From the NCBI RefSeq assembly GCF_056746865.1, contig NZ_CM163382.1: 64,000 nucleotides of DNA; one strand, 5' to 3'. Below the pieces are notes generated by a model. The model was not told where the DNA came from. It did no database searches and saw nothing but the letters and a program-made list of their open reading frames with translations. Of the stretch, positions 1 through 64,000 are shown piece by piece. The first letter of the stretch is position 1. The number at the start of each line of letters is the position of its first letter. Made by a program: the position numbers and the translations under genes.

Positions 1-56
1 CCTGCACAAAGTGCAATCCCCGATGCCTGAATGAACTGACGCCGACTGAGTGACAT
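1..56 (-). CDS. ftsP: FtsP (SufI) cell division protein, N-terminal fragment only (gene continues beyond window start)
   Basis: Reverse complement of 1..56 reads ATG TCA CTC AGT CGG CGT CAG TTC ATT CAG GCA = MSLSRRQFIQASGIAL, a twin-arginine signal peptide start matching FtsP; lies directly downstream of plsC on the same strand as in E. coli. Confidence 0.55.
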   Translation of the reverse strand, partial: MSLSRRQFIQASGIALCA

Positions 57-130
57 ATTTGCTCCATGTAAAACTGGCTAAAGTAATACCGTGCAGGAAA
101 GTGTTCCCCGCAAAAATACAGATTGCCGAC

Positions 131-868
131 TTAAACTTTTCCGGCGGCTTCGCGTTCTGCGACTTCTTTATCGAGCTCGGCGATTTTTTGTTCCATTATC
201 GAACGACAATGGGCAGCCAGCTCACGAACCTGATCTTTGCCATACTGACTGACGTCAATTGGCGGCAGCATTTCGACAATCACCAGACCGTTGTGCAGTC
301 GATTAAGATTAATCTTATTCGAAGTTGTAGAGACGCACACGGGAATAATCGGGACGCCCGCCGCAATTGCCGCGTGAAATGCTCCAGTCTTGAACGGTAG
401 CAGGCCGCGACCACGGCTGCGGGTTCCTTCCGGGAACATCCAGATGGAAATACGGCGTTTTTTGAAGTGATTCACTACTTCCGCAATGGTGCCGTGAGCT
501 TTAGTGCGATTGTTTCTGTCGATCAATAAGTTGCCGGTTAACCAGTACAACTGCCCGAAGAAGGGGATCCACAGCAAGCTCTTTTTACCTACCGTCACCG
601 TCGGCGGTTGCACGATGTTCGATGCTGTCACCATGTCATAGTTGTTCTGGTGGTTAGCGATATAGATAGCATTGCCGTAGCTTTCAGCGTCTGTAGGTTT
701 ACGGCACTCAACTTTCAGGCCAAACAGCGGCGCAAGACGGCCAAACATATGCCCAAAGGTGGCCACATGTTTCGGGTTACGCGGGCTGAAAAGGCAGTAA
801 ATGGAGCCGAATACACAGACTAAGATGCTGTAAATCACGGTAATAATAAGACGAAAGATATATAGCAT
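131..868 (-). CDS. plsC: 1-acyl-sn-glycerol-3-phosphate acyltransferase
   Basis: 245 aa ORF; translation matches PlsC family (acyltransferase motif region, conserved N-terminus MLYIFRLIIT). Confidence 0.9.
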   Translation of the reverse strand: MLYIFRLIITVIYSILVCVFGSIYCLFSPRNPKHVATFGHMFGRLAPLFGLKVECRKPTDAESYGNAIYIANHQNNYDMVTASNIVQPPTVTVGKKSLLWIPFFGQLYWLTGNLLIDRNNRTKAHGTIAEVVNHFKKRRISIWMFPEGTRSRGRGLLPFKTGAFHAAIAAGVPIIPVCVSTTSNKINLNRLHNGLVIVEMLPPIDVSQYGKDQVRELAAHCRSIMEQKIAELDKEVAEREAAGKV

Positions 869-1101
869 AACACCCTCTGAAGGTCTGAGAGACTGGCATT
901 GTACGTCACCTGAAATCAGGTTAGGGCATTGTTAAAAGCCGCTCTCTGGAAAAGCGTATTGTTAATCGCAACGCATGAATAAACAACGGTTTCAAGGGAA
1001 TTTTTATCGTTTCCGGGGGTTGAATACGCTGCCGGATGACGACTTAACGTTTCATCCGGCGTTCCTTGCAAGCGGGAGGAAACAGCGCCCTCCCCGGCAT
1101 A

Positions 1102-3360
1102 TTACTCTTCGCTATCACCGCTGCTGGCACGGCGAGGAGAGTCGATCTCAACACGATCGATACGCTGCAAACCGCGCATCAACGTACCGCGGCGTCCACG
1201 TTCGCCAGTGACTTTCTGTAACTCTTCCGGGCGCAGTTTAATTTTGCGTTTCCCAACATGAATGGTCAGCGTGCTTTGCGGCGGCAGAACGTACAATTGC
1301 GCCAGACCATCTTCTCCACGCGCGGCTTCTGCCGATGGAATGTTGATAATCTTGTTGCCTTTGCCCTTCGACAGCTGCGGCAGATCACTTACCGGGAACA
1401 TCAACATACGGCCTGCCTGAGTGATTGCCAGCAGCATATCGGAAGCATCTTCAATCACCACCGGCGGCATAACATGGGCATTTTCCGGTAAGGTGATCAA
1501 AGCCTTACCTGCACGGTTACGCGCCACCAGATCGTTAAAGGTGCAGACGAAACCGTAACCCGCATCGGAAGCCATCAGCAGTTTCTGATCGTCGCTTTCC
1601 ATCAGCATATGGTCAACGGTCGCCCCAGGCGGCAACGTTAATTTGCCGGTGAGCGGCTCGCCCTGACCACGCGCCGACGGCAGCGTAATCGGGTCAATGG
1701 CATAGCTACGACCGGTGGAATCAACAAACACTACCGGTTGGTTGCTCTTACCTTTCACCGCCGCTTTGAAGCTATCACCCGCTTTATAATTCAGGCCCGG
1801 CGCGTCGATATCATGGCCTTTAGCGCTGCGTACCCAGCCCATCTGCGACAGCACAATGGTGACAGGTTCAGACGGCAGCATGTCGTGCTCGCTCATCGCT
1901 TTCGCTTCTTCGCGTTCCTGCAACGGCGAACGACGATCGTCACCGTAGGCTTGCGCGTCTGCCTGCAGTTCTTTCTTCAGCAGGTTATTCATTTTACGCT
2001 CGGAAGCCAAAATGCCCTGCAACTGGTCGCGCTCTTTTTCCAGTTCACTCTGCTCACCGCGAATCTTCATCTCTTCCAGTTTGGCAAGATGACGCAGTTT
2101 CAGTTCGAGGATCGCTTCCGCCTGGGTTTCCGTAAGGCCAAACCGCGACATCAGCGCCGGTTTCGGTTCATCTTCATTACGAATGATCTCAATCACTTCG
2201 TCGATATTGAGAAACGCCACCAGCAAACCTTCGAGGATATGCAGGCGCTTGAGGACTTTCTCCAGACGATAGTTCAGTCGGCGGCGCACGGTATCGCGGC
2301 GGAACACCAGCCATTCGGAGAGGATTTCCAGCAGGTTTTTCACCGCCGGACGACCATCCAGACCGATCATATTAAGGTTAATACGATAGCTCTTTTCCAG
2401 ATCGGTGGTAGCGAAGAGGTGGTTCATCACCTGATCCATATCCACGCGGTTGGAACGCGGCACAATCACCAGGCGGGTCGGGTTCTCGTGGTCAGATTCA
2501 TCGCGCAGATCGTCAACCATCGGCAGCTTTTTGTTGCGCATTTGCGCAGCAATTTGCTCCAGTACGCGCGCACCTGAAACCTGATGCGGCAATGCGCTGA
2601 TAACCACCGCGCCATCTTCTTTCTTCCACACCGCGCGCATACGCACTGAACCACGTCCGTTCTCGTAGATTTTACGGATCTCGGCGCGCGAAGTGATAAT
2701 TTCCGCTTCAGTCGGATAATCCGGCCCCTGCACGATATCCAGCAGCTGATCGAGCGTGGTTTTCGGCTGGTCGATTAATGCGATTGCCGCCTGAGCCACT
2801 TCACGCAGGTTATGCGGTGGAATATCGGTCGCCATGCCGACGGCAATACCGGTGGTGCCGTTAAGCAAAATGTTTGGCAGACGGGCAGGTAGCATTTTCG
2901 GCTCCTGCAAAGTGCCGTCGAAGTTTGGCACCCAGTCAGCCGTCCCCTGCCCCAGCTCGCTCAATAGCAGCTCGGAATATTTCGACAACCGGGATTCGGT
3001 GTAACGCATTGCCGCGAACGATTTCGGATCGTCCGGCGCGCCCCAGTTCCCCTGACCATCAACCAGCGGATAACGGTAAGAGAACGGTTGCGCCATCAGG
3101 ACCATCGCTTCATAACAGGCGATATCGCCGTGCGGATGGTATTTACCCAGTACGTCACCGACGGTACGGGCCGATTTTTTAAATTTGGCGCTGGCATTCA
3201 GGCCCAGTTCAGACATCGCATACACAATGCGGCGCTGAACAGGTTTCAGACCATCACCAATAAACGGCAACGCACGGTCCATGATCACGTACATGGAGTA
3301 GTTTAAGTAGGCGTTTTCCGTAAATTCATGTAGCGCAAGGCGCTCTGCCATATCGCTCAT
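1102..3360 (-). CDS. parC: DNA topoisomerase IV subunit A
   Basis: 752 aa ORF, N-terminus [32 protein letters not shown] typical of ParC; correct length. Confidence 0.95.
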
Positions 3361-3497
3361 TAATTCTGATTCCTCAACTTATTCGCCAGCCTTCAAAGGG
3401 GCAATATTGCCGGAGATACTACATTATCTGCCGCGTCGAGTCACAGGAGATCAGCGTGAATAGCGCCGCCGGACGTGCTCCGACGGCGATAAAGGCA

Positions 3498-5105
3498 TCA
3501 ATGTGCCTTGATATACAACTCTTTGCTGTAGACATAATCCTGGGGATTATGCAGCGGAAAACCGCCAACGTAGGGTTTAAGCAGTTTGATTAACGGCTGA
3601 TAGTAGATAGGAATCAGCGGTGCCTGTTGGTTGATGATCACTTCTGCCTGCTGATACAACGCATTACGCTTTGTCGCATCAGTGATCTGCGTGGCCTGGT
3701 TTAGTAAGGCGTCATACTGCGCATTTTTCCAGTGACCGACGTTTTCTTCACTATCGCTTTTGAGCGTGTTCAGGAAGCTGGAAGCATCATTGTACGTCGC
3801 ATCCCACGACTGCCGAGACAGCATGAAATCACCGGCTCGTCGGGCATCAAGATAGGTTTTCCACTCCATTGTGCGCAGCGTCACCTGTGCACCCAGCCAT
3901 TTTTTCCATTCGGAAGACAACGCTATCGCGGTCTTTTCATGCAGATCGTACTTGTTGTAGAACAGCTCAAAGCGTAGCGGATGAGAGGCGTCGTATCCCG
4001 CCTGTTTCAGCAAGGCTTTTGCCATCGCGACGCGCTCACTCATTGGCTTTTGCAGTTCATCGAACGTCGTCGCGCTAAAGCCTTTTACCTCTGGCGGCGT
4101 CAGCGTGGTTGCGGGCGTTCTCAACCCCAGTACCTTTTGCGCAATAAGCTGTCGATCAACCGTAAGATATAGCGCCCGACGCACTCGCACATCGTTAAAT
4201 GGCGGTTTCTCAAGGTTGAAGTTGTAATATTCGCTGTTCAGACGCGGAATAATTCGTAGCTCGCCAGGCAGTGATTTTTCAATGGCGGGAATTTGCTGCG
4301 CCGGAACCCAGGTGAGATCGACCTCTCCCGCGCGATAGCGGTTATAGCCGGTGACCGAATTATCTAGCGCCAGATACTCAACCTGTTGCAATACTGTATG
4401 TTGCGCATCGCGGTACTTTGGATTTTTGCGTGCAGTAATCTTTTCGTTAACTACCCACTGATCAAGCACAAAGGCACCGTTGTAAACCATGTTCTCTGGC
4501 TTACTCCAGCTATCGCCATGTTTAGCGATGACATGATGAGGAACCGGGAACAGCGTCGGCCAGGCGAGCATCGTCGTGAACCAAGGAACCGGCTGCTCAA
4601 GCGTAACTTCAAGAGTACGATCATCCGTCGCTTTGACACCCAGCGATGTAACATCTGCTTTACCCGCAACAATAGCTGCGGCATTGTTAATGTGCGCCTG
4701 TGCCAGATAGCCAGCAAAAGGGCTTGCCGTTTTCGGGTCAACCGCGCGCTGCCAGCCGAGGACAAAATCCTCTGCCGTCAGAGGCTGACCGTCGGACCAC
4801 TGCAAACCGCTACGCAGATGGAAAATATAGCGCTTGCCGCCGTCCAGTATCTCCCAGCGTTCAGCCTGAGCGGGCTGCACCTGGCCTTCACCGTCCATCC
4901 ATACCAGACCTTCAAACAGATCCAGCACAATCTGCGCGGCAGTATTCTCCTCCACCTTTTGCGGGTCGAGCGTACCTGGGTCGCTATGATTGTTGTAACG
5001 AAAGACTTGTTGCGGGGCGAGCGGTGTGTTGGCGGGAACGTCAGCAGCGTAGAGAGGAGCCGCACTTACCAGGCTGACCAGCCATAATAAATTTCGCGTA
5101 TACAT
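3498..5105 (-). CDS. ygiS: Periplasmic solute-binding protein (ABC transporter family 5, oligopeptide-binding like)
   Basis: ORF 3498..5168 trimmed to internal Met preceding signal peptide MYTRNLLWLVSLVSAAPLYA; 535 aa like YgiS. Confidence 0.8.
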   Translation of the reverse strand: MYTRNLLWLVSLVSAAPLYAADVPANTPLAPQQVFRYNNHSDPGTLDPQKVEENTAAQIVLDLFEGLVWMDGEGQVQPAQAERWEILDGGKRYIFHLRSGLQWSDGQPLTAEDFVLGWQRAVDPKTASPFAGYLAQAHINNAAAIVAGKADVTSLGVKATDDRTLEVTLEQPVPWFTTMLAWPTLFPVPHHVIAKHGDSWSKPENMVYNGAFVLDQWVVNEKITARKNPKYRDAQHTVLQQVEYLALDNSVTGYNRYRAGEVDLTWVPAQQIPAIEKSLPGELRIIPRLNSEYYNFNLEKPPFNDVRVRRALYLTVDRQLIAQKVLGLRTPATTLTPPEVKGFSATTFDELQKPMSERVAMAKALLKQAGYDASHPLRFELFYNKYDLHEKTAIALSSEWKKWLGAQVTLRTMEWKTYLDARRAGDFMLSRQSWDATYNDASSFLNTLKSDSEENVGHWKNAQYDALLNQATQITDATKRNALYQQAEVIINQQAPLIPIYYQPLIKLLKPYVGGFPLHNPQDYVYSKELYIKAH

Positions 5106-5237
5106 GGTATTCCTTACCGGAGAAATTATAAGCCCAACAACAATACGCCTGTGGCATTGTTCGCTCAAACTTATCGCGAGTGATTTGGCTCACACTCCGG
5201 TAAAGAAAAAAGCGAGTTGCCCCCGCTTTTCCATTAA

Positions 5238-5633
5238 TTAACGGATTTCATTCAATAGTTCTGGATGCTTATCCAGAACACGTAAAAGTTTGATTGTGGA
5301 AGGATGAGGTTGGGCATTGCCTTTTTCGTAACGCGAAAACGCATTTACACCTCCCCCAAAAATTTCGCTTGCCTCTTTTTGGGTAAGAGAGAGCTTTTTT
5401 CGAACCTTCACTATAAATTCAGGTGCCACTGTTTCGGCATTCACCGAAGCCCGAAATGCCTTTACTTGCGCCATGAAAGCATCTGACTCTTCTTTATTCA
5501 TGATGCTCTCTTCGCAATGGACACAATATAAACCGTGGATACCTTTCAATACTGTTTTTCGTCCACGGAAGGTGTATGGAATATCTTTAATGCCAGAAAC
5601 CATTTCTCCCTGGTGGCAAACCGGACATTTCAT
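5238..5633 (-). CDS. mqsA: MqsA antitoxin (HTH-Xre, zinc-binding N-terminal domain)
   Basis: 131 aa; MKCPVCHQGEM...CVHCEE zinc motif plus C-terminal HTH; 1 bp downstream of mqsR. Confidence 0.9.
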   Translation of the reverse strand: MKCPVCHQGEMVSGIKDIPYTFRGRKTVLKGIHGLYCVHCEESIMNKEESDAFMAQVKAFRASVNAETVAPEFIVKVRKKLSLTQKEASEIFGGGVNAFSRYEKGNAQPHPSTIKLLRVLDKHPELLNEIR

Positions 5634-5634
5634 A

Positions 5635-5931
5635 TTACTTCTCCTTAAACGAGACGATCAGTACGTCATGAATTACCGTAATTTTAAGATAAACCTGGCC
5701 TGTAACAAGCCTGGGTCTGTAAACATCCTGCCAGATAGTATGATCAGAGTAGGTGGTCATGCTTTTATAAAAGTCGCTCTCTGATAATCCAATGATAACA
5801 TTACACATACCATCAAAATCCAAACCTAACTCATCTGCATTTAACAGGGCACTACGTGTTGTACGAACTTGCCCGGCATTGACAAGTTTTTTAACCTGAC
5901 TCAAACGTGTATGTGGTGTGCGTTTTTCCAT
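5635..5931 (-). CDS. mqsR: MqsR mRNA interferase toxin
   Basis: 98 aa; MEKRTPHTRLSQVKKLVNAGQVRTT matches MqsR; toxin-first operon with mqsA. Confidence 0.9.
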   Translation of the reverse strand: MEKRTPHTRLSQVKKLVNAGQVRTTRSALLNADELGLDFDGMCNVIIGLSESDFYKSMTTYSDHTIWQDVYRPRLVTGQVYLKITVIHDVLIVSFKEK

Positions 5932-5961
5932 AACCCCCGCCTCCCTGTTACTTTAGTTATA

Positions 5962-6004
5962 ACCTAAAAGGTTAATTACAGCAATGAAAAAGCACCTAAA
6001 AGGT
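5962..6004. promoter_or_regulatory. Two MqsA operator palindromes (ACCT-AAA-AGGT) upstream of mqsR
   Basis: Sequence AACCTAAAAGGTT at 5961-5973 and ACCTAAAAGGT at 5994-6004, 30-70 bp upstream of mqsR start; matches known MqsA binding palindrome. Confidence 0.7.
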
Positions 6005-6135
6005 TAGTTAGATGTACGGAGATAGTGACCACACAAAACGTATTCTTTAAGGAAAGTGATTGACCATATAAGAAAGTGGCGCATTAGTAGCGCCAGTTTG
6101 AAGCAGGAATTTATAAGGGAAGCTGGAGTCAGGCA

Positions 6136-6618
6136 TCACGCCAACGGCACATAAACATCCGTTTCCAGTCGCTGCTCTGTCACCCCTTCGGCAAGATTGG
6201 TGTAGTGAAACAGAATCGGTGCTTTACGCATTTTCTCGCCGCTTGCAGGCAGCCAGTGGCGAATGATGCCCCATACCGTGTGTGAAATATCGTCCAGCTC
6301 GCCAACGTGGCGGGCCACGGCATAACGTCCACCGGTAAGTTCACCATTGCTCACACCATAACGATTATCGGGAATCGGTTCGCTAACGCTGCCGCAGATA
6401 TCAAAGCGAAACGCTTCCGGTGCGGTGGTGGCAGGGTCGTCCCAGGCGACGCCAAAAGTCTGGCTTTGGTTAACAGGAGAAAGCCCCGTCTCTTTACGCC
6501 ACATGATAAATTTCGCCACGCTGTAGTTGAGCAATTCAGGGCTACAGCGGTGCGGCAACATCGCCACAGGTATTGATGGGAAATCGATAATGTTTACATC
6601 CAGTGTCAGGTTTGTCAT
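6136..6618 (-). CDS. ygiV: GyrI-like/AraC effector-domain transcriptional regulator
   Basis: 160 aa ORF, matches YgiV length and N-terminus MTNLTLDVNIIDFPSIPVAML. Confidence 0.8.
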   Translation of the reverse strand: MTNLTLDVNIIDFPSIPVAMLPHRCSPELLNYSVAKFIMWRKETGLSPVNQSQTFGVAWDDPATTAPEAFRFDICGSVSEPIPDNRYGVSNGELTGGRYAVARHVGELDDISHTVWGIIRHWLPASGEKMRKAPILFHYTNLAEGVTEQRLETDVYVPLA

Positions 6619-6670
6619 TTTGCCTCCCTGCGAAATTATTCCCGGGAACGCGTCCCGGGAGCGGTAACAA

Positions 6671-7063
6671 TTACGGATTTACTTTGCGGATCTGTTTGAC
6701 GTCAATTTCAACAGAATTCCAGTCTTTATCGACTTCACCCTGAATCTCAACCGTATCTTTCGGCGTCACCGTCACGCCGTTCCAGCGTTTGTGGTCGATA
6801 TCAACATTGATAGTACCGCTGGCATCTTTGAACACGTAGAGATCGTCAGAGATGCGTTCAACGATATTGCCGCGCAGGGTTACCCAGGTGTCGTCACGCA
6901 GGGATTTTGCGCTTTCTACAGTCGTTACGCTGCCGTTCGGCCCCTGGAATCCTCCGGCCTGACTTTGCGTTGCCGATGGGCCAGAAAAACCGCCCTGCTC
7001 TGCTGCCATCACCGGTGCGCTGCACAGGGCCATTACTGCGATTACTGCTGCGAATTTTTTCAT
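6671..7063 (-). CDS. ygiW: BOF/YgiW family periplasmic OB-fold stress protein
   Basis: ORF trimmed to MKKFAAVIAVMALCSAPVMA signal peptide; 130 aa; divergent from qseBC. Confidence 0.8.
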   Translation of the reverse strand: MKKFAAVIAVMALCSAPVMAAEQGGFSGPSATQSQAGGFQGPNGSVTTVESAKSLRDDTWVTLRGNIVERISDDLYVFKDASGTINVDIDHKRWNGVTVTPKDTVEIQGEVDKDWNSVEIDVKQIRKVNP

Positions 7064-7214
7064 GTTTATTACTCCCTTTAATGTCTGTTTCCGAGCATTT
7101 AACAAGATAGTCCTTAACAACTTCTTAAGGGAAAAAAATAAAATTTAGTGCTGTACAGAGCGCGTTACAACACGGTTTACTGGCAGCAAATACGGTTATC
7201 GCAGGGATGAAAAA

Positions 7215-7874
7215 ATGCGAATTTTACTGATAGAAGATGACATGCTGATTGGCGACGGCATCAAAACGGGCCTTAGTAAAATGGGTTTTAGCGTCGACTG
7301 GTTTACACAAGGTCGTCAGGGAAAAGAGGCGCTTTATAGCGCACCTTATGATGCGGTGATCCTGGATTTAACCTTACCAGGCATGGATGGTCGCGATATT
7401 TTGCGCGAATGGCGAGAAAAAGGTCAGCGTGAGCCGGTACTGATCCTGACCGCGCGCGATGCGCTGGCGGAACGTGTAGAAGGGCTGCGTCTGGGAGCTG
7501 ACGATTATCTGTGTAAACCTTTTGCGTTGATAGAAGTCGCCGCCAGGCTGGAAGCTCTGATGCGCCGAACCAACGGCCAGGCCAGCAACGAGCTGCGCCA
7601 CGGTAACGTCATGCTCGACCCCGGCAAACGTATCGCCACGCTGGCTGGCGAACCCTTAACACTGAAACCAAAAGAATTTGCCCTGCTGGAATTACTGATG
7701 CGTAACGCTGGTCGGGTACTGCCGCGCAAACTGATTGAAGAGAAACTGTATACCTGGGACGAAGAGGTCACCAGTAATGCCGTTGAAGTGCATGTGCATC
7801 ATCTGCGACGCAAACTCGGTAGTGATTTTATTCGTACCGTGCATGGTATTGGTTACACATTAGGTGAGAAATGA
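7215..7874 (+). CDS. qseB: Two-component response regulator QseB (OmpR family)
   Basis: 219 aa; receiver domain [16 protein letters not shown] and winged-helix C-terminus; overlaps qseC by 4 nt. Confidence 0.9.
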
Positions 7875-9220
7875 AATTTACCCAACGTCTTAGTCTGCGC
7901 GTCAGGCTGACGCTAATCTTTTTAATTCTGGCCTCGGTGACCTGGCTGCTTTCCAGCTTTGTCGCCTGGAAACAAACAACGGATAACGTCGATGAATTGT
8001 TCGACACCCAACTGATGCTGTTTGCCAAGCGGTTAAGTACGCTCGATCTCAACGAAATCAACGCGGCGGATCGCATGGCACAGACGCCAAATAGATTAAA
8101 ACACGGTCATGTTGATGACGATGCGCTGACCTTTGCCATCTTTACCCACGACGGCAGAATGGTCCTTAATGATGGCGATAACGGAGAAGATATTCCCTAT
8201 AGCTATCAACGGGAAGGTTTTGCTGACGGGCAACTGGTCGGTGAAGACGATCCTTGGCGTTTTGTCTGGATGACCTCACCTGATGGCAAATATCGCATCG
8301 TTGTTGGCCAGGAATGGGAATACCGTGAAGACATGGCGCTGGCGATTGTTGCCGGGCAATTGATCCCGTGGCTGGTCGCACTGCCGATTATGTTAATCAT
8401 CATGATGGTACTACTGGGTCGTGAACTCGCGCCGCTGAACAAACTGGCGCTGGCACTACGTATGCGTGACCCTGACTCGGAAAAACCACTAAACGCGACT
8501 GGCGTACCCAGCGAAGTGCGGCCACTGGTTGAGTCGCTAAATCAACTGTTCGCCCGCACACATGCGATGATGGTTCGTGAACGACGCTTTACCTCCGACG
8601 CAGCTCACGAACTTCGTAGCCCGTTAACGGCGCTGAAAGTGCAAACCGAAGTTGCGCAGCTCTCTGACGATGATCCGCAGGCGCGGAAAAAAGCACTGCT
8701 CCAATTACATTCCGGGATCGATCGCGCTACTCGTCTGGTTGATCAACTGCTCACGCTATCGCGGCTGGACTCACTGGATAACCTTCAGGACGTCGCGGAG
8801 ATCCCGCTTGAAGATCTCCTGCAATCGTCGGTGATGGATATTTACCACACGGCGCAGCAGGCGAAAATTGACGTGCGACTGACACTCAATGCCCACAGCA
8901 TCAAACGCACCGGGCAACCGCTATTGCTAAGTTTGTTGGTGCGAAATTTGCTGGATAACGCCGTGCGCTACAGTCCACAGGGCAGCGTGGTAGACGTCAC
9001 GCTGAATGCTGATAATTTCATCGTGAGGGATAACGGCCCCGGTGTGACACCAGAGGCACTGGCGCGAATTGGCGAACGCTTCTATCGCCCACCCGGACAA
9101 ACCGCTACCGGCAGCGGGCTTGGGCTATCGATTGTCCAGCGAATCGCCAAATTGCATGGCATGAATGTTGAATTTGGGAATGCGGAACAAGGTGGATTTG
9201 AGGCGAAGGTAAGCTGGTAA
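7871..9220 (+). CDS. qseC: Sensor histidine kinase QseC
   Basis: 449 aa; two TM segments, H-box [10 protein letters not shown], ATPase domain. Confidence 0.9.
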
Positions 9221-9227
9221 CTTCTCT

Positions 9228-9264
9228 GTCTATGAGAGCCGTTAAAACGACTCTCATAGATTTT
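9228..9264. terminator. Bidirectional stem-loop between convergent qseC and ygiZ
   Basis: Inverted repeat TCTATGAGAG...CTCTCATAGA followed by TTTTACT. Confidence 0.55.
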
Positions 9265-9265
9265 A

Positions 9266-9598
9266 CTAATAGCAAAATATAAACCGTCCCCAAAAAAGCC
9301 ACCAACCACAAACCAGACAAATACCGAGCGAGAATACATATACCCAAAACTCGAACATTTCCCGCATAAAGAGTTTTCTTAAGATAAGAATAATAAGTGG
9401 CGTAAGAAGAAAAAATGCTGCAATCATTGCTTGCAATATACGATCTTCGCCTGAAACGGAAGGTATACTGCAAATATTTCCTCCCGACTCAAGCATCCAG
9501 TCATACTTATTGAAAGCAAAAAAAGAATCTATTAACCAATAAGTAAGCATTATATATAGCAATGCTTCAAATATTGTTTTAATTTTCTGCTTTAACAT
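9266..9598 (-). CDS. ygiZ: Small inner membrane protein YgiZ
   Basis: 110 aa hydrophobic ORF MLKQKIKTIFEALLYIMLTYWLIDSFF; position between qseC and mdaB as in E. coli. Confidence 0.7.
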   Translation of the reverse strand: MLKQKIKTIFEALLYIMLTYWLIDSFFAFNKYDWMLESGGNICSIPSVSGEDRILQAMIAAFFLLTPLIILILRKLFMREMFEFWVYVFSLGICLVCGWWLFWGRFIFCY

Positions 9599-9925
9599 AT
9601 ATCAGTACGCTCATAAAAATCCATTTATAATTATCAACATGACACGTTGATACTTTCATCTTTTACTTATTCAAAGCCATATTTTCAATCCCCAAAAAAA
9701 CCGAACCAAACGTGTAAATTATTCCGGTGCGAGTAAGAATTGTAAGAATTATGAGGAATGGCTATCAGTATTGTCATTTTCAGAAAATATTTATCCTGCA
9801 TCGGTGAGTCAGAGTAAGATCAGACTTTTGCTAAATTCGCAAAAGACTTTGCACATTTTGCTAATTTCACCGTACCGCTCTGTGACGTACTATAGTCGGC
9901 AAACGTCTCACCTTGAGGTTAAAAA

Positions 9926-10507
9926 ATGAGCAACATCCTGATTATCAACGGCGCGAAAAAATTCGCCCACTCCAATGGTCAACTGAACGACACCCTGACC
10001 GAAGTCGCGGATGGCACACTGCGCGACCTTGGGCATGATGTCCGCATCGTTCGCGCCGACAGCGACTACGATGTCAAAGCGGAAGTACAAAACTTTCTCT
10101 GGGCTGATGTGGTGATCTGGCAGATGCCAGGCTGGTGGATGGGCGCGCCGTGGACAGTGAAAAAATACATTGATGATGTATTCACCGAAGGTCACGGGAC
10201 GCTGTATGCCAGCGATGGTCGTACCCGCAAAGATCCGTCGAAAAAATACGGTTCCGGCGGCCTGGTACAGGGCAAAAAATATATGCTTTCTCTGACCTGG
10301 AACGCACCAATGGAAGCCTTCACCGAAAAAGATCAGTTCTTCCACGGCGTTGGCGTTGACGGTGTGTATCTGCCGTTCCATAAAGCAAACCAATTCCTCG
10401 GTATGGAACCGCTGCCGACATTTATCGCTAATGACGTGATAAAAATGCCTGATGTTCCCCGCTATACTGAAGAATATCGCAAGCATCTTGTGGAAATTTT
10501 TGGTTAA
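9926..10507 (+). CDS. mdaB: NADPH:quinone oxidoreductase MdaB
   Basis: 193 aa; MSNILIINGAKKFAHSNGQLNDTL matches MdaB. Confidence 0.9.
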   Translation: MSNILIINGAKKFAHSNGQLNDTLTEVADGTLRDLGHDVRIVRADSDYDVKAEVQNFLWADVVIWQMPGWWMGAPWTVKKYIDDVFTEGHGTLYASDGRTRKDPSKKYGSGGLVQGKKYMLSLTWNAPMEAFTEKDQFFHGVGVDGVYLPFHKANQFLGMEPLPTFIANDVIKMPDVPRYTEEYRKHLVEIFG

Positions 10508-10537
10508 CTAGAGCTCAGGCTTTAGAAGGAGTTAACC

Positions 10538-10852
10538 ATGCTTACCGTAATCGCAGAAATCCGTACTCGTCCTGGTCAACATCACCGTCAGGCGGTATTG
10601 GATCAGTTTGCTAAAATCGTTCCAACCGTACTGAAAGAAGAAGGTTGCCACGGCTATGCGCCAATGGTGGATTGCGCAGCTGGCGTGAGTTTCCAGTCTA
10701 TGGCACCGGATTCTATCGTGATGATTGAGCAGTGGGAAAGCATCGCGCATCTTGAAGCGCATCTGCAAACCCCGCACATGAAGGCGTATAGCGAAGCCGT
10801 AAAAGGTGACGTGCTGGAGATGAATATCCGTATTCTGCAGCCAGGGATTTAA
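10538..10852 (+). CDS. ygiN: Quinol monooxygenase YgiN (ABM domain)
   Basis: 104 aa; MLTVIAEIRTRPGQHHRQAVLDQF. Confidence 0.9.
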   Translation: MLTVIAEIRTRPGQHHRQAVLDQFAKIVPTVLKEEGCHGYAPMVDCAAGVSFQSMAPDSIVMIEQWESIAHLEAHLQTPHMKAYSEAVKGDVLEMNIRILQPGI

Positions 10853-10863
10853 TCCTGCCTTGT

Positions 10864-10895
10864 TTGCCCGGCCATCCTGACCGGGCAATGTTCTT
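10864..10895. terminator. Stem-loop between convergent ygiN and parE
   Basis: TTGCCCGG-loop-CCGGGCAA inverted repeat followed by T-rich tract. Confidence 0.5.
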
Positions 10896-10899
10896 TCCT

Positions 10900-12795
<1,896 letters not shown>

Positions 12796-12820
12796 TTAAG
12801 TTAGCAATTCGAGTTGATCG

Positions 12821-13402
12821 TCAGAGATGGTGCAGACCAAGAAAATCGACGATCGGGTTGAAATAATCTTCGAAGCCCGTGAATGCGTGGTTGCCGCCTT
12901 CTATGACAGTCTGGCGGCAGGAAGCGTAGTACGCCACCGCCTGGCGGTAATCCAGCACTTCATCTCCCGTCTGTTGCAGCAGCCAGATCAAATCCGGCGC
13001 TTCCAGCGGGTCAATCTGCATGACTTTGAGATCGTAAATATGGCGTGACTCTAGCACATATTGCTGCCCGGTGTAGGGGTTCTCGTTCTGACCGAGATAG
13101 TCCGTCAGCAGTTCAAACGGGCGTACCGCCGGGTTTACCACCACTGCGGGCAGCATAAAACATTGCGACAACCAGGTGGCGTAATATCCCCCCAGTGACG
13201 AACCGACAATACCCAGCGAATCGCCGCCATGTTCCAGGACAATGGATTCCAGCAGTTCTGCCGCATCGGAAGGATACGGCGGCAACTGCGGAATGATCAT
13301 CTCTACGTCAGGGTGATGTTCCGCCAACCAGTTTTTTAACAAGCTCGCTTTTGCAGAGCGCGGCGAGCTGTTGAAACCGTGTAAATAAAGAAGCGTAGAC
13401 AT
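12821..13402 (-). CDS. yqiA: Esterase YqiA (alpha/beta hydrolase)
   Basis: 193 aa; [25 protein letters not shown] serine motif. Confidence 0.85.
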
Positions 13403-14229
13403 CAGTAGCCTTCTGAAGCGGTATCAGGTTGGAAACGTGTGTCCGCCAGGCGATGCACCTCGGTGGTCAGCGTGCCATCAGCATGTAACTCGAGAGTACG
13501 CCAGCCGGGCGCGATGGTGTCCAGCGTAAAGTTGGAACAGTGCTGCTTAAACTGCACACAGGTCGACGGCGTTGCCAGCAGGCGGCGACCGTTCCAGTCG
13601 AGATCCAGCTCCTGATGAATATGACCGCACAGCAAGTATTTGACGTGCGGAAACTTCGCCAGCACGGTATCCAGTTCGCCCGCGTTACGCAGGCTGTGTT
13701 GATCAAGCCAACTACAACCCGCAGGTAGCGGATGATGATGTAGCAGCAGCAACGTATGGCGTTCTGGCGCATCGGCCAGTTTACGTTCCAGCCACTCAAG
13801 CTGAAACTCGCTCAGCTCACCGTGCGGCACGCCAAACACCTGGCTATCCAGCAACAGGATTTGCCATTGCTCACCAATAAACACCCGCTTCGCCGGGGAG
13901 ATACCCGCATCCTGTAACGCGCTGTACATCGCGGGCTGGAAATCGTGGTTGCCCGGCAGCCAGACGCAGGGCGCACGAAAACTTGCGATGCCTTCAGCGA
14001 AATGCTGATAGGCCGCAGAGGATTGATCCTGCGCTAAATCACCTGTCGCGACAATCAGGTCGAATTCGTGCTGGTGTGGCCGAATCGCCTCCAGCACCGC
14101 CTGGTAGCTTTCCCAGGTGTTTACCCCCAACAGGGCTTCGTGCTTTTGCGCAAACAGGTGAGTGTCGGTAATTTGTAAAATCCTGACTCTGGCCTCACCA
14201 GCCAGAGGAAGGGTTAACAGGCTTTCCAA
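13402..14229 (-). CDS. cpdA: 3',5'-cyclic AMP phosphodiesterase
   Basis: 275 aa; metallophosphoesterase motifs (DTH, GDL, GNHD). Confidence 0.9.
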
Positions 14230-14253
14230 ATGGTGTCCTTAGGTTTCACGACG

Positions 14254-14676
14254 CTAATAAACCGGAATCGCCATCGCTCCATGTGCTAAACAGTATCGCA
14301 ACCAGTCCGCTAAAAACTGATTAATTTGATGCTTTTCGTCGCGTTGATGCAACTTTTTATTAGGATAATCATACCGCGCTTTGAAGCGAAAAATCTGCTG
14401 GCTTGAACACACTTCAGCCACCATCGCGTCATGATACAGACGCACCGTCATTGACGGAAGGCTCCAGTAACTGATCGCGGGCGCAGTCTGTTCTATTGTC
14501 ACCAGGGTAGTGTATCGGGTCGATTCCACAATCGTCAGCCGATATTGTGCGTTTGCCACCTGATAGCTTACAGTTTCGCCGGGTGCGTCATTGCGCGGTA
14601 ACAAACGGCGCAATTGTGAAAAGTTCATCTCGCACAGGCGCATCATTTCAGGAAAGTCAGGTGTGTAACGCTTCAT
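14254..14676 (-). CDS. yqiB: DUF1249 protein YqiB
   Basis: 140 aa ORF in nudF-yqiB-cpdA-yqiA operon arrangement. Confidence 0.8.
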
Positions 14677-15306
14677 TTATGCCCACTCATTTTTTAACGC
14701 TTGATGATGCAGCTGCAGCCATTGCAAAGCGATGACCGACGCTGCGTTGTCGATTTTCCCCTCTTCTACCCACTGGTATGCCTGTTCCCGGCTTACCACA
14801 TGAACGCGAATATCTTCGTTTTCATCAGCCAGACCGTGAATACCGCTTGCGGTCGTGGCGTCCACTTCGCCCACCATAATTGACGAACGCTCACTGGTGC
14901 CCCCCGGGCTTGCCAGGAAACTTAACACCGGTTTGGTCCGTTTGACTATCAGTCCCGCCTCTTCAATCGCTTCGCGACGGGCAACATCTTCCACACTTTC
15001 ACCCTCTTCAATCATCCCGGCAACCATCTCCAGTAGCCAGGGGGTTTCGCTGGTGTCGTACGCGGCAATCCGAATCTGCTCAATCAGCACAACTTCATCA
15101 CGCACTGGGTCAAAGGGTAGCAAGACTGCGGCGTGACCGCGCTCAAAAATTTCCCGCCGTACCTCATGACTCATTTGCCCGTTGAATAGACGATGACGAA
15201 ATCTATAAAGATCTAATGAAAAAAAGCCGCGATAAAGTGTTTCTCGTGCAATAATTTCTACATCGTTTTTGCCAAATGTAACGGGCAGGTTGTCTGGCTT
15301 AAGCAT
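14677..15306 (-). CDS. nudF: ADP-ribose pyrophosphatase (Nudix)
   Basis: 209 aa; Nudix box [23 protein letters not shown]. Confidence 0.9.
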
Positions 15307-15407
15307 TGTTAATGTCCTGGCACTAATAGTGAATTAAATGTGAATTTCAGCGACGTTTGACTGCCGTTTGAGCAGTCATGTGTTAAATTGAGGCACATTA
15401 ACGCCCT

Positions 15408-15426
15408 ATGGCACGTAACGCCAACC
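15408..15426. promoter_or_regulatory. Candidate mar/sox/rob box in tolC promoter
   Basis: ATGGCACGTAACGCCAACC about 85 bp upstream of tolC ATG; resembles the marbox consensus (GCAC...AAA-type); identification from memory, not computed. Confidence 0.4.
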
Positions 15427-15510
15427 TTTTGCGGTAGCGGCTTCTGCTAGAATCCGCAATAATTTTACAGTTTGATCGCGCTAAATACTGCTTCACCACA
15501 AGGAATGCAA

Positions 15511-16992
15511 ATGAAGAAATTGCTCCCCATTCTTATCGGCCTGAGCCTTTCTGGGTTCAGTTCGTTGAGCCAGGCCGAGAACCTGATGCAAGTTTATCAG
15601 CAAGCACGCCTTAGTAACCCGGAATTGCGTAAGTCTGCCGCCGATCGTGATGCTGCCTTTGAAAAAATTAATGAAGCGCGCAGTCCATTACTGCCACAGC
15701 TAGGTTTAGGTGCAGATTACACCTATAGCAACGGCTACCGCGACGCGAACGGCATCAACTCTAACGCGACCAGTGCGTCCTTGCAGTTAACTCAATCCAT
15801 TTTTGATATGTCGAAATGGCGTGCGTTAACGCTGCAGGAAAAAGCAGCTGGGATTCAGGACGTCACGTATCAGACCGATCAACAAACCTTGATCCTCAAC
15901 ACCGCGACCGCTTATTTCAACGTGTTGAATGCTATTGACGTTCTTTCCTATACACAGGCGCAAAAAGAAGCGATCTACCGTCAATTAGATCAAACCACCC
16001 AACGTTTTAACGTGGGCCTGGTAGCGATCACTGACGTGCAGAACGCCCGCGCACAGTACGATACCGTGCTGGCGAACGAAGTGACCGCACGTAATAACCT
16101 TGATAACGCGGTAGAGCAGCTGCGCCAGATCACCGGTAACTACTATCCGGAACTGGCGGCGCTGAATGTCGAAAACTTTAAAACCGACAAACCACAGCCG
16201 GTTAACACGCTGCTGAAAGAAGCCGAAAAACGCAACCTGTCGTTGTTACAGGCGCGCTTGAGCCAGGACCTGGCACGCGAGCAAATTCGCCAGGCGCAGG
16301 ATGGTCACTTACCGACTCTGGATTTAACGGCTTCTACCGGGATTTCTGACACCTCATATAGCGGTTCGAAAACCCGAGGTGCCGCTGGTACCCAGTATGA
16401 CGATAGCAATATGGGCCAGAACAAAGTTGGCCTGAGCTTCTCGCTGCCGATTTATCAGGGCGGAATGGTTAACTCGCAGGTGAAACAGGCCCAGTACAAC
16501 TTTGTTGGTGCCAGCGAGCAACTGGAAAGCGCGCATCGTAGCGTCGTACAAACCGTACGTTCCTCCTTCAACAACATTAATGCTTCTATCAGTAGCATTA
16601 ACGCCTACAAACAAGCCGTAGTTTCCGCTCAAAGCTCATTAGACGCGATGGAGGCGGGCTACTCGGTCGGTACGCGTACCATTGTTGATGTGTTGGATGC
16701 GACCACCACGTTGTACAACGCCAAGCAAGAGCTGGCGAATGCGCGTTATAACTACCTGATTAATCAGCTGAATATTAAGTCAGCTCTGGGTACGTTGAAC
16801 GAGCAGGATCTGCTGGCACTGAACAATGCGCTGAGCAAACCGGTTTCCACTAATCCGGAAAACGTTGCCCCGCAAACGCCGGAACAGAATGCTATTGCTG
16901 ATGGTTATGCGCCTGATAGCCCGGCACCCGTCGTTCAGCAAACATCCGCACGCACTACCACCAGTAACGGTCATAACCCTTTCCGTAACTGA
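15511..16992 (+). CDS. tolC: Outer membrane channel TolC
   Basis: ORF trimmed to MKKLLPILIGLSLSGFSSLSQA signal peptide; 493 aa; unmistakable TolC sequence. Confidence 0.95.
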   Translation: MKKLLPILIGLSLSGFSSLSQAENLMQVYQQARLSNPELRKSAADRDAAFEKINEARSPLLPQLGLGADYTYSNGYRDANGINSNATSASLQLTQSIFDMSKWRALTLQEKAAGIQDVTYQTDQQTLILNTATAYFNVLNAIDVLSYTQAQKEAIYRQLDQTTQRFNVGLVAITDVQNARAQYDTVLANEVTARNNLDNAVEQLRQITGNYYPELAALNVENFKTDKPQPVNTLLKEAEKRNLSLLQARLSQDLAREQIRQAQDGHLPTLDLTASTGISDTSYSGSKTRGAAGTQYDDSNMGQNKVGLSFSLPIYQGGMVNSQVKQAQYNFVGASEQLESAHRSVVQTVRSSFNNINASISSINAYKQAVVSAQSSLDAMEAGYSVGTRTIVDVLDATTTLYNAKQELANARYNYLINQLNIKSALGTLNEQDLLALNNALSKPVSTNPENVAPQTPEQNAIADGYAPDSPAPVVQQTSARTTTSNGHNPFRN

Positions 16993-17139
16993 TGACGACG
17001 ACGGGGCTTCGGCCCCGTCTAAACGTAAGGCAACGTAAAGATACGGGTTATCTGCCGCATTCTTCCCCCTTCTCGCTTCAATTTCGACCAGCCATCCTCT
17101 ATTCTGATGGGTATTTACCACTGGTCCCGGAAGACAAAA

Positions 17140-17811
17140 ATGAAACGGACAAAATCCATACGCCACGCATCGTTCCGCAAAAACTGGAGCGCACGCCATC
17201 TGACACCAGTCGCTCTCGCGGTTGCCACTGTTTTTATGCTGGCTGGCTGTGAAAAGAGTGATGAAACAGTGTCTCTCTATCAAAATGCTGACGACTGTTC
17301 AGCTGCAAACCCAGGCAAAAGCGCCGAATGTACCACCGCGTACAACAATGCGCTGAAAGAAGCCGAACGTACTGCGCCGAAATACGCCACCCGTGAAGAC
17401 TGTGTTGCTGAATTTGGTGAAGGTCAGTGCCAGCAGGCACCAGCCCAGGCTGGTATGGCACCAGAAAACCAGGCGCAGGCCCAGCAATCCAGCGGAAGTT
17501 TCTGGATGCCGCTGATGGCCGGTTACATGATGGGGCGTCTGATGGGCGGCGGCGCGGGATTTGCACAGCAGCCGCTGTTCTCCTCGAAAAACCCAGCCAG
17601 CCCGGCTTACGGTAAATATACCGACGCGACGGGTAAAAACTATGGCGCAGCGCAGCCAGGCCGCACCATGACCGTACCGAAGACGGCAATGGCACCAAAA
17701 CCGGCGACCACCACCACCGTTACTCGTGGCGGTTTTGGTGAATCTGTTGCCAAACAAAGCACTATGCAGCGTAGCGCAACCGGCACCTCTTCTCGTTCAA
17801 TGGGTGGCTGA
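17140..17811 (+). CDS. ygiB: DUF1190 lipoprotein-like protein YgiB
   Basis: ORF trimmed to [16 protein letters not shown]...; 223 aa; downstream of tolC. Confidence 0.8.
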
Positions 17812-17816
17812 TACCG

Positions 17817-18977
17817 ATGGAAAGAGTCAGTATTACCGAGCGCCCGGACTGGCGCGAAAAAGCCCACGAATACGGTTTCAATTTTCACACCATGTACGGC
17901 GAACCGTACTGGTGTGAAGATGCTTACTACAAGTTGACCCTCGCCCAGGTTGAAAAGCTGGAAGAAGTCACCGCCGAACTGCACCAGATGTGCCTGAAAG
18001 TGGTTGAAAAAGTGATCGCCAGCGATGAGCTGATGACCAAATTCCGCATTCCAAAACACACCTGGAGTTTTGTGCGCCAGTCATGGCTGACTCACCAGCC
18101 ATCGCTTTATTCGCGTCTTGATCTGGCGTGGGATGGTACTGGCGAACCTAAACTTCTGGAAAATAACGCCGATACGCCAACGTCACTGTATGAAGCCGCA
18201 TTCTTTCAGTGGATCTGGCTGGAAGATCAGCTTAACGCCGGTAACCTGCCGGAAGGCAGCGACCAGTTTAACAGTCTGCAAGAAAAGCTAATCGATCGCT
18301 TTGTCGAGTTGCGTGAACAGTATGGCTTCCAGTTGCTGCATCTCACCTGCTGTCGCGACACGGTGGAAGATCGCGGAACCATTCAGTATTTGCAGGACTG
18401 CGCGACAGAAGCTGAAATCGCTACTGAATTCCTCTACATCGACGATATCGGTTTAGGCGAAAAAGGTCAGTTCACGGATTTACAAGATCAGGTGATTTCT
18501 AACCTGTTCAAGCTGTATCCGTGGGAATTTATGCTGCGTGAGATGTTCTCCACCAAGCTGGAGGATGCAGGCGTACGCTGGCTGGAACCGGCGTGGAAGA
18601 GCATTATCTCCAACAAAGCGCTTCTACCGCTGTTGTGGGAGATGTTCCCGAATCACCCGAACCTGCTGCCCGCTTATTTTGCGGAAGATGATCATCCGCA
18701 AATGGAAAAATATGTGGTTAAACCGATCTTCTCCCGTGAAGGCGCAAACGTGTCGATCATTGAGAACGGCAAAACCATTGAAGCAGCGGAAGGTCCGTAT
18801 GGCGAAGAAGGGATGATTGTTCAGCAATTCCACCCGTTACCGAAATTCGGCGACAGCTATATGCTGATTGGTAGCTGGCTGGTTAACGATCAACCTGCCG
18901 GAATTGGCATTCGTGAAGACCGTGCATTGATCACCCAGGATATGTCTCGGTTTTATCCGCATATTTTTGTTGAGTAA
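17817..18977 (+). CDS. ygiC: Glutathionylspermidine synthase-like ATP-grasp protein YgiC
   Basis: 386 aa; [32 protein letters not shown]. Confidence 0.85.
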
Positions 18978-19461
18978 TACTGTTCAATATTGCCCCGTTT
19001 ACCGGGGCAATTTATTATACTTCGCAAATCATCACCCCCATCTATATATAATCAATCACATCCATCACTTTTATTTAACATTAATTCCTAATTTAATATT
19101 AAATCGTCATATGTAAGCGATACTGTAATTAAATTAATCAATAAAATCACTTGGTAACCTATTGTTTTATGAGTTTATTTATATCCAACACCGCATCAAA
19201 AATAGATTTAATAATTAAAAAACAATGTCGCTGGGATCACACTACACAATATTGAATATTGTTATTGATATATTGCCCACCTAGTATCGACCAAAAGAAA
19301 ATATTTGTTACAGAGAAATACAAAAATTCTAAAACCAGTAAAAAATATTCATAACGATTATTATTAATACATTTTAATTCACAAAACAAATTTATTAGCA
19401 CCACCTCAACAGTCGATATTCATCATTATTATATATTTGCGTTATATAAGGAGATATATCC

Positions 19462-21258
19462 ATGTTTGATAAATATAGAAAAACTCTGGTAGCCGGAGCT
19501 GTGGCGATAACTCTGGGTTTGTCAGCACCGGGGGTGATGGCAGCAGGTTTTAAACCCGCACCACCTGCCGGGCAACTGGGTGCAGTCATTGTCGATCCCT
19601 ACGGCAATGCACCACTGACCGCTTTGGTTGACTTAGATAGCCATGTCATTTCTGATGTCAAAGTTACCGTCCATGGGAAGGGCGAAAAAGGCGTAGAAAT
19701 CAGCTATCCCGTGGGTCAGGAATCACTAAAAACTTATGATGGTGTACCGATTTTTGGTCTTTATCAGAAATTTGCTAACAAAGTGACCGTTGAGTGGAAA
19801 GAAAACGGCAAGGTCATGAAAGATGATTATGTGGTGCACACTTCGGCCATCGTCAATAATTACATGGATAACCGCTCTATCTCCGATTTACAACAGACCA
19901 AAGTTATTAAAGTCGCACCGGGTTTTGAAGATCGCCTCTATCTGGTTAATACCCACACCTTTACCGCCCAAGGTTCCGATCTCCACTGGCATGGTGAGAA
20001 AGATAAAAATGCCGGTATCCTTGATGCGGGTCCGGCAACCGGCGCACTACCTTTTGATATCGCGCCCTTTACTTTCATTGTCGATACCGAAGGTGAATAC
20101 CGCTGGTGGCTGGATCAAGACACTTTCTACGATGGTCGTGACCGCGATATCAACAAGCGTGGTTATCTGATGGGTATCCGCGAAACACCACGCGGCACCT
20201 TTACCGCTGTACAAGGTCAGCACTGGTACGAGTTCGACATGATGGGGCAGGTGCTCGAAGATCACAAACTACCGCGCGGATTTGCTGACGCCACTCATGA
20301 GTCCATTGAGACGCCTAATGGCACAGTATTGTTGCGCGTAGGTAAGAGCAATTACCGTCGCGATGACGGCGTACACGTCACCACCATTCGTGACCATATC
20401 CTCGAAGTCGATAAATCTGGTCGCGTTGTCGATGTATGGGATCTGACCAAGATCCTCGATCCGAAACGCGATGCACTGCTCGGCGCGCTGGATGCAGGTG
20501 CAGTTTGCGTTAACGTTGACCTTGCCCATGCAGGACAACAGGCAAAACTGGAACCGGATACACCGTTCGGCGACGCGCTGGGTGTAGGGCCAGGTCGTAA
20601 CTGGGCGCACGTTAACTCAATCGCCTATGACGCAAAAGATGACTCAATCATCCTCTCCTCTCGCCACCAGGGTGTTGTGAAAATTGGTCGTGATAAGCAA
20701 GTGAAATGGATCCTTGCGCCCTCTAAAGGTTGGGAAAAACCGCTGGCCAGCAAGCTGCTGAAACCGGTTGATGCTAACGGTAAGCCAATTACCTGTAACG
20801 AAAATGGCCTGTGCGAAAACTCAGACTTCGACTTTACCTACACCCAGCATACCGCCTGGATTTCCAGCAAAGGAACGCTCACCATTTTTGATAATGGCGA
20901 TGGGCGTCATCTGGAACAACCTGCCTTACCAACCATGAAATACTCCCGCTTTGTGGAATATAAGATTGATGAGAAGAAAGGCACCGTTCAGCAAGTGTGG
21001 GAATACGGTAAAGAACGTGGCTACGATTTCTATAGCCCGATTACCTCCATCATTGAATATCAAGCCGACCGTAACACCATGTTTGGCTTCGGTGGTTCTA
21101 TTCATTTGTTCGATGTCGGGCAGCCAACCGTCGGTAAGTTGAACGAAATCGATTACAAAACCAAAGAAGTGAAAGTGGAAATCGACGTGCTGTCAGATAA
21201 ACCCAATCAGACTCACTATCGTGCACTGTTAGTCCGTCCACAACAGATGTTCAAATAA
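19462..21258 (+). CDS. assT: Arylsulfate sulfotransferase (periplasmic, signal peptide)
   Basis: 598 aa; signal peptide MFDKYRKTLVAGAVAITLGLSAPGVMA; family recognised from translation; followed by dedicated DsbL/DsbI genes. Confidence 0.85.
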   Translation: MFDKYRKTLVAGAVAITLGLSAPGVMAAGFKPAPPAGQLGAVIVDPYGNAPLTALVDLDSHVISDVKVTVHGKGEKGVEISYPVGQESLKTYDGVPIFGLYQKFANKVTVEWKENGKVMKDDYVVHTSAIVNNYMDNRSISDLQQTKVIKVAPGFEDRLYLVNTHTFTAQGSDLHWHGEKDKNAGILDAGPATGALPFDIAPFTFIVDTEGEYRWWLDQDTFYDGRDRDINKRGYLMGIRETPRGTFTAVQGQHWYEFDMMGQVLEDHKLPRGFADATHESIETPNGTVLLRVGKSNYRRDDGVHVTTIRDHILEVDKSGRVVDVWDLTKILDPKRDALLGALDAGAVCVNVDLAHAGQQAKLEPDTPFGDALGVGPGRNWAHVNSIAYDAKDDSIILSSRHQGVVKIGRDKQVKWILAPSKGWEKPLASKLLKPVDANGKPITCNENGLCENSDFDFTYTQHTAWISSKGTLTIFDNGDGRHLEQPALPTMKYSRFVEYKIDEKKGTVQQVWEYGKERGYDFYSPITSIIEYQADRNTMFGFGGSIHLFDVGQPTVGKLNEIDYKTKEVKVEIDVLSDKPNQTHYRALLVRPQQMFK

Positions 21259-21275
21259 TTAAGAAGGGAATAAAA

Positions 21276-21944
21276 ATGTCGAAATTAGGGATCTCATCAC
21301 TATTTAAAACCATACTGCTTACCGCAGCTTTGGCTGTTTCATTTACCGCTTCTGCATTTACCGAAGGCACGGATTACATGGTTCTGGAAAAACCTATTCC
21401 GAATGCCGACAAAACGCTGATTAAGGTATTTAGCTACGCCTGCCCGTTCTGTTACAAGTACGACAAAGCGGTTACCGGTCCGGTATCGGAAAAAGTGAAA
21501 GATATCGTTGCTTTTACTCCATTCCATCTGGAAACAAAAGGTGAATACGGCAAACAAGCAAGCGAAGTCTTTGCGGTCTTGATCAATAAAGATAAAGCAG
21601 CAGGTATTTCATTATTTGATGCTAACTCTCAGTTTAAGAAAGCCAAGTTTGCTTATTACGCGGCTTATCATGACAAAAAAGAACGCTGGTCTGATGGTAA
21701 AGATCCGGCTGCCTTTATCAAAACCGGACTGGACGCCGCAGGTATGAGTCAGGCCGATTTTGAAGCCGCGCTGAAAGAGCCTGCAGTTCAGGAAACGCTG
21801 GAAAAATGGAAAGCCTCTTATGAAGTTGCAAAAATCCAGGGCGTTCCGGCGTATGTCGTCAATGGTAAATACCTGATCTACACCAAGAGTATTAAATCTA
21901 TTGACTCAATGGCAGACCTTATCCGCGAGTTAGCAAGCAAATAA
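21276..21944 (+). CDS. dsbL: Periplasmic thiol:disulfide oxidoreductase DsbL (DsbA paralogue)
   Basis: 222 aa; signal peptide and CPFC active-site motif ([14 protein letters not shown]). Confidence 0.8.
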
Positions 21945-21958
21945 CAGGGAAACAGGCT

Positions 21959-22630
21959 ATGGGTATTAAGGGAATGTGGAAAGACCTTCGCACTTCACCG
22001 GTGGACACGCTGGTAAGATGGCAAGAACAACGTTTTTTGTGGTTGTTAATGGCCATTGCGATGGGCGCGTTAATTATCCTGGCGCACTCTTTCTTCCAGA
22101 TCTATCTCTACATGGCACCCTGTGAGCAATGTGTATACATTCGCTACGCCATGTTTGTGATGGTTATTGGAGGATTGGTTGCAGCGATCAACCCAAAGAA
22201 CATCATCCTAAAGCTAATTGGCTGCGTGATGGCATTTTACGGCAGCATTTTGGGACTGAAGTTTTCGCTCAAACTGAACGATATCCACCATGCAGTACAT
22301 AATCCGGATCCCGATTCACTGTTTGGCGTACAGGGTTGCTCTACCGATCCAACTTTTCCCTTTAACCTGCCGCTGGCACAGTGGGCACCAAATTGGTTCA
22401 AGCCTACCGGGGATTGTGGCTATGACGCACCAATCGTTCCTGATGGCGTCACACTGAGCAGCACGCAACAGTGGTTTGTGGAAATGTATCAGCAATCTGA
22501 AGGCTGGTATCTGCTACCACCATGGCATTTTATGAATATGGCTCAGGCTTGTATGCTGGCTTTTGGTATGTGTCTGGTGCTGCTGGTCATTATGAGTGGC
22601 GCATGGGCGCTTAAAATCATCAGAGGCTAA
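21959..22630 (+). CDS. dsbI: Membrane disulfide oxidoreductase DsbI (DsbB paralogue)
   Basis: 223 aa polytopic membrane protein with paired cysteines (CEQC) immediately downstream of dsbL. Confidence 0.8.
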
Positions 22631-22675
22631 CTCAGCAACACCCGAAGCCAGTCGTTCTGGCTTCGGGTTCTTTTA

Positions 22676-23464
22676 TTAACCTATCTGCACCGACAGCATA
22701 CTTAAACTGCCCATTTCTATACCATCGACCGGAATGGTAATTGGCTCCTGCCCATCCCACGCACCTAAGACATACAACAACGGCAGATAGTGCTCTGGCG
22801 TTGGATTCGATAACGCGCCACCTTCATGGTCGAGATAATTCACCAGAGGATGCTGCTCTACCGGCCCTTGCCACGTCAGATTCGCTTTCACATACTCATT
22901 AAACGACATCGCCCACGGATACGGTGAACTATCACCGTGCCACTTCACCGTACGCAGGTTATGCACCACGTTACCGCTGGCGACCAACATTATTCCTTCA
23001 TCCCGCAGCGCTGCCAGTTTGCGCCCCATTTCGAAATGCCAGGCGGCAGGTTTGCTACTGTCGATACTCAACTGCACCATCGGGATATCCGCTTGCGGAT
23101 ACATCTTAATCAGCACGCCCCACGAGCCGTGGTCAAAGCCCCAGGCTTCTTTATCCAGCGTCACCGGGACCGGCGCTAACAGCTCAACCAGATGCTGTGC
23201 CAGCGCAGGCGAACCCGGAGCAGGATAATGCGTGTCGTACAGCGCCTGCGGGAAGCCACCAAAGTCATGAATCGTGGGCGGCGTCTCCATCGCGGTCACT
23301 CCTGTTCCACGGGTAAACCAGTGAGCCGAAACCACCACAATCGCTTGCGGGCGTGGCAATGTCATCCCCAACTTCTGCCAGCTGCGGGTATACAAATTAT
23401 CTTCCAGCACGTTCATCGGACTACCGTGACCTAAAAACAATGCTGGCATACGTGTTGAAGACAT
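22676..23464 (-). CDS. ygiD: 4,5-DOPA dioxygenase extradiol-like protein YgiD
   Basis: ORF 22676..23491; start taken at second Met (MSSTRMPALFLGHGSP); alternative start at 23491. Confidence 0.8.
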   Translation of the reverse strand: MSSTRMPALFLGHGSPMNVLEDNLYTRSWQKLGMTLPRPQAIVVVSAHWFTRGTGVTAMETPPTIHDFGGFPQALYDTHYPAPGSPALAQHLVELLAPVPVTLDKEAWGFDHGSWGVLIKMYPQADIPMVQLSIDSSKPAAWHFEMGRKLAALRDEGIMLVASGNVVHNLRTVKWHGDSSPYPWAMSFNEYVKANLTWQGPVEQHPLVNYLDHEGGALSNPTPEHYLPLLYVLGAWDGQEPITIPVDGIEMGSLSMLSVQIG

Positions 23465-23606
23465 GATGATATCCTTAACTAAAGGTGTCATTTTGATATC
23501 CTCACAATACGCTTGTTCGGCGGAGTAAGAACCCGGATAACAATGATGATGATCATCAGTTATTTTGACGATCTGCCTGAAGGTGAAGATTTATAAGGAG
23601 TTGTCG

Positions 23607-24380
23607 ATGTCAGTACCTCTCATTCTGACCATACTGGCGGGGGCAGCCACGTTTATTGGCGCGTTTCTCGGCGTTCTCGGGCAAAAACCCTCGAACCGCT
23701 TACTGGCGTTTTCGCTAGGATTTGCGGCGGGGATCATGTTGCTCATCTCATTAATGGAAATGCTTCCTGCCGCACTAGCAGCTGAAGGAATGTCGCCTGT
23801 GTTGGGTTATGGAATGTTTATCTTCGGTCTGCTTGGCTATTTTGGCCTGGACCGCATGTTGCCACATGCGCATCCGCAGGATTTAATGCAAAAATCGGTG
23901 CAGCCGTTGCCAAAATCGATCAAGCGCACAGCCATTCTGCTCACTCTCGGCATCAGTCTGCATAACTTCCCGGAAGGGATTGCCACCTTTGTCACTGCGA
24001 GCAGCAACCTGGAGCTGGGCTTTGGCATCGCACTGGCCGTTGCGTTACACAATATTCCTGAAGGTCTGGCGGTTGCAGGCCCGGTTTACGCGGCAACGGG
24101 GTCTAAACGCACCGCGATTCTGTGGGCGGGGATTTCTGGACTGGCAGAAATTCTTGGTGGTGTGCTGGCGTGGTTAATCCTCGGTAGCATGATTTCCCCG
24201 GTGGTCATGGCGGCAATCATGGCGGCGGTTGCAGGAATTATGGTGGCGCTCTCGGTTGATGAATTAATGCCGCTCGCCAAAGAGATTGACCCTAATAATA
24301 ACCCCAGCTATGGCGTACTATGTGGAATGTCAGTGATGGGATTCAGTTTAGTGCTGCTACAAACGGCGGGAATTGGTTAA
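23607..24380 (+). CDS. zupT: Zinc transporter ZupT (ZIP family)
   Basis: ORF trimmed to [18 protein letters not shown] with upstream TAAGGAG RBS; 257 aa. Confidence 0.9.
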
Positions 24381-24389
24381 AAACAACAT

Positions 24390-24420
24390 CAGAAGTTGTC
24401 CAGCGCATGGACAACTTCTG
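24390..24420. terminator. Stem-loop between convergent zupT and small membrane ORF
   Basis: Inverted repeat CAGAAGTTGTCCA-GCGCA-TGGACAACTTCTG. Confidence 0.5.
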
Positions 24421-24437
24421 CCAGCTTCACGAAAGCC

Positions 24438-24608
24438 TTATTCTACCTTTTCGGCTGTCTCTTCTCTCGTACTGTTTAAGTATTTGTTCCGCGCTTCAAG
24501 CAGTGCGTCTCTGTCCTGGCGAAACGCCCGACAATAACGTTTCAAATGCAGGAAATAACCCACCACAACCAGAGCAATCAATACAATCCAGTACCAGGCG
24601 ATAAACAT
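24438..24608 (-). CDS. Small single-TM membrane protein (56 aa)
   Basis: ATG at 24608 preceded by AAGGGTAAAAGG RBS; MFIAWYWIVLIALVVVGYFL hydrophobic helix then charged tail; track ORF begins at an upstream TTG. Confidence 0.45.
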   Translation of the reverse strand: MFIAWYWIVLIALVVVGYFLHLKRYCRAFRQDRDALLEARNKYLNSTREETAEKVE

Positions 24609-24869
24609 CCTTTTACCCTTAATATTTAACAATACTAAACATTTAGCGCATAAATTTCACATATCCTTTTTCGGATATATTCATATGGTCGCATAATAAC
24701 GGAACAATTATATGATTTTGATCATAATGAAAAAGAATGCCTGATATTAATGAAATTTTCTCATAGAAAGAGAAGCGGAATTAACATCTTGCATAGCAGG
24801 GAAAAATAAAAACCGAAGCCTGCTACAACTTCGGTTTCTTGATTAAGGCAGTAAATTAAGCAGCGGTTT

Positions 24870-25523
24870 TCAGCTGGCTTTACGCTCATGTGCCTGACGA
24901 TAAGCCACCAGGTCTTCAATAGTCACGAGCGCCATATTGTGTTTATTGGCAAACTCAATGCACTCTGGTGCACGCGCCATCGTGCCATCGTCATTAGTCA
25001 GCTCACACAGCACACCAGCCGGTTTAAAGCCTGCCAGCGTCATCAGATCAATAGTCGCTTCAGTATGGCCGCCACGCGTCAGTACACCACCAGCCTGAGC
25101 GCGAAGTGGGAAAACGTGGCCCGGGCGATTCAGATCAGAAGGTTTTGCGTCATCGGCAATCGCTGCGCGAACGGTCGTAATACGGTCAGCGGCAGAAACA
25201 CCGGTAGTCACACCTTCAGCCGCTTCAATGGTCACGGTAAAACCGGTGCCATAGGCGCTGGTGTTATTTTCTACCATCATTGGCAGATCAAGTTGTTTAC
25301 GGCGATCTTCAGTAATGCACAGGCAAACAATACCGCTACCGTGGCGAATGGTCAGCGCCATCTGCTCAACGGTCATGGTTTCTGCCGGGAAGATCATATC
25401 GCCTTCGTTTTCACGGTCTTCATCATCAAGCACCATTACACCGCGTCCTTCACGCAGCGCAGCCAGTGCATTTTCAACACGTTCGAAAGGCGTACCAAAA
25501 GAGGAAAGTAGCGTCTGATTCAT
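24870..25523 (-). CDS. ribB: 3,4-dihydroxy-2-butanone 4-phosphate synthase
   Basis: 217 aa; [45 protein letters not shown]. Confidence 0.95.
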
Positions 25524-25569
25524 GGTAAAAAAACCTCACTAAAATTATGGTTACCAGAATCAGGGCAGT

Positions 25570-25790
25570 CTTAGGAGTGGCGGCATATAGCCAAAATAAC
25601 GTGAGCGGGTCCATGCCCGACAGAATCGTTACTCTCTCCCATCCGGACTCTAACCGTCGGCCCCGGAATTACACCGGATCTGCTGTCCTTTGAGTTCGCA
25701 CCCAAAGCGCTCGCGGGCTTTCAACTGAGTTGATTTACCGCCGGTGGGGAATTTCGCCCCGCCCTGAGAATAAGCGGATTCACTATAACG
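25570..25790 (-). ncRNA. sroG: FMN riboswitch (RFN element, sroG) in ribB 5' leader
   Basis: Minus-strand sequence contains conserved aptamer blocks CAGATCCGGTGTAATTCCGGGGCCGACGGTTAGAGTCCGGATGGGAGAGAGTAACG upstream of ribB. Confidence 0.8.
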
Positions 25791-25896
25791 CTAATGATTA
25801 GCGCCAGCAACGCATAGCTTCACATAATTCTGGTTTATGACTTACCCTTATCGCACTACAATGGCACTCAACACCTATCAGTACAGGGAAACTACA

Positions 25897-26196
25897 ATGA
25901 TTGACCCGAAAAAAATTGAGCAAATCGCTCGCCAGGTTCACGAATCAATGCCTAAAGGAATCAGGGAGTTCGGGGAAGATGTGGAGAAAAAAATCCGCCA
26001 AACCCTACAAGCGCAACTGACGCGTCTCGATCTGGTGAGCCGCGAAGAATTCGACGTACAGACGCAAGTCCTGTTACGGACTCGTGAGAAACTGGCATTA
26101 CTGGAGCAGCGCATCAGTGAACTGGAAGCGCGCAATAATTCGGTAGCAGATCTTCAATCTCCTCCGGCTATCCCGCCTATTGATAAAGCAGAATAA
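25897..26196 (+). CDS. ubiK: Ubiquinone biosynthesis accessory factor UbiK (YqiC)
   Basis: ORF trimmed to [21 protein letters not shown]; coiled-coil small protein. Confidence 0.85.
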
Positions 26197-26204
26197 AGCA
26201 ACAC

Positions 26205-26226
26205 AAAAACGGGCCAGACGGCCCGT
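26205..26226. terminator. Stem-loop between convergent ubiK and glgS
   Basis: CGGGCC-AGAC-GGCCCG flanked by A5 / T-rich on minus strand. Confidence 0.5.
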
Positions 26227-26230
26227 AATA

Positions 26231-26431
26231 TCAGTGTTCTAATTCAAGTTCTCTGGTTTGCATCATCTGTTGGCAATACCAGGCATAACGTGCGCAAAAC
26301 CAGGTTCTATGTTCTTCATCCATGTTACCAGTAACGGCCAGAATATCGACCGGGCGACCTTCTGCGTGCATTCTGGCAAAACTACGCGCCAGGAAATCGA
26401 AATTATTTAAAGAATTAAGACTATGATCCAT
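26231..26431 (-). CDS. glgS: Surface composition regulator GlgS
   Basis: 66 aa; [33 protein letters not shown]. Confidence 0.9.
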
Positions 26432-26699
26432 AAGCACATCCTCCGGTTATCGCATACCTTTTAAGGCCATATGCTTTTTCTGATTTCAGTATTCCCCAAT
26501 CAGTGTAGTGCCTTTAAACATAACGTGCGTAAATATATTGTCCCCGATCACACTTTTTAGTGAAAAATAAAAAACCATATTAAAAGACTTTCTCTTCCAG
26601 AACTTCTCTAACATGTGTTATTATTAACAAAGATAAATGTAAGCAAGGAAACTATCCTAAAGTAAATATTGCGTCACTAAATGGACATTGGAGTGACAT

Positions 26700-27329
26700 A
26701 TGATTTTATTCGCCGACTATAACACCCCTTATCTTTTCGCTATTTCCTTTGTACTGTTGATCGGCCTTTTAGAAATTTTTGCGCTTATCTGCGGTCATAT
26801 GCTCTCCGGTGCTCTTGATGCACATCTTGACCATTATGATTCCATAACCACAGGTCATATTAGCCAGGCACTTCATTATCTCAATATCGGAAGATTGCCA
26901 GCTCTCGTCGTTCTCTGCTTACTGGCTGGTTTTTTTGGTCTTATTGGCATCCTGTTGCAGCATACCTGCATCATGGTCTGGCAATCACCACTCTCGAACC
27001 TGTTCGTGGTTCCTGTCAGTTTACTGTTTACGATTATTGCGGTGCATTATACCGGTAAAATAGTTGCGCCCTGGATTCCACGCGACCATAGTTCAGCTAT
27101 TACAGAAGAAGAATATATTGGTAGCATGGCGTTAATTACCGGACATCAAGCGACTTCAGGTAATCCCTGCGAAGGAAAACTCACCGATCAATTTGGCCAA
27201 ATACATTATTTACTACTGGAGCCTGAAGAAGGAAAAATTTTCACTAAAGGAGACAAAGTGTTAATTATTTGCCGACTTTCTGCAACGCGATATTTGGCGG
27301 AAAACAATCCCTGGCCCCAAATATTGTAA
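26700..27329 (+). CDS. yqiJ: NfeD-like inner membrane protein YqiJ
   Basis: 209 aa; membrane N-terminal half plus soluble C-terminal OB-like domain; upstream of SPFH gene. Confidence 0.8.
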
Positions 27330-27355
27330 TTTATTAATCAAAAGGAAATTTAATA

Positions 27356-29017
27356 ATGGATGATATTGTTAATTCTGTGCCCTCCTGGATGTTTACCGCA
27401 ATTATTGCCGTATGCATTCTGTTTATTATTGGAATTATTTTCGCCAGGCTCTATCGTCGCGCTTCGGCAGAGCAAGCTTTTGTTCGTACTGGTTTAGGTG
27501 GGCAAAAAGTGGTAATGAGCGGTGGCGCAATCGTGATGCCGATCTTTCATGAAATAATCCCCATCAATATGAATACCCTGAAGCTGGAAGTCAGCCGCTC
27601 AACCATTGATAGCCTGATTACGAAAGATCGTATGCGCGTCGATGTCGTGGTCGCTTTCTTTGTGCGGGTAAAACCTTCAGTTGAAGGGATTGCCACCGCC
27701 GCCCAGACGCTGGGACAACGCACCCTGTCGCCTGAAGACTTACGTATGTTGGTTGAAGATAAATTTGTCGATGCCCTCCGTGCAACAGCTGCACAAATGA
27801 CCATGCATGAGTTACAGGATACCCGCGAGAACTTCGTGCAGGGAGTACAAAATACCGTAGCTGAAGATCTGTCGAAAAACGGCCTGGAACTGGAAAGCGT
27901 TTCACTTACCAACTTTAACCAGACGTCGAAAGAACATTTCAATCCTAACAACGCCTTTGACGCCGAAGGTTTAACCAAGCTGACGCAGGAGACGGAGCGC
28001 CGTCGTCGCGAACGTAACGAAGTTGAACAGGATGTAGAAGTTGCGGTGCGTGAGAAAAACCGTGATGCGCTTTCGCGCAAGCTGGAGATTGAACAACAAG
28101 AAGCGTTTATGACGCTTGAGCAGGAGCAGCAGGTTAAAACCCGTACCGCTGAGCAGAATGCGAAAATTGCGGCTTTTGAGGCCGAGCGTCGTCGGGAAGC
28201 AGAGCAGACGCGAATTCTGGCTGAACGACAGATTCAGGAAACGGAAATCGACCGCGAACAGGCCGTCCGTTCCAGAAAAGTTGAAGCTGAACGTGAAGTT
28301 CGCATTAAAGAGATCGAACAGCAGCAGGTCACCGAAATCGCCAACCAGACGAAATCGATCGCTATTGCCGCCAAATCGGAACAGCAGTCACAAGCGGAAG
28401 CGCGTGCCAACCTTGCACTTGCAGAAGCGGTAAGCGCCCAGCAAAACGTTGAAACCACTCGCCAGACCGCAGAAGCCGATCGTGCTAAACAAGTTGCCCT
28501 AATCGCTGCCGCGCAGGACGCGGAAACCAAAGCAGTCGAACTGACCGTCCGGGCGAAAGCTGAAAAAGAAGCCGCAGAGATGCAGGCGGCGGCAATCGTT
28601 GAGTTAGCCGAAGCTACGCGTAAAAAGGGTCTGGCGGAAGCAGAAGCGCAACGTGCGCTGAACGACGCTATCAACGTACTTTCTGACGAGCAAACCAGCC
28701 TTAAATTCAAACTGGCGCTATTACAATCATTACCTGCGGTAATAGAGAAATCCGTTGAGCCGATGAAGTCCATTGACGGCATCAAGATTATTCAGGTCGA
28801 TGGATTAAACCGAGGTGGCGCTGCGGGGAATGCGGCATCAGGCAGCGTTAGTGGCGGAAACCTGGCAGAACAGGCATTGTCTGCCGCCCTTTCTTACCGC
28901 ACACAGGCACCACTGATTGACTCCTTGCTCAATGAAATCGGTGTTTCTGGCGGCTCGCTGGCGGCATTGACTTCACCCTTAACATCAACAACTCCCGTCG
29001 AAGAAAAAACAGAGTAA
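27356..29017 (+). CDS. yqiK: SPFH/band-7 (flotillin-like) protein YqiK
   Basis: 553 aa; N-terminal TM, SPFH domain then long charged coiled-coil (EQ/AE/K rich). Confidence 0.85.
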   Translation: MDDIVNSVPSWMFTAIIAVCILFIIGIIFARLYRRASAEQAFVRTGLGGQKVVMSGGAIVMPIFHEIIPINMNTLKLEVSRSTIDSLITKDRMRVDVVVAFFVRVKPSVEGIATAAQTLGQRTLSPEDLRMLVEDKFVDALRATAAQMTMHELQDTRENFVQGVQNTVAEDLSKNGLELESVSLTNFNQTSKEHFNPNNAFDAEGLTKLTQETERRRRERNEVEQDVEVAVREKNRDALSRKLEIEQQEAFMTLEQEQQVKTRTAEQNAKIAAFEAERRREAEQTRILAERQIQETEIDREQAVRSRKVEAEREVRIKEIEQQQVTEIANQTKSIAIAAKSEQQSQAEARANLALAEAVSAQQNVETTRQTAEADRAKQVALIAAAQDAETKAVELTVRAKAEKEAAEMQAAAIVELAEATRKKGLAEAEAQRALNDAINVLSDEQTSLKFKLALLQSLPAVIEKSVEPMKSIDGIKIIQVDGLNRGGAAGNAASGSVSGGNLAEQALSAALSYRTQAPLIDSLLNEIGVSGGSLAALTSPLTSTTPVEEKTE

Positions 29018-29204
29018 ACCCTCTTCTATGAATAATCCCTGGCCCAAAAAGCCGGGGATTTTTTATATCTGCGTTCCGCTAAAAGGTGCAAATGATCAGG
29101 CTGTTGCAGCATTTTGCGTGACCGCTCGGGGAAGGGAAAACTGCCTCTGGGAAAGCGTTGCGCGGGGTCTGGCGCTCATCAACAATCGGGGAGTCAGCAG
29201 GGGG

Positions 29205-29350
29205 CTGAAACGGGAAAGCCCCTCCCGAAGAAGGGGCCTTATAGAAGGAAAGGGTTATGATGAAGCTCGTCATCATACTGATTGTGTTGTTACTAGTAAG
29301 TTTCCAGGCTTATTAACAACCAATTCAGAGGGGGGAGAAATCCTCCCTTA
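29205..29350 (-). ncRNA. sibD: Sib antisense RNA (antitoxin to Ibs), copy 1; boundaries approximate
   Basis: Antisense to ibs ORF; GC hairpin GCCCCT-CCCGAAGA-AGGGGC at 29217-29240 fits a minus-strand terminator; boundaries inferred. Confidence 0.5.
29257..29316 (+). CDS. ibsD: Ibs-family type I toxin (19 aa hydrophobic peptide MMKLVIILIVLLLVSFQAY)
   Basis: ATG ATG AAG CTC GTC ATC ATA CTG... TAA; matches Ibs toxin family; located between yqiK and hldE as ibsD/ibsE are in E. coli. Confidence 0.7.
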   Translation: MMKLVIILIVLLLVSFQAY

Positions 29351-29582
29351 CCCTTGTTCCTTTACTTTAGGTTGAAAAAAAATCAGCGTCAAGAAGGTTT
29401 CTCTATCCCACATCCCTGGCCCAAAAAGCCGGGGATTTTTTATATCTGCGTTCCGCTAAAAGGTGCAAATGATCAGGCTGTTGCAGCATTTTGCGTGACG
29501 GCTCGGGGAAGGCAAAACTGCATCAGGGAAAGCATTGCGCGGGGTCTGGCGCTCATCAACAATCGGGGAGTCAGCAAGGGGC

Positions 29583-29727
29583 TGAAACGGGAAAGCCCCT
29601 CCCGAAGAAGGGGCCTTGTATAAGGAAAGGGTTATGATGAAGCTGGTCATCATACTGATTGTGTTGTTACTCGTAAGTTTCGCAGCTTATTAACAGCCAA
29701 TCAGAGGGGGGAGAAATCCTCCCTCAC
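29583..29727 (-). ncRNA. sibE: Sib antisense RNA, copy 2; boundaries approximate
   Basis: Antisense to second ibs ORF; same hairpin structure as copy 1. Confidence 0.5.
29634..29693 (+). CDS. ibsE: Ibs-family type I toxin (MMKLVIILIVLLLVSFAAY)
   Basis: Second copy of 19-codon hydrophobic ORF; differs from copy 1 by Q17A. Confidence 0.7.
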   Translation: MMKLVIILIVLLLVSFAAY

Positions 29728-29812
29728 CCTTGTTCCTTTACTTTAGGTTGAAAAAAAAACAGCGTCAATAGGCCTGCCAGGTTCGAAGCGAGATCTGTGA
29801 ACCGCTTTCCGG

Positions 29813-31246
29813 TTAGCCTTTTTTATCCTGTTGGATCTTCTTGATGATGTTGGTCGTCGAGCAACCGTCTTCAAAGTTGAGCACCAACACTTCGCCACCG
29901 TTGGCCCAGACTTCTTTACTCCCGGCAATCTCTTCTGGTTTATAGTCGCCGCCTTTCACCAGCAGGTCTGGCAAGATCCCGGCGATCAGGCGCTGCGGCG
30001 TGTCTTCTTCAAACGACACCACCCAGTCGACCGCTTCCAGTGCACCCAGCACAATCATACGCTGCTCGAGAGGGTTAACGGGGCGGGAATCCCCTTTCAG
30101 CCGTTTGGTGGAAGCATCGCTGTTGACGGCGACAATCAAACGGTCACCCAGTTTACGGGCATTTGCCAGATAAGAGACGTGCCCGGCGTGCAGGATGTCA
30201 AAGACGCCATTGGTCATTACCACCTTTTCGCCGCGTTTACGCGCCGCCGCCACAGCAAGCTTCAGTTCCTCTTCGGTCATCACACCAAAGCCGGTATCTG
30301 CACGTCCACGTACTGCGTTTTCCAGCTCGATCGGCGAAACCGTGGATGTCCCCAGTTTGCCGACCACTACGCCTGCCGCCGCATTAGCAAAGAAGCAGGC
30401 TTCTTCCAGCGAATTACCCGCCGCCAGCGTTGCCGCCAGGACACCAATCACCGTGTCGCCCGCACCGGTAACGTCATACACTTCCTGCGCCTGAGTTGGC
30501 ATATGCAGCGGCGTTTTGCCCGGTTGCAGCAGCGACATACCCTGTTCGGAACGGGTCACTAACAGAGCCGAGAGTTCGTAATCGGCAATCAGTTTCATGC
30601 CGCGTTCAACAATCTCTTCTTCGGTCTTACATTTACCGACAACAGCTTCAAATTCCGAGAGATTCGGCGTTAACAGCGTAGCGCCGCGGTAGCGCTCAAA
30701 ATCGGTGCCTTTTGGATCAATCAGCACCGGAACGCCCGCTTTACGCGCCAGTTGGATCATCTGCTGCACGCTTGCCAGCGCACCTTTCGCGTAGTCAGAG
30801 AGCACCAGCGCGCCAATCGAACTCAGCGCCTGATTAATCCGCTCGTGCAGCGGCTGCGGATCAACCCCTTCGAAACCTTCTTCAAAATCCAGACGGATCA
30901 GCTGTTGGTTGCGGGAAAGTACCCGTAATTTGGTGATGGTCGGATGCGTCGGTACAGAAACGAAGTCGCATTTGACGTTGACGTCGGCCAGAGATTTACT
31001 CAGCGCGCGCGCTGCATCGTCAATGCCCGTCAACCCGACCAGGCGTGCATTAGCACCGAGAGAAGCGATATTCATCGCCACGTTAGCCGCGCCGCCCGGA
31101 CGTTCTTCGATGGTATTCACTTTAACCACGGGCACCGGCGCTTCCGGCGAGATACGACTGGTGGGGCCGTACCAGTAACGATCCAGCATCACATCACCAA
31201 CCACCATCACTCCTGCACGTTCAAACTCTGGCAGCGTTACTTTCAT
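29813..31246 (-). CDS. hldE: Bifunctional D-beta-D-heptose 7-phosphate kinase / heptose 1-phosphate adenylyltransferase
   Basis: 477 aa; ribokinase-like N-domain and cytidylyltransferase C-domain ([10 protein letters not shown]). Confidence 0.95.
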
Positions 31247-31293
31247 TCCTGTCTCCTGAGAGATTCAAAATTTGCGCGCGATAATACCATACT

Positions 31294-34134
31294 TCATTCT
31301 TCCACCAGCCACTTCTGCCAGCTTGCCCGCACCAGTTCACGCTCTGCGGTGAAGCAATCCTCCGACACATGGCCCGGCAATTCCTGTAATGCCAGATGAT
31401 GAAGTTCATCGCGCAGCGTCGTGTAAGCACGGGTCAGCGCCATCGCTTCCTGCTCTTCCATAATGTCGTTTTGCGCCAGTAGTTCCAGAATGCGCACGTT
31501 GTCTGACCAGCGCGTTAACTTCGGTTTTTCATGAGCGTAGCGCAACACCAGATATTGAGTAATAAATTCGATATCGGTAATTCCGCCTTCATCGGCTTTG
31601 ATATCAAAGCGATCGCGATGTTTATTGCCGAGATGGGCACGCATTTTCTCGCGCATTTCCCGCACTTCTGTTTGCAGGGTTTTGCCTTCGCGCGGCAGCG
31701 TCATAATCTCCCGGCGTACTGCGTCAAAGTGCGCGGTGAGCTGCGGATCGCCGTACACTACACGCGCACGCACCAGCGCCTGATGTTCCCACGTCCAGGC
31801 CTCGTTTTTCTGATAATCGGCAAACGCTTCTGCGGAGGTAACCAGCATTCCCGCCGCCCCGGACGGACGCAGTCTAGCATCCACTTCATACAAAATGCCG
31901 GAAGAGGTTCGCGTACTGAACAGATGCATAATGCGTTGCGCCAGACGCAGATAAAACTGTCGCCCGTCGATTTCCCGCTCGCCGTCAGTCATCGCATCCA
32001 TTGGGCAATCATGGAGGAAGATCAGGTCAAGATCGGAACTGTAGCCTAACTCCCAGCCGCCCAGCTTGCCGTAGCCGACCACCGCAAAACCACGCCCTTC
32101 GCGTTCGTTCAGGTGATTTGGCTTACCGTAGCGGACAACCATTTGAACCCACGCCTGCTGAACGACGGCATCTATCATAGCCTCCGCCAGCCAGGTTAAG
32201 TGATCGCTCACTTTCATTACCGGTAGCGTACCGGCGATATCCGCTGCCGCAATACGTAACAGTTGCGCCTGTTTGAACTGACGCAGCGCCTCAAGCTGTT
32301 GTTCTTCGTCATCTTCCGGCACGCGCAGCAAATACTGGCGCAGTTCATCACGGTAGGCATCCGTCGCCGTCGGCTGGTAGAGAGTGTTTGGATCGAGCAG
32401 TTCGTCCAGCAATAATGGATAACGCGCCAGTTGGCTGGCAATCATCGGCGATGCGGCACACAGAGAAATCAAATGTTTAAGCGCCGCGGGGAATTCACTG
32501 AGCAATTCTAAATAGGTGGTGCGGGTAACAATCCCCACCAGCAAGGCGGTAATGCGCGACAGCGTGACAGCAGCGTCTTCACGCGCACATACATCACTTA
32601 GCAGATGCGGCATCAGATGGTCGAGCACCTGACGCCCGCGCGGCCCAATAGTGCGCTTATCCAGCTCTTTGCGGAAATCAGCAATCAGCGTCAGCACCTG
32701 TTTGCGATCATCTTCGCTAAGATGCGCCAGCACTGGCGTAGTGTCATCTTCCTGCAACGCATCCTGCCACAGCTCACGCCACTGTTCCGACAGCGACTCT
32801 TCCTGAGTTTCGCTTTCGTCGTCGCCAATCAATTCATTAAACACCCGGCGCACATTGGTCATATGTACGGTCAGCGCCCCGGTCAGTTGCGGCCAGTCAG
32901 CAAAGTCCATCGCCCACGCCAGCCGCGCACGGTTAAGCTCATCAGAAGGAAGCGTCTGGGTTTGTTCGTCGTTAATACTTTGCAGCAGGTTTTCCAGACG
33001 CCGCAGGAACAGATACGCCACTCGCAATTGTTCAGCATCGTTTTCAGAAAGCAGATGCAGCGCGGCAATGGCGCTGAGCGTTGGCAGTAAAGAGCGCGAT
33101 TGCAGCGACGGTTCGCGCCCGCCGCGAATGAGCTGGAATACCTGGACGATAAATTCAATTTCGCGAATGCCACCCGCGCCAAGTTTGATGTTGTCGGTCA
33201 AACCACGTCGACGCACTTCGCGGGCAATCATCCCTTTCATATTGCGCAGCGACTGGATGACGCTGAAATCGATGTAACGGCGGAAAACAAACGGGCGCAG
33301 CATCGCACGCAACTCGTTAGCATAGACGCCTTCGCTATCGCCCATAATCCGCGCCTTGACCATCGCGTAACGCTCCCAGTCGCGCCCCTGCTCCTGGTAA
33401 TAATCTTCCAGCGCCGCAAAGCTCAGCACCAGCGGGCCACTTTCGCCAAACGGACGCAGCCGCATATCCACGCGATAGACGAAGCCATCCTGCGTTGGTT
33501 GATCCAGCACTTTAATCAGCCGCTGCCCCATGCGGGTAAAAAACTGCGCGTTATCCAGTTCCCGGCGTCCGCCCTGCGTACAACCATGTTCTGGCCAGGC
33601 AAAAATCAGATCGATATCTGAGGAGAAATTCAGTTCCCCACCGCCCAGCTTACCCATGCCTAAAATCAGCAGCGGTTGCGCTTCGCCCTGCGCATTGCAC
33701 GGCGTTCCCCACTCGCGGCAGCAAGCGTCATACAGCCAGTCACGCGCCGCAACAATCAGCGTCTCCGCCAGATGGCTGAGCTGCTGCAATATGCTCTCTT
33801 CAGTAACCAGTGCCAGCGTTTGCGCCCAGGCGATGCGCACCATAATGCGCCGCCGGAATAGCCGCAGTTCACGCATTAACCCGGCTTCGTCACTCACATT
33901 ACTGAGCGCCTCCTGCAACCAGGCAGCGTAATGCTGCCATTCGTCGGCCTGCGGCGGCTGGCTTTGCAGTTCCGTCAGCCACTCTGGATGCGCAATTACG
34001 CTGTCCTGCACAAAATCACTGAAAGTAAGTACTGACTTCGCCTGTGCGCTAAGTGATTCCTCGGCTAAAGGCTCTGGCAGCCGCTCAACAACGGTCTGCC
34101 AGTACTGCTGTAACGGTGAAGAGAGCGGCTTCAT
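31294..34134 (-). CDS. glnE: Glutamine synthetase adenylyltransferase/deadenylase
   Basis: ORF 31294..34338 trimmed to [21 protein letters not shown] giving 946 aa. Confidence 0.9.
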
Positions 34135-34156
34135 AAGCGATTTTATCCTTGCCTGA

Positions 34157-35458
34157 TTAACGTTTTCCGCTGTGCAACCAGAACGGTTCCTGATTGTTTG
34201 CCTCATTACGGAAATGTTCAATTTCAATGCGTTGCCCGGTCGCAATAGCGTGACGCAGCCCCTGCCAGTTCTCCAGCCAGGCTTGCGCGACGAGAGGATC
34301 GTAGTAACCCGCCAGCAACAGTATTGAGTCAATATCACGCGTCAGGCGTGGCAACTGGTCACGGTAGCGATCCCCCAACGGCTGGCAGAAAACGCTTTTC
34401 AGTTCAGCGGCATGGCGGGAAAGATGGATATCGGCAAAGCGTTTGAAGGAATCGCTCATTTTACTCTGCGCTTTGGCATCTAAAAACGGCTGCCAGGCTT
34501 TGCTTACCAGCCATTCGGTCAATGCCAGCTTCGCCATTGCCGTTTCGGTAGAGTAGACCGCCGTCACGGCAGAAACCGCTGAAGCGATGGTCGCTTCGCA
34601 TTGAGTCAATAAATCACGTAAGTGAGTGCTCGCTTTACGCGGCACAATGCCACCGAACAACATCAGCGTATGACGGACCAGGCCAATGGCTGCCAGCACC
34701 TGCTCTTTCGCCGCATCATTGCCGCGTACCCATAGTTCTTCATGATACTGCCATTGCGCTAACGCCAGCTCGAGCGCCGCTTCCAGCCCCTGCTCGACAT
34801 CCGCTTTTGCCGCAACATGTAAAATGGTGGTCGGTTTAATTTCACGCGCGGGATTACCCTGCGCCAAATGATAGCCACGCGCCGCTTTGCTCAGGCTGCC
34901 CTGGCGTAATCCGGTTTGCGATACCAGTTGGTTCGCCAGTTTCAGCACCGCGCGCGTGTCGCCGCTAAGCAGTTCCAGTTCCAGCTCGCAGATAGGTTCA
35001 GCAAATTCACCCGCTTTCACTTCCCCCTGGTCGAGGGCGATTTCAATTTGGCTACCATCAACCTCTACCAGCCACTTTTCGCGATAAAAATCGGTGCTGA
35101 ACAGCGGTTGTACGCGGGAAGCGAGATCGGCAGGCAATTCGCCGTTCGGCCAGACTTCCGTCGGTAACTGCGCCAGGTCGAGCGTCGGTTCGCTCAACGA
35201 CACGTTATATTCCGGGCGCTGGTGTAAGCCGCCTGTCACTCTTCCTGCAACTTTCATGGTCATCTCATAGCGACCGTTTTCGCCACGAATACGCAAGCCC
35301 ATGTCGTGCCCACGCAGCCAGTTATCCGGCGTTTCGTAGTAAATATTCAACAACTGCACGGGGTCATGGTGCTCGCCGCCCAGCGTATTGAGATGGTCAC
35401 GCAACGCCTCAACGGCACTGTGATTAACAATAAACTTTAATTCGATTTCCTGAGCCAT
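34157..35458 (-). CDS. ygiF: Inorganic triphosphatase YgiF (CYTH + CHAD domains)
   Basis: 433 aa; [25 protein letters not shown] start. Confidence 0.85.
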
Positions 35459-35699
35459 GGCCTTTACTTATCGGTTATGTCACATAAGTGACGATGAACG
35501 GCGAACTTAATGCGATCTTTTTTGTCAGTAGATAGTATTTTGCGCCAAATTGCCATGCAACGGGCAATTTGACGGGCGTAAAAGTTTGAAGCAGTGGCAA
35601 GACCTGACACAGAGGATTCCGATTGATGTCGAATGCTTTGCGTAGCGACACTGATGCCACTACTATCGTTCCACTTTCCATGACAATAACGACAGCCTG

Positions 35700-36320
35700 A
35701 TGCCAAAATTACGCCTGATCGGATTAACTTTACTCGCACTTAGCGCGACTGCCGTCTCACACGCTGAAGAAACGCGCTATGTTTCCGACGAACTGAATAC
35801 CTGGGTCCGTAGCGGTCCGGGAGACCATTATCGCCTCGTGGGCACGGTTAACGCCGGCGAGGAAGTGACCTTATTACAAACTGACGCCAACACCAATTAT
35901 GCCCAGGTGAAAGACAGCTCTGGCCGTACCGCCTGGATCCCGTTGAAACAACTTAGCACAGAGCCAAGCCTGCGCACCCGTGTGCCAGATCTGGAAAATC
36001 AGGTCAAAACCCTGACTGATAAGCTCACCAATATCGATAACACCTGGAATCAGCGCACCGCAGAAATGCAGCAAAAAGTGGCGCAGAGCGACAGCGTGAT
36101 CAACGGGTTAAAAGAAGAAAATCAGAAACTGAAAAACGAGCTGATTGTCGCGCAGAAAAAGGTCGATGCCGCCAGCGTACAGCTGGATGACAAACAGCGC
36201 ACCATCATCATGCAGTGGTTTATGTATGGCGGTGGCGTGCTGGGGCTTGGCTTGCTGCTCGGTCTGGTACTGCCGCACCTGATCCCAACGCGCAAACGCA
36301 AAGATCGCTGGATGAACTAA
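35700..36320 (+). CDS. ygiM: SH3-domain signal-anchored protein YgiM
   Basis: 206 aa; signal peptide, SH3b-like region, coiled coil, C-terminal TM. Confidence 0.8.
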   Translation: MPKLRLIGLTLLALSATAVSHAEETRYVSDELNTWVRSGPGDHYRLVGTVNAGEEVTLLQTDANTNYAQVKDSSGRTAWIPLKQLSTEPSLRTRVPDLENQVKTLTDKLTNIDNTWNQRTAEMQQKVAQSDSVINGLKEENQKLKNELIVAQKKVDAASVQLDDKQRTIIMQWFMYGGGVLGLGLLLGLVLPHLIPTRKRKDRWMN

Positions 36321-36383
36321 ATCGCCTTCTTCGTTGCACTGTCTTATTATTAGGAATTGTGTATTTGACGAAGGGAAAATGGC

Positions 36384-37622
36384 GTGAAGATTTATCTGGT
36401 CGGTGGTGCTGTTCGGGATGCATTGTTAGGGCTACCGGTCAAAGACAGAGATTGGGTGGTGGTCGGCAGTACGCCACAGGAGATGCTCGACGCGGGCTAC
36501 CAGCAGGTAGGCCGCGATTTTCCTGTTTTTCTGCATCCGCAAACCCATGAAGAGTATGCGCTGGCACGAACCGAACGGAAATCCGGTTCCGGTTACACCG
36601 GTTTTACCTGCTATGCCGCACCGGATGTCACGCTGGAAGATGATCTTAAGCGGCGCGATCTGACCATTAATGCGCTGGCCCAGGACGATAACGGCGAGAT
36701 TATCGACCCGTACAACGGTCTGGGCGATCTGCAAAATCGTCTGTTGCGCCATGTTTCCCCCGCTTTTGGCGAAGATCCGTTACGCGTACTGCGCGTGGCG
36801 CGTTTTGCTGCGCGTTATGCCCACCTCGGTTTTCGTATTGCCGATGAAACTCTGGCGCTGATGCGCGAGATGACCCACGCGGGTGAACTGGAACACCTGA
36901 CGCCTGAACGGGTGTGGAAAGAGACGGAAAGCGCCCTCACTACCCGCAATCCCCAGGTGTTCTTCCAGGTACTGCGCGATTGCGGCGCACTGCGCGTTTT
37001 ATTCCCGGAAATTGACGCCCTGTTTGGCGTTCCGGCCCCTGCCAAGTGGCATCCGGAAATCGACACCGGTATTCACACCTTAATGACGCTCTCAATGGCG
37101 GCGATGCTGAGTCCGCAGGTCGATGTCCGTTTCGCAACGCTATGCCACGATCTCGGTAAAGGACTGACGCCACCAGAACTTTGGCCGCGTCATCATGGTC
37201 ATGGCCCGGCGGGTGTTAAGTTAGTGGAACAACTCTGTCAGCGTCTGCGCGTGCCAAATGAAATTCGCGATTTAGCCAGACTGGTGGCTGAGTTTCACGA
37301 TCTCATCCACACCTTCCCAATGCTGAACCCAAAAACCATCGTCAAATTGTTTGATTCCATTGACGCCTGGCGTAAACCGCAGCGTGTCGAGCAACTGGCG
37401 CTGACCAGTGAGGCTGATGTGCGCGGCAGAACCGGTTTTGAATCAGCGGACTACCCGCAAGGCCGCTGGTTGCGCGAAGCCTGGGAAGTGGCACAGTCAG
37501 TGCCGACAAAAGCCGTCGTTGAAGCGGGATTTAAAGGTGTGGAGATTCGCGAGGAGCTGACCCGACGGCGGATTGCGGCGGTAGCCAGCTGGAAGGAACA
37601 GCGTTGCCCAAAACCTGAGTGA
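36384..37622 (+). CDS. cca: tRNA nucleotidyltransferase (CCA-adding enzyme)
   Basis: 412 aa; GTG start; GGAVRD...RDWV head domain and HD domain. Confidence 0.95.
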
Positions 37623-37636
37623 GTGTTGGATATTTT

Positions 37637-37670
37637 GCCGGATGCGGCGTGAACGCCTTATCCGGCCTAC
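37637..37670. repeat. REP (repetitive extragenic palindromic) element
   Basis: GCCGGATGCGGCGTGAACGCCTTATCCGGCCTAC between convergent cca and uppP. Confidence 0.6.
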
Positions 37671-37712
37671 GCAATCGTTGACAATTCCACGCATCCGACA
37701 CTGTTCTTTACC

Positions 37713-38534
37713 TCAAAAGAACACGACATACACCGCAGCCGCCACAATAAAGCGATAAATGGCGAACGGTATAAACGAAATGCGCTTAATCAATTGCAGG
37801 AAGGTTTTAATCGCTATCAGCGCCACCACAAAAGCGGTGATAAACCCAACGGCAAACATCGGGATATCGCCGGTTGTCAGGAAGCCCCAGCTTTTGTAGA
37901 GATCGAGCGCCGTTGCGCCCATCATCATCGGCACCGCCAGCAGGAACGAAAACTCGGAAGCAGCGTAACGGCTCACCCCCATCAGCATCCCACCTGAAAT
38001 GGTCGCCCCGGAGCGAGAGAAACCCGGCCACAGCGCCAGACACTGGAAACAGCCAATCATAAACGCCTGACGATAGGTCATATCATCGAGACCCGGCGCA
38101 CGCGGCTCTTTCGGCTTCAGGCATTCAGCGGCAATCAGCAACAGACCGCCAACGACCAGCGCATACATCACATTTATTGGATTAAACAACGACTTAATCG
38201 TGTCGTGGAACAACAGCCCCAATACTACCGCTGGGATCATGCCAAGCAGAATGTGGATCAGCGTTAAACGACCTTTGCTTTCTCCTTCGTGCTGCAACGG
38301 GCGGCCAAAGTGGATGCCAATCAGGCCAAACAGACGCCGCCAGAACATCACTACTACCGCCAGAATTGATCCTAACTGGATCACAACCTCAAAGGTTTTC
38401 GCCGTGTCGCCCTCAAACCCCAACAAGTGACCGACAATAATCATATGGCCCGTGCTGGATACCGGCAGAAATTCTGTCAATCCTTCGACCACACCCAATA
38501 TTGCCGCTATCAGCAGCGAGTGCATATCGCTCAT
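37713..38534 (-). CDS. uppP: Undecaprenyl-diphosphatase
   Basis: 273 aa from second Met [30 protein letters not shown]. Confidence 0.9.
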
Positions 38535-38624
38535 CAATAAACCCCTAAATTATTAAAATGTACCGCTTGTCCGAACTACTGCAGTATGACCAGGTTTTAA
38601 CCGTTTGGTTTAACAGCTGTAAAA

Positions 38625-38993
38625 TTAATTATTTTCTTTCAGATTATTGCCACGCTCAATGATTACGCCAACATTCGCCGCCCGCGCCACTGCGCCTGGC
38701 TTGCTGAGTTTGATACGCACCCACGGCGAGTTGAAGCGTGCTAACAGCAGCTCCGCCACCTCTTCCGCCACACGTTCCACCAGCGCAAAACGCGCCCCCT
38801 CGACGTGGCTGACTACCGTTTCTGCAATGTCAGCGTAACTGAGGCAATCCGCCACATCATCACTTTTCGCCGCTTTACGGTTATCCCACGCCATTTCGAT
38901 ATCGAACACTAACTTCTGTTCGATGGTCTGTTCCCAGTCGTAAACACCAATAGTGGTGATTACCGAAAGTTGCTCTATAAATACAATATCCAT
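38625..38993 (-). CDS. folB: Dihydroneopterin aldolase
   Basis: 122 aa; MDIVFIEQLSVITTIGVYDWEQ. Confidence 0.9.
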   Translation of the reverse strand: MDIVFIEQLSVITTIGVYDWEQTIEQKLVFDIEMAWDNRKAAKSDDVADCLSYADIAETVVSHVEGARFALVERVAEEVAELLLARFNSPWVRIKLSKPGAVARAANVGVIIERGNNLKENN

Positions 38994-39097
38994 CACGTCC
39001 TGCCTGCTTTTTGGCTAACCGGATACCACTTCCGGCGAAATGTGCGTATTATCCACAGATTCATCGTTGAACACGAATTTTCAAAACGGAACAGCTT

Positions 39098-39715
39098 ATG
39101 AGTGCAATCGCGCCTGGAATGATCCTCATCGCGTACCTCTGCGGCTCCATTTCCAGTGCCATTCTGGTTTGCCGCTTGTGTGGGCTGCCCGATCCGCGAA
39201 CCAGCGGCTCCGGCAATCCAGGCGCAACCAATGTGTTACGTATCGGTGGCAAGGGAGCAGCCGTAGCAGTACTGATTTTCGACGTTCTGAAAGGAATGTT
39301 GCCTGTCTGGGGCGCGTATGAATTAGGTGTCAGCCCCTTCTGGCTAGGCTTAATTGCCATCGCCGCCTGCCTTGGACACATCTGGCCCGTTTTCTTCGGT
39401 TTTAAAGGAGGAAAAGGCGTTGCTACCGCTTTTGGTGCCATCGCACCAATTGGCTGGGATCTCACCGGAGTAATGGCGGGAACCTGGTTACTGACCGTGC
39501 TATTGAGCGGATACTCGTCGCTGGGAGCGATTGTCAGTGCACTGATTGCTCCGTTTTATGTCTGGTGGTTTAAGCCACAATTCACCTTCCCGGTTTCGAT
39601 GCTCTCTTGCCTGATCCTGCTGCGTCACCATGACAACATCCAGCGTCTGTGGCGTCGTCAGGAGACAAAAATCTGGACGAAATTCAAAAGAAAGCGCGAA
39701 AAGGATCCCGAGTGA
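39098..39715 (+). CDS. plsY: Glycerol-3-phosphate acyltransferase PlsY
   Basis: 205 aa polytopic membrane protein; GSGNPGATN motif. Confidence 0.9.
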
Positions 39716-39727
39716 TTTCTGGTGGAT

Positions 39728-40660
39728 CTACATAACCTGATAGCCTTCGTCGGGCTTGCCCAGCCGTTGCTGGCACCATGCCGCCAGAAATTCCACGCAG
39801 ACACGTAATTTCATGCTGCGATAGAGCGGCTCCCGGTAAACAGCCCAGATATTGGCGCTTTGTGCATACTCCGGCAATACTCGCACCAGTTTGCCACTCT
39901 CCAGAAACGGCAACACATCCCACTCGGAACGCAACATAATCCCTTTGCCCTCCAGCGCCCATTGCAACACTATCTCGCCGCTATTGGAGGAAAGATGCCC
40001 GCTTACCTTCACCGATTTTTTCTCCTGACCGTTCCCCAACTCCCATATTCCGTGGGTCATATCGCGCTCTTTGGTCACCAGACAATCATGACGACTTAAT
40101 TCCTGCAAGGATTGTGGCTGCGGATATTTTTGCAGATACTCAGGTGCAGCACATAATATTCGTTTATTTTTTGTCAAAAGATGCGCAATATAATAATCAG
40201 GAATTTCGTCATTAATACGAATATCCAGATCAATATTATCCTGCACTAAATCAATTTGCCGATCGAACAATTCAAAATGCACCTGTAACTCAGGATAATT
40301 GCGCATCAGTTCGGTAATAGCTGGCGCAATATGGCTGCGCCCAAAACCAAAACTACAGCCAATACGAATCATCCCCTCCGGGCGCGTTTTGATTTGCGTA
40401 ACGTCATCGACCAGTCGCTGATATTGGGTGAGGATTTCCAGCGCATGCTCGTAACAACGTTGGCCACTTTCAGTCAGCGCCACGCCGCGAGCGGAGCGGT
40501 TCAGCAGCGTTGTTGCCAGCGTATTTTCAAGGATTTGGATCCGCTTGGTGACAAATGCAGGCGTTTGCCCAAGCGTCGCCGCTGCGGCGCTAAAACTCCC
40601 GCTGTGGACGATTTCTACCAGTACCTGCAAATCTTTGGCTAAAGGCCAGCTATTCAGCAT
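39728..40660 (-). CDS. ttdR: LysR-type transcriptional activator of tartrate genes
   Basis: 310 aa LysR HTH; divergent from ttdAB. Confidence 0.85.
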
Positions 40661-40866
40661 CGTTAATTATCCGCAGTTGTGATAAGCGCAGTGTATTTCG
40701 CAAAACATTGCCATTCCCTGCTCTGGCGCAATATTCATTCTTATTTTCGCGTTGATTCACGAACTGTGAATTACATATTCACGGCGGCAAAAAATATAAA
40801 ACCACATTTTTAGTGGTAGTTTGTGGCGGTGAATTTTTCCAGACAAATACATAAACTGGAGTTGCC

Positions 40867-41778
40867 ATGATGAGCGAAAGTAATAAGCAACAGGCAGTGA
40901 ATAAGTTGACGGAGATTGTCGCTAACTTTACCGCCATGATTTCTACCCGAATGCCCGATGACGTGGTGGACAAACTAAAACAGCTAAAGGATGCCGAAAC
41001 GTCGTCGATGGGGAAAATCATCTACCACACGATGTTCGACAACATGCAAAAAGCGATCGACCTGAATCGCCCAGCCTGTCAGGACACCGGCGAAATCATG
41101 TTTTTCGTTAAAGTCGGTTCCCGTTTCCCGCTGCTTGGCGAGCTGCAAAGCATTCTTAAGCAAGCCGTGGAAGAAGCAACCGTCAAAGCGCCACTGCGCC
41201 ACAACGCGGTGGAAATTTTTGACGAAGTGAACACCGGCAAAAATACCGGCAGCGGCGTACCGTGGGTCACCTGGGATATCGTCCCCGACGGTGACGATGC
41301 GGAAATCGAAGTTTACATGGCAGGCGGCGGCTGCACGTTGCCTGGTCGTTCGAAAGTGTTAATGCCGTCGGAAGGCTACGAAGGCGTGGTGAAATTCGTC
41401 TTCGAAAATATCTCCACCCTCGCCGTAAACGCCTGTCCACCGGTACTGGTAGGCGTGGGCATCGCCACCTCGGTGGAAACCGCCGCTATGCTCTCACGTA
41501 AAGCCATTTTGCGCCCAATTGGCAGCCGCCACCCCAATCCGAAAGCGGCAGAGCTGGAGCTACGCTTGGAAGAAGGACTCAACCGTCTGGGGATTGGTCC
41601 ACAAGGGCTGACTGGCAACAGTTCAGTGATGGGCGTGCATATCGAATCTGCCGCTCGCCATCCGTCAACCATCGGCGTTGCTGTTTCTACAGGCTGCTGG
41701 GCGCATCGTCGCGGCACACTGCTGGTTCATGCCGATCTCTCCTTTGAAAATCTGTCTCACACCCGGAGCGCGTTATGA
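40867..41778 (+). CDS. ttdA: L(+)-tartrate dehydratase alpha subunit
   Basis: 303 aa Fe-S hydro-lyase alpha; overlaps ttdB by 4 nt. Confidence 0.9.
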
Positions 41779-42380
41779 AAAAGATCCTGACAACCCCGAT
41801 CAAAGCTGAAGATCTGCAAGATATTCGCGTCGGCGATGTGATCTACCTGACCGGTACGCTGGTGACCTGCCGTGACGTTTGTCACCGCCGCTTGATCGAA
41901 CTGAAACGTCCGATCCCTTACGATCTCAACGGCAAAGCGATTTTCCACGCTGGCCCCATCGTGCGCAAAAACGGCGACAAATGGGAGATGGTATCCGTCG
42001 GCCCGACAACCAGTATGCGTATGGAAAGTTTTGAACGTGAATTTATCGAACAGACCGGCGTGAAACTGGTGGTCGGCAAAGGCGGAATGGGGCCGCTGAC
42101 CGAAGAAGGCTGCCAGAAATTCAAGGCGCTACATGTGATTTTCCCGGCAGGCTGCGCAGTACTGGCGGCAACCCAGGTGGAAGAGATTGAAGAAGTGCAC
42201 TGGACAGAACTCGGGATGCCGGAGTCACTGTGGGTCTGCCGGGTCAAAGAGTTCGGCCCGCTGATTGTCTCTATTGATACCCACGGCAACAACCTGATAG
42301 CCGAAAACAAAAAGCTGTTCGCCGAACGCCGCGATCCCATCGTGGAAGAGATTTGCGAGCACGTCCACTACATCAAATAA
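41775..42380 (+). CDS. ttdB: L(+)-tartrate dehydratase beta subunit
   Basis: 201 aa fumarase-C-terminal-like. Confidence 0.9.
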
Positions 42381-42428
42381 CCCTCCCGGAGAGGCTCACC
42401 CCCTCTCCTTTTTCGCAGGCATAACACG

Positions 42429-43892
42429 ATGAAACCTTCCACTGAATGGTGGCGATACCTTGCGCCGCTGGCGGTCATCGCCATTATTGCTCTACTTCCG
42501 CTTCCCGCAGGGCTGGAGAGTCATACCTGGCTCTACTTTGCTGTTTTTACTGGCGTGATCGTTGGACTGATCCTCGAACCCGTGCCGGGTGCCGTGGTGG
42601 CGATGGTGGGTATCTCCATTATCGCCATTCTCTCTCCCTTGCTGCTGTTCAGCCCGGAGCAGCTCGCCCAGCCAGGTTTTAAGTTCACCGCCAAATCCCT
42701 CTCCTGGGCGGTTTCTGGTTTTTCTAATTCGGTTATCTGGCTGATTTTCGCCGCCTTTATGTTTGGTACGGGCTATGAAAAAACCGGGCTTGGACGTCGC
42801 ATCGCGCTGATTCTGGTGAAAAAGATGGGGCATCGTACGCTGTTTCTCGGCTATGCAGTGATGTTCTCCGAGCTGATACTTGCGCCTGTAACACCGTCCA
42901 ACTCGGCGCGTGGTGCGGGGATTATCTATCCCATCATCCGTAACCTGCCACCGCTCTATCAATCACAACCAAACGACAGCAGTTCGCGCAGCATTGGCTC
43001 GTACATCATGTGGATGGGGATTGTTGCCGACTGCGTGACCAGCGCCATTTTCCTGACGGCGATGGCACCTAACTTGCTGTTAATTGGCCTGATGAAAAGC
43101 GCATCTCACGCCACGCTGAGCTGGGGCGACTGGTTCCTCGGGATGTTGCCGCTCAGCATTTTACTGGTTCTGCTGGTTCCCTGGCTGGCTTACGTGCTGT
43201 ACCCGCCGGTACTGAAGTCTGGTGATCAGGTGCCGCGCTGGGCAGAGACGGAACTGCAGGCAATGGGCCCGCTCTGTTCGCGTGAAAAACGGATGCTGGG
43301 GCTGATGGTAGGCGCGCTGGTGCTGTGGATTTTCGGCGGTGATTATATCGATGCCGCGATGGTCGGTTACAGCGTGGTGGCGCTGATGCTGCTTCTGCGC
43401 ATTATCAGTTGGGACGACATTGTCAGTAATAAAGCCGCGTGGAACGTTTTCTTCTGGCTGGCCTCGCTTATCACCCTCGCTACCGGACTCAACAACACCG
43501 GTTTTATTAGCTGGTTTGGCAAACTGTTAGCAGGCAGCTTAAGCGGTTATTCGCCGACGATGGTGATGGTGGCGTTGATTGTGGTCTTTTATCTGCTGCG
43601 CTACTTCTTTGCCAGCGCCACGGCGTATACCTCCGCTCTCGCGCCGATGATGATTGCCGCCGCGCTGGCGATGCCGGAAATCCCGCTGCCGGTGTTCTGC
43701 CTGATGGTTGGCGCGGCAATTGGTCTGGGGAGCATTCTTACGCCATACGCCACCGGACCCAGTCCGATTTACTACGGTAGTGGTTATCTGCCAACGGTGG
43801 ATTACTGGCGACTGGGGGCAATTTTTGGGCTGATATTCCTCGTGTTGCTGGTGATTACCGGCTTACTGTGGATGCCCGTGGTGTTGCTTTAA
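42429..43892 (+). CDS. ttdT: Tartrate/succinate antiporter (DASS family)
   Basis: 487 aa polytopic transporter following ttdAB. Confidence 0.85.
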   Translation: MKPSTEWWRYLAPLAVIAIIALLPLPAGLESHTWLYFAVFTGVIVGLILEPVPGAVVAMVGISIIAILSPLLLFSPEQLAQPGFKFTAKSLSWAVSGFSNSVIWLIFAAFMFGTGYEKTGLGRRIALILVKKMGHRTLFLGYAVMFSELILAPVTPSNSARGAGIIYPIIRNLPPLYQSQPNDSSSRSIGSYIMWMGIVADCVTSAIFLTAMAPNLLLIGLMKSASHATLSWGDWFLGMLPLSILLVLLVPWLAYVLYPPVLKSGDQVPRWAETELQAMGPLCSREKRMLGLMVGALVLWIFGGDYIDAAMVGYSVVALMLLLRIISWDDIVSNKAAWNVFFWLASLITLATGLNNTGFISWFGKLLAGSLSGYSPTMVMVALIVVFYLLRYFFASATAYTSALAPMMIAAALAMPEIPLPVFCLMVGAAIGLGSILTPYATGPSPIYYGSGYLPTVDYWRLGAIFGLIFLVLLVITGLLWMPVVLL

Positions 43893-43934
43893 GTGAGGAC
43901 GGTGCCGGAAGTGACTCTCCGGCACCTAAGAGTT

Positions 43935-44948
43935 TTACGCGGCCGGTAACTCTGCCAGCGGCCAGCGCGGACGCACGCTAACGCCAAGATCCGCCGTCGC
44001 GCCTGCTTTAAACCGCACCATTCCGGCATAGGCGATCATCGCGCCGTTATCAGTACAAAATTCCGGACGCGCGTAGAACACTTCGCCACGGCGTTTTTTC
44101 ATCATTTCAGCCAGCTTCGCCCGTAACGTGCGGTTAGCACTCACGCCACCTGCCATTACCAGTCGCTTAAAGCCCGTCTGATCCAGCGCTCGCTTACACT
44201 TAATCATCAACGTATCGACCACCGCATCTTCAAAGGCGCGGGCGATATCAGCACGCGTCTGGTCGTCGGTGCCGTTATCACGAATGGTATTTGCCGCGAA
44301 GGTTTTCAGACCAGAAAAGCTGAAATCCAGCCCCGGACGGTCGGTCATCGGGCGCGGGAAGACAAAGCGCCCGGCAGTACCCTGAGCCGCCATTTTCGAC
44401 AGTAATGGCCCGCCAGGATAATCCAGCCCCAGCAGCTTCGCGGTTTTGTCAAACGCTTCCCCGGCGGCATCATCAATAGACTCGCCGAGCAGCTCATACT
44501 GACCAATGCCAGTGACGCTGATTAACTGCGTATGACCGCCGGAAACCAGTAGCGCCACAAACGGAAATTCCGGTGGGTTATCTTCCAGCATCGGCGCTAA
44601 CAGATGCCCTTCCATATGGTGTACCGGGATCGCCGGAACGTCCCAGGCAAACGCCAGAGAACGCCCCACGGTCGCGCCAACCAGCAGCGCGCCGACTAAT
44701 CCAGGGCCTGCGGTATAGGCCACAGCATCAATGTCTTTTGCCGTTAAACCAGACTCCTTTAGCGCCGCCTGGATCAACGGTACGGTTTTACGCACGTGAT
44801 CGCGGGAGGCCAGTTCAGGCACGACGCCGCCGTAGTCAGCGTGCAATTTCACCTGACTATACAATTGGTTGGCTAACAAACCTTTTTCATCGTCGTAAAT
44901 GGCGATGCCGGTTTCATCGCAGGAAGTTTCAATACCCAGTACACGCAT
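43935..44948 (-). CDS. tsaD: tRNA N6-adenosine threonylcarbamoyltransferase
   Basis: 337 aa; [32 protein letters not shown]. Confidence 0.95.
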
Positions 44949-45146
44949 GACTTGTTTTACCTCGCTTTATTACCGCGCAGTGTAGGACCAATGCGGGTTG
45001 ATGTAAAACTTTGTTCGCCCCTGGAGAAAGCCTCGTGTATACTCCTCACCCTTATAAAAGTCCCTTTCAAAAAAGGCCGCGGTGCTTTACAAAGCAGCAG
45101 CAATTGCAGTAAAATTCCGCACCATTTTGAAATAAGCTGGCGTTGA

Positions 45147-45401
<255 letters not shown>

Positions 45402-45511
45402 TTCCCCGAGAGCGTTGCTCTCCGATCAGACCGAGTTGTAGTTGTAAGGCCGTGCTTCCGAAAGGAATGCGCGGCTTATTTTCGTTTATGAATTGCTAAA
45501 AATCGGGGCCT

Positions 45512-47257
45512 ATGGCTGGACGAATCCCACGCGTATTCATTAATGATCTGCTGGCACGCACTGACATCGTCGATCTGATCGATGCCCGTGTAAAGCTGAA
45601 AAAGCAGGGCAAGAATTTCCACGCGTGTTGTCCATTCCACAACGAGAAAACCCCGTCATTCACCGTTAACGGTGAGAAACAGTTTTACCACTGCTTTGGA
45701 TGTGGCGCGCACGGCAACGCGATCGACTTCCTGATGAACTACGACAAGCTCGAGTTCGTCGAAACGGTCGAAGAGCTGGCAGCAATGCACAATCTTGAAG
45801 TGCCATTTGAAGCAGGCAGCGGCCCCAGCCAGATCGAGCGCCATCAGCGGCAAACGCTTTATCAGTTGATGGACGGTCTGAATACGTTTTACCAACAATC
45901 TTTACAACAACCTGTTGCCACGTCTGCGCGCCAGTATCTGGAAAAACGCGGATTAAGCCACGAGGTTATCGCCCGCTTTGCGATTGGTTTTGCGCCCCCC
46001 GGCTGGGACAACGTCCTGAAGCGGTTTGGCGGCAATCCAGAAAATCGCCAGTCATTGATTGATGCGGGGATGTTGGTCACTAACGATCAGGGGCGCAGTT
46101 ACGACCGTTTCCGCGAGCGGGTGATGTTCCCCATTCGTGATAAACGCGGTCGGGTGATTGGTTTTGGCGGACGCGTGCTGGGCAACGATACCCCCAAATA
46201 CCTGAACTCGCCGGAAACGGACATTTTCCATAAAGGCCGCCAGCTTTACGGTCTTTATGAAGCGCAGCAGGATAACGCTGAACCCAATCGTCTGCTTGTG
46301 GTCGAAGGCTATATGGACGTGGTGGCGCTGGCGCAATACGGCATTAATTACGCCGTTGCGTCGTTAGGTACGTCAACCACCGCCGATCACATACAACTGT
46401 TGTTCCGCGCGACCAACAATGTCATTTGCTGTTATGACGGCGACCGTGCAGGCCGCGATGCCGCCTGGCGAGCGCTGGAAACGGCGCTGCCTTACATGAC
46501 AGACGGCCGTCAGCTACGCTTTATGTTTTTGCCTGATGGCGAAGACCCTGACACGCTGGTACGAAAAGAAGGTAAAGAAGCGTTTGAAGCGCGGATGGAG
46601 CAGGCGATGCCACTCTCCGCATTTCTGTTTAACAGTCTGATGCCGCAAGTTGATCTGAGTACCCCTGACGGGCGCGCACGTTTGAGTACGCTGGCACTGC
46701 CATTGATATCGCAAGTGCCGGGCGAAACGCTGCGAATATATCTTCGTCAGGAATTAGGCAACAAATTAGGCATACTTGATGACAGCCAGCTTGAACGATT
46801 AATGCCAAAAGCGGCAGAGAGCGGCGTTTCTCGCCCTGTTCCGCAGCTAAAACGCACGACCATGCGTATACTTATAGGGTTGCTGGTGCAAAATCCAGAA
46901 TTAGCGACGTTGGTCCCGCCGCTTGAGAATCTGGATGAAAATAAGCTCCCTGGACTTGGCTTATTCAGAGAACTGGTCAACACTTGTCTCTCTCAGCCAG
47001 GTCTGACCACCGGGCAACTTTTAGAGCACTATCGTGGTACAAATAATGCTGCCACCCTTGAAAAACTGTCGATGTGGGACGATATAGCAGATAAGAATAT
47101 TGCTGAGCAAACCTTCACCGACTCACTCAACCATATGTTTGATTCGCTGCTTGAACTGCGCCAGGAAGAGTTAATCGCTCGTGAGCGCACGCATGGTTTA
47201 AGCAACGAAGAACGCCTGGAGCTCTGGACATTAAACCAGGAGCTGGCGAAAAAGTGA
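45512..47257 (+). CDS. dnaG: DNA primase
   Basis: 581 aa; zinc-binding CPFHNEKTPSF, TOPRIM. Confidence 0.95.
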   Translation: MAGRIPRVFINDLLARTDIVDLIDARVKLKKQGKNFHACCPFHNEKTPSFTVNGEKQFYHCFGCGAHGNAIDFLMNYDKLEFVETVEELAAMHNLEVPFEAGSGPSQIERHQRQTLYQLMDGLNTFYQQSLQQPVATSARQYLEKRGLSHEVIARFAIGFAPPGWDNVLKRFGGNPENRQSLIDAGMLVTNDQGRSYDRFRERVMFPIRDKRGRVIGFGGRVLGNDTPKYLNSPETDIFHKGRQLYGLYEAQQDNAEPNRLLVVEGYMDVVALAQYGINYAVASLGTSTTADHIQLLFRATNNVICCYDGDRAGRDAAWRALETALPYMTDGRQLRFMFLPDGEDPDTLVRKEGKEAFEARMEQAMPLSAFLFNSLMPQVDLSTPDGRARLSTLALPLISQVPGETLRIYLRQELGNKLGILDDSQLERLMPKAAESGVSRPVPQLKRTTMRILIGLLVQNPELATLVPPLENLDENKLPGLGLFRELVNTCLSQPGLTTGQLLEHYRGTNNAATLEKLSMWDDIADKNIAEQTFTDSLNHMFDSLLELRQEELIARERTHGLSNEERLELWTLNQELAKK

Positions 47258-47451
47258 TTTAACGGCTTAAGTGCCGAAGAGCGATCGGGAAGCCCCCGAC
47301 AGCCGCACTGAGAGGCAGCGGCAAATATATAAGTACGCCCTCGTAATTATCGTTGGCGGTAAACAACCGTTGGATTTCAGCGTTAACGGCTGAAGGACAT
47401 CGGGTCAATCGCCCAACACCAACCTCATGAAATAAGTGTGGATACCGTCTT

Positions 47452-49293
47452 ATGGAGCAAAACCCGCAGTCACAGCTGAAACTTCTTGTCACCCGTGGTA
47501 AGGAGCAAGGCTATCTGACCTATGCCGAGGTCAATGACCATCTGCCGGAAGATATCGTCGATTCAGATCAGATCGAAGACATCATCCAAATGATCAACGA
47601 CATGGGCATTCAGGTGATGGAAGAAGCACCGGATGCCGATGATCTGATGCTGGCTGAAAACACCGCGGACGAAGATGCTGCCGAAGCCGCCGCGCAGGTG
47701 CTTTCCAGCGTGGAATCTGAAATCGGGCGCACGACTGACCCGGTACGCATGTACATGCGTGAAATGGGCACCGTTGAACTGTTGACCCGCGAAGGCGAAA
47801 TTGACATCGCTAAGCGTATTGAAGACGGGATCAACCAGGTTCAATGCTCCGTTGCTGAATATCCGGAAGCGATCACCTATCTGCTGGAACAGTACGATCG
47901 TGTTGAAGCAGAAGAAGCGCGTCTGTCCGATCTGATCACCGGCTTTGTTGACCCGAACGCAGAAGAAGATCTGGCACCTACCGCCACTCACGTCGGTTCT
48001 GAGCTTTCCCAGGAAGATCTGGACGATGACGAAGATGAAGACGAAGAAGATGGCGATGACGACAGCGCCGATGATGACAACAGCATCGACCCGGAACTGG
48101 CTCGTGAAAAATTTGCGGAACTGCGCGCTCAGTACGTTGTAACGCGTGACACCATCAAAGCGAAAGGTCGCAGTCACGCTGCCGCTCAGGAAGAGATCCT
48201 GAAACTGTCTGAAGTATTCAAACAGTTCCGCCTGGTGCCGAAGCAGTTTGACTACCTGGTCAACAGCATGCGCGTCATGATGGACCGCGTTCGTACGCAA
48301 GAACGTCTGATCATGAAGCTCTGTGTTGAGCAGTGCAAAATGCCGAAGAAAAACTTCATTACCCTGTTTACCGGCAACGAAACCAGCGATACCTGGTTCA
48401 ACGCGGCAATTGCGATGAACAAGCCGTGGTCGGAAAAACTGCACGATGTCTCTGAAGAAGTGCATCGCGCCCTGCAGAAACTGCAGCAGATTGAAGAAGA
48501 AACCGGCCTGACCATCGAGCAGGTTAAAGATATCAACCGTCGTATGTCCATCGGTGAAGCGAAAGCCCGCCGTGCGAAGAAAGAGATGGTTGAAGCGAAC
48601 TTACGTCTGGTTATTTCTATCGCCAAGAAATACACCAACCGTGGCTTGCAGTTCCTTGACCTGATTCAGGAAGGTAACATCGGCCTGATGAAAGCGGTTG
48701 ATAAATTCGAATACCGCCGTGGTTACAAGTTCTCCACCTACGCAACCTGGTGGATCCGTCAGGCGATCACCCGTTCTATCGCGGATCAGGCGCGCACCAT
48801 CCGTATTCCGGTGCATATGATTGAGACTATCAACAAACTCAACCGTATTTCTCGCCAGATGCTGCAAGAGATGGGCCGTGAACCGACGCCGGAAGAACTG
48901 GCTGAACGTATGCTGATGCCGGAAGACAAGATCCGCAAAGTGCTGAAGATCGCCAAAGAGCCAATCTCCATGGAAACGCCGATCGGTGATGATGAAGATT
49001 CGCATCTGGGGGATTTCATCGAGGATACCACCCTCGAGCTGCCGCTGGATTCTGCGACCACCGAAAGCCTGCGTGCGGCAACGCACGACGTGCTGGCTGG
49101 CCTGACCGCGCGTGAAGCGAAAGTTCTGCGTATGCGCTTCGGTATCGATATGAACACCGACCACACGCTGGAAGAAGTGGGTAAACAGTTCGACGTTACC
49201 CGCGAACGTATCCGTCAGATCGAAGCGAAGGCGCTGCGCAAACTGCGTCACCCGAGCCGTTCTGAAGTGCTGCGTAGCTTCCTGGACGATTAA
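47452..49293 (+). CDS. rpoD: RNA polymerase sigma factor sigma-70
   Basis: 613 aa; acidic region 1.1-NCR, regions 2-4. Confidence 0.95.
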
Positions 49294-49346
49294 TCGGTAG
49301 GCCGGATCAGGCGTTACGCCGCACCCGGCACTAGGCCCTCTGCACA

Positions 49347-49374
49347 AACGCCACCTTTTCGGTGGCGTTTTTTA
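49347..49374 (+). terminator. rpoD intrinsic terminator
   Basis: ACGCCACC-TTTTC-GGTGGCGT followed by TTTTTT. Confidence 0.7.
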
Positions 49375-49878
49375 TCGCCCACGCACTACCAGCGCCTGGT
49401 CCAGCTCGCGATACGCTTCAACCAGTTTCTCCAGTGAAACGCGACTTAAACCACTGGGATTTGGCAGCACCCAAATCTGCGTCGAACCAATGGTGAGCGT
49501 TTGTTTCCCCCACTGTGCACCGCGCTGGCTGAATCCCTGTTCATATGCTTGTTTGCCCAGAATCGCCAACGCCTGTGGCTGATAATCTTCTATTTTTTCA
49601 ATTAGCTTACGCCCGCCTGCGTGCAGCTCCTGCTTTGAAACTTCATTGGCTTGCACCGTTGGACGGTCTACCAGTTTGGTGACGCCACAACGATAATCCA
49701 GCAGATGCTGTGCCTCCTGCGGCTTCAACTGACGGTCGGTAAACCCGGCCTGATATATCACCTTCCAGAAGCGATTTGCCGGATGAGCAAAGGGAAAACC
49801 AGTCCCGGCGGATGAAAGCCCAGGGTTGATACCGCAAAACACGACCCGTAACCCTGGAGCCAAAATATCCTCAACCAT
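49372..49878 (-). CDS. mug: G/U mismatch-specific DNA glycosylase
   Basis: 168 aa; [20 protein letters not shown]. Confidence 0.9.
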
Positions 49879-50003
49879 ATTTACTCCTTTCTAACATCAC
49901 CAGGAAAAGTATAACGGATTGAAAATACATTGTTTATAAAAACAGCAGGCGCGCGGTAATGGCTGGATTGCGACACGGAGTTACTTTATAATCCGCTACC
50001 ATG

Positions 50004-50078
50004 GCCCCTTAGCTCAGTGGTTAGAGCAGGCGACTCATAATCGCTTGGTCGTTGGTTCAAACCCAACAGGGGCCACCA
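50004..50078 (+). tRNA. ileX: tRNA-Ile (anticodon CAU; lysidine-modified Ile2 type)
   Basis: GGCCCCTTAGCTCAGTGGTTAGAGCAGGCGACTCATAATCGCTTGGTCGTTGGTTCAAACCCAACAGGGGCCACCA; cloverleaf with CAT anticodon in loop CTCATAA; encoded CCA. Confidence 0.9.
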
Positions 50079-50088
50079 TACACAACAA

Positions 50089-50121
50089 AGGGTTAGCTAA
50101 TAAACCAGCTAACCCTTTTTC
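50089..50121 (+). terminator. tRNA-Ile intrinsic terminator
   Basis: AGGGTTAGCT-AATAAACC-AGCTAACCCT followed by TTTTTCTTTTT. Confidence 0.65.
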
Positions 50122-50176
50122 TTTTTCCTTTGAATTGGGTCAGGTAATGGGTCAGGTAAGCTTTTTTCCATCTGAC

Positions 50177-51022
50177 TCAGATGGCTGATAATTGTCCCGG
50201 ATAACGCTTTGCAATGATGTCATTTAGCCGATCAACCAGTTCTGGTTTTCTGAATGTGATATGCGCGGAGCCCTTCTTAAAGTATCTGATGCTGAACATC
50301 TCATCTTCATAGCTCTCTTTACCCTGAACAGACTGAATGTGCTCATCCAGACGAATAGTGATGTTTTCCCGATTGTCGGGGATTGGTTTACCGCTGAACA
50401 GGTGCAACATTCTTTCCAGATCGGCGAGTCGGTCAGCCTGTTGTCCGGTGATAAGATGAAATCCCCACCGGTCCCATCTCACCAGATTGTTGACGATAAT
50501 TTTACTGCCAAATTTACAGGGGCAATTGGTTTTGTAATTCCAGTTCAGCCCTCTGAAGACGTTGATCACCCCTCGCTCAAACACCTCATCCTTATTCTGG
50601 TGCAGTTGTTCAAATGTGCTCAGGATGTTCGCTTCGCTGATTTCCGGAAAATTATCGTACTCCAGTGACCGGTACCATGTCTCACGGGCCTGTGCATCCA
50701 TTAAGGAAAGCATCCCGGAACGTTGCATCAAGTCACGCCAGATTTCACGATCGAGATTGTGTGTGATGGCTTTCATTGCCGTTTCAGGTTTCTCCATGAG
50801 CCAGCAGCCACAGCGAAAATCCTGTTTCATCGCCCAGTCCAGTGCGGTTTTACCGCCAATACTTTCTGTCATTGCTGAGATTTCAGCCAGTTGCCGGATA
50901 AGTGTGTTGATTTGCAGCAGTGTACTTTTTCGTACAGCCAGAATGTGGCGGATACTGGTTGAGCAGATAACGTCCGTATGCCCGTTGACTACTTCCGGAC
51001 GGGAGGCTGTGATATCAGACAT
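50177..51022 (-). CDS. Uncharacterised island protein (281 aa; possibly DUF4942 family)
   Basis: Long clean ORF at tRNA-proximal end of island; family assignment from memory only. Confidence 0.55.
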   Translation of the reverse strand: MSDITASRPEVVNGHTDVICSTSIRHILAVRKSTLLQINTLIRQLAEISAMTESIGGKTALDWAMKQDFRCGCWLMEKPETAMKAITHNLDREIWRDLMQRSGMLSLMDAQARETWYRSLEYDNFPEISEANILSTFEQLHQNKDEVFERGVINVFRGLNWNYKTNCPCKFGSKIIVNNLVRWDRWGFHLITGQQADRLADLERMLHLFSGKPIPDNRENITIRLDEHIQSVQGKESYEDEMFSIRYFKKGSAHITFRKPELVDRLNDIIAKRYPGQLSAI

Positions 51023-51118
51023 AATCGATATTCCTTTTTGCAGATAAATGAAAACGCCAGCCCTGTTCAGGCTGGCGTCAGTGGAATGAAGTCTGGTGAG
51101 TGAGATGATGAGTGAAAC

Positions 51119-51316
51119 TCACCGGTTCGGGGGCTGAAGCTGCAGTTGGCGCAGGGTACGGATATCCTCCCTGGCCTGTTCAATACAGGACAACAGGGCT
51201 GTCGAATCCGTTTTATCCTCATCGTTGTCAAAGATAATTCCGGATTCACAGTCGATATTGTCCTGCAGCCACGCAATCAGAATATCCAGCGCTGTTTCCG
51301 TGGTTAATGATTTCAT
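51119..51316 (-). CDS. Small uncharacterised island protein (65 aa from MKSLTTET; possibly DUF957)
   Basis: ORF 51119..51361 trimmed to internal Met to avoid overlap with upstream ORF; acidic small protein. Confidence 0.4.
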   Translation of the reverse strand: MKSLTTETALDILIAWLQDNIDCESGIIFDNDEDKTDSTALLSCIEQAREDIRTLRQLQLQPPNR

Positions 51317-51327
51317 GTTGTTTCTGG

Positions 51328-51816
51328 TTACCAGTCGAAAGTGGGTAAATCCGGCAGACACCCGGCGCTGGCATCCAGATGAATAAGACTGACGCCATAA
51401 CGCCGGATGAGAGTGACAACCAGACGGCGGAAGGTTTTTGACAGGCCCAGACGTTTAAGGTGTAGCACCGGATACGACAAAGCATCGGTACGTAACAGAT
51501 ACCCTCTGCCTGTAAAATGAATCCATTCTGATTCGCCGGTGTCATTCGTCTGATGCGACAGCGAGTACAGCCAGGTGTTGTCCGTTTCCGTGATATGTGC
51601 GGTACTGCAGCGTATGCCGGTAAGGGCAGCAAATGGTGGCGTGCAGTCTGCTGAGGTCCGGTCAGATTCATCAACAACACGAAGGGAGTAGCCGTTATCG
51701 CAGATCATGTTAATCAGTTCAGCGAGATTAACACCATCAATGTCAACGACAATTCGCCCCATATTCAGTGCCTGTACGTTAACGCTGTCGGCTTCCAGTG
51801 TCAGGGTCAGTTGCAT
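51328..51816 (-). CDS. YeeW-like uncharacterised protein downstream of cbtA
   Basis: 162 aa ORF immediately after cbtA stop, position equivalent to yeeW in CP4-44. Confidence 0.45.
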
Positions 51817-52190
51817 CGTTTCGACTCCTGATGCTTACCCAGGGTAATGTTATTTACCGTTCTGTAATTGTCGCGGGTCATCAGGCCGGTTGCCCGGCGA
51901 GCCCGGAGAATATCAATACTGTTTATTAACTGAGAGCGGGTACAGGCGCTGAATCCCGGCTGGTCGGTACGTACCAGTGCGTATTTTTCAACGAGAAAGT
52001 TCACCGCATCGCACAGTGAAATGCCTGCCTCAATATGCTGCTCAATCACACGTTCATCAGCGAACGGTGTGTCATTCAGCGTAAGGCCGTAATGCTGGTC
52101 CAGCAGTCGGGTGAGCAGTGTCTGCCAGATTTCAACCGGAGACGGGCGTGAACTGGCCGCCTGCCCGGGTAATACAGGTAATGTTTTCAT
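51807..52190 (-). CDS. cbtA: CbtA/YeeV-family type IV toxin (cytoskeleton-binding toxin)
   Basis: ORF trimmed to [23 protein letters not shown]...; family conserved sequence. Confidence 0.8.
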
Positions 52191-52279
52191 ACTGAAGATT
52201 TTCCTGATATGCAGAGATGAAAAATGGAAAAGTGGCGTGGTGAAAGCACCAGGCCGGAGCAGAAGGTTATTCTGGATAG

Positions 52280-52648
52280 TTACCTTTTCGTTTCGGGCGT
52301 CGGATAAACAGCCATATAAACGTAGCCACAACTGCCGAGGGTGTCGGCTTCGCAGGTCAGCCCTTTTGCATACAGCGTGACGGTATGCTGATGGCGGGAA
52401 TTCAGTTCACCGCTGGTGAGCATGAGTTCCAGTTGTTTCATCAGCAGCGGAAAGGCCTGGTCCAGGTGGTACGAATCCGCGTCGCTGAACCGGCCTCTGA
52501 TACCGGCGCGGTCGGCAAGGTAATGCAACCGGTTGCCCTCCTGCACCAGACGGGCGCCAAAACAAGGTGTCACGGTACAGGGCAGCCCCCACCAGGGGCG
52601 GTCGTGATTGTCATCGGGATGCGTTGTCCCGGGCAGTGTGTCTGACAC
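52280..52648 (-). CDS. cbeA: CbeA/YeeU-family antitoxin
   Basis: 122 aa; [48 protein letters not shown]. Confidence 0.8.
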
Positions 52649-52727
52649 AATAAAATCCTCACAGAAAATTGGTTAAGAATGGTCCGGTGGTGGCGATAAT
52701 TCTGCTCTTCTGAATGCCCTTCCGGAC

Positions 52728-52949
52728 TCAGTTCAGGGTGACGCTCATCAGCCGGACATACGGACCAAAACTGTCCTTACGGCGTTCTGCAAACACAGCC
52801 AGCACACCGGGAATATCCTGCACTTCACGGCCGGTATATGTATCCGTGCTACCGTGCCAGCGGTATTTGCCGGTACAGAACGGAAAAAGACGGGATGCCG
52901 GATGTTGTTGGTGAATACGCATGGCTTCACCACGGGTGATGATTTTCAT
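52728..52949 (-). CDS. YeeT/DUF987 protein
   Basis: 73 aa; MKIITRGEAMRIHQQHPASRLFPF; conserved partner upstream of cbeA. Confidence 0.7.
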   Translation of the reverse strand: MKIITRGEAMRIHQQHPASRLFPFCTGKYRWHGSTDTYTGREVQDIPGVLAVFAERRKDSFGPYVRLMSVTLN

Positions 52950-53017
52950 GGTGTGATACCTCTTAAGACAGAAGATAAAAGTGAAAACAGGTGTGATGTG
53001 GTGGTGACGGTGACGGG

Positions 53018-53494
53018 TTAAAGCAGACCGTGTTCCGCAAAGGAGAAAACCTGGCTGCCACCGACTATCAGATGGTCCGGTACCCGGATATCCACCAGGC
53101 CCAGTGCCTGTACCAGACGTTCCGTGATAAGGCGGTCTGCCTTGCTGGGTGTGACTTCACCGGACGGGTGATTGTGTGCCAGCACCACGGCAGCGGCATT
53201 GTGGTACAGGGCACGTTTAATCACTTCCCGGGGATGGACTTCCGTGCGGTTGATGGTGCCGGTGAAGAGGGTTTCACCGGCAATCAGCTGATTCTGGTTG
53301 TTCAGATACAGCACCCGGAACTCTTCCCGCTCCAGTCCCGCCATGTTCAGAATCAGCCACTCCCGTGCCGCATGCGTGGAGGTGAAGGCCACGCCGGGTT
53401 CATGAAGATGGCGGTCCAGGGTTTTCAGGGCCCGCTGAATGAGGCTGCGCTCGCCGGGCGTCATCTCTCCGGGCAGAAAAGAAAGCTGTTGCAT
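53018..53494 (-). CDS. RadC-like JAB-domain protein (YeeS/YfjY family)
   Basis: 158 aa; JAMM motif HNHPSGEVTPSKAD. Confidence 0.85.
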   Translation of the reverse strand: MQQLSFLPGEMTPGERSLIQRALKTLDRHLHEPGVAFTSTHAAREWLILNMAGLEREEFRVLYLNNQNQLIAGETLFTGTINRTEVHPREVIKRALYHNAAAVVLAHNHPSGEVTPSKADRLITERLVQALGLVDIRVPDHLIVGGSQVFSFAEHGLL

Positions 53495-53508
53495 TGTTCC
53501 GGCCCCTT

Positions 53509-53994
53509 TCAGTCAATGATGCGCATAATGGCGTTGCATTCCGGATGCTGCAGGGCGTAATCCCGCAGCCGGTAATAATGGACCGTCATGGCATAACACT
53601 CCGTACGACAGGCATGATGGCTGTACGTCATCAGACAGGCAGCAATGCCGGCGGCTTCCGGGCTCATTTCAGCGCGGTTACCGTTCATGGCACTGAACAG
53701 TACCCATGTTTCGTCATCATCGTCATCCGGTTCGGGTGCCATAAATGCCCCGCCGTTGTTCAGGGTGTACAGATTCCAGATACCACCACAGTAGTCTTCG
53801 CACAGACGATCCATCCAGCCGAAGACACGGGGCTCCAGGGTCACCCACTGTGGAATGAGGCCAAAATGCTGCGGCCAGAAGCTGATGCGCTGTTCATCAG
53901 GGACGAGGGTGGCAACCAGTTGAGGCGGGTTATTCTCTGATACAGCGGTTACGGAAACAGAAGGTGTGGTGGAATTATGCAAAACGGTTGTCAT
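53509..53994 (-). CDS. Antirestriction protein (ArdB/KlcA/YfjX family)
   Basis: 161 aa; family-typical C-terminal region; position upstream of radC-like gene as in CP4-57 yfjX. Confidence 0.7.
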   Translation of the reverse strand: MTTVLHNSTTPSVSVTAVSENNPPQLVATLVPDEQRISFWPQHFGLIPQWVTLEPRVFGWMDRLCEDYCGGIWNLYTLNNGGAFMAPEPDDDDDETWVLFSAMNGNRAEMSPEAAGIAACLMTYSHHACRTECYAMTVHYYRLRDYALQHPECNAIMRIID

Positions 53995-54084
53995 GAGATT
54001 ATTCCTTATAAAAAGTAAATGAATGGAAGAAGTCGCGGGGCAGGGACGGACATGAGTCAGAACTGCGCTTTCAGGGAAAAGGCA

Positions 54085-54903
54085 TCAGCGCATACTCTTC
54101 AGCAGTGTTTCTGCCATCACCCACAATGCGCGATTGAGCTTAATGTCGGTGTCGATGCTGTGAATGGCACGGGTATGGATACGTTTTCCTCTGGCACTGC
54201 GACCGGAAATCCCGCCTTTCAGCATATTCTCCTGGATGGTCTGATAAGCACTCCACAGGTCCTTACCGTAATCCTCCCGGCGTCGCGGTGTCAGAATGTC
54301 AGCAGCGGTGACGGGCTGATGTTCGTCACCATAACGGTAAGTCAGTGCCGCCTGTGCCAGCGCCTGGCGTGCCGGTGGCGGCAGGACCAGCGACTGCATG
54401 GCATCACGCTTCTCCTCAATCCGGTCAAAAACCCCCACCACCTCGTAAGCCCCTTCGATAACTTTCTCCACTACGTCTCCCCGGTGTGGAACACGCACTT
54501 CCCCCAGAGACTGACCACAGACGCATCCGTTCTGGCAGACGAACCTGAAGTAACCCGGCAGCATCTGGTAGCTGGAGGTACCGTCATGGGAGTTCAGCAG
54601 GATGATTTCAGGGACATGTTGTCCGTTTATCTCCCCGTCACGGCGCAGACGCAGCATGTGTTTGGTGTATCCCCGGCGGCCCGGGTCGCGCACGCGGGTC
54701 TGGCAGGCGAAGAATGGCTGGAAGCCTTCCCGCTGCAGGCTTTCCAGCACGGTGATGGTGGGGATCCAGGTATAGTTCTCGCTTCTGGATGTGTGTTTCT
54801 CTTCCCCGAATACGCTGGGGACGACCTGCATCAGTTCTTCACGGGTTAAGGGGCGGTCACGGCGTATCTGGTTCGCATAACCAAAACGACTGGCTAATCG
54901 CAT
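54085..54903 (-). CDS. DUF932 protein (YfjQ/YafZ family)
   Basis: 272 aa; MRLASRFGYANQIRRDRPLTREELMQVVPSVFGEEKH. Confidence 0.75.
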   Translation of the reverse strand: MRLASRFGYANQIRRDRPLTREELMQVVPSVFGEEKHTSRSENYTWIPTITVLESLQREGFQPFFACQTRVRDPGRRGYTKHMLRLRRDGEINGQHVPEIILLNSHDGTSSYQMLPGYFRFVCQNGCVCGQSLGEVRVPHRGDVVEKVIEGAYEVVGVFDRIEEKRDAMQSLVLPPPARQALAQAALTYRYGDEHQPVTAADILTPRRREDYGKDLWSAYQTIQENMLKGGISGRSARGKRIHTRAIHSIDTDIKLNRALWVMAETLLKSMR

Positions 54904-55174
54904 GATTTATTCCTTATGAATGAGTTAGCGGTGTAAATGAAAAAGCCGCGTCTCCCGGAGAAGACGCGGCCTGATGGACGAAATGAATGACGTTTATTGT
55001 CTGAGAAGCCCTTCACTGGCGAGCTGCGTATTTTTATGGAAGGAGATCACCCAATAACCCCATCGGGATCGGGCAATAACCGGCCAAATTGTGAACGATT
55101 CAGATGCCATTTGGCAGCAAAAGAGCCTTCGGCAATAAACGTGATGTACAACCCGGCATATCTGTTGCTCCCTG

Positions 55175-55207
55175 AAAGTAAAAAGCCCCGGTCATTATGA
55201 CCGGGGC
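55175..55207 (-). terminator. Ag43 intrinsic terminator
   Basis: GCCCCGGTCAT-TATGACCGGGGC hairpin followed on minus strand by TTTTTACTTTC. Confidence 0.6.
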
Positions 55208-55229
55208 CTGAAGGGGAGTGACCTGATTA

Positions 55230-58076
55230 TCAGAAAGTCACATTCAGCGTGGCCTGACCGTTATAGCCTTCAGCGCTGTTGCCGCTGACACTGTGGGCAT
55301 AACCGGCCTGAACGCCCAGAGTGATATTTTCCCGGACACGGGCTTCCAGTCCGGCCTGCAGGTCCAGTGACGTGCCATTCTGTGACGGTGAGAACGTCAT
55401 GTTACTGCCGGCTTCAGCTGTACCCATGCTCATGTCACCCCGGGAGCTGAAAGTGCGGATAACAGAAGGCTGTACCCACCAGTTCACCGGCAGTTCACTC
55501 ACACGGTGTTTTGTACTGTCGCGCAGAGTGTCACGGGATGAGGTGCCTTCGCCAAAGGTCATATCGTTGTGGCTGCCCAGACGGAAGCCGGCACGCACAT
55601 GTTGTGTACTGCCATGCCCGAACTTCACATAACCGGCGTTATCCTGGCCGTCATCCAGGGAGAGCCCCTGCCAGGTGTACTGCAGTTGTGGCTCCAGCAT
55701 CAGGTTGTCAGTGATACTGAAGGGCAGACCGGTTTCCAGTGAGCCCAGCCAGCCCCAGCCCCGGGCGCGGAAGTCGTTATTGTCCGATGACGCTTTCATG
55801 CTGTGGCGGGTTCCCTGTGCCACAATGTCAGCCCACAGGCCGGAGGACGTGTGTGTCAGATTCAGGTATCCGCCCAGGCTGCCGGCATCATCCCGGACTG
55901 TGCCGGCGCGGGAACCGTCATCATCCTTAACATCAACGGAAGAATGACCTGCAGCACCATACACCCCTGTCGTCAGAGACATACCTGCAACCTCTGTTCT
56001 CAGCAGGTCACCCTCCAGACGGACGAAGCCATAGCTGCCGCTGCTTTCCGGCGTGGCTCCACGGGCAATACCGCCGTTGTTATCGTGACCGAGATGACCG
56101 CCCTGAATGCTGAGACGGACGCTGTTATTTTCACCGTTTACACCGGTCTGATGGCTGCGGGAGCCTGCCAGAATCCGGTCATAGTCCATTGCCTGTGTCA
56201 GCATGGAGGCATACAGGGGGACTTCAGCACGATAAGCATTTTCACTGCGCAGGTACCAGTCTTCATCGCTGTCACGGTTCAGGGTGTAGTTAAAGGCACC
56301 GGCCTGAAGCGGGCGACTCAGGGCAAACGCACCTTCTTCTGTGGTGGCACCATTCTGTGCATCCACAACCCGGATACCCTGTCCGGAGGTTGCCACCCCG
56401 AGGTTACTGTTTCCGACATTTGTGAACGCAAGCCAGGTTTTGCCGGTTGCCTGACCACCATTAATCACCAGCTGGTCAGAGGCATTGCTGCCATCAAGGC
56501 GAACACGCATATTGATGGTGCCACCCTGACCGGTGAGGTTACTGGTTGTCAGTTTATGGAACGTTACCGGGGCGTTGCCTTTTGCAACAGCACGGCTCAG
56601 TATGGCATCCGGTGTTGTCTGATTGTCAAAGTAAATCTCCCCTGCGTTAACAATATCGCCGGTACTGACCACATCACCATTCAGTACCATGCTGGCGCCT
56701 TTACTGAGCTGTGTTCTGCCACTCAGACTTCCCCCGGCAGCCAGCATCAGTGTTCCACGATGTCCGACAGTGGTGTTGCCAGCCTGTCCCCCGGCATTAA
56801 CCGTAAAGCTGCCGCCATTTTCCAGCAGCAGGCCGCTGGCCTGACCGGATATGCCATCAATACTGAACTTACCGCTGGCATTGGTCCCCTCAACAGTGGC
56901 ACCACTGTCTGCAATCAGGGCACCACCGGATGTCATGGTGACACCTGTCGCCTTACCACCGGCAGACACTGCCAGGGTTCCGCCGTCATCCACCCGTGTT
57001 TTCTGCGCTGAATGGCCCTCCAGTACATCCAGGCGACCGCCGGACTCCAGAACAACACCGTCAGCCTTACCGTTTTCCACCGTGAAATTCCCCAGACGGT
57101 TGCTGCCGGTGACGGTTGCCGCCGTACTGGTGACCAGTGCGCCGCCCTGCTTCAGGGTGACATTCGTGGCTGTACCACCGGCGTTCACCTGCAGTTTGCC
57201 TTTCTGGTTAACGGTGGAGAAATCCGCCAGACCACCTTCCTTGATAATCTGCCAGCCGTCACTGTTTACAACAGTGCCAGACGCCGTACCGCCGTTGTGC
57301 ACATACTGGTACCCCCCATTCAGCGTGGTATCCAGTGCGTGACCATGTACAGTCTGGTCGCCGCCGGCATAAACCACAGTGGTATTTGCCGTTCCTTCAG
57401 CAGCCACAATCTGACGACCATTTTTATTGATGGTGGTGCGTACGGCATCTCCGTAGACGGTCTGCCCGGTATCACCATTTTCTGCATCCGGTCCCCCTTC
57501 CGCGCCGGTATTCACAACCGTGTCGGTTGCCATTGCGCCGGATTTGACGGCCTGCCAGCCCTTCTCATTAATGACGGTACCCGTTGCAATCCCGCCTTCA
57601 TGTATCCACTGCTCACCGCCGTTCAGAGTGGTGTTCACTGCCTGCCCCTGAAGGCTCTGTCCGCCTCCGGCACTGATAACCGTGTCTGAAACGCTTCCTC
57701 CGGCATTCACTCTCTGAAGACCACCACCGGTGACAGTAGTGTTGTTGGCGGTACCGCCATTTTGTATCCATTGGCCGCCGGTATTCGCCTCGTTATCCGG
57801 CCCATACTCCAGCCCGGTACTGATGGTCATTCCGTTGGCCGTACCGAAGACAATCTGGTTGTCATGATTTGTCAGTGTTCCGCCGCTCACGGTTTCTCCC
57901 GCCTGTACGACCGTGTCAGCAGCCAGTACCGGGACTGACGTGACAGCAGCAAGAGACAGCGCAACCGCCACACCGGTGCGTTTTCCCCGTGAGCGCGCCA
58001 GTTCGGAAGCCACCACCAGGGTGCCCGTAATGTGATTCCATACCAGCCTGTAGCTGGTGTTCAGATGTCGTTTCAT
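55230..58076 (-). CDS. flu: Antigen 43 self-associating autotransporter adhesin (short ~950 aa variant)
   Basis: ORF trimmed to MKRHLNTSYRLVWNHITGTLVVASELARSRGKR extended signal peptide; beta-helical passenger repeats; C-terminal beta-barrel ending ...YNGQATLNVTF. Confidence 0.9.
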   Translation of the reverse strand: MKRHLNTSYRLVWNHITGTLVVASELARSRGKRTGVAVALSLAAVTSVPVLAADTVVQAGETVSGGTLTNHDNQIVFGTANGMTISTGLEYGPDNEANTGGQWIQNGGTANNTTVTGGGLQRVNAGGSVSDTVISAGGGQSLQGQAVNTTLNGGEQWIHEGGIATGTVINEKGWQAVKSGAMATDTVVNTGAEGGPDAENGDTGQTVYGDAVRTTINKNGRQIVAAEGTANTTVVYAGGDQTVHGHALDTTLNGGYQYVHNGGTASGTVVNSDGWQIIKEGGLADFSTVNQKGKLQVNAGGTATNVTLKQGGALVTSTAATVTGSNRLGNFTVENGKADGVVLESGGRLDVLEGHSAQKTRVDDGGTLAVSAGGKATGVTMTSGGALIADSGATVEGTNASGKFSIDGISGQASGLLLENGGSFTVNAGGQAGNTTVGHRGTLMLAAGGSLSGRTQLSKGASMVLNGDVVSTGDIVNAGEIYFDNQTTPDAILSRAVAKGNAPVTFHKLTTSNLTGQGGTINMRVRLDGSNASDQLVINGGQATGKTWLAFTNVGNSNLGVATSGQGIRVVDAQNGATTEEGAFALSRPLQAGAFNYTLNRDSDEDWYLRSENAYRAEVPLYASMLTQAMDYDRILAGSRSHQTGVNGENNSVRLSIQGGHLGHDNNGGIARGATPESSGSYGFVRLEGDLLRTEVAGMSLTTGVYGAAGHSSVDVKDDDGSRAGTVRDDAGSLGGYLNLTHTSSGLWADIVAQGTRHSMKASSDNNDFRARGWGWLGSLETGLPFSITDNLMLEPQLQYTWQGLSLDDGQDNAGYVKFGHGSTQHVRAGFRLGSHNDMTFGEGTSSRDTLRDSTKHRVSELPVNWWVQPSVIRTFSSRGDMSMGTAEAGSNMTFSPSQNGTSLDLQAGLEARVRENITLGVQAGYAHSVSGNSAEGYNGQATLNVTF

Positions 58077-58293
58077 CAGCTTTTCCTTACAGAGGGTGAA
58101 TAAAAAAGCCGGTACCCACAAATGTGGATACCGGCAGGTACAAAACAGCATGGTCAGATAAAGTGGTTTTTCCCGGACATAAATGCTTCCCCTCTCTCAT
58201 CCGCCAGAGAAGTATCAGTCCGTTGTGTGCAATTCCGTTCTGCATGATGAAGAGATTCAACTGCCTTTTCGCAGGCCATTAACCACTATAAAC

Positions 58294-58329
58294 GATCGAT
58301 AGTAACGATCGATACCTGTTTTATTGATC
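58294..58329. promoter_or_regulatory. Three clustered Dam GATC sites (Ag43 phase-variation switch / OxyR operator)
   Basis: GATC at 58294, 58307 and 58326 within 36 bp (AACGATCGATAGTAACGATCGATACCTGTTTTATTGATCG) ~220 bp upstream of Ag43 start. Confidence 0.7.
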
Positions 58330-58448
58330 GTTTTATTCTATTGATTGCAAGGCGGTCACGCAAGAGAAACAGGAGGATCATGAGGTGTTTGTGTCATGTT
58401 TTCAGTTGGTTAACGCAATGTAATCAGGCATTTCCCCTGGCAGACTGT

Positions 58449-59321
58449 TCAGAAGAAAATCCAGTTCCATACAGCGCGGGCAACAGAGACCACCGAGTCA
58501 CGGACGGCACGCAGAACCGTGCGTGCAACAGAGGCAATACAGACGCTCTCCGCCGTGTCAAATATCCGGTCCACCGCACCGGTAAACTGTTCACGGGCCT
58601 GAGACCGGACAGATTCCGTGCGCAGCTCGTCCTGCAGGCGGGTCATCAGGGGACTGGCGGCATGGTCGGGAAGCGCTGTCATGAGCGCACTGACCAGCGT
58701 ATCCAGTTCCCAGCCGGTGCAGGCCGATACGGCCACAACCGGATGTACGGGTCGGAACAGCCGGAATACCGCATCTGTTTTCTCACGAATGTTCTGTGCC
58801 TGTGCGGGAGAAGGCTGAATGCCGGCCATATCCCATTCATGGCAGGGCTCCGTTTTGTCGGCCTGCGTCACCACAAACAGTACCCGCTGATGTCCCCGGT
58901 GCAGGATGTGTCGCCAGAAATACTCATCCACAGACAGGGCACGGTCATCGGCTTTAATCAGCCACAGTACCAGGTCAAGTTCAGGCAGAATGTTACGGTA
59001 CAGGGCTTCATACTCTGCATCCCTGTCCCGGCTCTCGCCCACCCCGGGCAGGTCAGTGATAATCATGCTGTGACCGTGGCCACTCAGACGGAAGCGCTGC
59101 ACTTCCCGGGTGCCGGCGTGAACATCACTGACCGGTGTGACTTCCCCCTGAAACAGCGCATTACAGAGTGAGGATTTACCGGCCCCGCTTTTACCCATAA
59201 TGCCAATCACGGGTTCGTGGCTGGTGAGTTTACGCAGATGTTCCAGGATGTGACGGGAAAGCGAATAAGGCAGGGAGGAGAGCGGTTTTTCAATTGCCTC
59301 AATGGCATCAGACGGATTCAT
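58449..59321 (-). CDS. YfjP/YeeP/YkfA-family GTPase
   Basis: P-loop GKSGAGKSS, G3 DLPG, G4 TQADK; start taken at MNPSDAIEAIEK (ORF extends to 59360). Confidence 0.75.
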   Translation of the reverse strand: MNPSDAIEAIEKPLSSLPYSLSRHILEHLRKLTSHEPVIGIMGKSGAGKSSLCNALFQGEVTPVSDVHAGTREVQRFRLSGHGHSMIITDLPGVGESRDRDAEYEALYRNILPELDLVLWLIKADDRALSVDEYFWRHILHRGHQRVLFVVTQADKTEPCHEWDMAGIQPSPAQAQNIREKTDAVFRLFRPVHPVVAVSACTGWELDTLVSALMTALPDHAASPLMTRLQDELRTESVRSQAREQFTGAVDRIFDTAESVCIASVARTVLRAVRDSVVSVARAVWNWIFF

Positions 59322-59584
59322 ATATGTATTCCCGGTGAAAAAAGACAAAACCCCGCGCACCGGAAAGGTGGCGGGGGATTCACGGAGATAATATCTGTCT
59401 GAAATTATTTAGAATGCACCTGGTGCACTGCAAAGGAAAGGCAGTATTCCGTTCCTCCTCCTTGTCGTGAATACCCCAGGTATCTCACAATGTACACCGA
59501 CTTACTCCGGGGCTGCCTGAACCACAAGATTGCTGTAGAATTGCCCCCAATGATTCAGGTCCAAACCAGGCAAATGGATTAAAA

Positions 59585-61141
59585 ATGACAAGTATTCAAC
59601 AACGAGCAGAACTGCACCGCCAGATATGGCAAATTGCCAATGATGTCAGAGGTTCTGTTGACGGATGGGATTTTAAGCAATACGTTCTGGGCGCACTTTT
59701 CTACCGTTTTATCAGCGAAAATTTTTCCAGTTATATTGAAGCCGGTGATGACAGTATCTGTTATGCGAAACTGGATGACAGCGTAATTACTGATGACATT
59801 AAAGACGATGCCATCAAAACTAAAGGCTACTTCATCTACCCCAGTCAGCTTTTCTGCAACGTAGCGGCGAAAGCAAATACTAATGACAGGCTGAATGCAG
59901 ATTTAAACAGCATCTTCGTTGCTATCGAAAGTTCTGCTTACGGTTATCCTTCAGAAGCTGACATCAAAGGTTTGTTTGCTGATTTCGATACCACCAGTAA
60001 CCGCCTGGGTAACACCGTTAAGGATAAAAATGCCCGCCTGGCTGCGGTTCTGAAAGGGGTTGAAGGGTTAAAACTTGGTGACTTCAACGAACATCAGATT
60101 GACCTGTTCGGTGATGCCTATGAGTTCCTGATTTCTAACTATGCGGCAAATGCCGGTAAGTCAGGCGGTGAGTTCTTTACACCGCAGCACGTCTCCAGGC
60201 TGATTGCACAACTGGCTATGCACGGGCAGACCAGCGTTAACAAAATCTACGACCCGGCAGCGGGTTCCGGCTCACTGTTGTTGCAGGCGAAAAAACAGTT
60301 TGATAACCACATCATCGAAGAAGGCTTTTTCGGTCAGGAAATCAACCATACGACCTATAACCTGGCGCGTATGAACATGTTTTTGCACAACATCAACTAC
60401 GACAAGTTTGATATCAAGCTGGGTAATACACTGACTGAGCCACACTTCAGAGATGAAAAACCGTTTGATGCCATCGTTTCTAACCCGCCGTATTCGGTGA
60501 AATGGATTGGCAGCGATGACCCGACGCTGATTAACGATGAACGTTTTGCCCCGGCTGGCGTTCTGGCCCCCAAATCAAAAGCTGACTTCGCCTTTGTACT
60601 ACATGCGCTGAACTATCTTTCTGCCAAAGGTCGCGCCGCGATTGTCTGCTTCCCGGGTATTTTTTACCGTGGCGGCGCGGAGCAGAAAATCCGTCAGTAT
60701 CTGGTCGATAATAACTATGTCGAAACCGTGATTTCACTGGCACCGAACCTGTTCTTTGGCACCACCATTGCCGTCAATATTCTGGTGCTGTCTAAACATA
60801 AAACGGATACCAAAGTTCAGTTTATTGACGCCAGCGAACTGTTCAAAAAAGAGACTAATAACAACATCCTGACCGATGCTCATATCGAACAGATTATGCA
60901 GGTATTTGCCGGCAAGGAAGATGTTGCTCATCTGGCGAAATCTGTCACGTTTGAGACTGTTGTCGCGAATGACTATAACCTGTCGGTGAGCAGCTATGTG
61001 GAAGCGAAAGATAACCGCGAAGTGGTGGACATTGCTCAGCTCAACGCCGAGCTGAAATCTACTGTCGCCAGGATTGACCAGCTTCGCAGGGATATTGATG
61101 CCATCGTCGCTGAAATTGAAGGCGAGGAGCAGGAGGCATGA
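59585..61141 (+). CDS. hsdM: Type I restriction-modification methyltransferase subunit HsdM (type IC, EcoR124-like)
   Basis: 518 aa; SAM-binding DPAAGSGS and catalytic NPPY motif; overlaps hsdS by 4 nt. Confidence 0.9.
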
Positions 61142-62343
61142 GTAGCGTGAACTTCTTGGAAAAGCTGTTGGATGGCGTTGAGGTCGAGTGGAAGACACTT
61201 GGGCAAACTTGCAAAATTGAAACAGGAAAGCTTAATGCGAATGCGGCTGTTGATGATGGAGAGTATATGTTCTTCACGACAGCCAAAGAGACAAGCAAAA
61301 TTGATAAATTCCGCTGGGATACAGAGGCATTGCTGATTGCAGGCAATGCGAATGTTGGTGAGGTGAAGCATTACATCGGCAAGTTTGAGGCTTATCAGCG
61401 CACCTATGTTCTGACAAATTTCGACGAAAATGTAAGTGTTAGATTTTTGTATTTTGTGCTTAGCCATAGCCTGAAGAAATATCTCGAGGAAAGAACAAAT
61501 AGCGCGGCAATGACATATATCGTGCTATCAACCTTAGAGAATTTCCCTATCCCCATCCCCTGCCCAGGCAACCCCCAAAAATCCCTTGCCATCCAGTCTG
61601 AAATCGTTCGGATTCTGGATAAATTTACTGCACTTACCGCTGAGCTTACCGCTGAGCTTAACATGCGTAAAAAACAGTACAACTACTATCGCGACCAGTT
61701 GTTGAGTTTTAAAGAGGGTGAGGTTGAGTGGAAGACTTTGGGGGAAATTGGAGATTTTACATATGGATATGCAGCCAAAGCCATGGATTCAGGAGATGCC
61801 CGTTTCGTGAGAATTACTGACATAAATAAAGACGGGAAGCTATCGAAAGAAAACCCAATGTACGTTGAATTAAATGAGGAAAATGAGAAATATACCTTAG
61901 ACAAAAATGATTTACTCATGGCAAGAACTGGGGCAACCTTTGGTAAAACAATGATTTTTGAAGAAGATTATCCAGCAGTATACGCTGGTTTTTTAATAAA
62001 GTTGAACCTAAATAAAACGATTATTAATGCCAAATATTACTGGCACTTTGCACAAAGTGATTTTTTTTGGGAACAGGCTAATAAATTAGTATCTGGTGGT
62101 GGGCAACCACAGTTTAATGCTAATGCACTGAAACAAGTCAGAGTACCTATTCCATACCCATCTCACCCTCAAAAATCTTTAGACGAACAGGGGCGTATTG
62201 TGGATATTCTGGATAAGTTTGATGCAATCGCAGCTTCCATCACCGAAGGTCTCCCGCGTGAAATCGAGTTACGTCAAAAACAATACGAATACTATCGTGA
62301 TTTACTGCTCAGTTTCCCAAAACCTGAAACTGTCAGTAAATAA
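61138..62343 (+). CDS. hsdS: Type I R-M specificity subunit HsdS (type IC)
   Basis: 401 aa; two TRDs separated by central conserved region with TAELTAEL repeat and conserved KKQYxYYRDxLLSF blocks after each TRD. Confidence 0.85.
61627..61659 (+). repeat. Tandem 12-bp repeat (ACCGCTGAGCTT x2, preceded by partial ACTGCACTT) encoding TAEL-TAEL in hsdS
   Basis: Direct reading of hsdS codons 164-174: [11 protein letters not shown]. Confidence 0.8.
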
Positions 62344-62464
62344 TTGACCATTGCTACCGACCGGGCCTCCTTAACATCCGGTCAGTATATAGACTATTTT
62401 TTACGCGCCGGAAGTCACTCTTAACGCCCTTCCGGCTCTTGCCAGGCGGCACAAAGGATGCGCT

Positions 62465-64000
62465 ATGACTCATCAAACACACACCATTGCTGAATCCAAT
62501 AACTTTATCGTCCTTGATAAGTACATCAAAGCTGAGCAAACAAGCGACAGCTACCAGAGCGAATCGGACCTGGAACGTGAACTGATTCAGGACCTGCGGA
62601 ATCAGGGTTATGAATTTATTTCCGTAAAATCACAGTCGGCAATGCTGTCTAATGTTCGGGAACAGCTTCAGAGCCTCAATGGTGTGATGTTTAATGACAG
62701 CGAGTGGCGGCGCTTCACGGAGCAGTATCTGGACAACCCCAGCGATGGTATTCTGGATAAAACCCGTAAAATCCATATCGACTATATCTGCGACTTTATT
62801 TTTGACGACGGGCGACTTGAGAACATCTATTTGATAGATAAAAAGAATCTCATGCGCAATAAGGTGCAGATTATCCAGCAGTTTGAACAGACGGGTTCTC
62901 ATGCTAACCGTTATGACGTCACGATCCTGGTTAATGGTTTACCGCTGGTGCAAATCGAACTAAAAAAACGCGGGGTGGCGATTCGTGAGGCTTTCAACCA
63001 GATACATCGTTACAGTAAAGAGAGTTTTAACAGCGAAAATTCCCTGTTTAAGTATCTGCAACTGTTTGTCATTTCTAACGGCACCGATACCCGTTATTTT
63101 GCCAACACGACAAAGCGCGATAAAAACAGTTTTGACTTCACCATGAATTGGGCGAAATCAGACAACACGCTGATTAAAGACCTCAAAGACTTTACCGCTA
63201 CCTTTTTCCAGAAACATACTCTGCTGAATGTTCTGGTGAACTACAGCGTTTTTGACAGTAGTCAGACGCTACTGGTGATGCGACCGTACCAGATTGCCGC
63301 CACCGAGCGCATTCTGTGGAAAATTAAGAGTTCCTTTACAGCGAAGAACTGGTCAAAACCGGAAAGCGGTGGGTATATCTGGCACACTACCGGTTCTGGT
63401 AAAACCCTCACCAGCTTTAAAGCCGCGCGTCTGGCAACAGAGCTGGACTTTATTGATAAAGTCTTCTTTGTGGTCGACAGGAAAGACCTCGATTACCAGA
63501 CCATGAAGGAATATCAGCGTTTTTCGCCAGACAGCGTCAACGGCTCGGAAAATACCGCAGGCCTTAAACGAAATCTGGATAAGGACGATAACAAAATTAT
63601 CGTCACTACTATTCAGAAACTCAATAACCTGATGAAAGCAGAAAGCGACCTGCCTGTATATAATCAGCAAGTGGTGTTTATATTTGATGAATGCCACCGC
63701 AGCCAGTTTGGAGAAGCGCAGAAAAACCTGAAGAAGAAATTCAAACGCTATTATCAGTTTGGTTTTACCGGCACCCCTATTTTCCCGGAAAACGCCTTAG
63801 GCTCAGAAACAACCGCCAGCGTATTTGGCCGTGAATTGCATTCGTATGTGATTACCGATGCGATTCGTGACGAAAAAGTGCTCAAATTCAAGGTGGACTA
63901 CAACGATGTGCGGCCACAGTTTAAGTCTTTAGAGACAGAAACTGACGAGAAAAAACTGAGTGCGGCTGAAAATCAGCAGGCGTTTCTTCACCCCATGCGT
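62465..64000 (+). CDS. hsdR: Type I restriction endonuclease subunit HsdR (type IC), 5' portion only, truncated by window end
   Basis: In-frame translation [20 protein letters not shown]...; helicase motif I TGSGKT and motif II DECH; open to window end (not in ORF track because no stop). Confidence 0.9.

Follow-up and report, generated by a model that had tools for sequence, protein, structure and literature searches.

The hsdS gene at 61138-62343 of the window, meaning the whole analysed stretch of 64,000 nt from contig NZ_CM163382.1 (NCBI RefSeq assembly GCF_056746865.1), very probably carries the TAEL spacer-length module of type IC specificity subunits. The module stands in its two-copy state and would change rarely and in frame, probably through misalignment. 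The gene encodes a type IC HsdS, two TAEL units lie in its central conserved region, and natural copy-number variants of this and of related alleles occur in public assemblies. Since such variants exist but are scarce, at about 1% of contigs, the repeat looks like a real spacer-length module in which a change of copy number is a rare mutation and not a rapid programmed switch. The operon and the architecture of HsdS are laid out as follows.

59585-61141, + strand: hsdM, 518 aa, type IC methyltransferase subunit (ORF list)
61138-62343, + strand: hsdS, 401 aa, type IC specificity subunit (ORF list)
61192-61548, + strand: TRD1, aa ~19-137, variable N-terminal region with approximate boundaries, aligning poorly to EcoR124 HsdS between identical flanks
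61549-61752, + strand: central conserved region, aa 138-205, helix 1 of the antiparallel coiled coil by which the TRDs are kept apart
61753-62142, + strand: TRD2, aa ~206-335, variable C-terminal region with approximate boundaries, aligning poorly to EcoR124
62143-62340, + strand: distal conserved region, aa 336-401, second coiled-coil helix, near-identical to the EcoR124 C-terminus
62465-64000, + strand: hsdR, first 511 codons, continuing past the window end (ORF list)

The TGA stop of hsdM overlaps the ATG of hsdS in the ATGA at 61138-61141, and this overlap together with the gene order hsdM-hsdS-hsdR is that of a type IC operon. The gap between hsdS and hsdR is 121 bp with no gene inside. 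Membership of a restriction family rests on how similar the subunits are and on whether they can be exchanged. HsdM reaches 1132 bits against EcoR124 HsdM (PDB 7bst_D), with ~97% identity over 515 aa, and matches NCBIfam TIGR00497 hsdM with 647 bits. HsdR residues 1-511 give 1122 bits against EcoR124 HsdR (PDB 2w00_A) and match NCBIfam TIGR00348. HsdS aligns end to end with EcoR124 HsdS (PDB 7bst_A; E = 7e-71); its conserved blocks are those of EcoR124, including a matching N-terminal motif, and both TRDs are divergent, which is the architecture of the family. On the similarity of HsdS, HsdM and HsdR to EcoR124, the operon is assigned to the type IC EcoR124 family with TRDs that appear new, and the placing of the gene in this family and of its repeat in the central conserved region, both suggested in an earlier note on this DNA, is upheld.

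Annotation elsewhere agrees with this reading of the genes. Alleles that share these TRDs carry a Pfam PF01420 assignment, and at identical RefSeq loci hsdS is annotated as 'restriction endonuclease subunit S' (WP_059239974.1). E. coli PEC148, in which hsdS is identical, has annotated M and S genes and a full-length HsdR of 1038 aa. A second hsdS, an inverted-repeat cassette and a recombinase are all absent beside the operon, according to the window ORF list and the RefSeq annotation of a locus with identical hsdS. Searching by protein accession found no published recognition sequence.

The repeat and its flank are read in the hsdS frame as follows.

61627-61635, + strand: flank T-A-L, ACT GCA CTT, from the hsdS codon reading; precedes 1, 2 or 3 TAEL units
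61633-61660, + strand: perfect tandem tract, unit CTTACCGCTGAG, 2.3 copies, period 12, 100% matches, no indels, single array (Tandem Repeats Finder, TRF)
61636-61647 and 61648-61659, + strand: TAEL units, ACC GCT GAG CTT each, from codon-by-codon reading in the hsdS frame

The tract at 61633-61660 is in frame within hsdS, and the two TAEL units occupy HsdS aa 167-174 as a tetra-amino-acid repeat of the type IC kind. Directly 3' of the second unit are the codons AAC ATG CGT, and the residues continue as N-M-R-K-K-Q. TRF and the codon reading return exactly the 61627-61659 at which the earlier note had placed a TAEL-coding 12-bp tandem repeat. The note had further counted two full copies plus a degenerate third, TAL. 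The two full copies stand, and the third does not: the TAL DNA has only the CTT codon in common with the unit, with ACT GCA in place of ACC GCT and the GAG codon absent. All alleles read have the identical flank, whether 1, 2 or 3 units follow it, which rules out a decayed copy. As FTAL stands ahead of the repeats in EcoR124I, and also in each E. coli allele that was inspected, TAL is a fixed flank and not a repeat copy.

The TAEL tract is the one place in the 64-kb window where 16 or more lag-matches (lags 4-30) follow each other without a break. A chance origin of the repeat is ruled out by first-order Markov simulations of the window, in which none of 200 simulated windows held a comparable tract. 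TRF arrays scoring at least 50 number two in the window, the TAEL tract and an unrelated 377-bp tandem duplication at 29035-29768 (1.9 copies, 95% matches). This duplication corresponds to a pair of neighbouring SIB antitoxin RNA genes (Rfam RF00113, 150 and 142 bits). Two further candidates within hsdS were set aside: a 9-bp TRF match in the distal helix at 62196-62215, whose score of 33 at 90% identity is below the threshold of 50, and a 92-aa ORF on the opposite strand at 61404-61682, a mechanical ORF inside hsdS without support.

The central region of HsdS, including the repeat, is that of EcoR124I apart from G144D and Q147E. Conversion of EcoR124II to EcoR124I has been achieved by deletion of one TAEL unit (PMC10644984), and the unit-deletion primers accgctgagcttaacatgcg and ctgcacttaccgctgagctt of that study match the window DNA. 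Judged by this identity and by the primer matches, the hsdS gene is in the EcoR124I-like two-copy state.

What the copy number does is well described for relatives. EcoR124I with two copies recognizes GAA N6 RTCG and EcoR124II with three copies recognizes GAA N7 RTCG, and unequal crossing-over is named as the mechanism of the change in TAEL repeat number in the EcoR124/EcoR124-3 interconversion (PMC3874165). The earlier note had stated both the spacer rule and the mechanism as that source gives them for the EcoR124 family. Hybrids of EcoR124I and EcoDXXI with altered repeat number changed their spacer exactly as predicted, and the central helix of the conserved region has a role in spacing the TRDs (PMC3874165). 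Moreover, the tetra-amino-acid repeats TAEL, LEAT, SEAL and TSEL in the central region are characteristic of type IC (PMC10030836).

By homology with EcoR124I, the enzyme encoded here would have an N6 spacer. Each 12-bp unit would add four residues, or about one helical turn, to the central coiled-coil helix that separates the TRDs, and because each unit would lengthen the helix in this way, the copy number would set the distance between the two methylated adenines. Misalignment is likewise the probable mechanism in this gene by homology: in a 28-bp tract of perfect periodicity, pairing out of register, either by replication slippage or by unequal sister-strand exchange, could now and then lead to the in-frame loss or gain of a unit. 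The product would be an enzyme with unchanged half-sites and an altered spacer, and the copy-number variants may be active. Survival of the cell after such a change of specificity is plausible because type IC enzymes undergo restriction alleviation via control of assembly and their methylase has no preference for hemimethylated DNA (PMC12707154). The number of residues between the ILDKF and KQY motifs is 14 in the central helix versus 18 in the distal helix, so a third TAEL would equalise the two helices. This count agrees with the remark that three copies appear optimal (PMC3874165).

Natural variants of this TRD pair were sought by building one-, three- and four-copy HsdS for three backgrounds, the window's own and two sisters, followed by exact-sequence look-up among ~15 billion proteins. 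The one-copy protein P0003 (397 aa), derived from a sister allele, occurs on 24 contigs in independent NCBI and Logan assemblies. It is an exact 12-bp deletion with hsdM and hsdR intact, and it lies in the setting of a P1-like phage-plasmid (Lpa, DUF968, Phd/Doc). Its two-copy parent P0001 is present on at least 2496 contigs, so one-copy forms amount to about 1%. A second one-copy variant, P0041, occurs on 1 contig and on another background; the two-copy counterparts of P0003 and P0041 are P0001 and P0005. Alleles that differ in repeat number alone, as in the EcoR124I/II switch, therefore exist for this TRD pair, and the change that the earlier note held possible in principle has occurred in nature. 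An assembly artefact was judged an unlikely origin of the one-copy variants, as the exact in-frame 12-bp deletion is found in independent NCBI and Logan assemblies and its junction sequence is absent from two-copy genomes.

The direction of change is one-sided. The window's own protein background, P0002 (779 contigs), gave no one-, three- or four-copy variant by exact look-up, and the three-copy form was absent by exact look-up on 10 backgrounds, namely those of the window, the two sisters and seven more. Contraction to one copy is the sole change seen for this TRD pair, and the N7 three-copy form was never seen. Moreover, this TRD pair is carried by 50 records among 5426 complete E. coli genomes, and each of them is two-copy, every match being of query length. 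The idea of a built-in switch, in the sense of a frequent or programmed change, is not supported by these counts.

The history of the contraction can be read in part from the flanking SNPs. The one-copy locus L008 differs from the two-copy locus L022 by 1 SNP in 7.5 kb and the one-copy L006 from the two-copy L021 by 5 SNPs, while L021 and L022 differ by 55. This pattern would fit at least two independent contractions. There is no SNP between -531 and +1017 of the repeat, and recurrent deletion therefore looks the same here as short-tract recombination, by which one contraction may have spread. The SNP-free block of ~1.5 kb around the repeat and HsdS, with its mosaic hsdM and hsdR flanks, suggests that the hsdMSR cassette moves by recombination. 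The same cassette with the same TRD pair is seen in two contexts (L006-L013, L021 and L022 versus L014-L020 and L023): a chromosomal island with the order Ag43-GTPase-hsdMSR-IS1-pgaD, and a P1-like phage-plasmid beside Lpa, DUF968 and Phd/Doc. A plasmid copy of the same hsdS in H90 (NZ_CP141766.1, 48535-49720) has 1186 nt matched versus 1187 nt; this indel of one base might shift the reading frame or might be an error of sequencing.

Copy-number variation extends across the E. coli type IC family. Type IC hsdS is present in 1279 of the 5426 E. coli genomes, at up to 6 places per genome, on chromosomes and plasmids. A spread sample from the 1369 matching E. coli records gave 55 informative central regions, six of them verified by sequence, with one copy in 2, two copies in 30 and three copies in 23. 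Exact look-ups of copy-number variants on four other backgrounds found proteins that are identical save for copy number on every one of them.

L005 (natural three copies): two copies, P0017, 11 contigs; one copy, P0016, 1 contig; four copies not found
L029 (natural three copies): two copies, P0018, at least 1000 contigs; one copy, P0019, 28 contigs; four copies not found
L025 (natural one copy): two copies, P0033, 112 contigs; three copies not found
L027 (natural three copies): two copies, P0034, 44 contigs; four copies not found

The L027 background also has a one-copy form, cluster member P0036, which was assigned from length and repeat count. Four-copy variants were found on none of the five backgrounds tested. 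The repeat unit is ACCGCTGAGCTT in the window hsdS and ACAGCAGAGCTT, three times over, in L026 (NZ_OZ369348.1). Since the units are identical within a gene and different between genes, they indicate an ongoing turnover of the repeat, apparently by local duplication and deletion with concerted evolution of the repeat.

Complete genomes contributed two one-copy alleles to the sample, and the operons of both are decayed. In L024 (NZ_CP075484.1) hsdR is truncated and the single unit reads TAKL, and in L025 (NZ_CP095856.1) hsdM has an internal stop. This may be chance, or it may hint that one-copy forms frequently lack function. It is doubtful that the type IC enzymes of E. coli have, in one-copy TAEL, a third state that is functional and recurs, with the same half-sites and a spacer 1 bp shorter, arising repeatedly on chromosomal islands and P1-like phage-plasmids. 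If this were true, a ladder of one, two and three copies would diversify restriction specificity more often than the textbook pair EcoR124I/II suggests, and the ladder for this TRD pair would be biased to contraction.

The explanation that competes best with a rarely mutating module is that the repeat is a fixed structural spacer, with two copies as the selected state and with the rare one-copy forms as mutants, either neutral or loss-of-function, that are in the process of disappearing. The uniform two-copy state of the complete-genome records, the absence of a three-copy form on 10 backgrounds and the ~1% share of one-copy contigs all point in this direction, as do the pseudogenised hsdR or hsdM genes beside the L024 and L025 alleles; in addition, reduction to one copy would leave the central helix 8 residues short of its partner. 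Against this, hsdM (518 aa) and hsdR (1038 aa) are both full-length at the P0003 loci, as seen in at least 8 independent samples and on several hsdM/hsdR haplotypes. NgoAV methylation persists in strains that have fewer LEAT repeats, the spacer being 1 bp shorter (PMC6789123), and sizeable two-state populations exist elsewhere, namely the 112 two-copy contigs on the L025 background and the 28 one-copy contigs beside at least 1000 two-copy contigs of L029. A fixed spacer is a rather improbable account.

A rarely mutating module also has to be set against a different route of change, in which copy number is altered by homologous recombination or gene conversion between type IC hsdS alleles that meet in one cell (on the chromosome, a plasmid or a P1-like phage-plasmid), the central region being the crossover site. 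The partners for such exchange are available, as type IC hsdS occupies as many as six chromosomal and plasmid places in a genome. Shuffling of TRDs is evident as well: in L005, TRD1 is exchanged for unrelated sequence and TRD2 is kept, and this TRD2 is common to L005 and L028, both of which have a different TRD1 and three TAEL copies. The 1.5-kb SNP-free block with mosaic flanks means that a one-copy tract could spread by recombination. On the other hand, the variants equal their parents everywhere else in HsdS, the homogeneity of units within a gene and their difference between genes fit local duplication and deletion, and the EcoR124/EcoR124-3 interconversion itself is ascribed to unequal crossing-over at the repeat (PMC3874165). 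As the source of the copy-number changes, exchange between alleles is unlikely. High-frequency variation of the phasevarion type, with one-, two- and three-copy cells mixed in each culture, is highly improbable even though EcoR124 and EcoR124/3 alternated historically (references in PMC3874165) and length changes beside TAEL tracts have been suggested to be able to alter specificity (PMC7383803), because the tract has just 2.3 units of 12 bp, far below classical phase-variable repeats, two copies prevail overwhelmingly in assemblies with this TRD pair, and the operon is without a neighbouring second hsdS, inverted-repeat cassette or recombinase.

EcoR124I/EcoR124II: The closest known systems are EcoR124I and EcoR124II (EcoR124/3, plasmid R124), with the same gene order, the ~97% identical HsdM and an HsdR that is near-identical over the 511 window residues. 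HsdS agrees with EcoR124I in its N-terminal, central and distal conserved regions and in having two copies, and the 12-bp unit ACCGCTGAGCTT and both of its flanks match EcoR124 at the DNA level. In contrast, both TRDs here are unrelated to those of EcoR124, and the half-sites are therefore not expected to be GAA and RTCG. Whereas EcoR124 resides on an IncF plasmid, the present operon lies in a chromosomal island adjoining Ag43, downstream of a tRNA gene. Unlike in the EcoR124I/II pair, a three-copy partner was not found for this TRD pair on the 10 backgrounds.

EcoDXXI and EcoPrrI: EcoPrrI carries prrC between hsdS and hsdR, whereas no gene occupies the corresponding 121 bp here. EcoDXXI and EcoPrrI are type IC systems with the same TAEL module in the central helix, and they differ from the two-copy allele of the window in having three TAEL copies and N7-spaced sites (PMC3874165).

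NgoAV: The type IC system NgoAV of Neisseria gonorrhoeae has 0-3 LEAT repeats among strains, and the motif spacer determined by PacBio grows by 1 bp per repeat, as in GAC N6 TGC versus GAC N7 TGC (PMC6789123). Its tetra-amino-acid repeat (LEAT/EATL) is likewise in the central region, and the variation between one, two and three copies in E. coli is the equivalent. However, the repeat sequence is different, and the poly-G frameshift tract that truncates HsdS in NgoAV has no counterpart as a homopolymer switch here.

Phase-variable systems: The ON/OFF hsdS and hsdM genes with SSR tracts and the hsdS shufflons (SpnD39III, Mycoplasma pulmonis) have a similar outcome, that is, an altered methylation or restriction specificity within a lineage. 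Phase-variable type I systems rely on long frame-shifting repeat tracts or on recombinase-driven inversion among hsdS cassettes, and they switch at high frequency. Neither a long hypermutable tract nor inverting hsdS cassettes with a recombinase were found at this locus; unlike those systems, it has one hsdS, an in-frame tract of two units and no recombinase, and the data are consistent with rare events.

The hsd operon is located in a genomic island at 50100-64000, which begins just past a tRNA gene at 50003-50078. This tRNA is Met-CAT according to ARAGORN and tRNA-Ile in the RefSeq annotation of PEC148. The island has CP4-like cargo, comprising a CbtA/YeeU toxin-antitoxin pair, a JAB/RadC-like protein and DUF932, and an 'antirestriction protein' gene (~53509-53994, - strand) shares it with the type I restriction system. 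The Ag43/Cah autotransporter adhesin gene (55230-58151, - strand) is ~1.3 kb from the hsd operon, and an Rfam IS102 RNA match (74 bits, 58095-58331, - strand) falls in the Ag43 upstream leader. Ag43 is a classical Dam/OxyR phase-variable gene, so the copy beside the operon would be a genuine epigenetic switch. An FMN riboswitch is found elsewhere in the window (25627-25775, - strand; Rfam RF00050, 121 bits).

The biology of the TAEL spacer reportedly dates from Price et al. in 1989. Knowledge of the mechanism goes back to the late 1980s (reviewed in PMC3874165), and the allele is common and annotated; as the biology is already textbook, no new principle is added. The value for annotation is that, for this widespread E. 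coli allele, the repeat count would predict the separation of the half-sites as in EcoR124I. In comparisons of hsdS alleles and in the interpretation of methylomes, the repeat should be read out instead of being collapsed. What is mildly new is the ladder of one, two and three copies of otherwise identical HsdS that was mined from public data and coexists in natural E. coli, with variants on chromosomes and P1-like phage-plasmids. Because these natural variants coexist, the rate of copy-number change and its effect on fitness can be measured.

Follow-up and report, generated by a model that had tools for sequence, protein, structure and literature searches.

Mosaic specificity gene and AT-rich target recognition domains in a predicted type IC restriction-modification operon

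Background

Does a local drop in GC content within a restriction specificity gene record an exchange of its target recognition domains (TRDs)? The question is raised by hsdS, located near the right end of a 64,000-nucleotide stretch of DNA (contig NZ_CM163382.1 of assembly GCF_056746865.1; hereafter the window). An initial annotation, made from the letters alone, held that the TRDs of this gene are compositionally foreign, that their low GC is the signature of TRD swapping by recombination, and that the sequence recognized may therefore not match that of any characterized type IC enzyme. We examined the operon, the composition of its segments and their distribution among other alleles, and these three claims fared differently.

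Type IC systems were classically defined by genetic complementation or by antibody cross-reactivity with type IC subunits. As hallmarks of the family, the target is bipartite and asymmetric, both of its strands receive m6A, and ATP-dependent cleavage occurs at a distance from it.

Results and discussion

Operon layout and family assignment

Three genes in the order hsdM-hsdS-hsdR were identified at the right end of the window:

59585..61141, + strand, ORF: hsdM, type IC methyltransferase subunit (518 aa)
61138..62343, + strand, ORF: hsdS, specificity subunit (401 aa)
62465..64000, + strand, ORF: hsdR, 5' half, running past the window edge

The hsdM stop codon overlaps the hsdS start codon (ATGA), and 121 bp separate hsdS from hsdR. 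The hsdS product is identical to RefSeq WP_059239974.1, which is annotated in strains PEC148 and 2452, and contains two Pfam Methylase_S domains (residues 15–174 and 196–377). All three proteins were called type I subunits by PADLOC, with hsdM as MTase_I. The hsdR gene of the window is itself incomplete at the edge; strain PEC148, with 8 differences from the final 11.9 kb of the window, has a full-length hsdR of 3117 bp at the corresponding position (RefSeq). A promoter and terminator scan yielded nothing above the shuffle expectation, its one promoter-like site (62371–62400) being at chance level.

Three features associate these genes with family IC: i) HsdM and HsdR are closely similar to the EcoR124-type subunits, with 1132 bits for HsdM against the EcoR124 M protein (PDB 7bst_D, residues 1–515) and 1122 bits for the first 511 aa of HsdR against EcoR124 HsdR (PDB 2w00_A, residues 1–511), ii) HsdS aligns with EcoR124 HsdS (7bst_A, E=7e-71), sharing its layout and the TAEL repeats of the central block and showing identity in the conserved blocks only, and iii) the ORFs and the RefSeq annotation agree on the order hsdM-hsdS-hsdR with a separate downstream hsdR. 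Judged by sequence, the operon is an EcoR124-family (type IC) type I restriction-modification system.

Segments and internal repeats of hsdS

Using alignments to EcoR124I HsdS (7bst_A) and to other alleles to set the borders, hsdS was divided as follows:

61138..61203, + strand: N-terminal conserved block, aligning to EcoR124I residues 1–22
61204..61554, + strand: TRD1, the N-terminal target recognition domain (residues 23–139), in which similarity to the EcoR124I TRDs is absent
61555..61752, + strand: central conserved block (D1 helix), near-identical to EcoR124I HsdS residues ~140–205
61633..61659, + strand: two 12-bp repeat copies encoding (L)TAEL, read from the sequence and also found as repeat family D6
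61753..62172, + strand: TRD2, the C-terminal target recognition domain (residues 206–345), supported by GC statistics and allele comparison
62173..62343, + strand: C-terminal conserved block (D2 helix), a homologue of the central block that aligns to EcoR124I residues ~357–403, with direct repeats of ~600-bp period at 72–77% identity

This segmentation agrees with the domain coordinates of the initial annotation, which had put the two TRDs within 61200–62150. The N-terminal block consists of part of the distal helix region and a VEVEWKTLG junction, a motif repeated at 61719–61747 with 83% identity. The central block carries LTAELTAEL, two copies as in EcoR124I (EcoR124II has three). Direct repeats with a period of ~600 bp run through hsdS, with 72–83% identity between the junctions and helices of its two halves, and they provide the homology on which TRD exchange depends.

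At its end TRD2 has a PYPSHPQKS junction, which the distal junction of EcoR124I lacks. An 11-residue stretch there mirrors the junction of the central block (62146–62177 versus 61552–61583, 72% DNA identity). In an alignment of TRD2 relatives from other phyla this junction insertion is variably present or absent, suggesting that the cassette border lies downstream of the insertion.

Base composition of the allele

The GC content of the whole window is 0.512. Along the operon, GC (and GC3) were:

hsdM: 0.469 (0.528)
N-terminal conserved block: 0.50
TRD1: 0.413 (0.444)
central conserved block: 0.465 (0.53)
TRD2: 0.362 (0.286)
C-terminal conserved block: 0.417 (0.357)

The initial annotation had given about 50% GC for hsdM and the conserved blocks, which is somewhat high (45–47% measured), and had described TRD2 as strongly AT-rich with long A/T runs, which proved correct. 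In windowed GC, TRD2 ranks among the lowest 1.4% of 400-bp stretches of the window, and its GC3 (29%) falls below the values for the conserved hsdS blocks (49%; Fisher p=4e-4) and for hsdM (p=3e-7). Since TRD2 (0.40) scarcely differs from the other segments (0.43) in GC at first and second positions, the shift is synonymous and does not reflect amino-acid content. TRD1 had been called intermediate; this holds numerically (GC 0.413) but not statistically, its GC3 being indistinguishable from that of the conserved hsdS blocks (p=0.46) and of hsdM (p=0.10).

TRD2 contains a T8 tract (62061–62068), a T6 tract (61989–61994) and several A/T-only runs of 8–12 nt between 61822 and 62088. No sign of phase variation at the T6 and T8 tracts was seen. 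The copy on plasmid p1-HYM1 has T5 in place of the T6 at 61989–61994 and is annotated as frameshifted; as hsdM of this plasmid is also frameshifted, the T5 in its hsdS is probably a sequencing error. Other 400-bp stretches of lowest GC in the window lie at 9201–9971, 18811–19611 and 26351–26881, the second of which includes the gap between ygiC (end 18977) and an aryl-sulfate sulfotransferase gene (start 19462).

Low GC as a trait of the TRD family

The composition of TRD2 takes on another meaning when set beside that of other alleles. For this comparison, 60 type IC hsdS alleles were taken from virus-classified contigs and E. coli replicons, and their TRDs were delimited by aligning the three conserved blocks. 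Both TRDs were poorer in GC than the conserved blocks in all 60 alleles, a sample that consists mostly of virus-classified contigs and E. coli plasmids and is not random for type IC. Within it, the TRD families have mean GC of 0.38–0.39 and GC3 of ~0.33, as against 0.46 and 0.52 for the conserved blocks and a GC of 0.47 for the end of hsdM. TRD2 of the window stands at the 29th percentile of the TRD families and TRD1 exceeds 80% of them in GC; TRD2 is thus a typical member of the family and TRD1 one of its most GC-rich. Relatives of TRD2 in other phyla likewise have a GC below that of their own surroundings at 11 of 12 loci. Taken together, the 60 alleles and the loci of other phyla indicate that the TRD cassette pool as a whole is AT-rich. 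A recent survey reports deviation of hsd genes in GC from their host genomes across prokaryotes (PMC12255300).

Low GC therefore does not show that this allele recently took in foreign DNA or underwent a swap. Of the proposal that TRDs had been swapped by recombination and that composition was the signature of this, the first part is upheld by the allele comparison given below and the second fails, the same low GC being present in 60/60 alleles. For the scanning of genomes, the lesson is that low GC in the variable regions of hsdS is no evidence of a recent or unusual event.

As for why TRDs are AT-rich, recombination may be limited to the conserved blocks, so that GC-biased gene conversion acts there; alternatively, selection may favor AT-rich cassettes silenced by nucleoid proteins. 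Two readings, that the universal AT-richness of TRDs has a mechanistic cause and that the target of this TRD1/TRD2 pair is not yet assigned to any enzyme, are given a low probability. If a mechanistic cause did operate, TRD composition would not be simply a trace of horizontal transfer.

An alternative is that TRD2 entered recently from a non-enterobacterial donor of low GC, whose composition it would still show. Its GC3 of 0.29, compared to 0.49–0.53 in the rest of hsdS and in hsdM, would fit such an origin, as would its relatives among the matches listed: the closest non-enteric one, from a Porphyromonas cangingivalis MAG, has 74% amino acid identity (TRD GC 0.33), and others from the low-GC lineages Clostridiales, Lachnospiraceae and Leptospira have 50–68%. 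However, the scan of genome contigs for a donor, in which a generic KQYEYYR pattern dominated the matches listed, gave no near-identical non-enteric DNA among those matches, 74% protein identity being the best. Moreover, every other TRD of the family is about equally AT-rich, with TRD2 of the window average among them, and even where the host itself is low in GC, relatives of TRD2 are AT-rich compared to the DNA around them, so that donor composition alone is no explanation. We consider such an import quite unlikely and return to the view that AT-richness belongs to the cassette pool.

Re-assortment of TRDs among alleles

Evidence for exchange came from how the two TRDs are distributed over 5426 complete E. 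coli genomes. In 48 of these, hsdS was found whole (at least 80% coverage), with TRD1 and TRD2 together. TRD1 taken alone was found in 63 E. coli records (61 genomes), all 63 with at least 99% identity, and TRD2 taken alone in 96 records (93 genomes), 89 of them with at least 99% identity and the next class at ~78%.

Each TRD was also found with an unrelated partner. Plasmid pYPE3-114k has an identical TRD1 (100%) and an unrelated TRD2. Conversely, TRD1 of pTB222 is unrelated, and between 61701 and at least 63600, i.e. from TRD2 into hsdR, this plasmid matches the window at 100% identity. Identity to pTB222 climbs from 66–90% to 99–100% across 61501–61800, a switch that locates a crossover within the central conserved block, at ~61600–61700. 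The hsdS of the window is thus a mosaic, its 5' part (TRD1) and its 3' part (TRD2 to hsdR) being common to different sets of plasmid alleles.

Conserved-block backbones of at least three kinds (overall identity 100/99.8%, 99.0% and 98.2%) in turn carry the same TRD pair. Compared to the allele of a P1-like plasmid, the TRDs are 100% identical, whereas the flanking conserved DNA is only 74–95% identical. In the 60-allele sample, 54 TRD families occur in 41 N/C combinations, the TRD2 family of the window pairs with five different N-terminal TRD families, and two TRD families have members in the N as well as the C position.

A further difference from plasmid alleles was observed at 61001–61200, made up of ~140 bp at the end of hsdM and ~60 bp at the start of hsdS, which is only 73–76% identical to plasmid alleles to which the DNA flanking this patch is 94–100% identical. 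It forms a third variable patch beside the two TRDs, situated where the C-terminal tail of HsdM meets the N-terminus of HsdS, and these two parts may co-vary.

These distributions bear on whether the TRDs could have diverged in place, by diversifying or relaxed selection with AT-biased mutation and no exchange of cassettes. TRDs are indeed the variable parts of hsdS, and the shift in TRD2 is concentrated at synonymous third positions, as mutation bias would give. Yet the variants are discrete and form no continuum (at least 99% identity in 63/63 for TRD1 and in 89/96 for TRD2, with the next at ~78%), and identical TRDs stand beside conserved blocks that differ by 5–25%, the opposite of what divergence in place predicts; this explanation is very improbable. 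That the GC dip is a biologically meaningless effect of chance or amino-acid composition, as the short length of the compared segments (350–420 bp) and the non-significant result for TRD1 against the conserved blocks (p=0.46) might allow, has a negligible probability and is refuted for TRD2 by its GC3 (p=4e-4 and p=3e-7) with nearly equal first and second positions, and by the same direction in 60/60 alleles.

We regard it as very probable that all parts of the preferred reading hold together, i.e. that this is a type IC operon, that its TRD cassettes were re-assorted, and that AT-richness is a property of the cassette pool. The mosaic allele is real but ordinary: the phenomenon is long known and this instance is already known in kind. 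TRD exchange in type IC enzymes, like the setting of spacing by TAEL copies, is a textbook matter (PMC3874165).

Recognition specificity and proposed mechanism

When aligned separately to 7bst_A, TRD1 (E=0.057) and TRD2 (E=0.1) matched at the junctions only; neither resembles the EcoR124I TRDs outside the conserved blocks in this alignment. A search of solved structures with each TRD gave no significant match to any S subunit. As its TRDs are unrelated to those of EcoR124I, the target of the window enzyme is not GAA N6-7 RTCG. The early suspicion of an unfamiliar specificity is therefore sustained with respect to EcoR124I and EcoR124II, from whose target that of this allele differs; near-identity of the TRDs to those of EcoR124I would have contradicted it and was not found.

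No named characterized enzyme appeared among the TRD homologues in the matches listed, which favor short proteins, and a recognition site for this allele was not found in the literature, including an ST101 methylome preprint. Since the allele is common, a site assignment derived from REBASE or SMRT data is likely to exist already. A link of TRD2 to NgoAV (GCA N8 TGC), by way of a 69%-identical half-size HsdS from Neisseria mucosa, was considered and rejected: LEAT repeats and a truncation within the central block characterize NgoAV, while a distal-helix sequence forms the end of the N. mucosa protein.

From membership in the family we infer the enzymology, spacing and activity of this operon. 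By analogy, each TRD would read one half of a bipartite target, TRD1 the 5' half-site and TRD2 the 3' half-site. TAEL copy number sets the spacer in type IC enzymes (PMC3874165), and the pair of TAEL repeats that HsdS has in its central helix would set the spacing of the half-sites, with the methylated adenines predicted to lie 7 nt apart as in EcoR124I. An M2S1 complex would methylate the target, and R2M2S1 would translocate on and cut unmodified DNA. New specificities arise when homologous crossover within the conserved blocks puts pre-existing TRD cassettes into new combinations, of which the allele of the window is one.

Genomic island and other features of the window

At its distal end, an island inserted beside a tRNA gene carries hsdMSR as cargo; the part of the island ahead of the operon spans 50003–59420. 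Features located in this part include:

50003..50078: tRNA gene, CAT anticodon (RefSeq: tRNA-Ile)
~53510..53995, minus strand: antirestriction protein gene
55230..58151: Ag43
58449..59360: YeeP-like GTPase

The genes are ordered as CbtA/YeeU toxin-antitoxin, JAB/RadC-like, antirestriction, DUF932, Ag43 and YeeP-like GTPase, and a DUF4942 gene is also present. With the antirestriction gene and the hsdMSR cargo, one island thus carries both antirestriction and type I restriction. The island of strain EF5-18-41 matches at 99.5% identity as far as ~59418, beyond which IS30, IS91, mcr-1.1 and ISApl1 are found in place of hsdMSR. Strain PEC148 has the same island end at another chromosomal site.

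Elsewhere in the window, two direct repeats of ~360 bp (29035–29768) are ~95.5% identical to their counterparts in EF5-18-41, in which two Ibs-family type I toxin genes are annotated at the corresponding position. These repeats are probably ibs/sib repeat units.

Distribution and comparison with known systems

The exact protein (WP_059239974.1) is present on at least 1000 public contigs and a plasmid variant on 779, and copies were found on 28 PLSDB plasmids from E. coli, Klebsiella, Salmonella and E. fergusonii. Carriers include strains PEC148, 2452 and 210205630 and the P1-like plasmid pAH25-2. The TRD pair travels on mcr-1-type phage-plasmid backbones as well as in chromosomal islands. By analogy with the family, its carriers, both strains and P1-like phage-plasmids, would methylate and restrict a target other than that of EcoR124I. 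A different target would affect how plasmids and phages move between E. coli from livestock and from the clinic, with little practical consequence.

Relatives of TRD2 in other phyla have 50–74% amino acid identity and a type IC-like distal helix (KQYEYYRD), and they occur in several architectures: single-TRD half-size HsdS of 194–212 aa in Leptospira interrogans, Neisseria mucosa and a Lachnospiraceae MAG, two-TRD HsdS with TAEL repeats (398 aa) in Clostridiales, a three-TRD protein (617 aa) in an Acetatifactor MAG, and an HsdM-HsdS fusion (816 aa) with a TRD2-family domain in a Thermodesulfobacteriota MAG. The predominance of half-size proteins is probably a search bias, because the matches listed were shorter than ~260 aa and the 401-aa E. 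coli proteins were missing from them. Unlike half-size or fused HsdS proteins (the truncated NgoAV-like type and EcoDXXI deltaN), HsdS of the window is a normal two-TRD protein.

The closest well-known systems are EcoR124I and EcoR124II, in which HsdM, the N-terminal half of HsdR and the conserved blocks of HsdS are near-identical to those of the window. EcoR124I likewise has two TAEL repeats and the same M-S-R gene order. In contrast, both of its TRDs are unrelated to those of the window and it lacks the PYPSHPQKS junction seen in TRD2; moreover, EcoR124 resides on plasmid R124, whereas the window operon is on a chromosomal island.

Pairings that arose, as here, by crossover between the TRDs are also known from the hybrids of EcoR124I with EcoDXXI (EcoDR2/RD2) and from StySQ/StySJ (PMC3874165). 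Those hybrids differ in having measured specificities.

The nearest counterpart of the TRD pair is found in P1-like phage-plasmids of Enterobacteriaceae (e.g. 1332KP plasmid unnamed1, HsdS WP_001293319.1). Their type IC system has a TRD pair 100% identical at the DNA level and an hsdR 99–100% identical to that of the window, but it is only ~75% identical to window positions 61001–61200 and 91–95% identical in the C-terminal block, and it stands in another genomic context.
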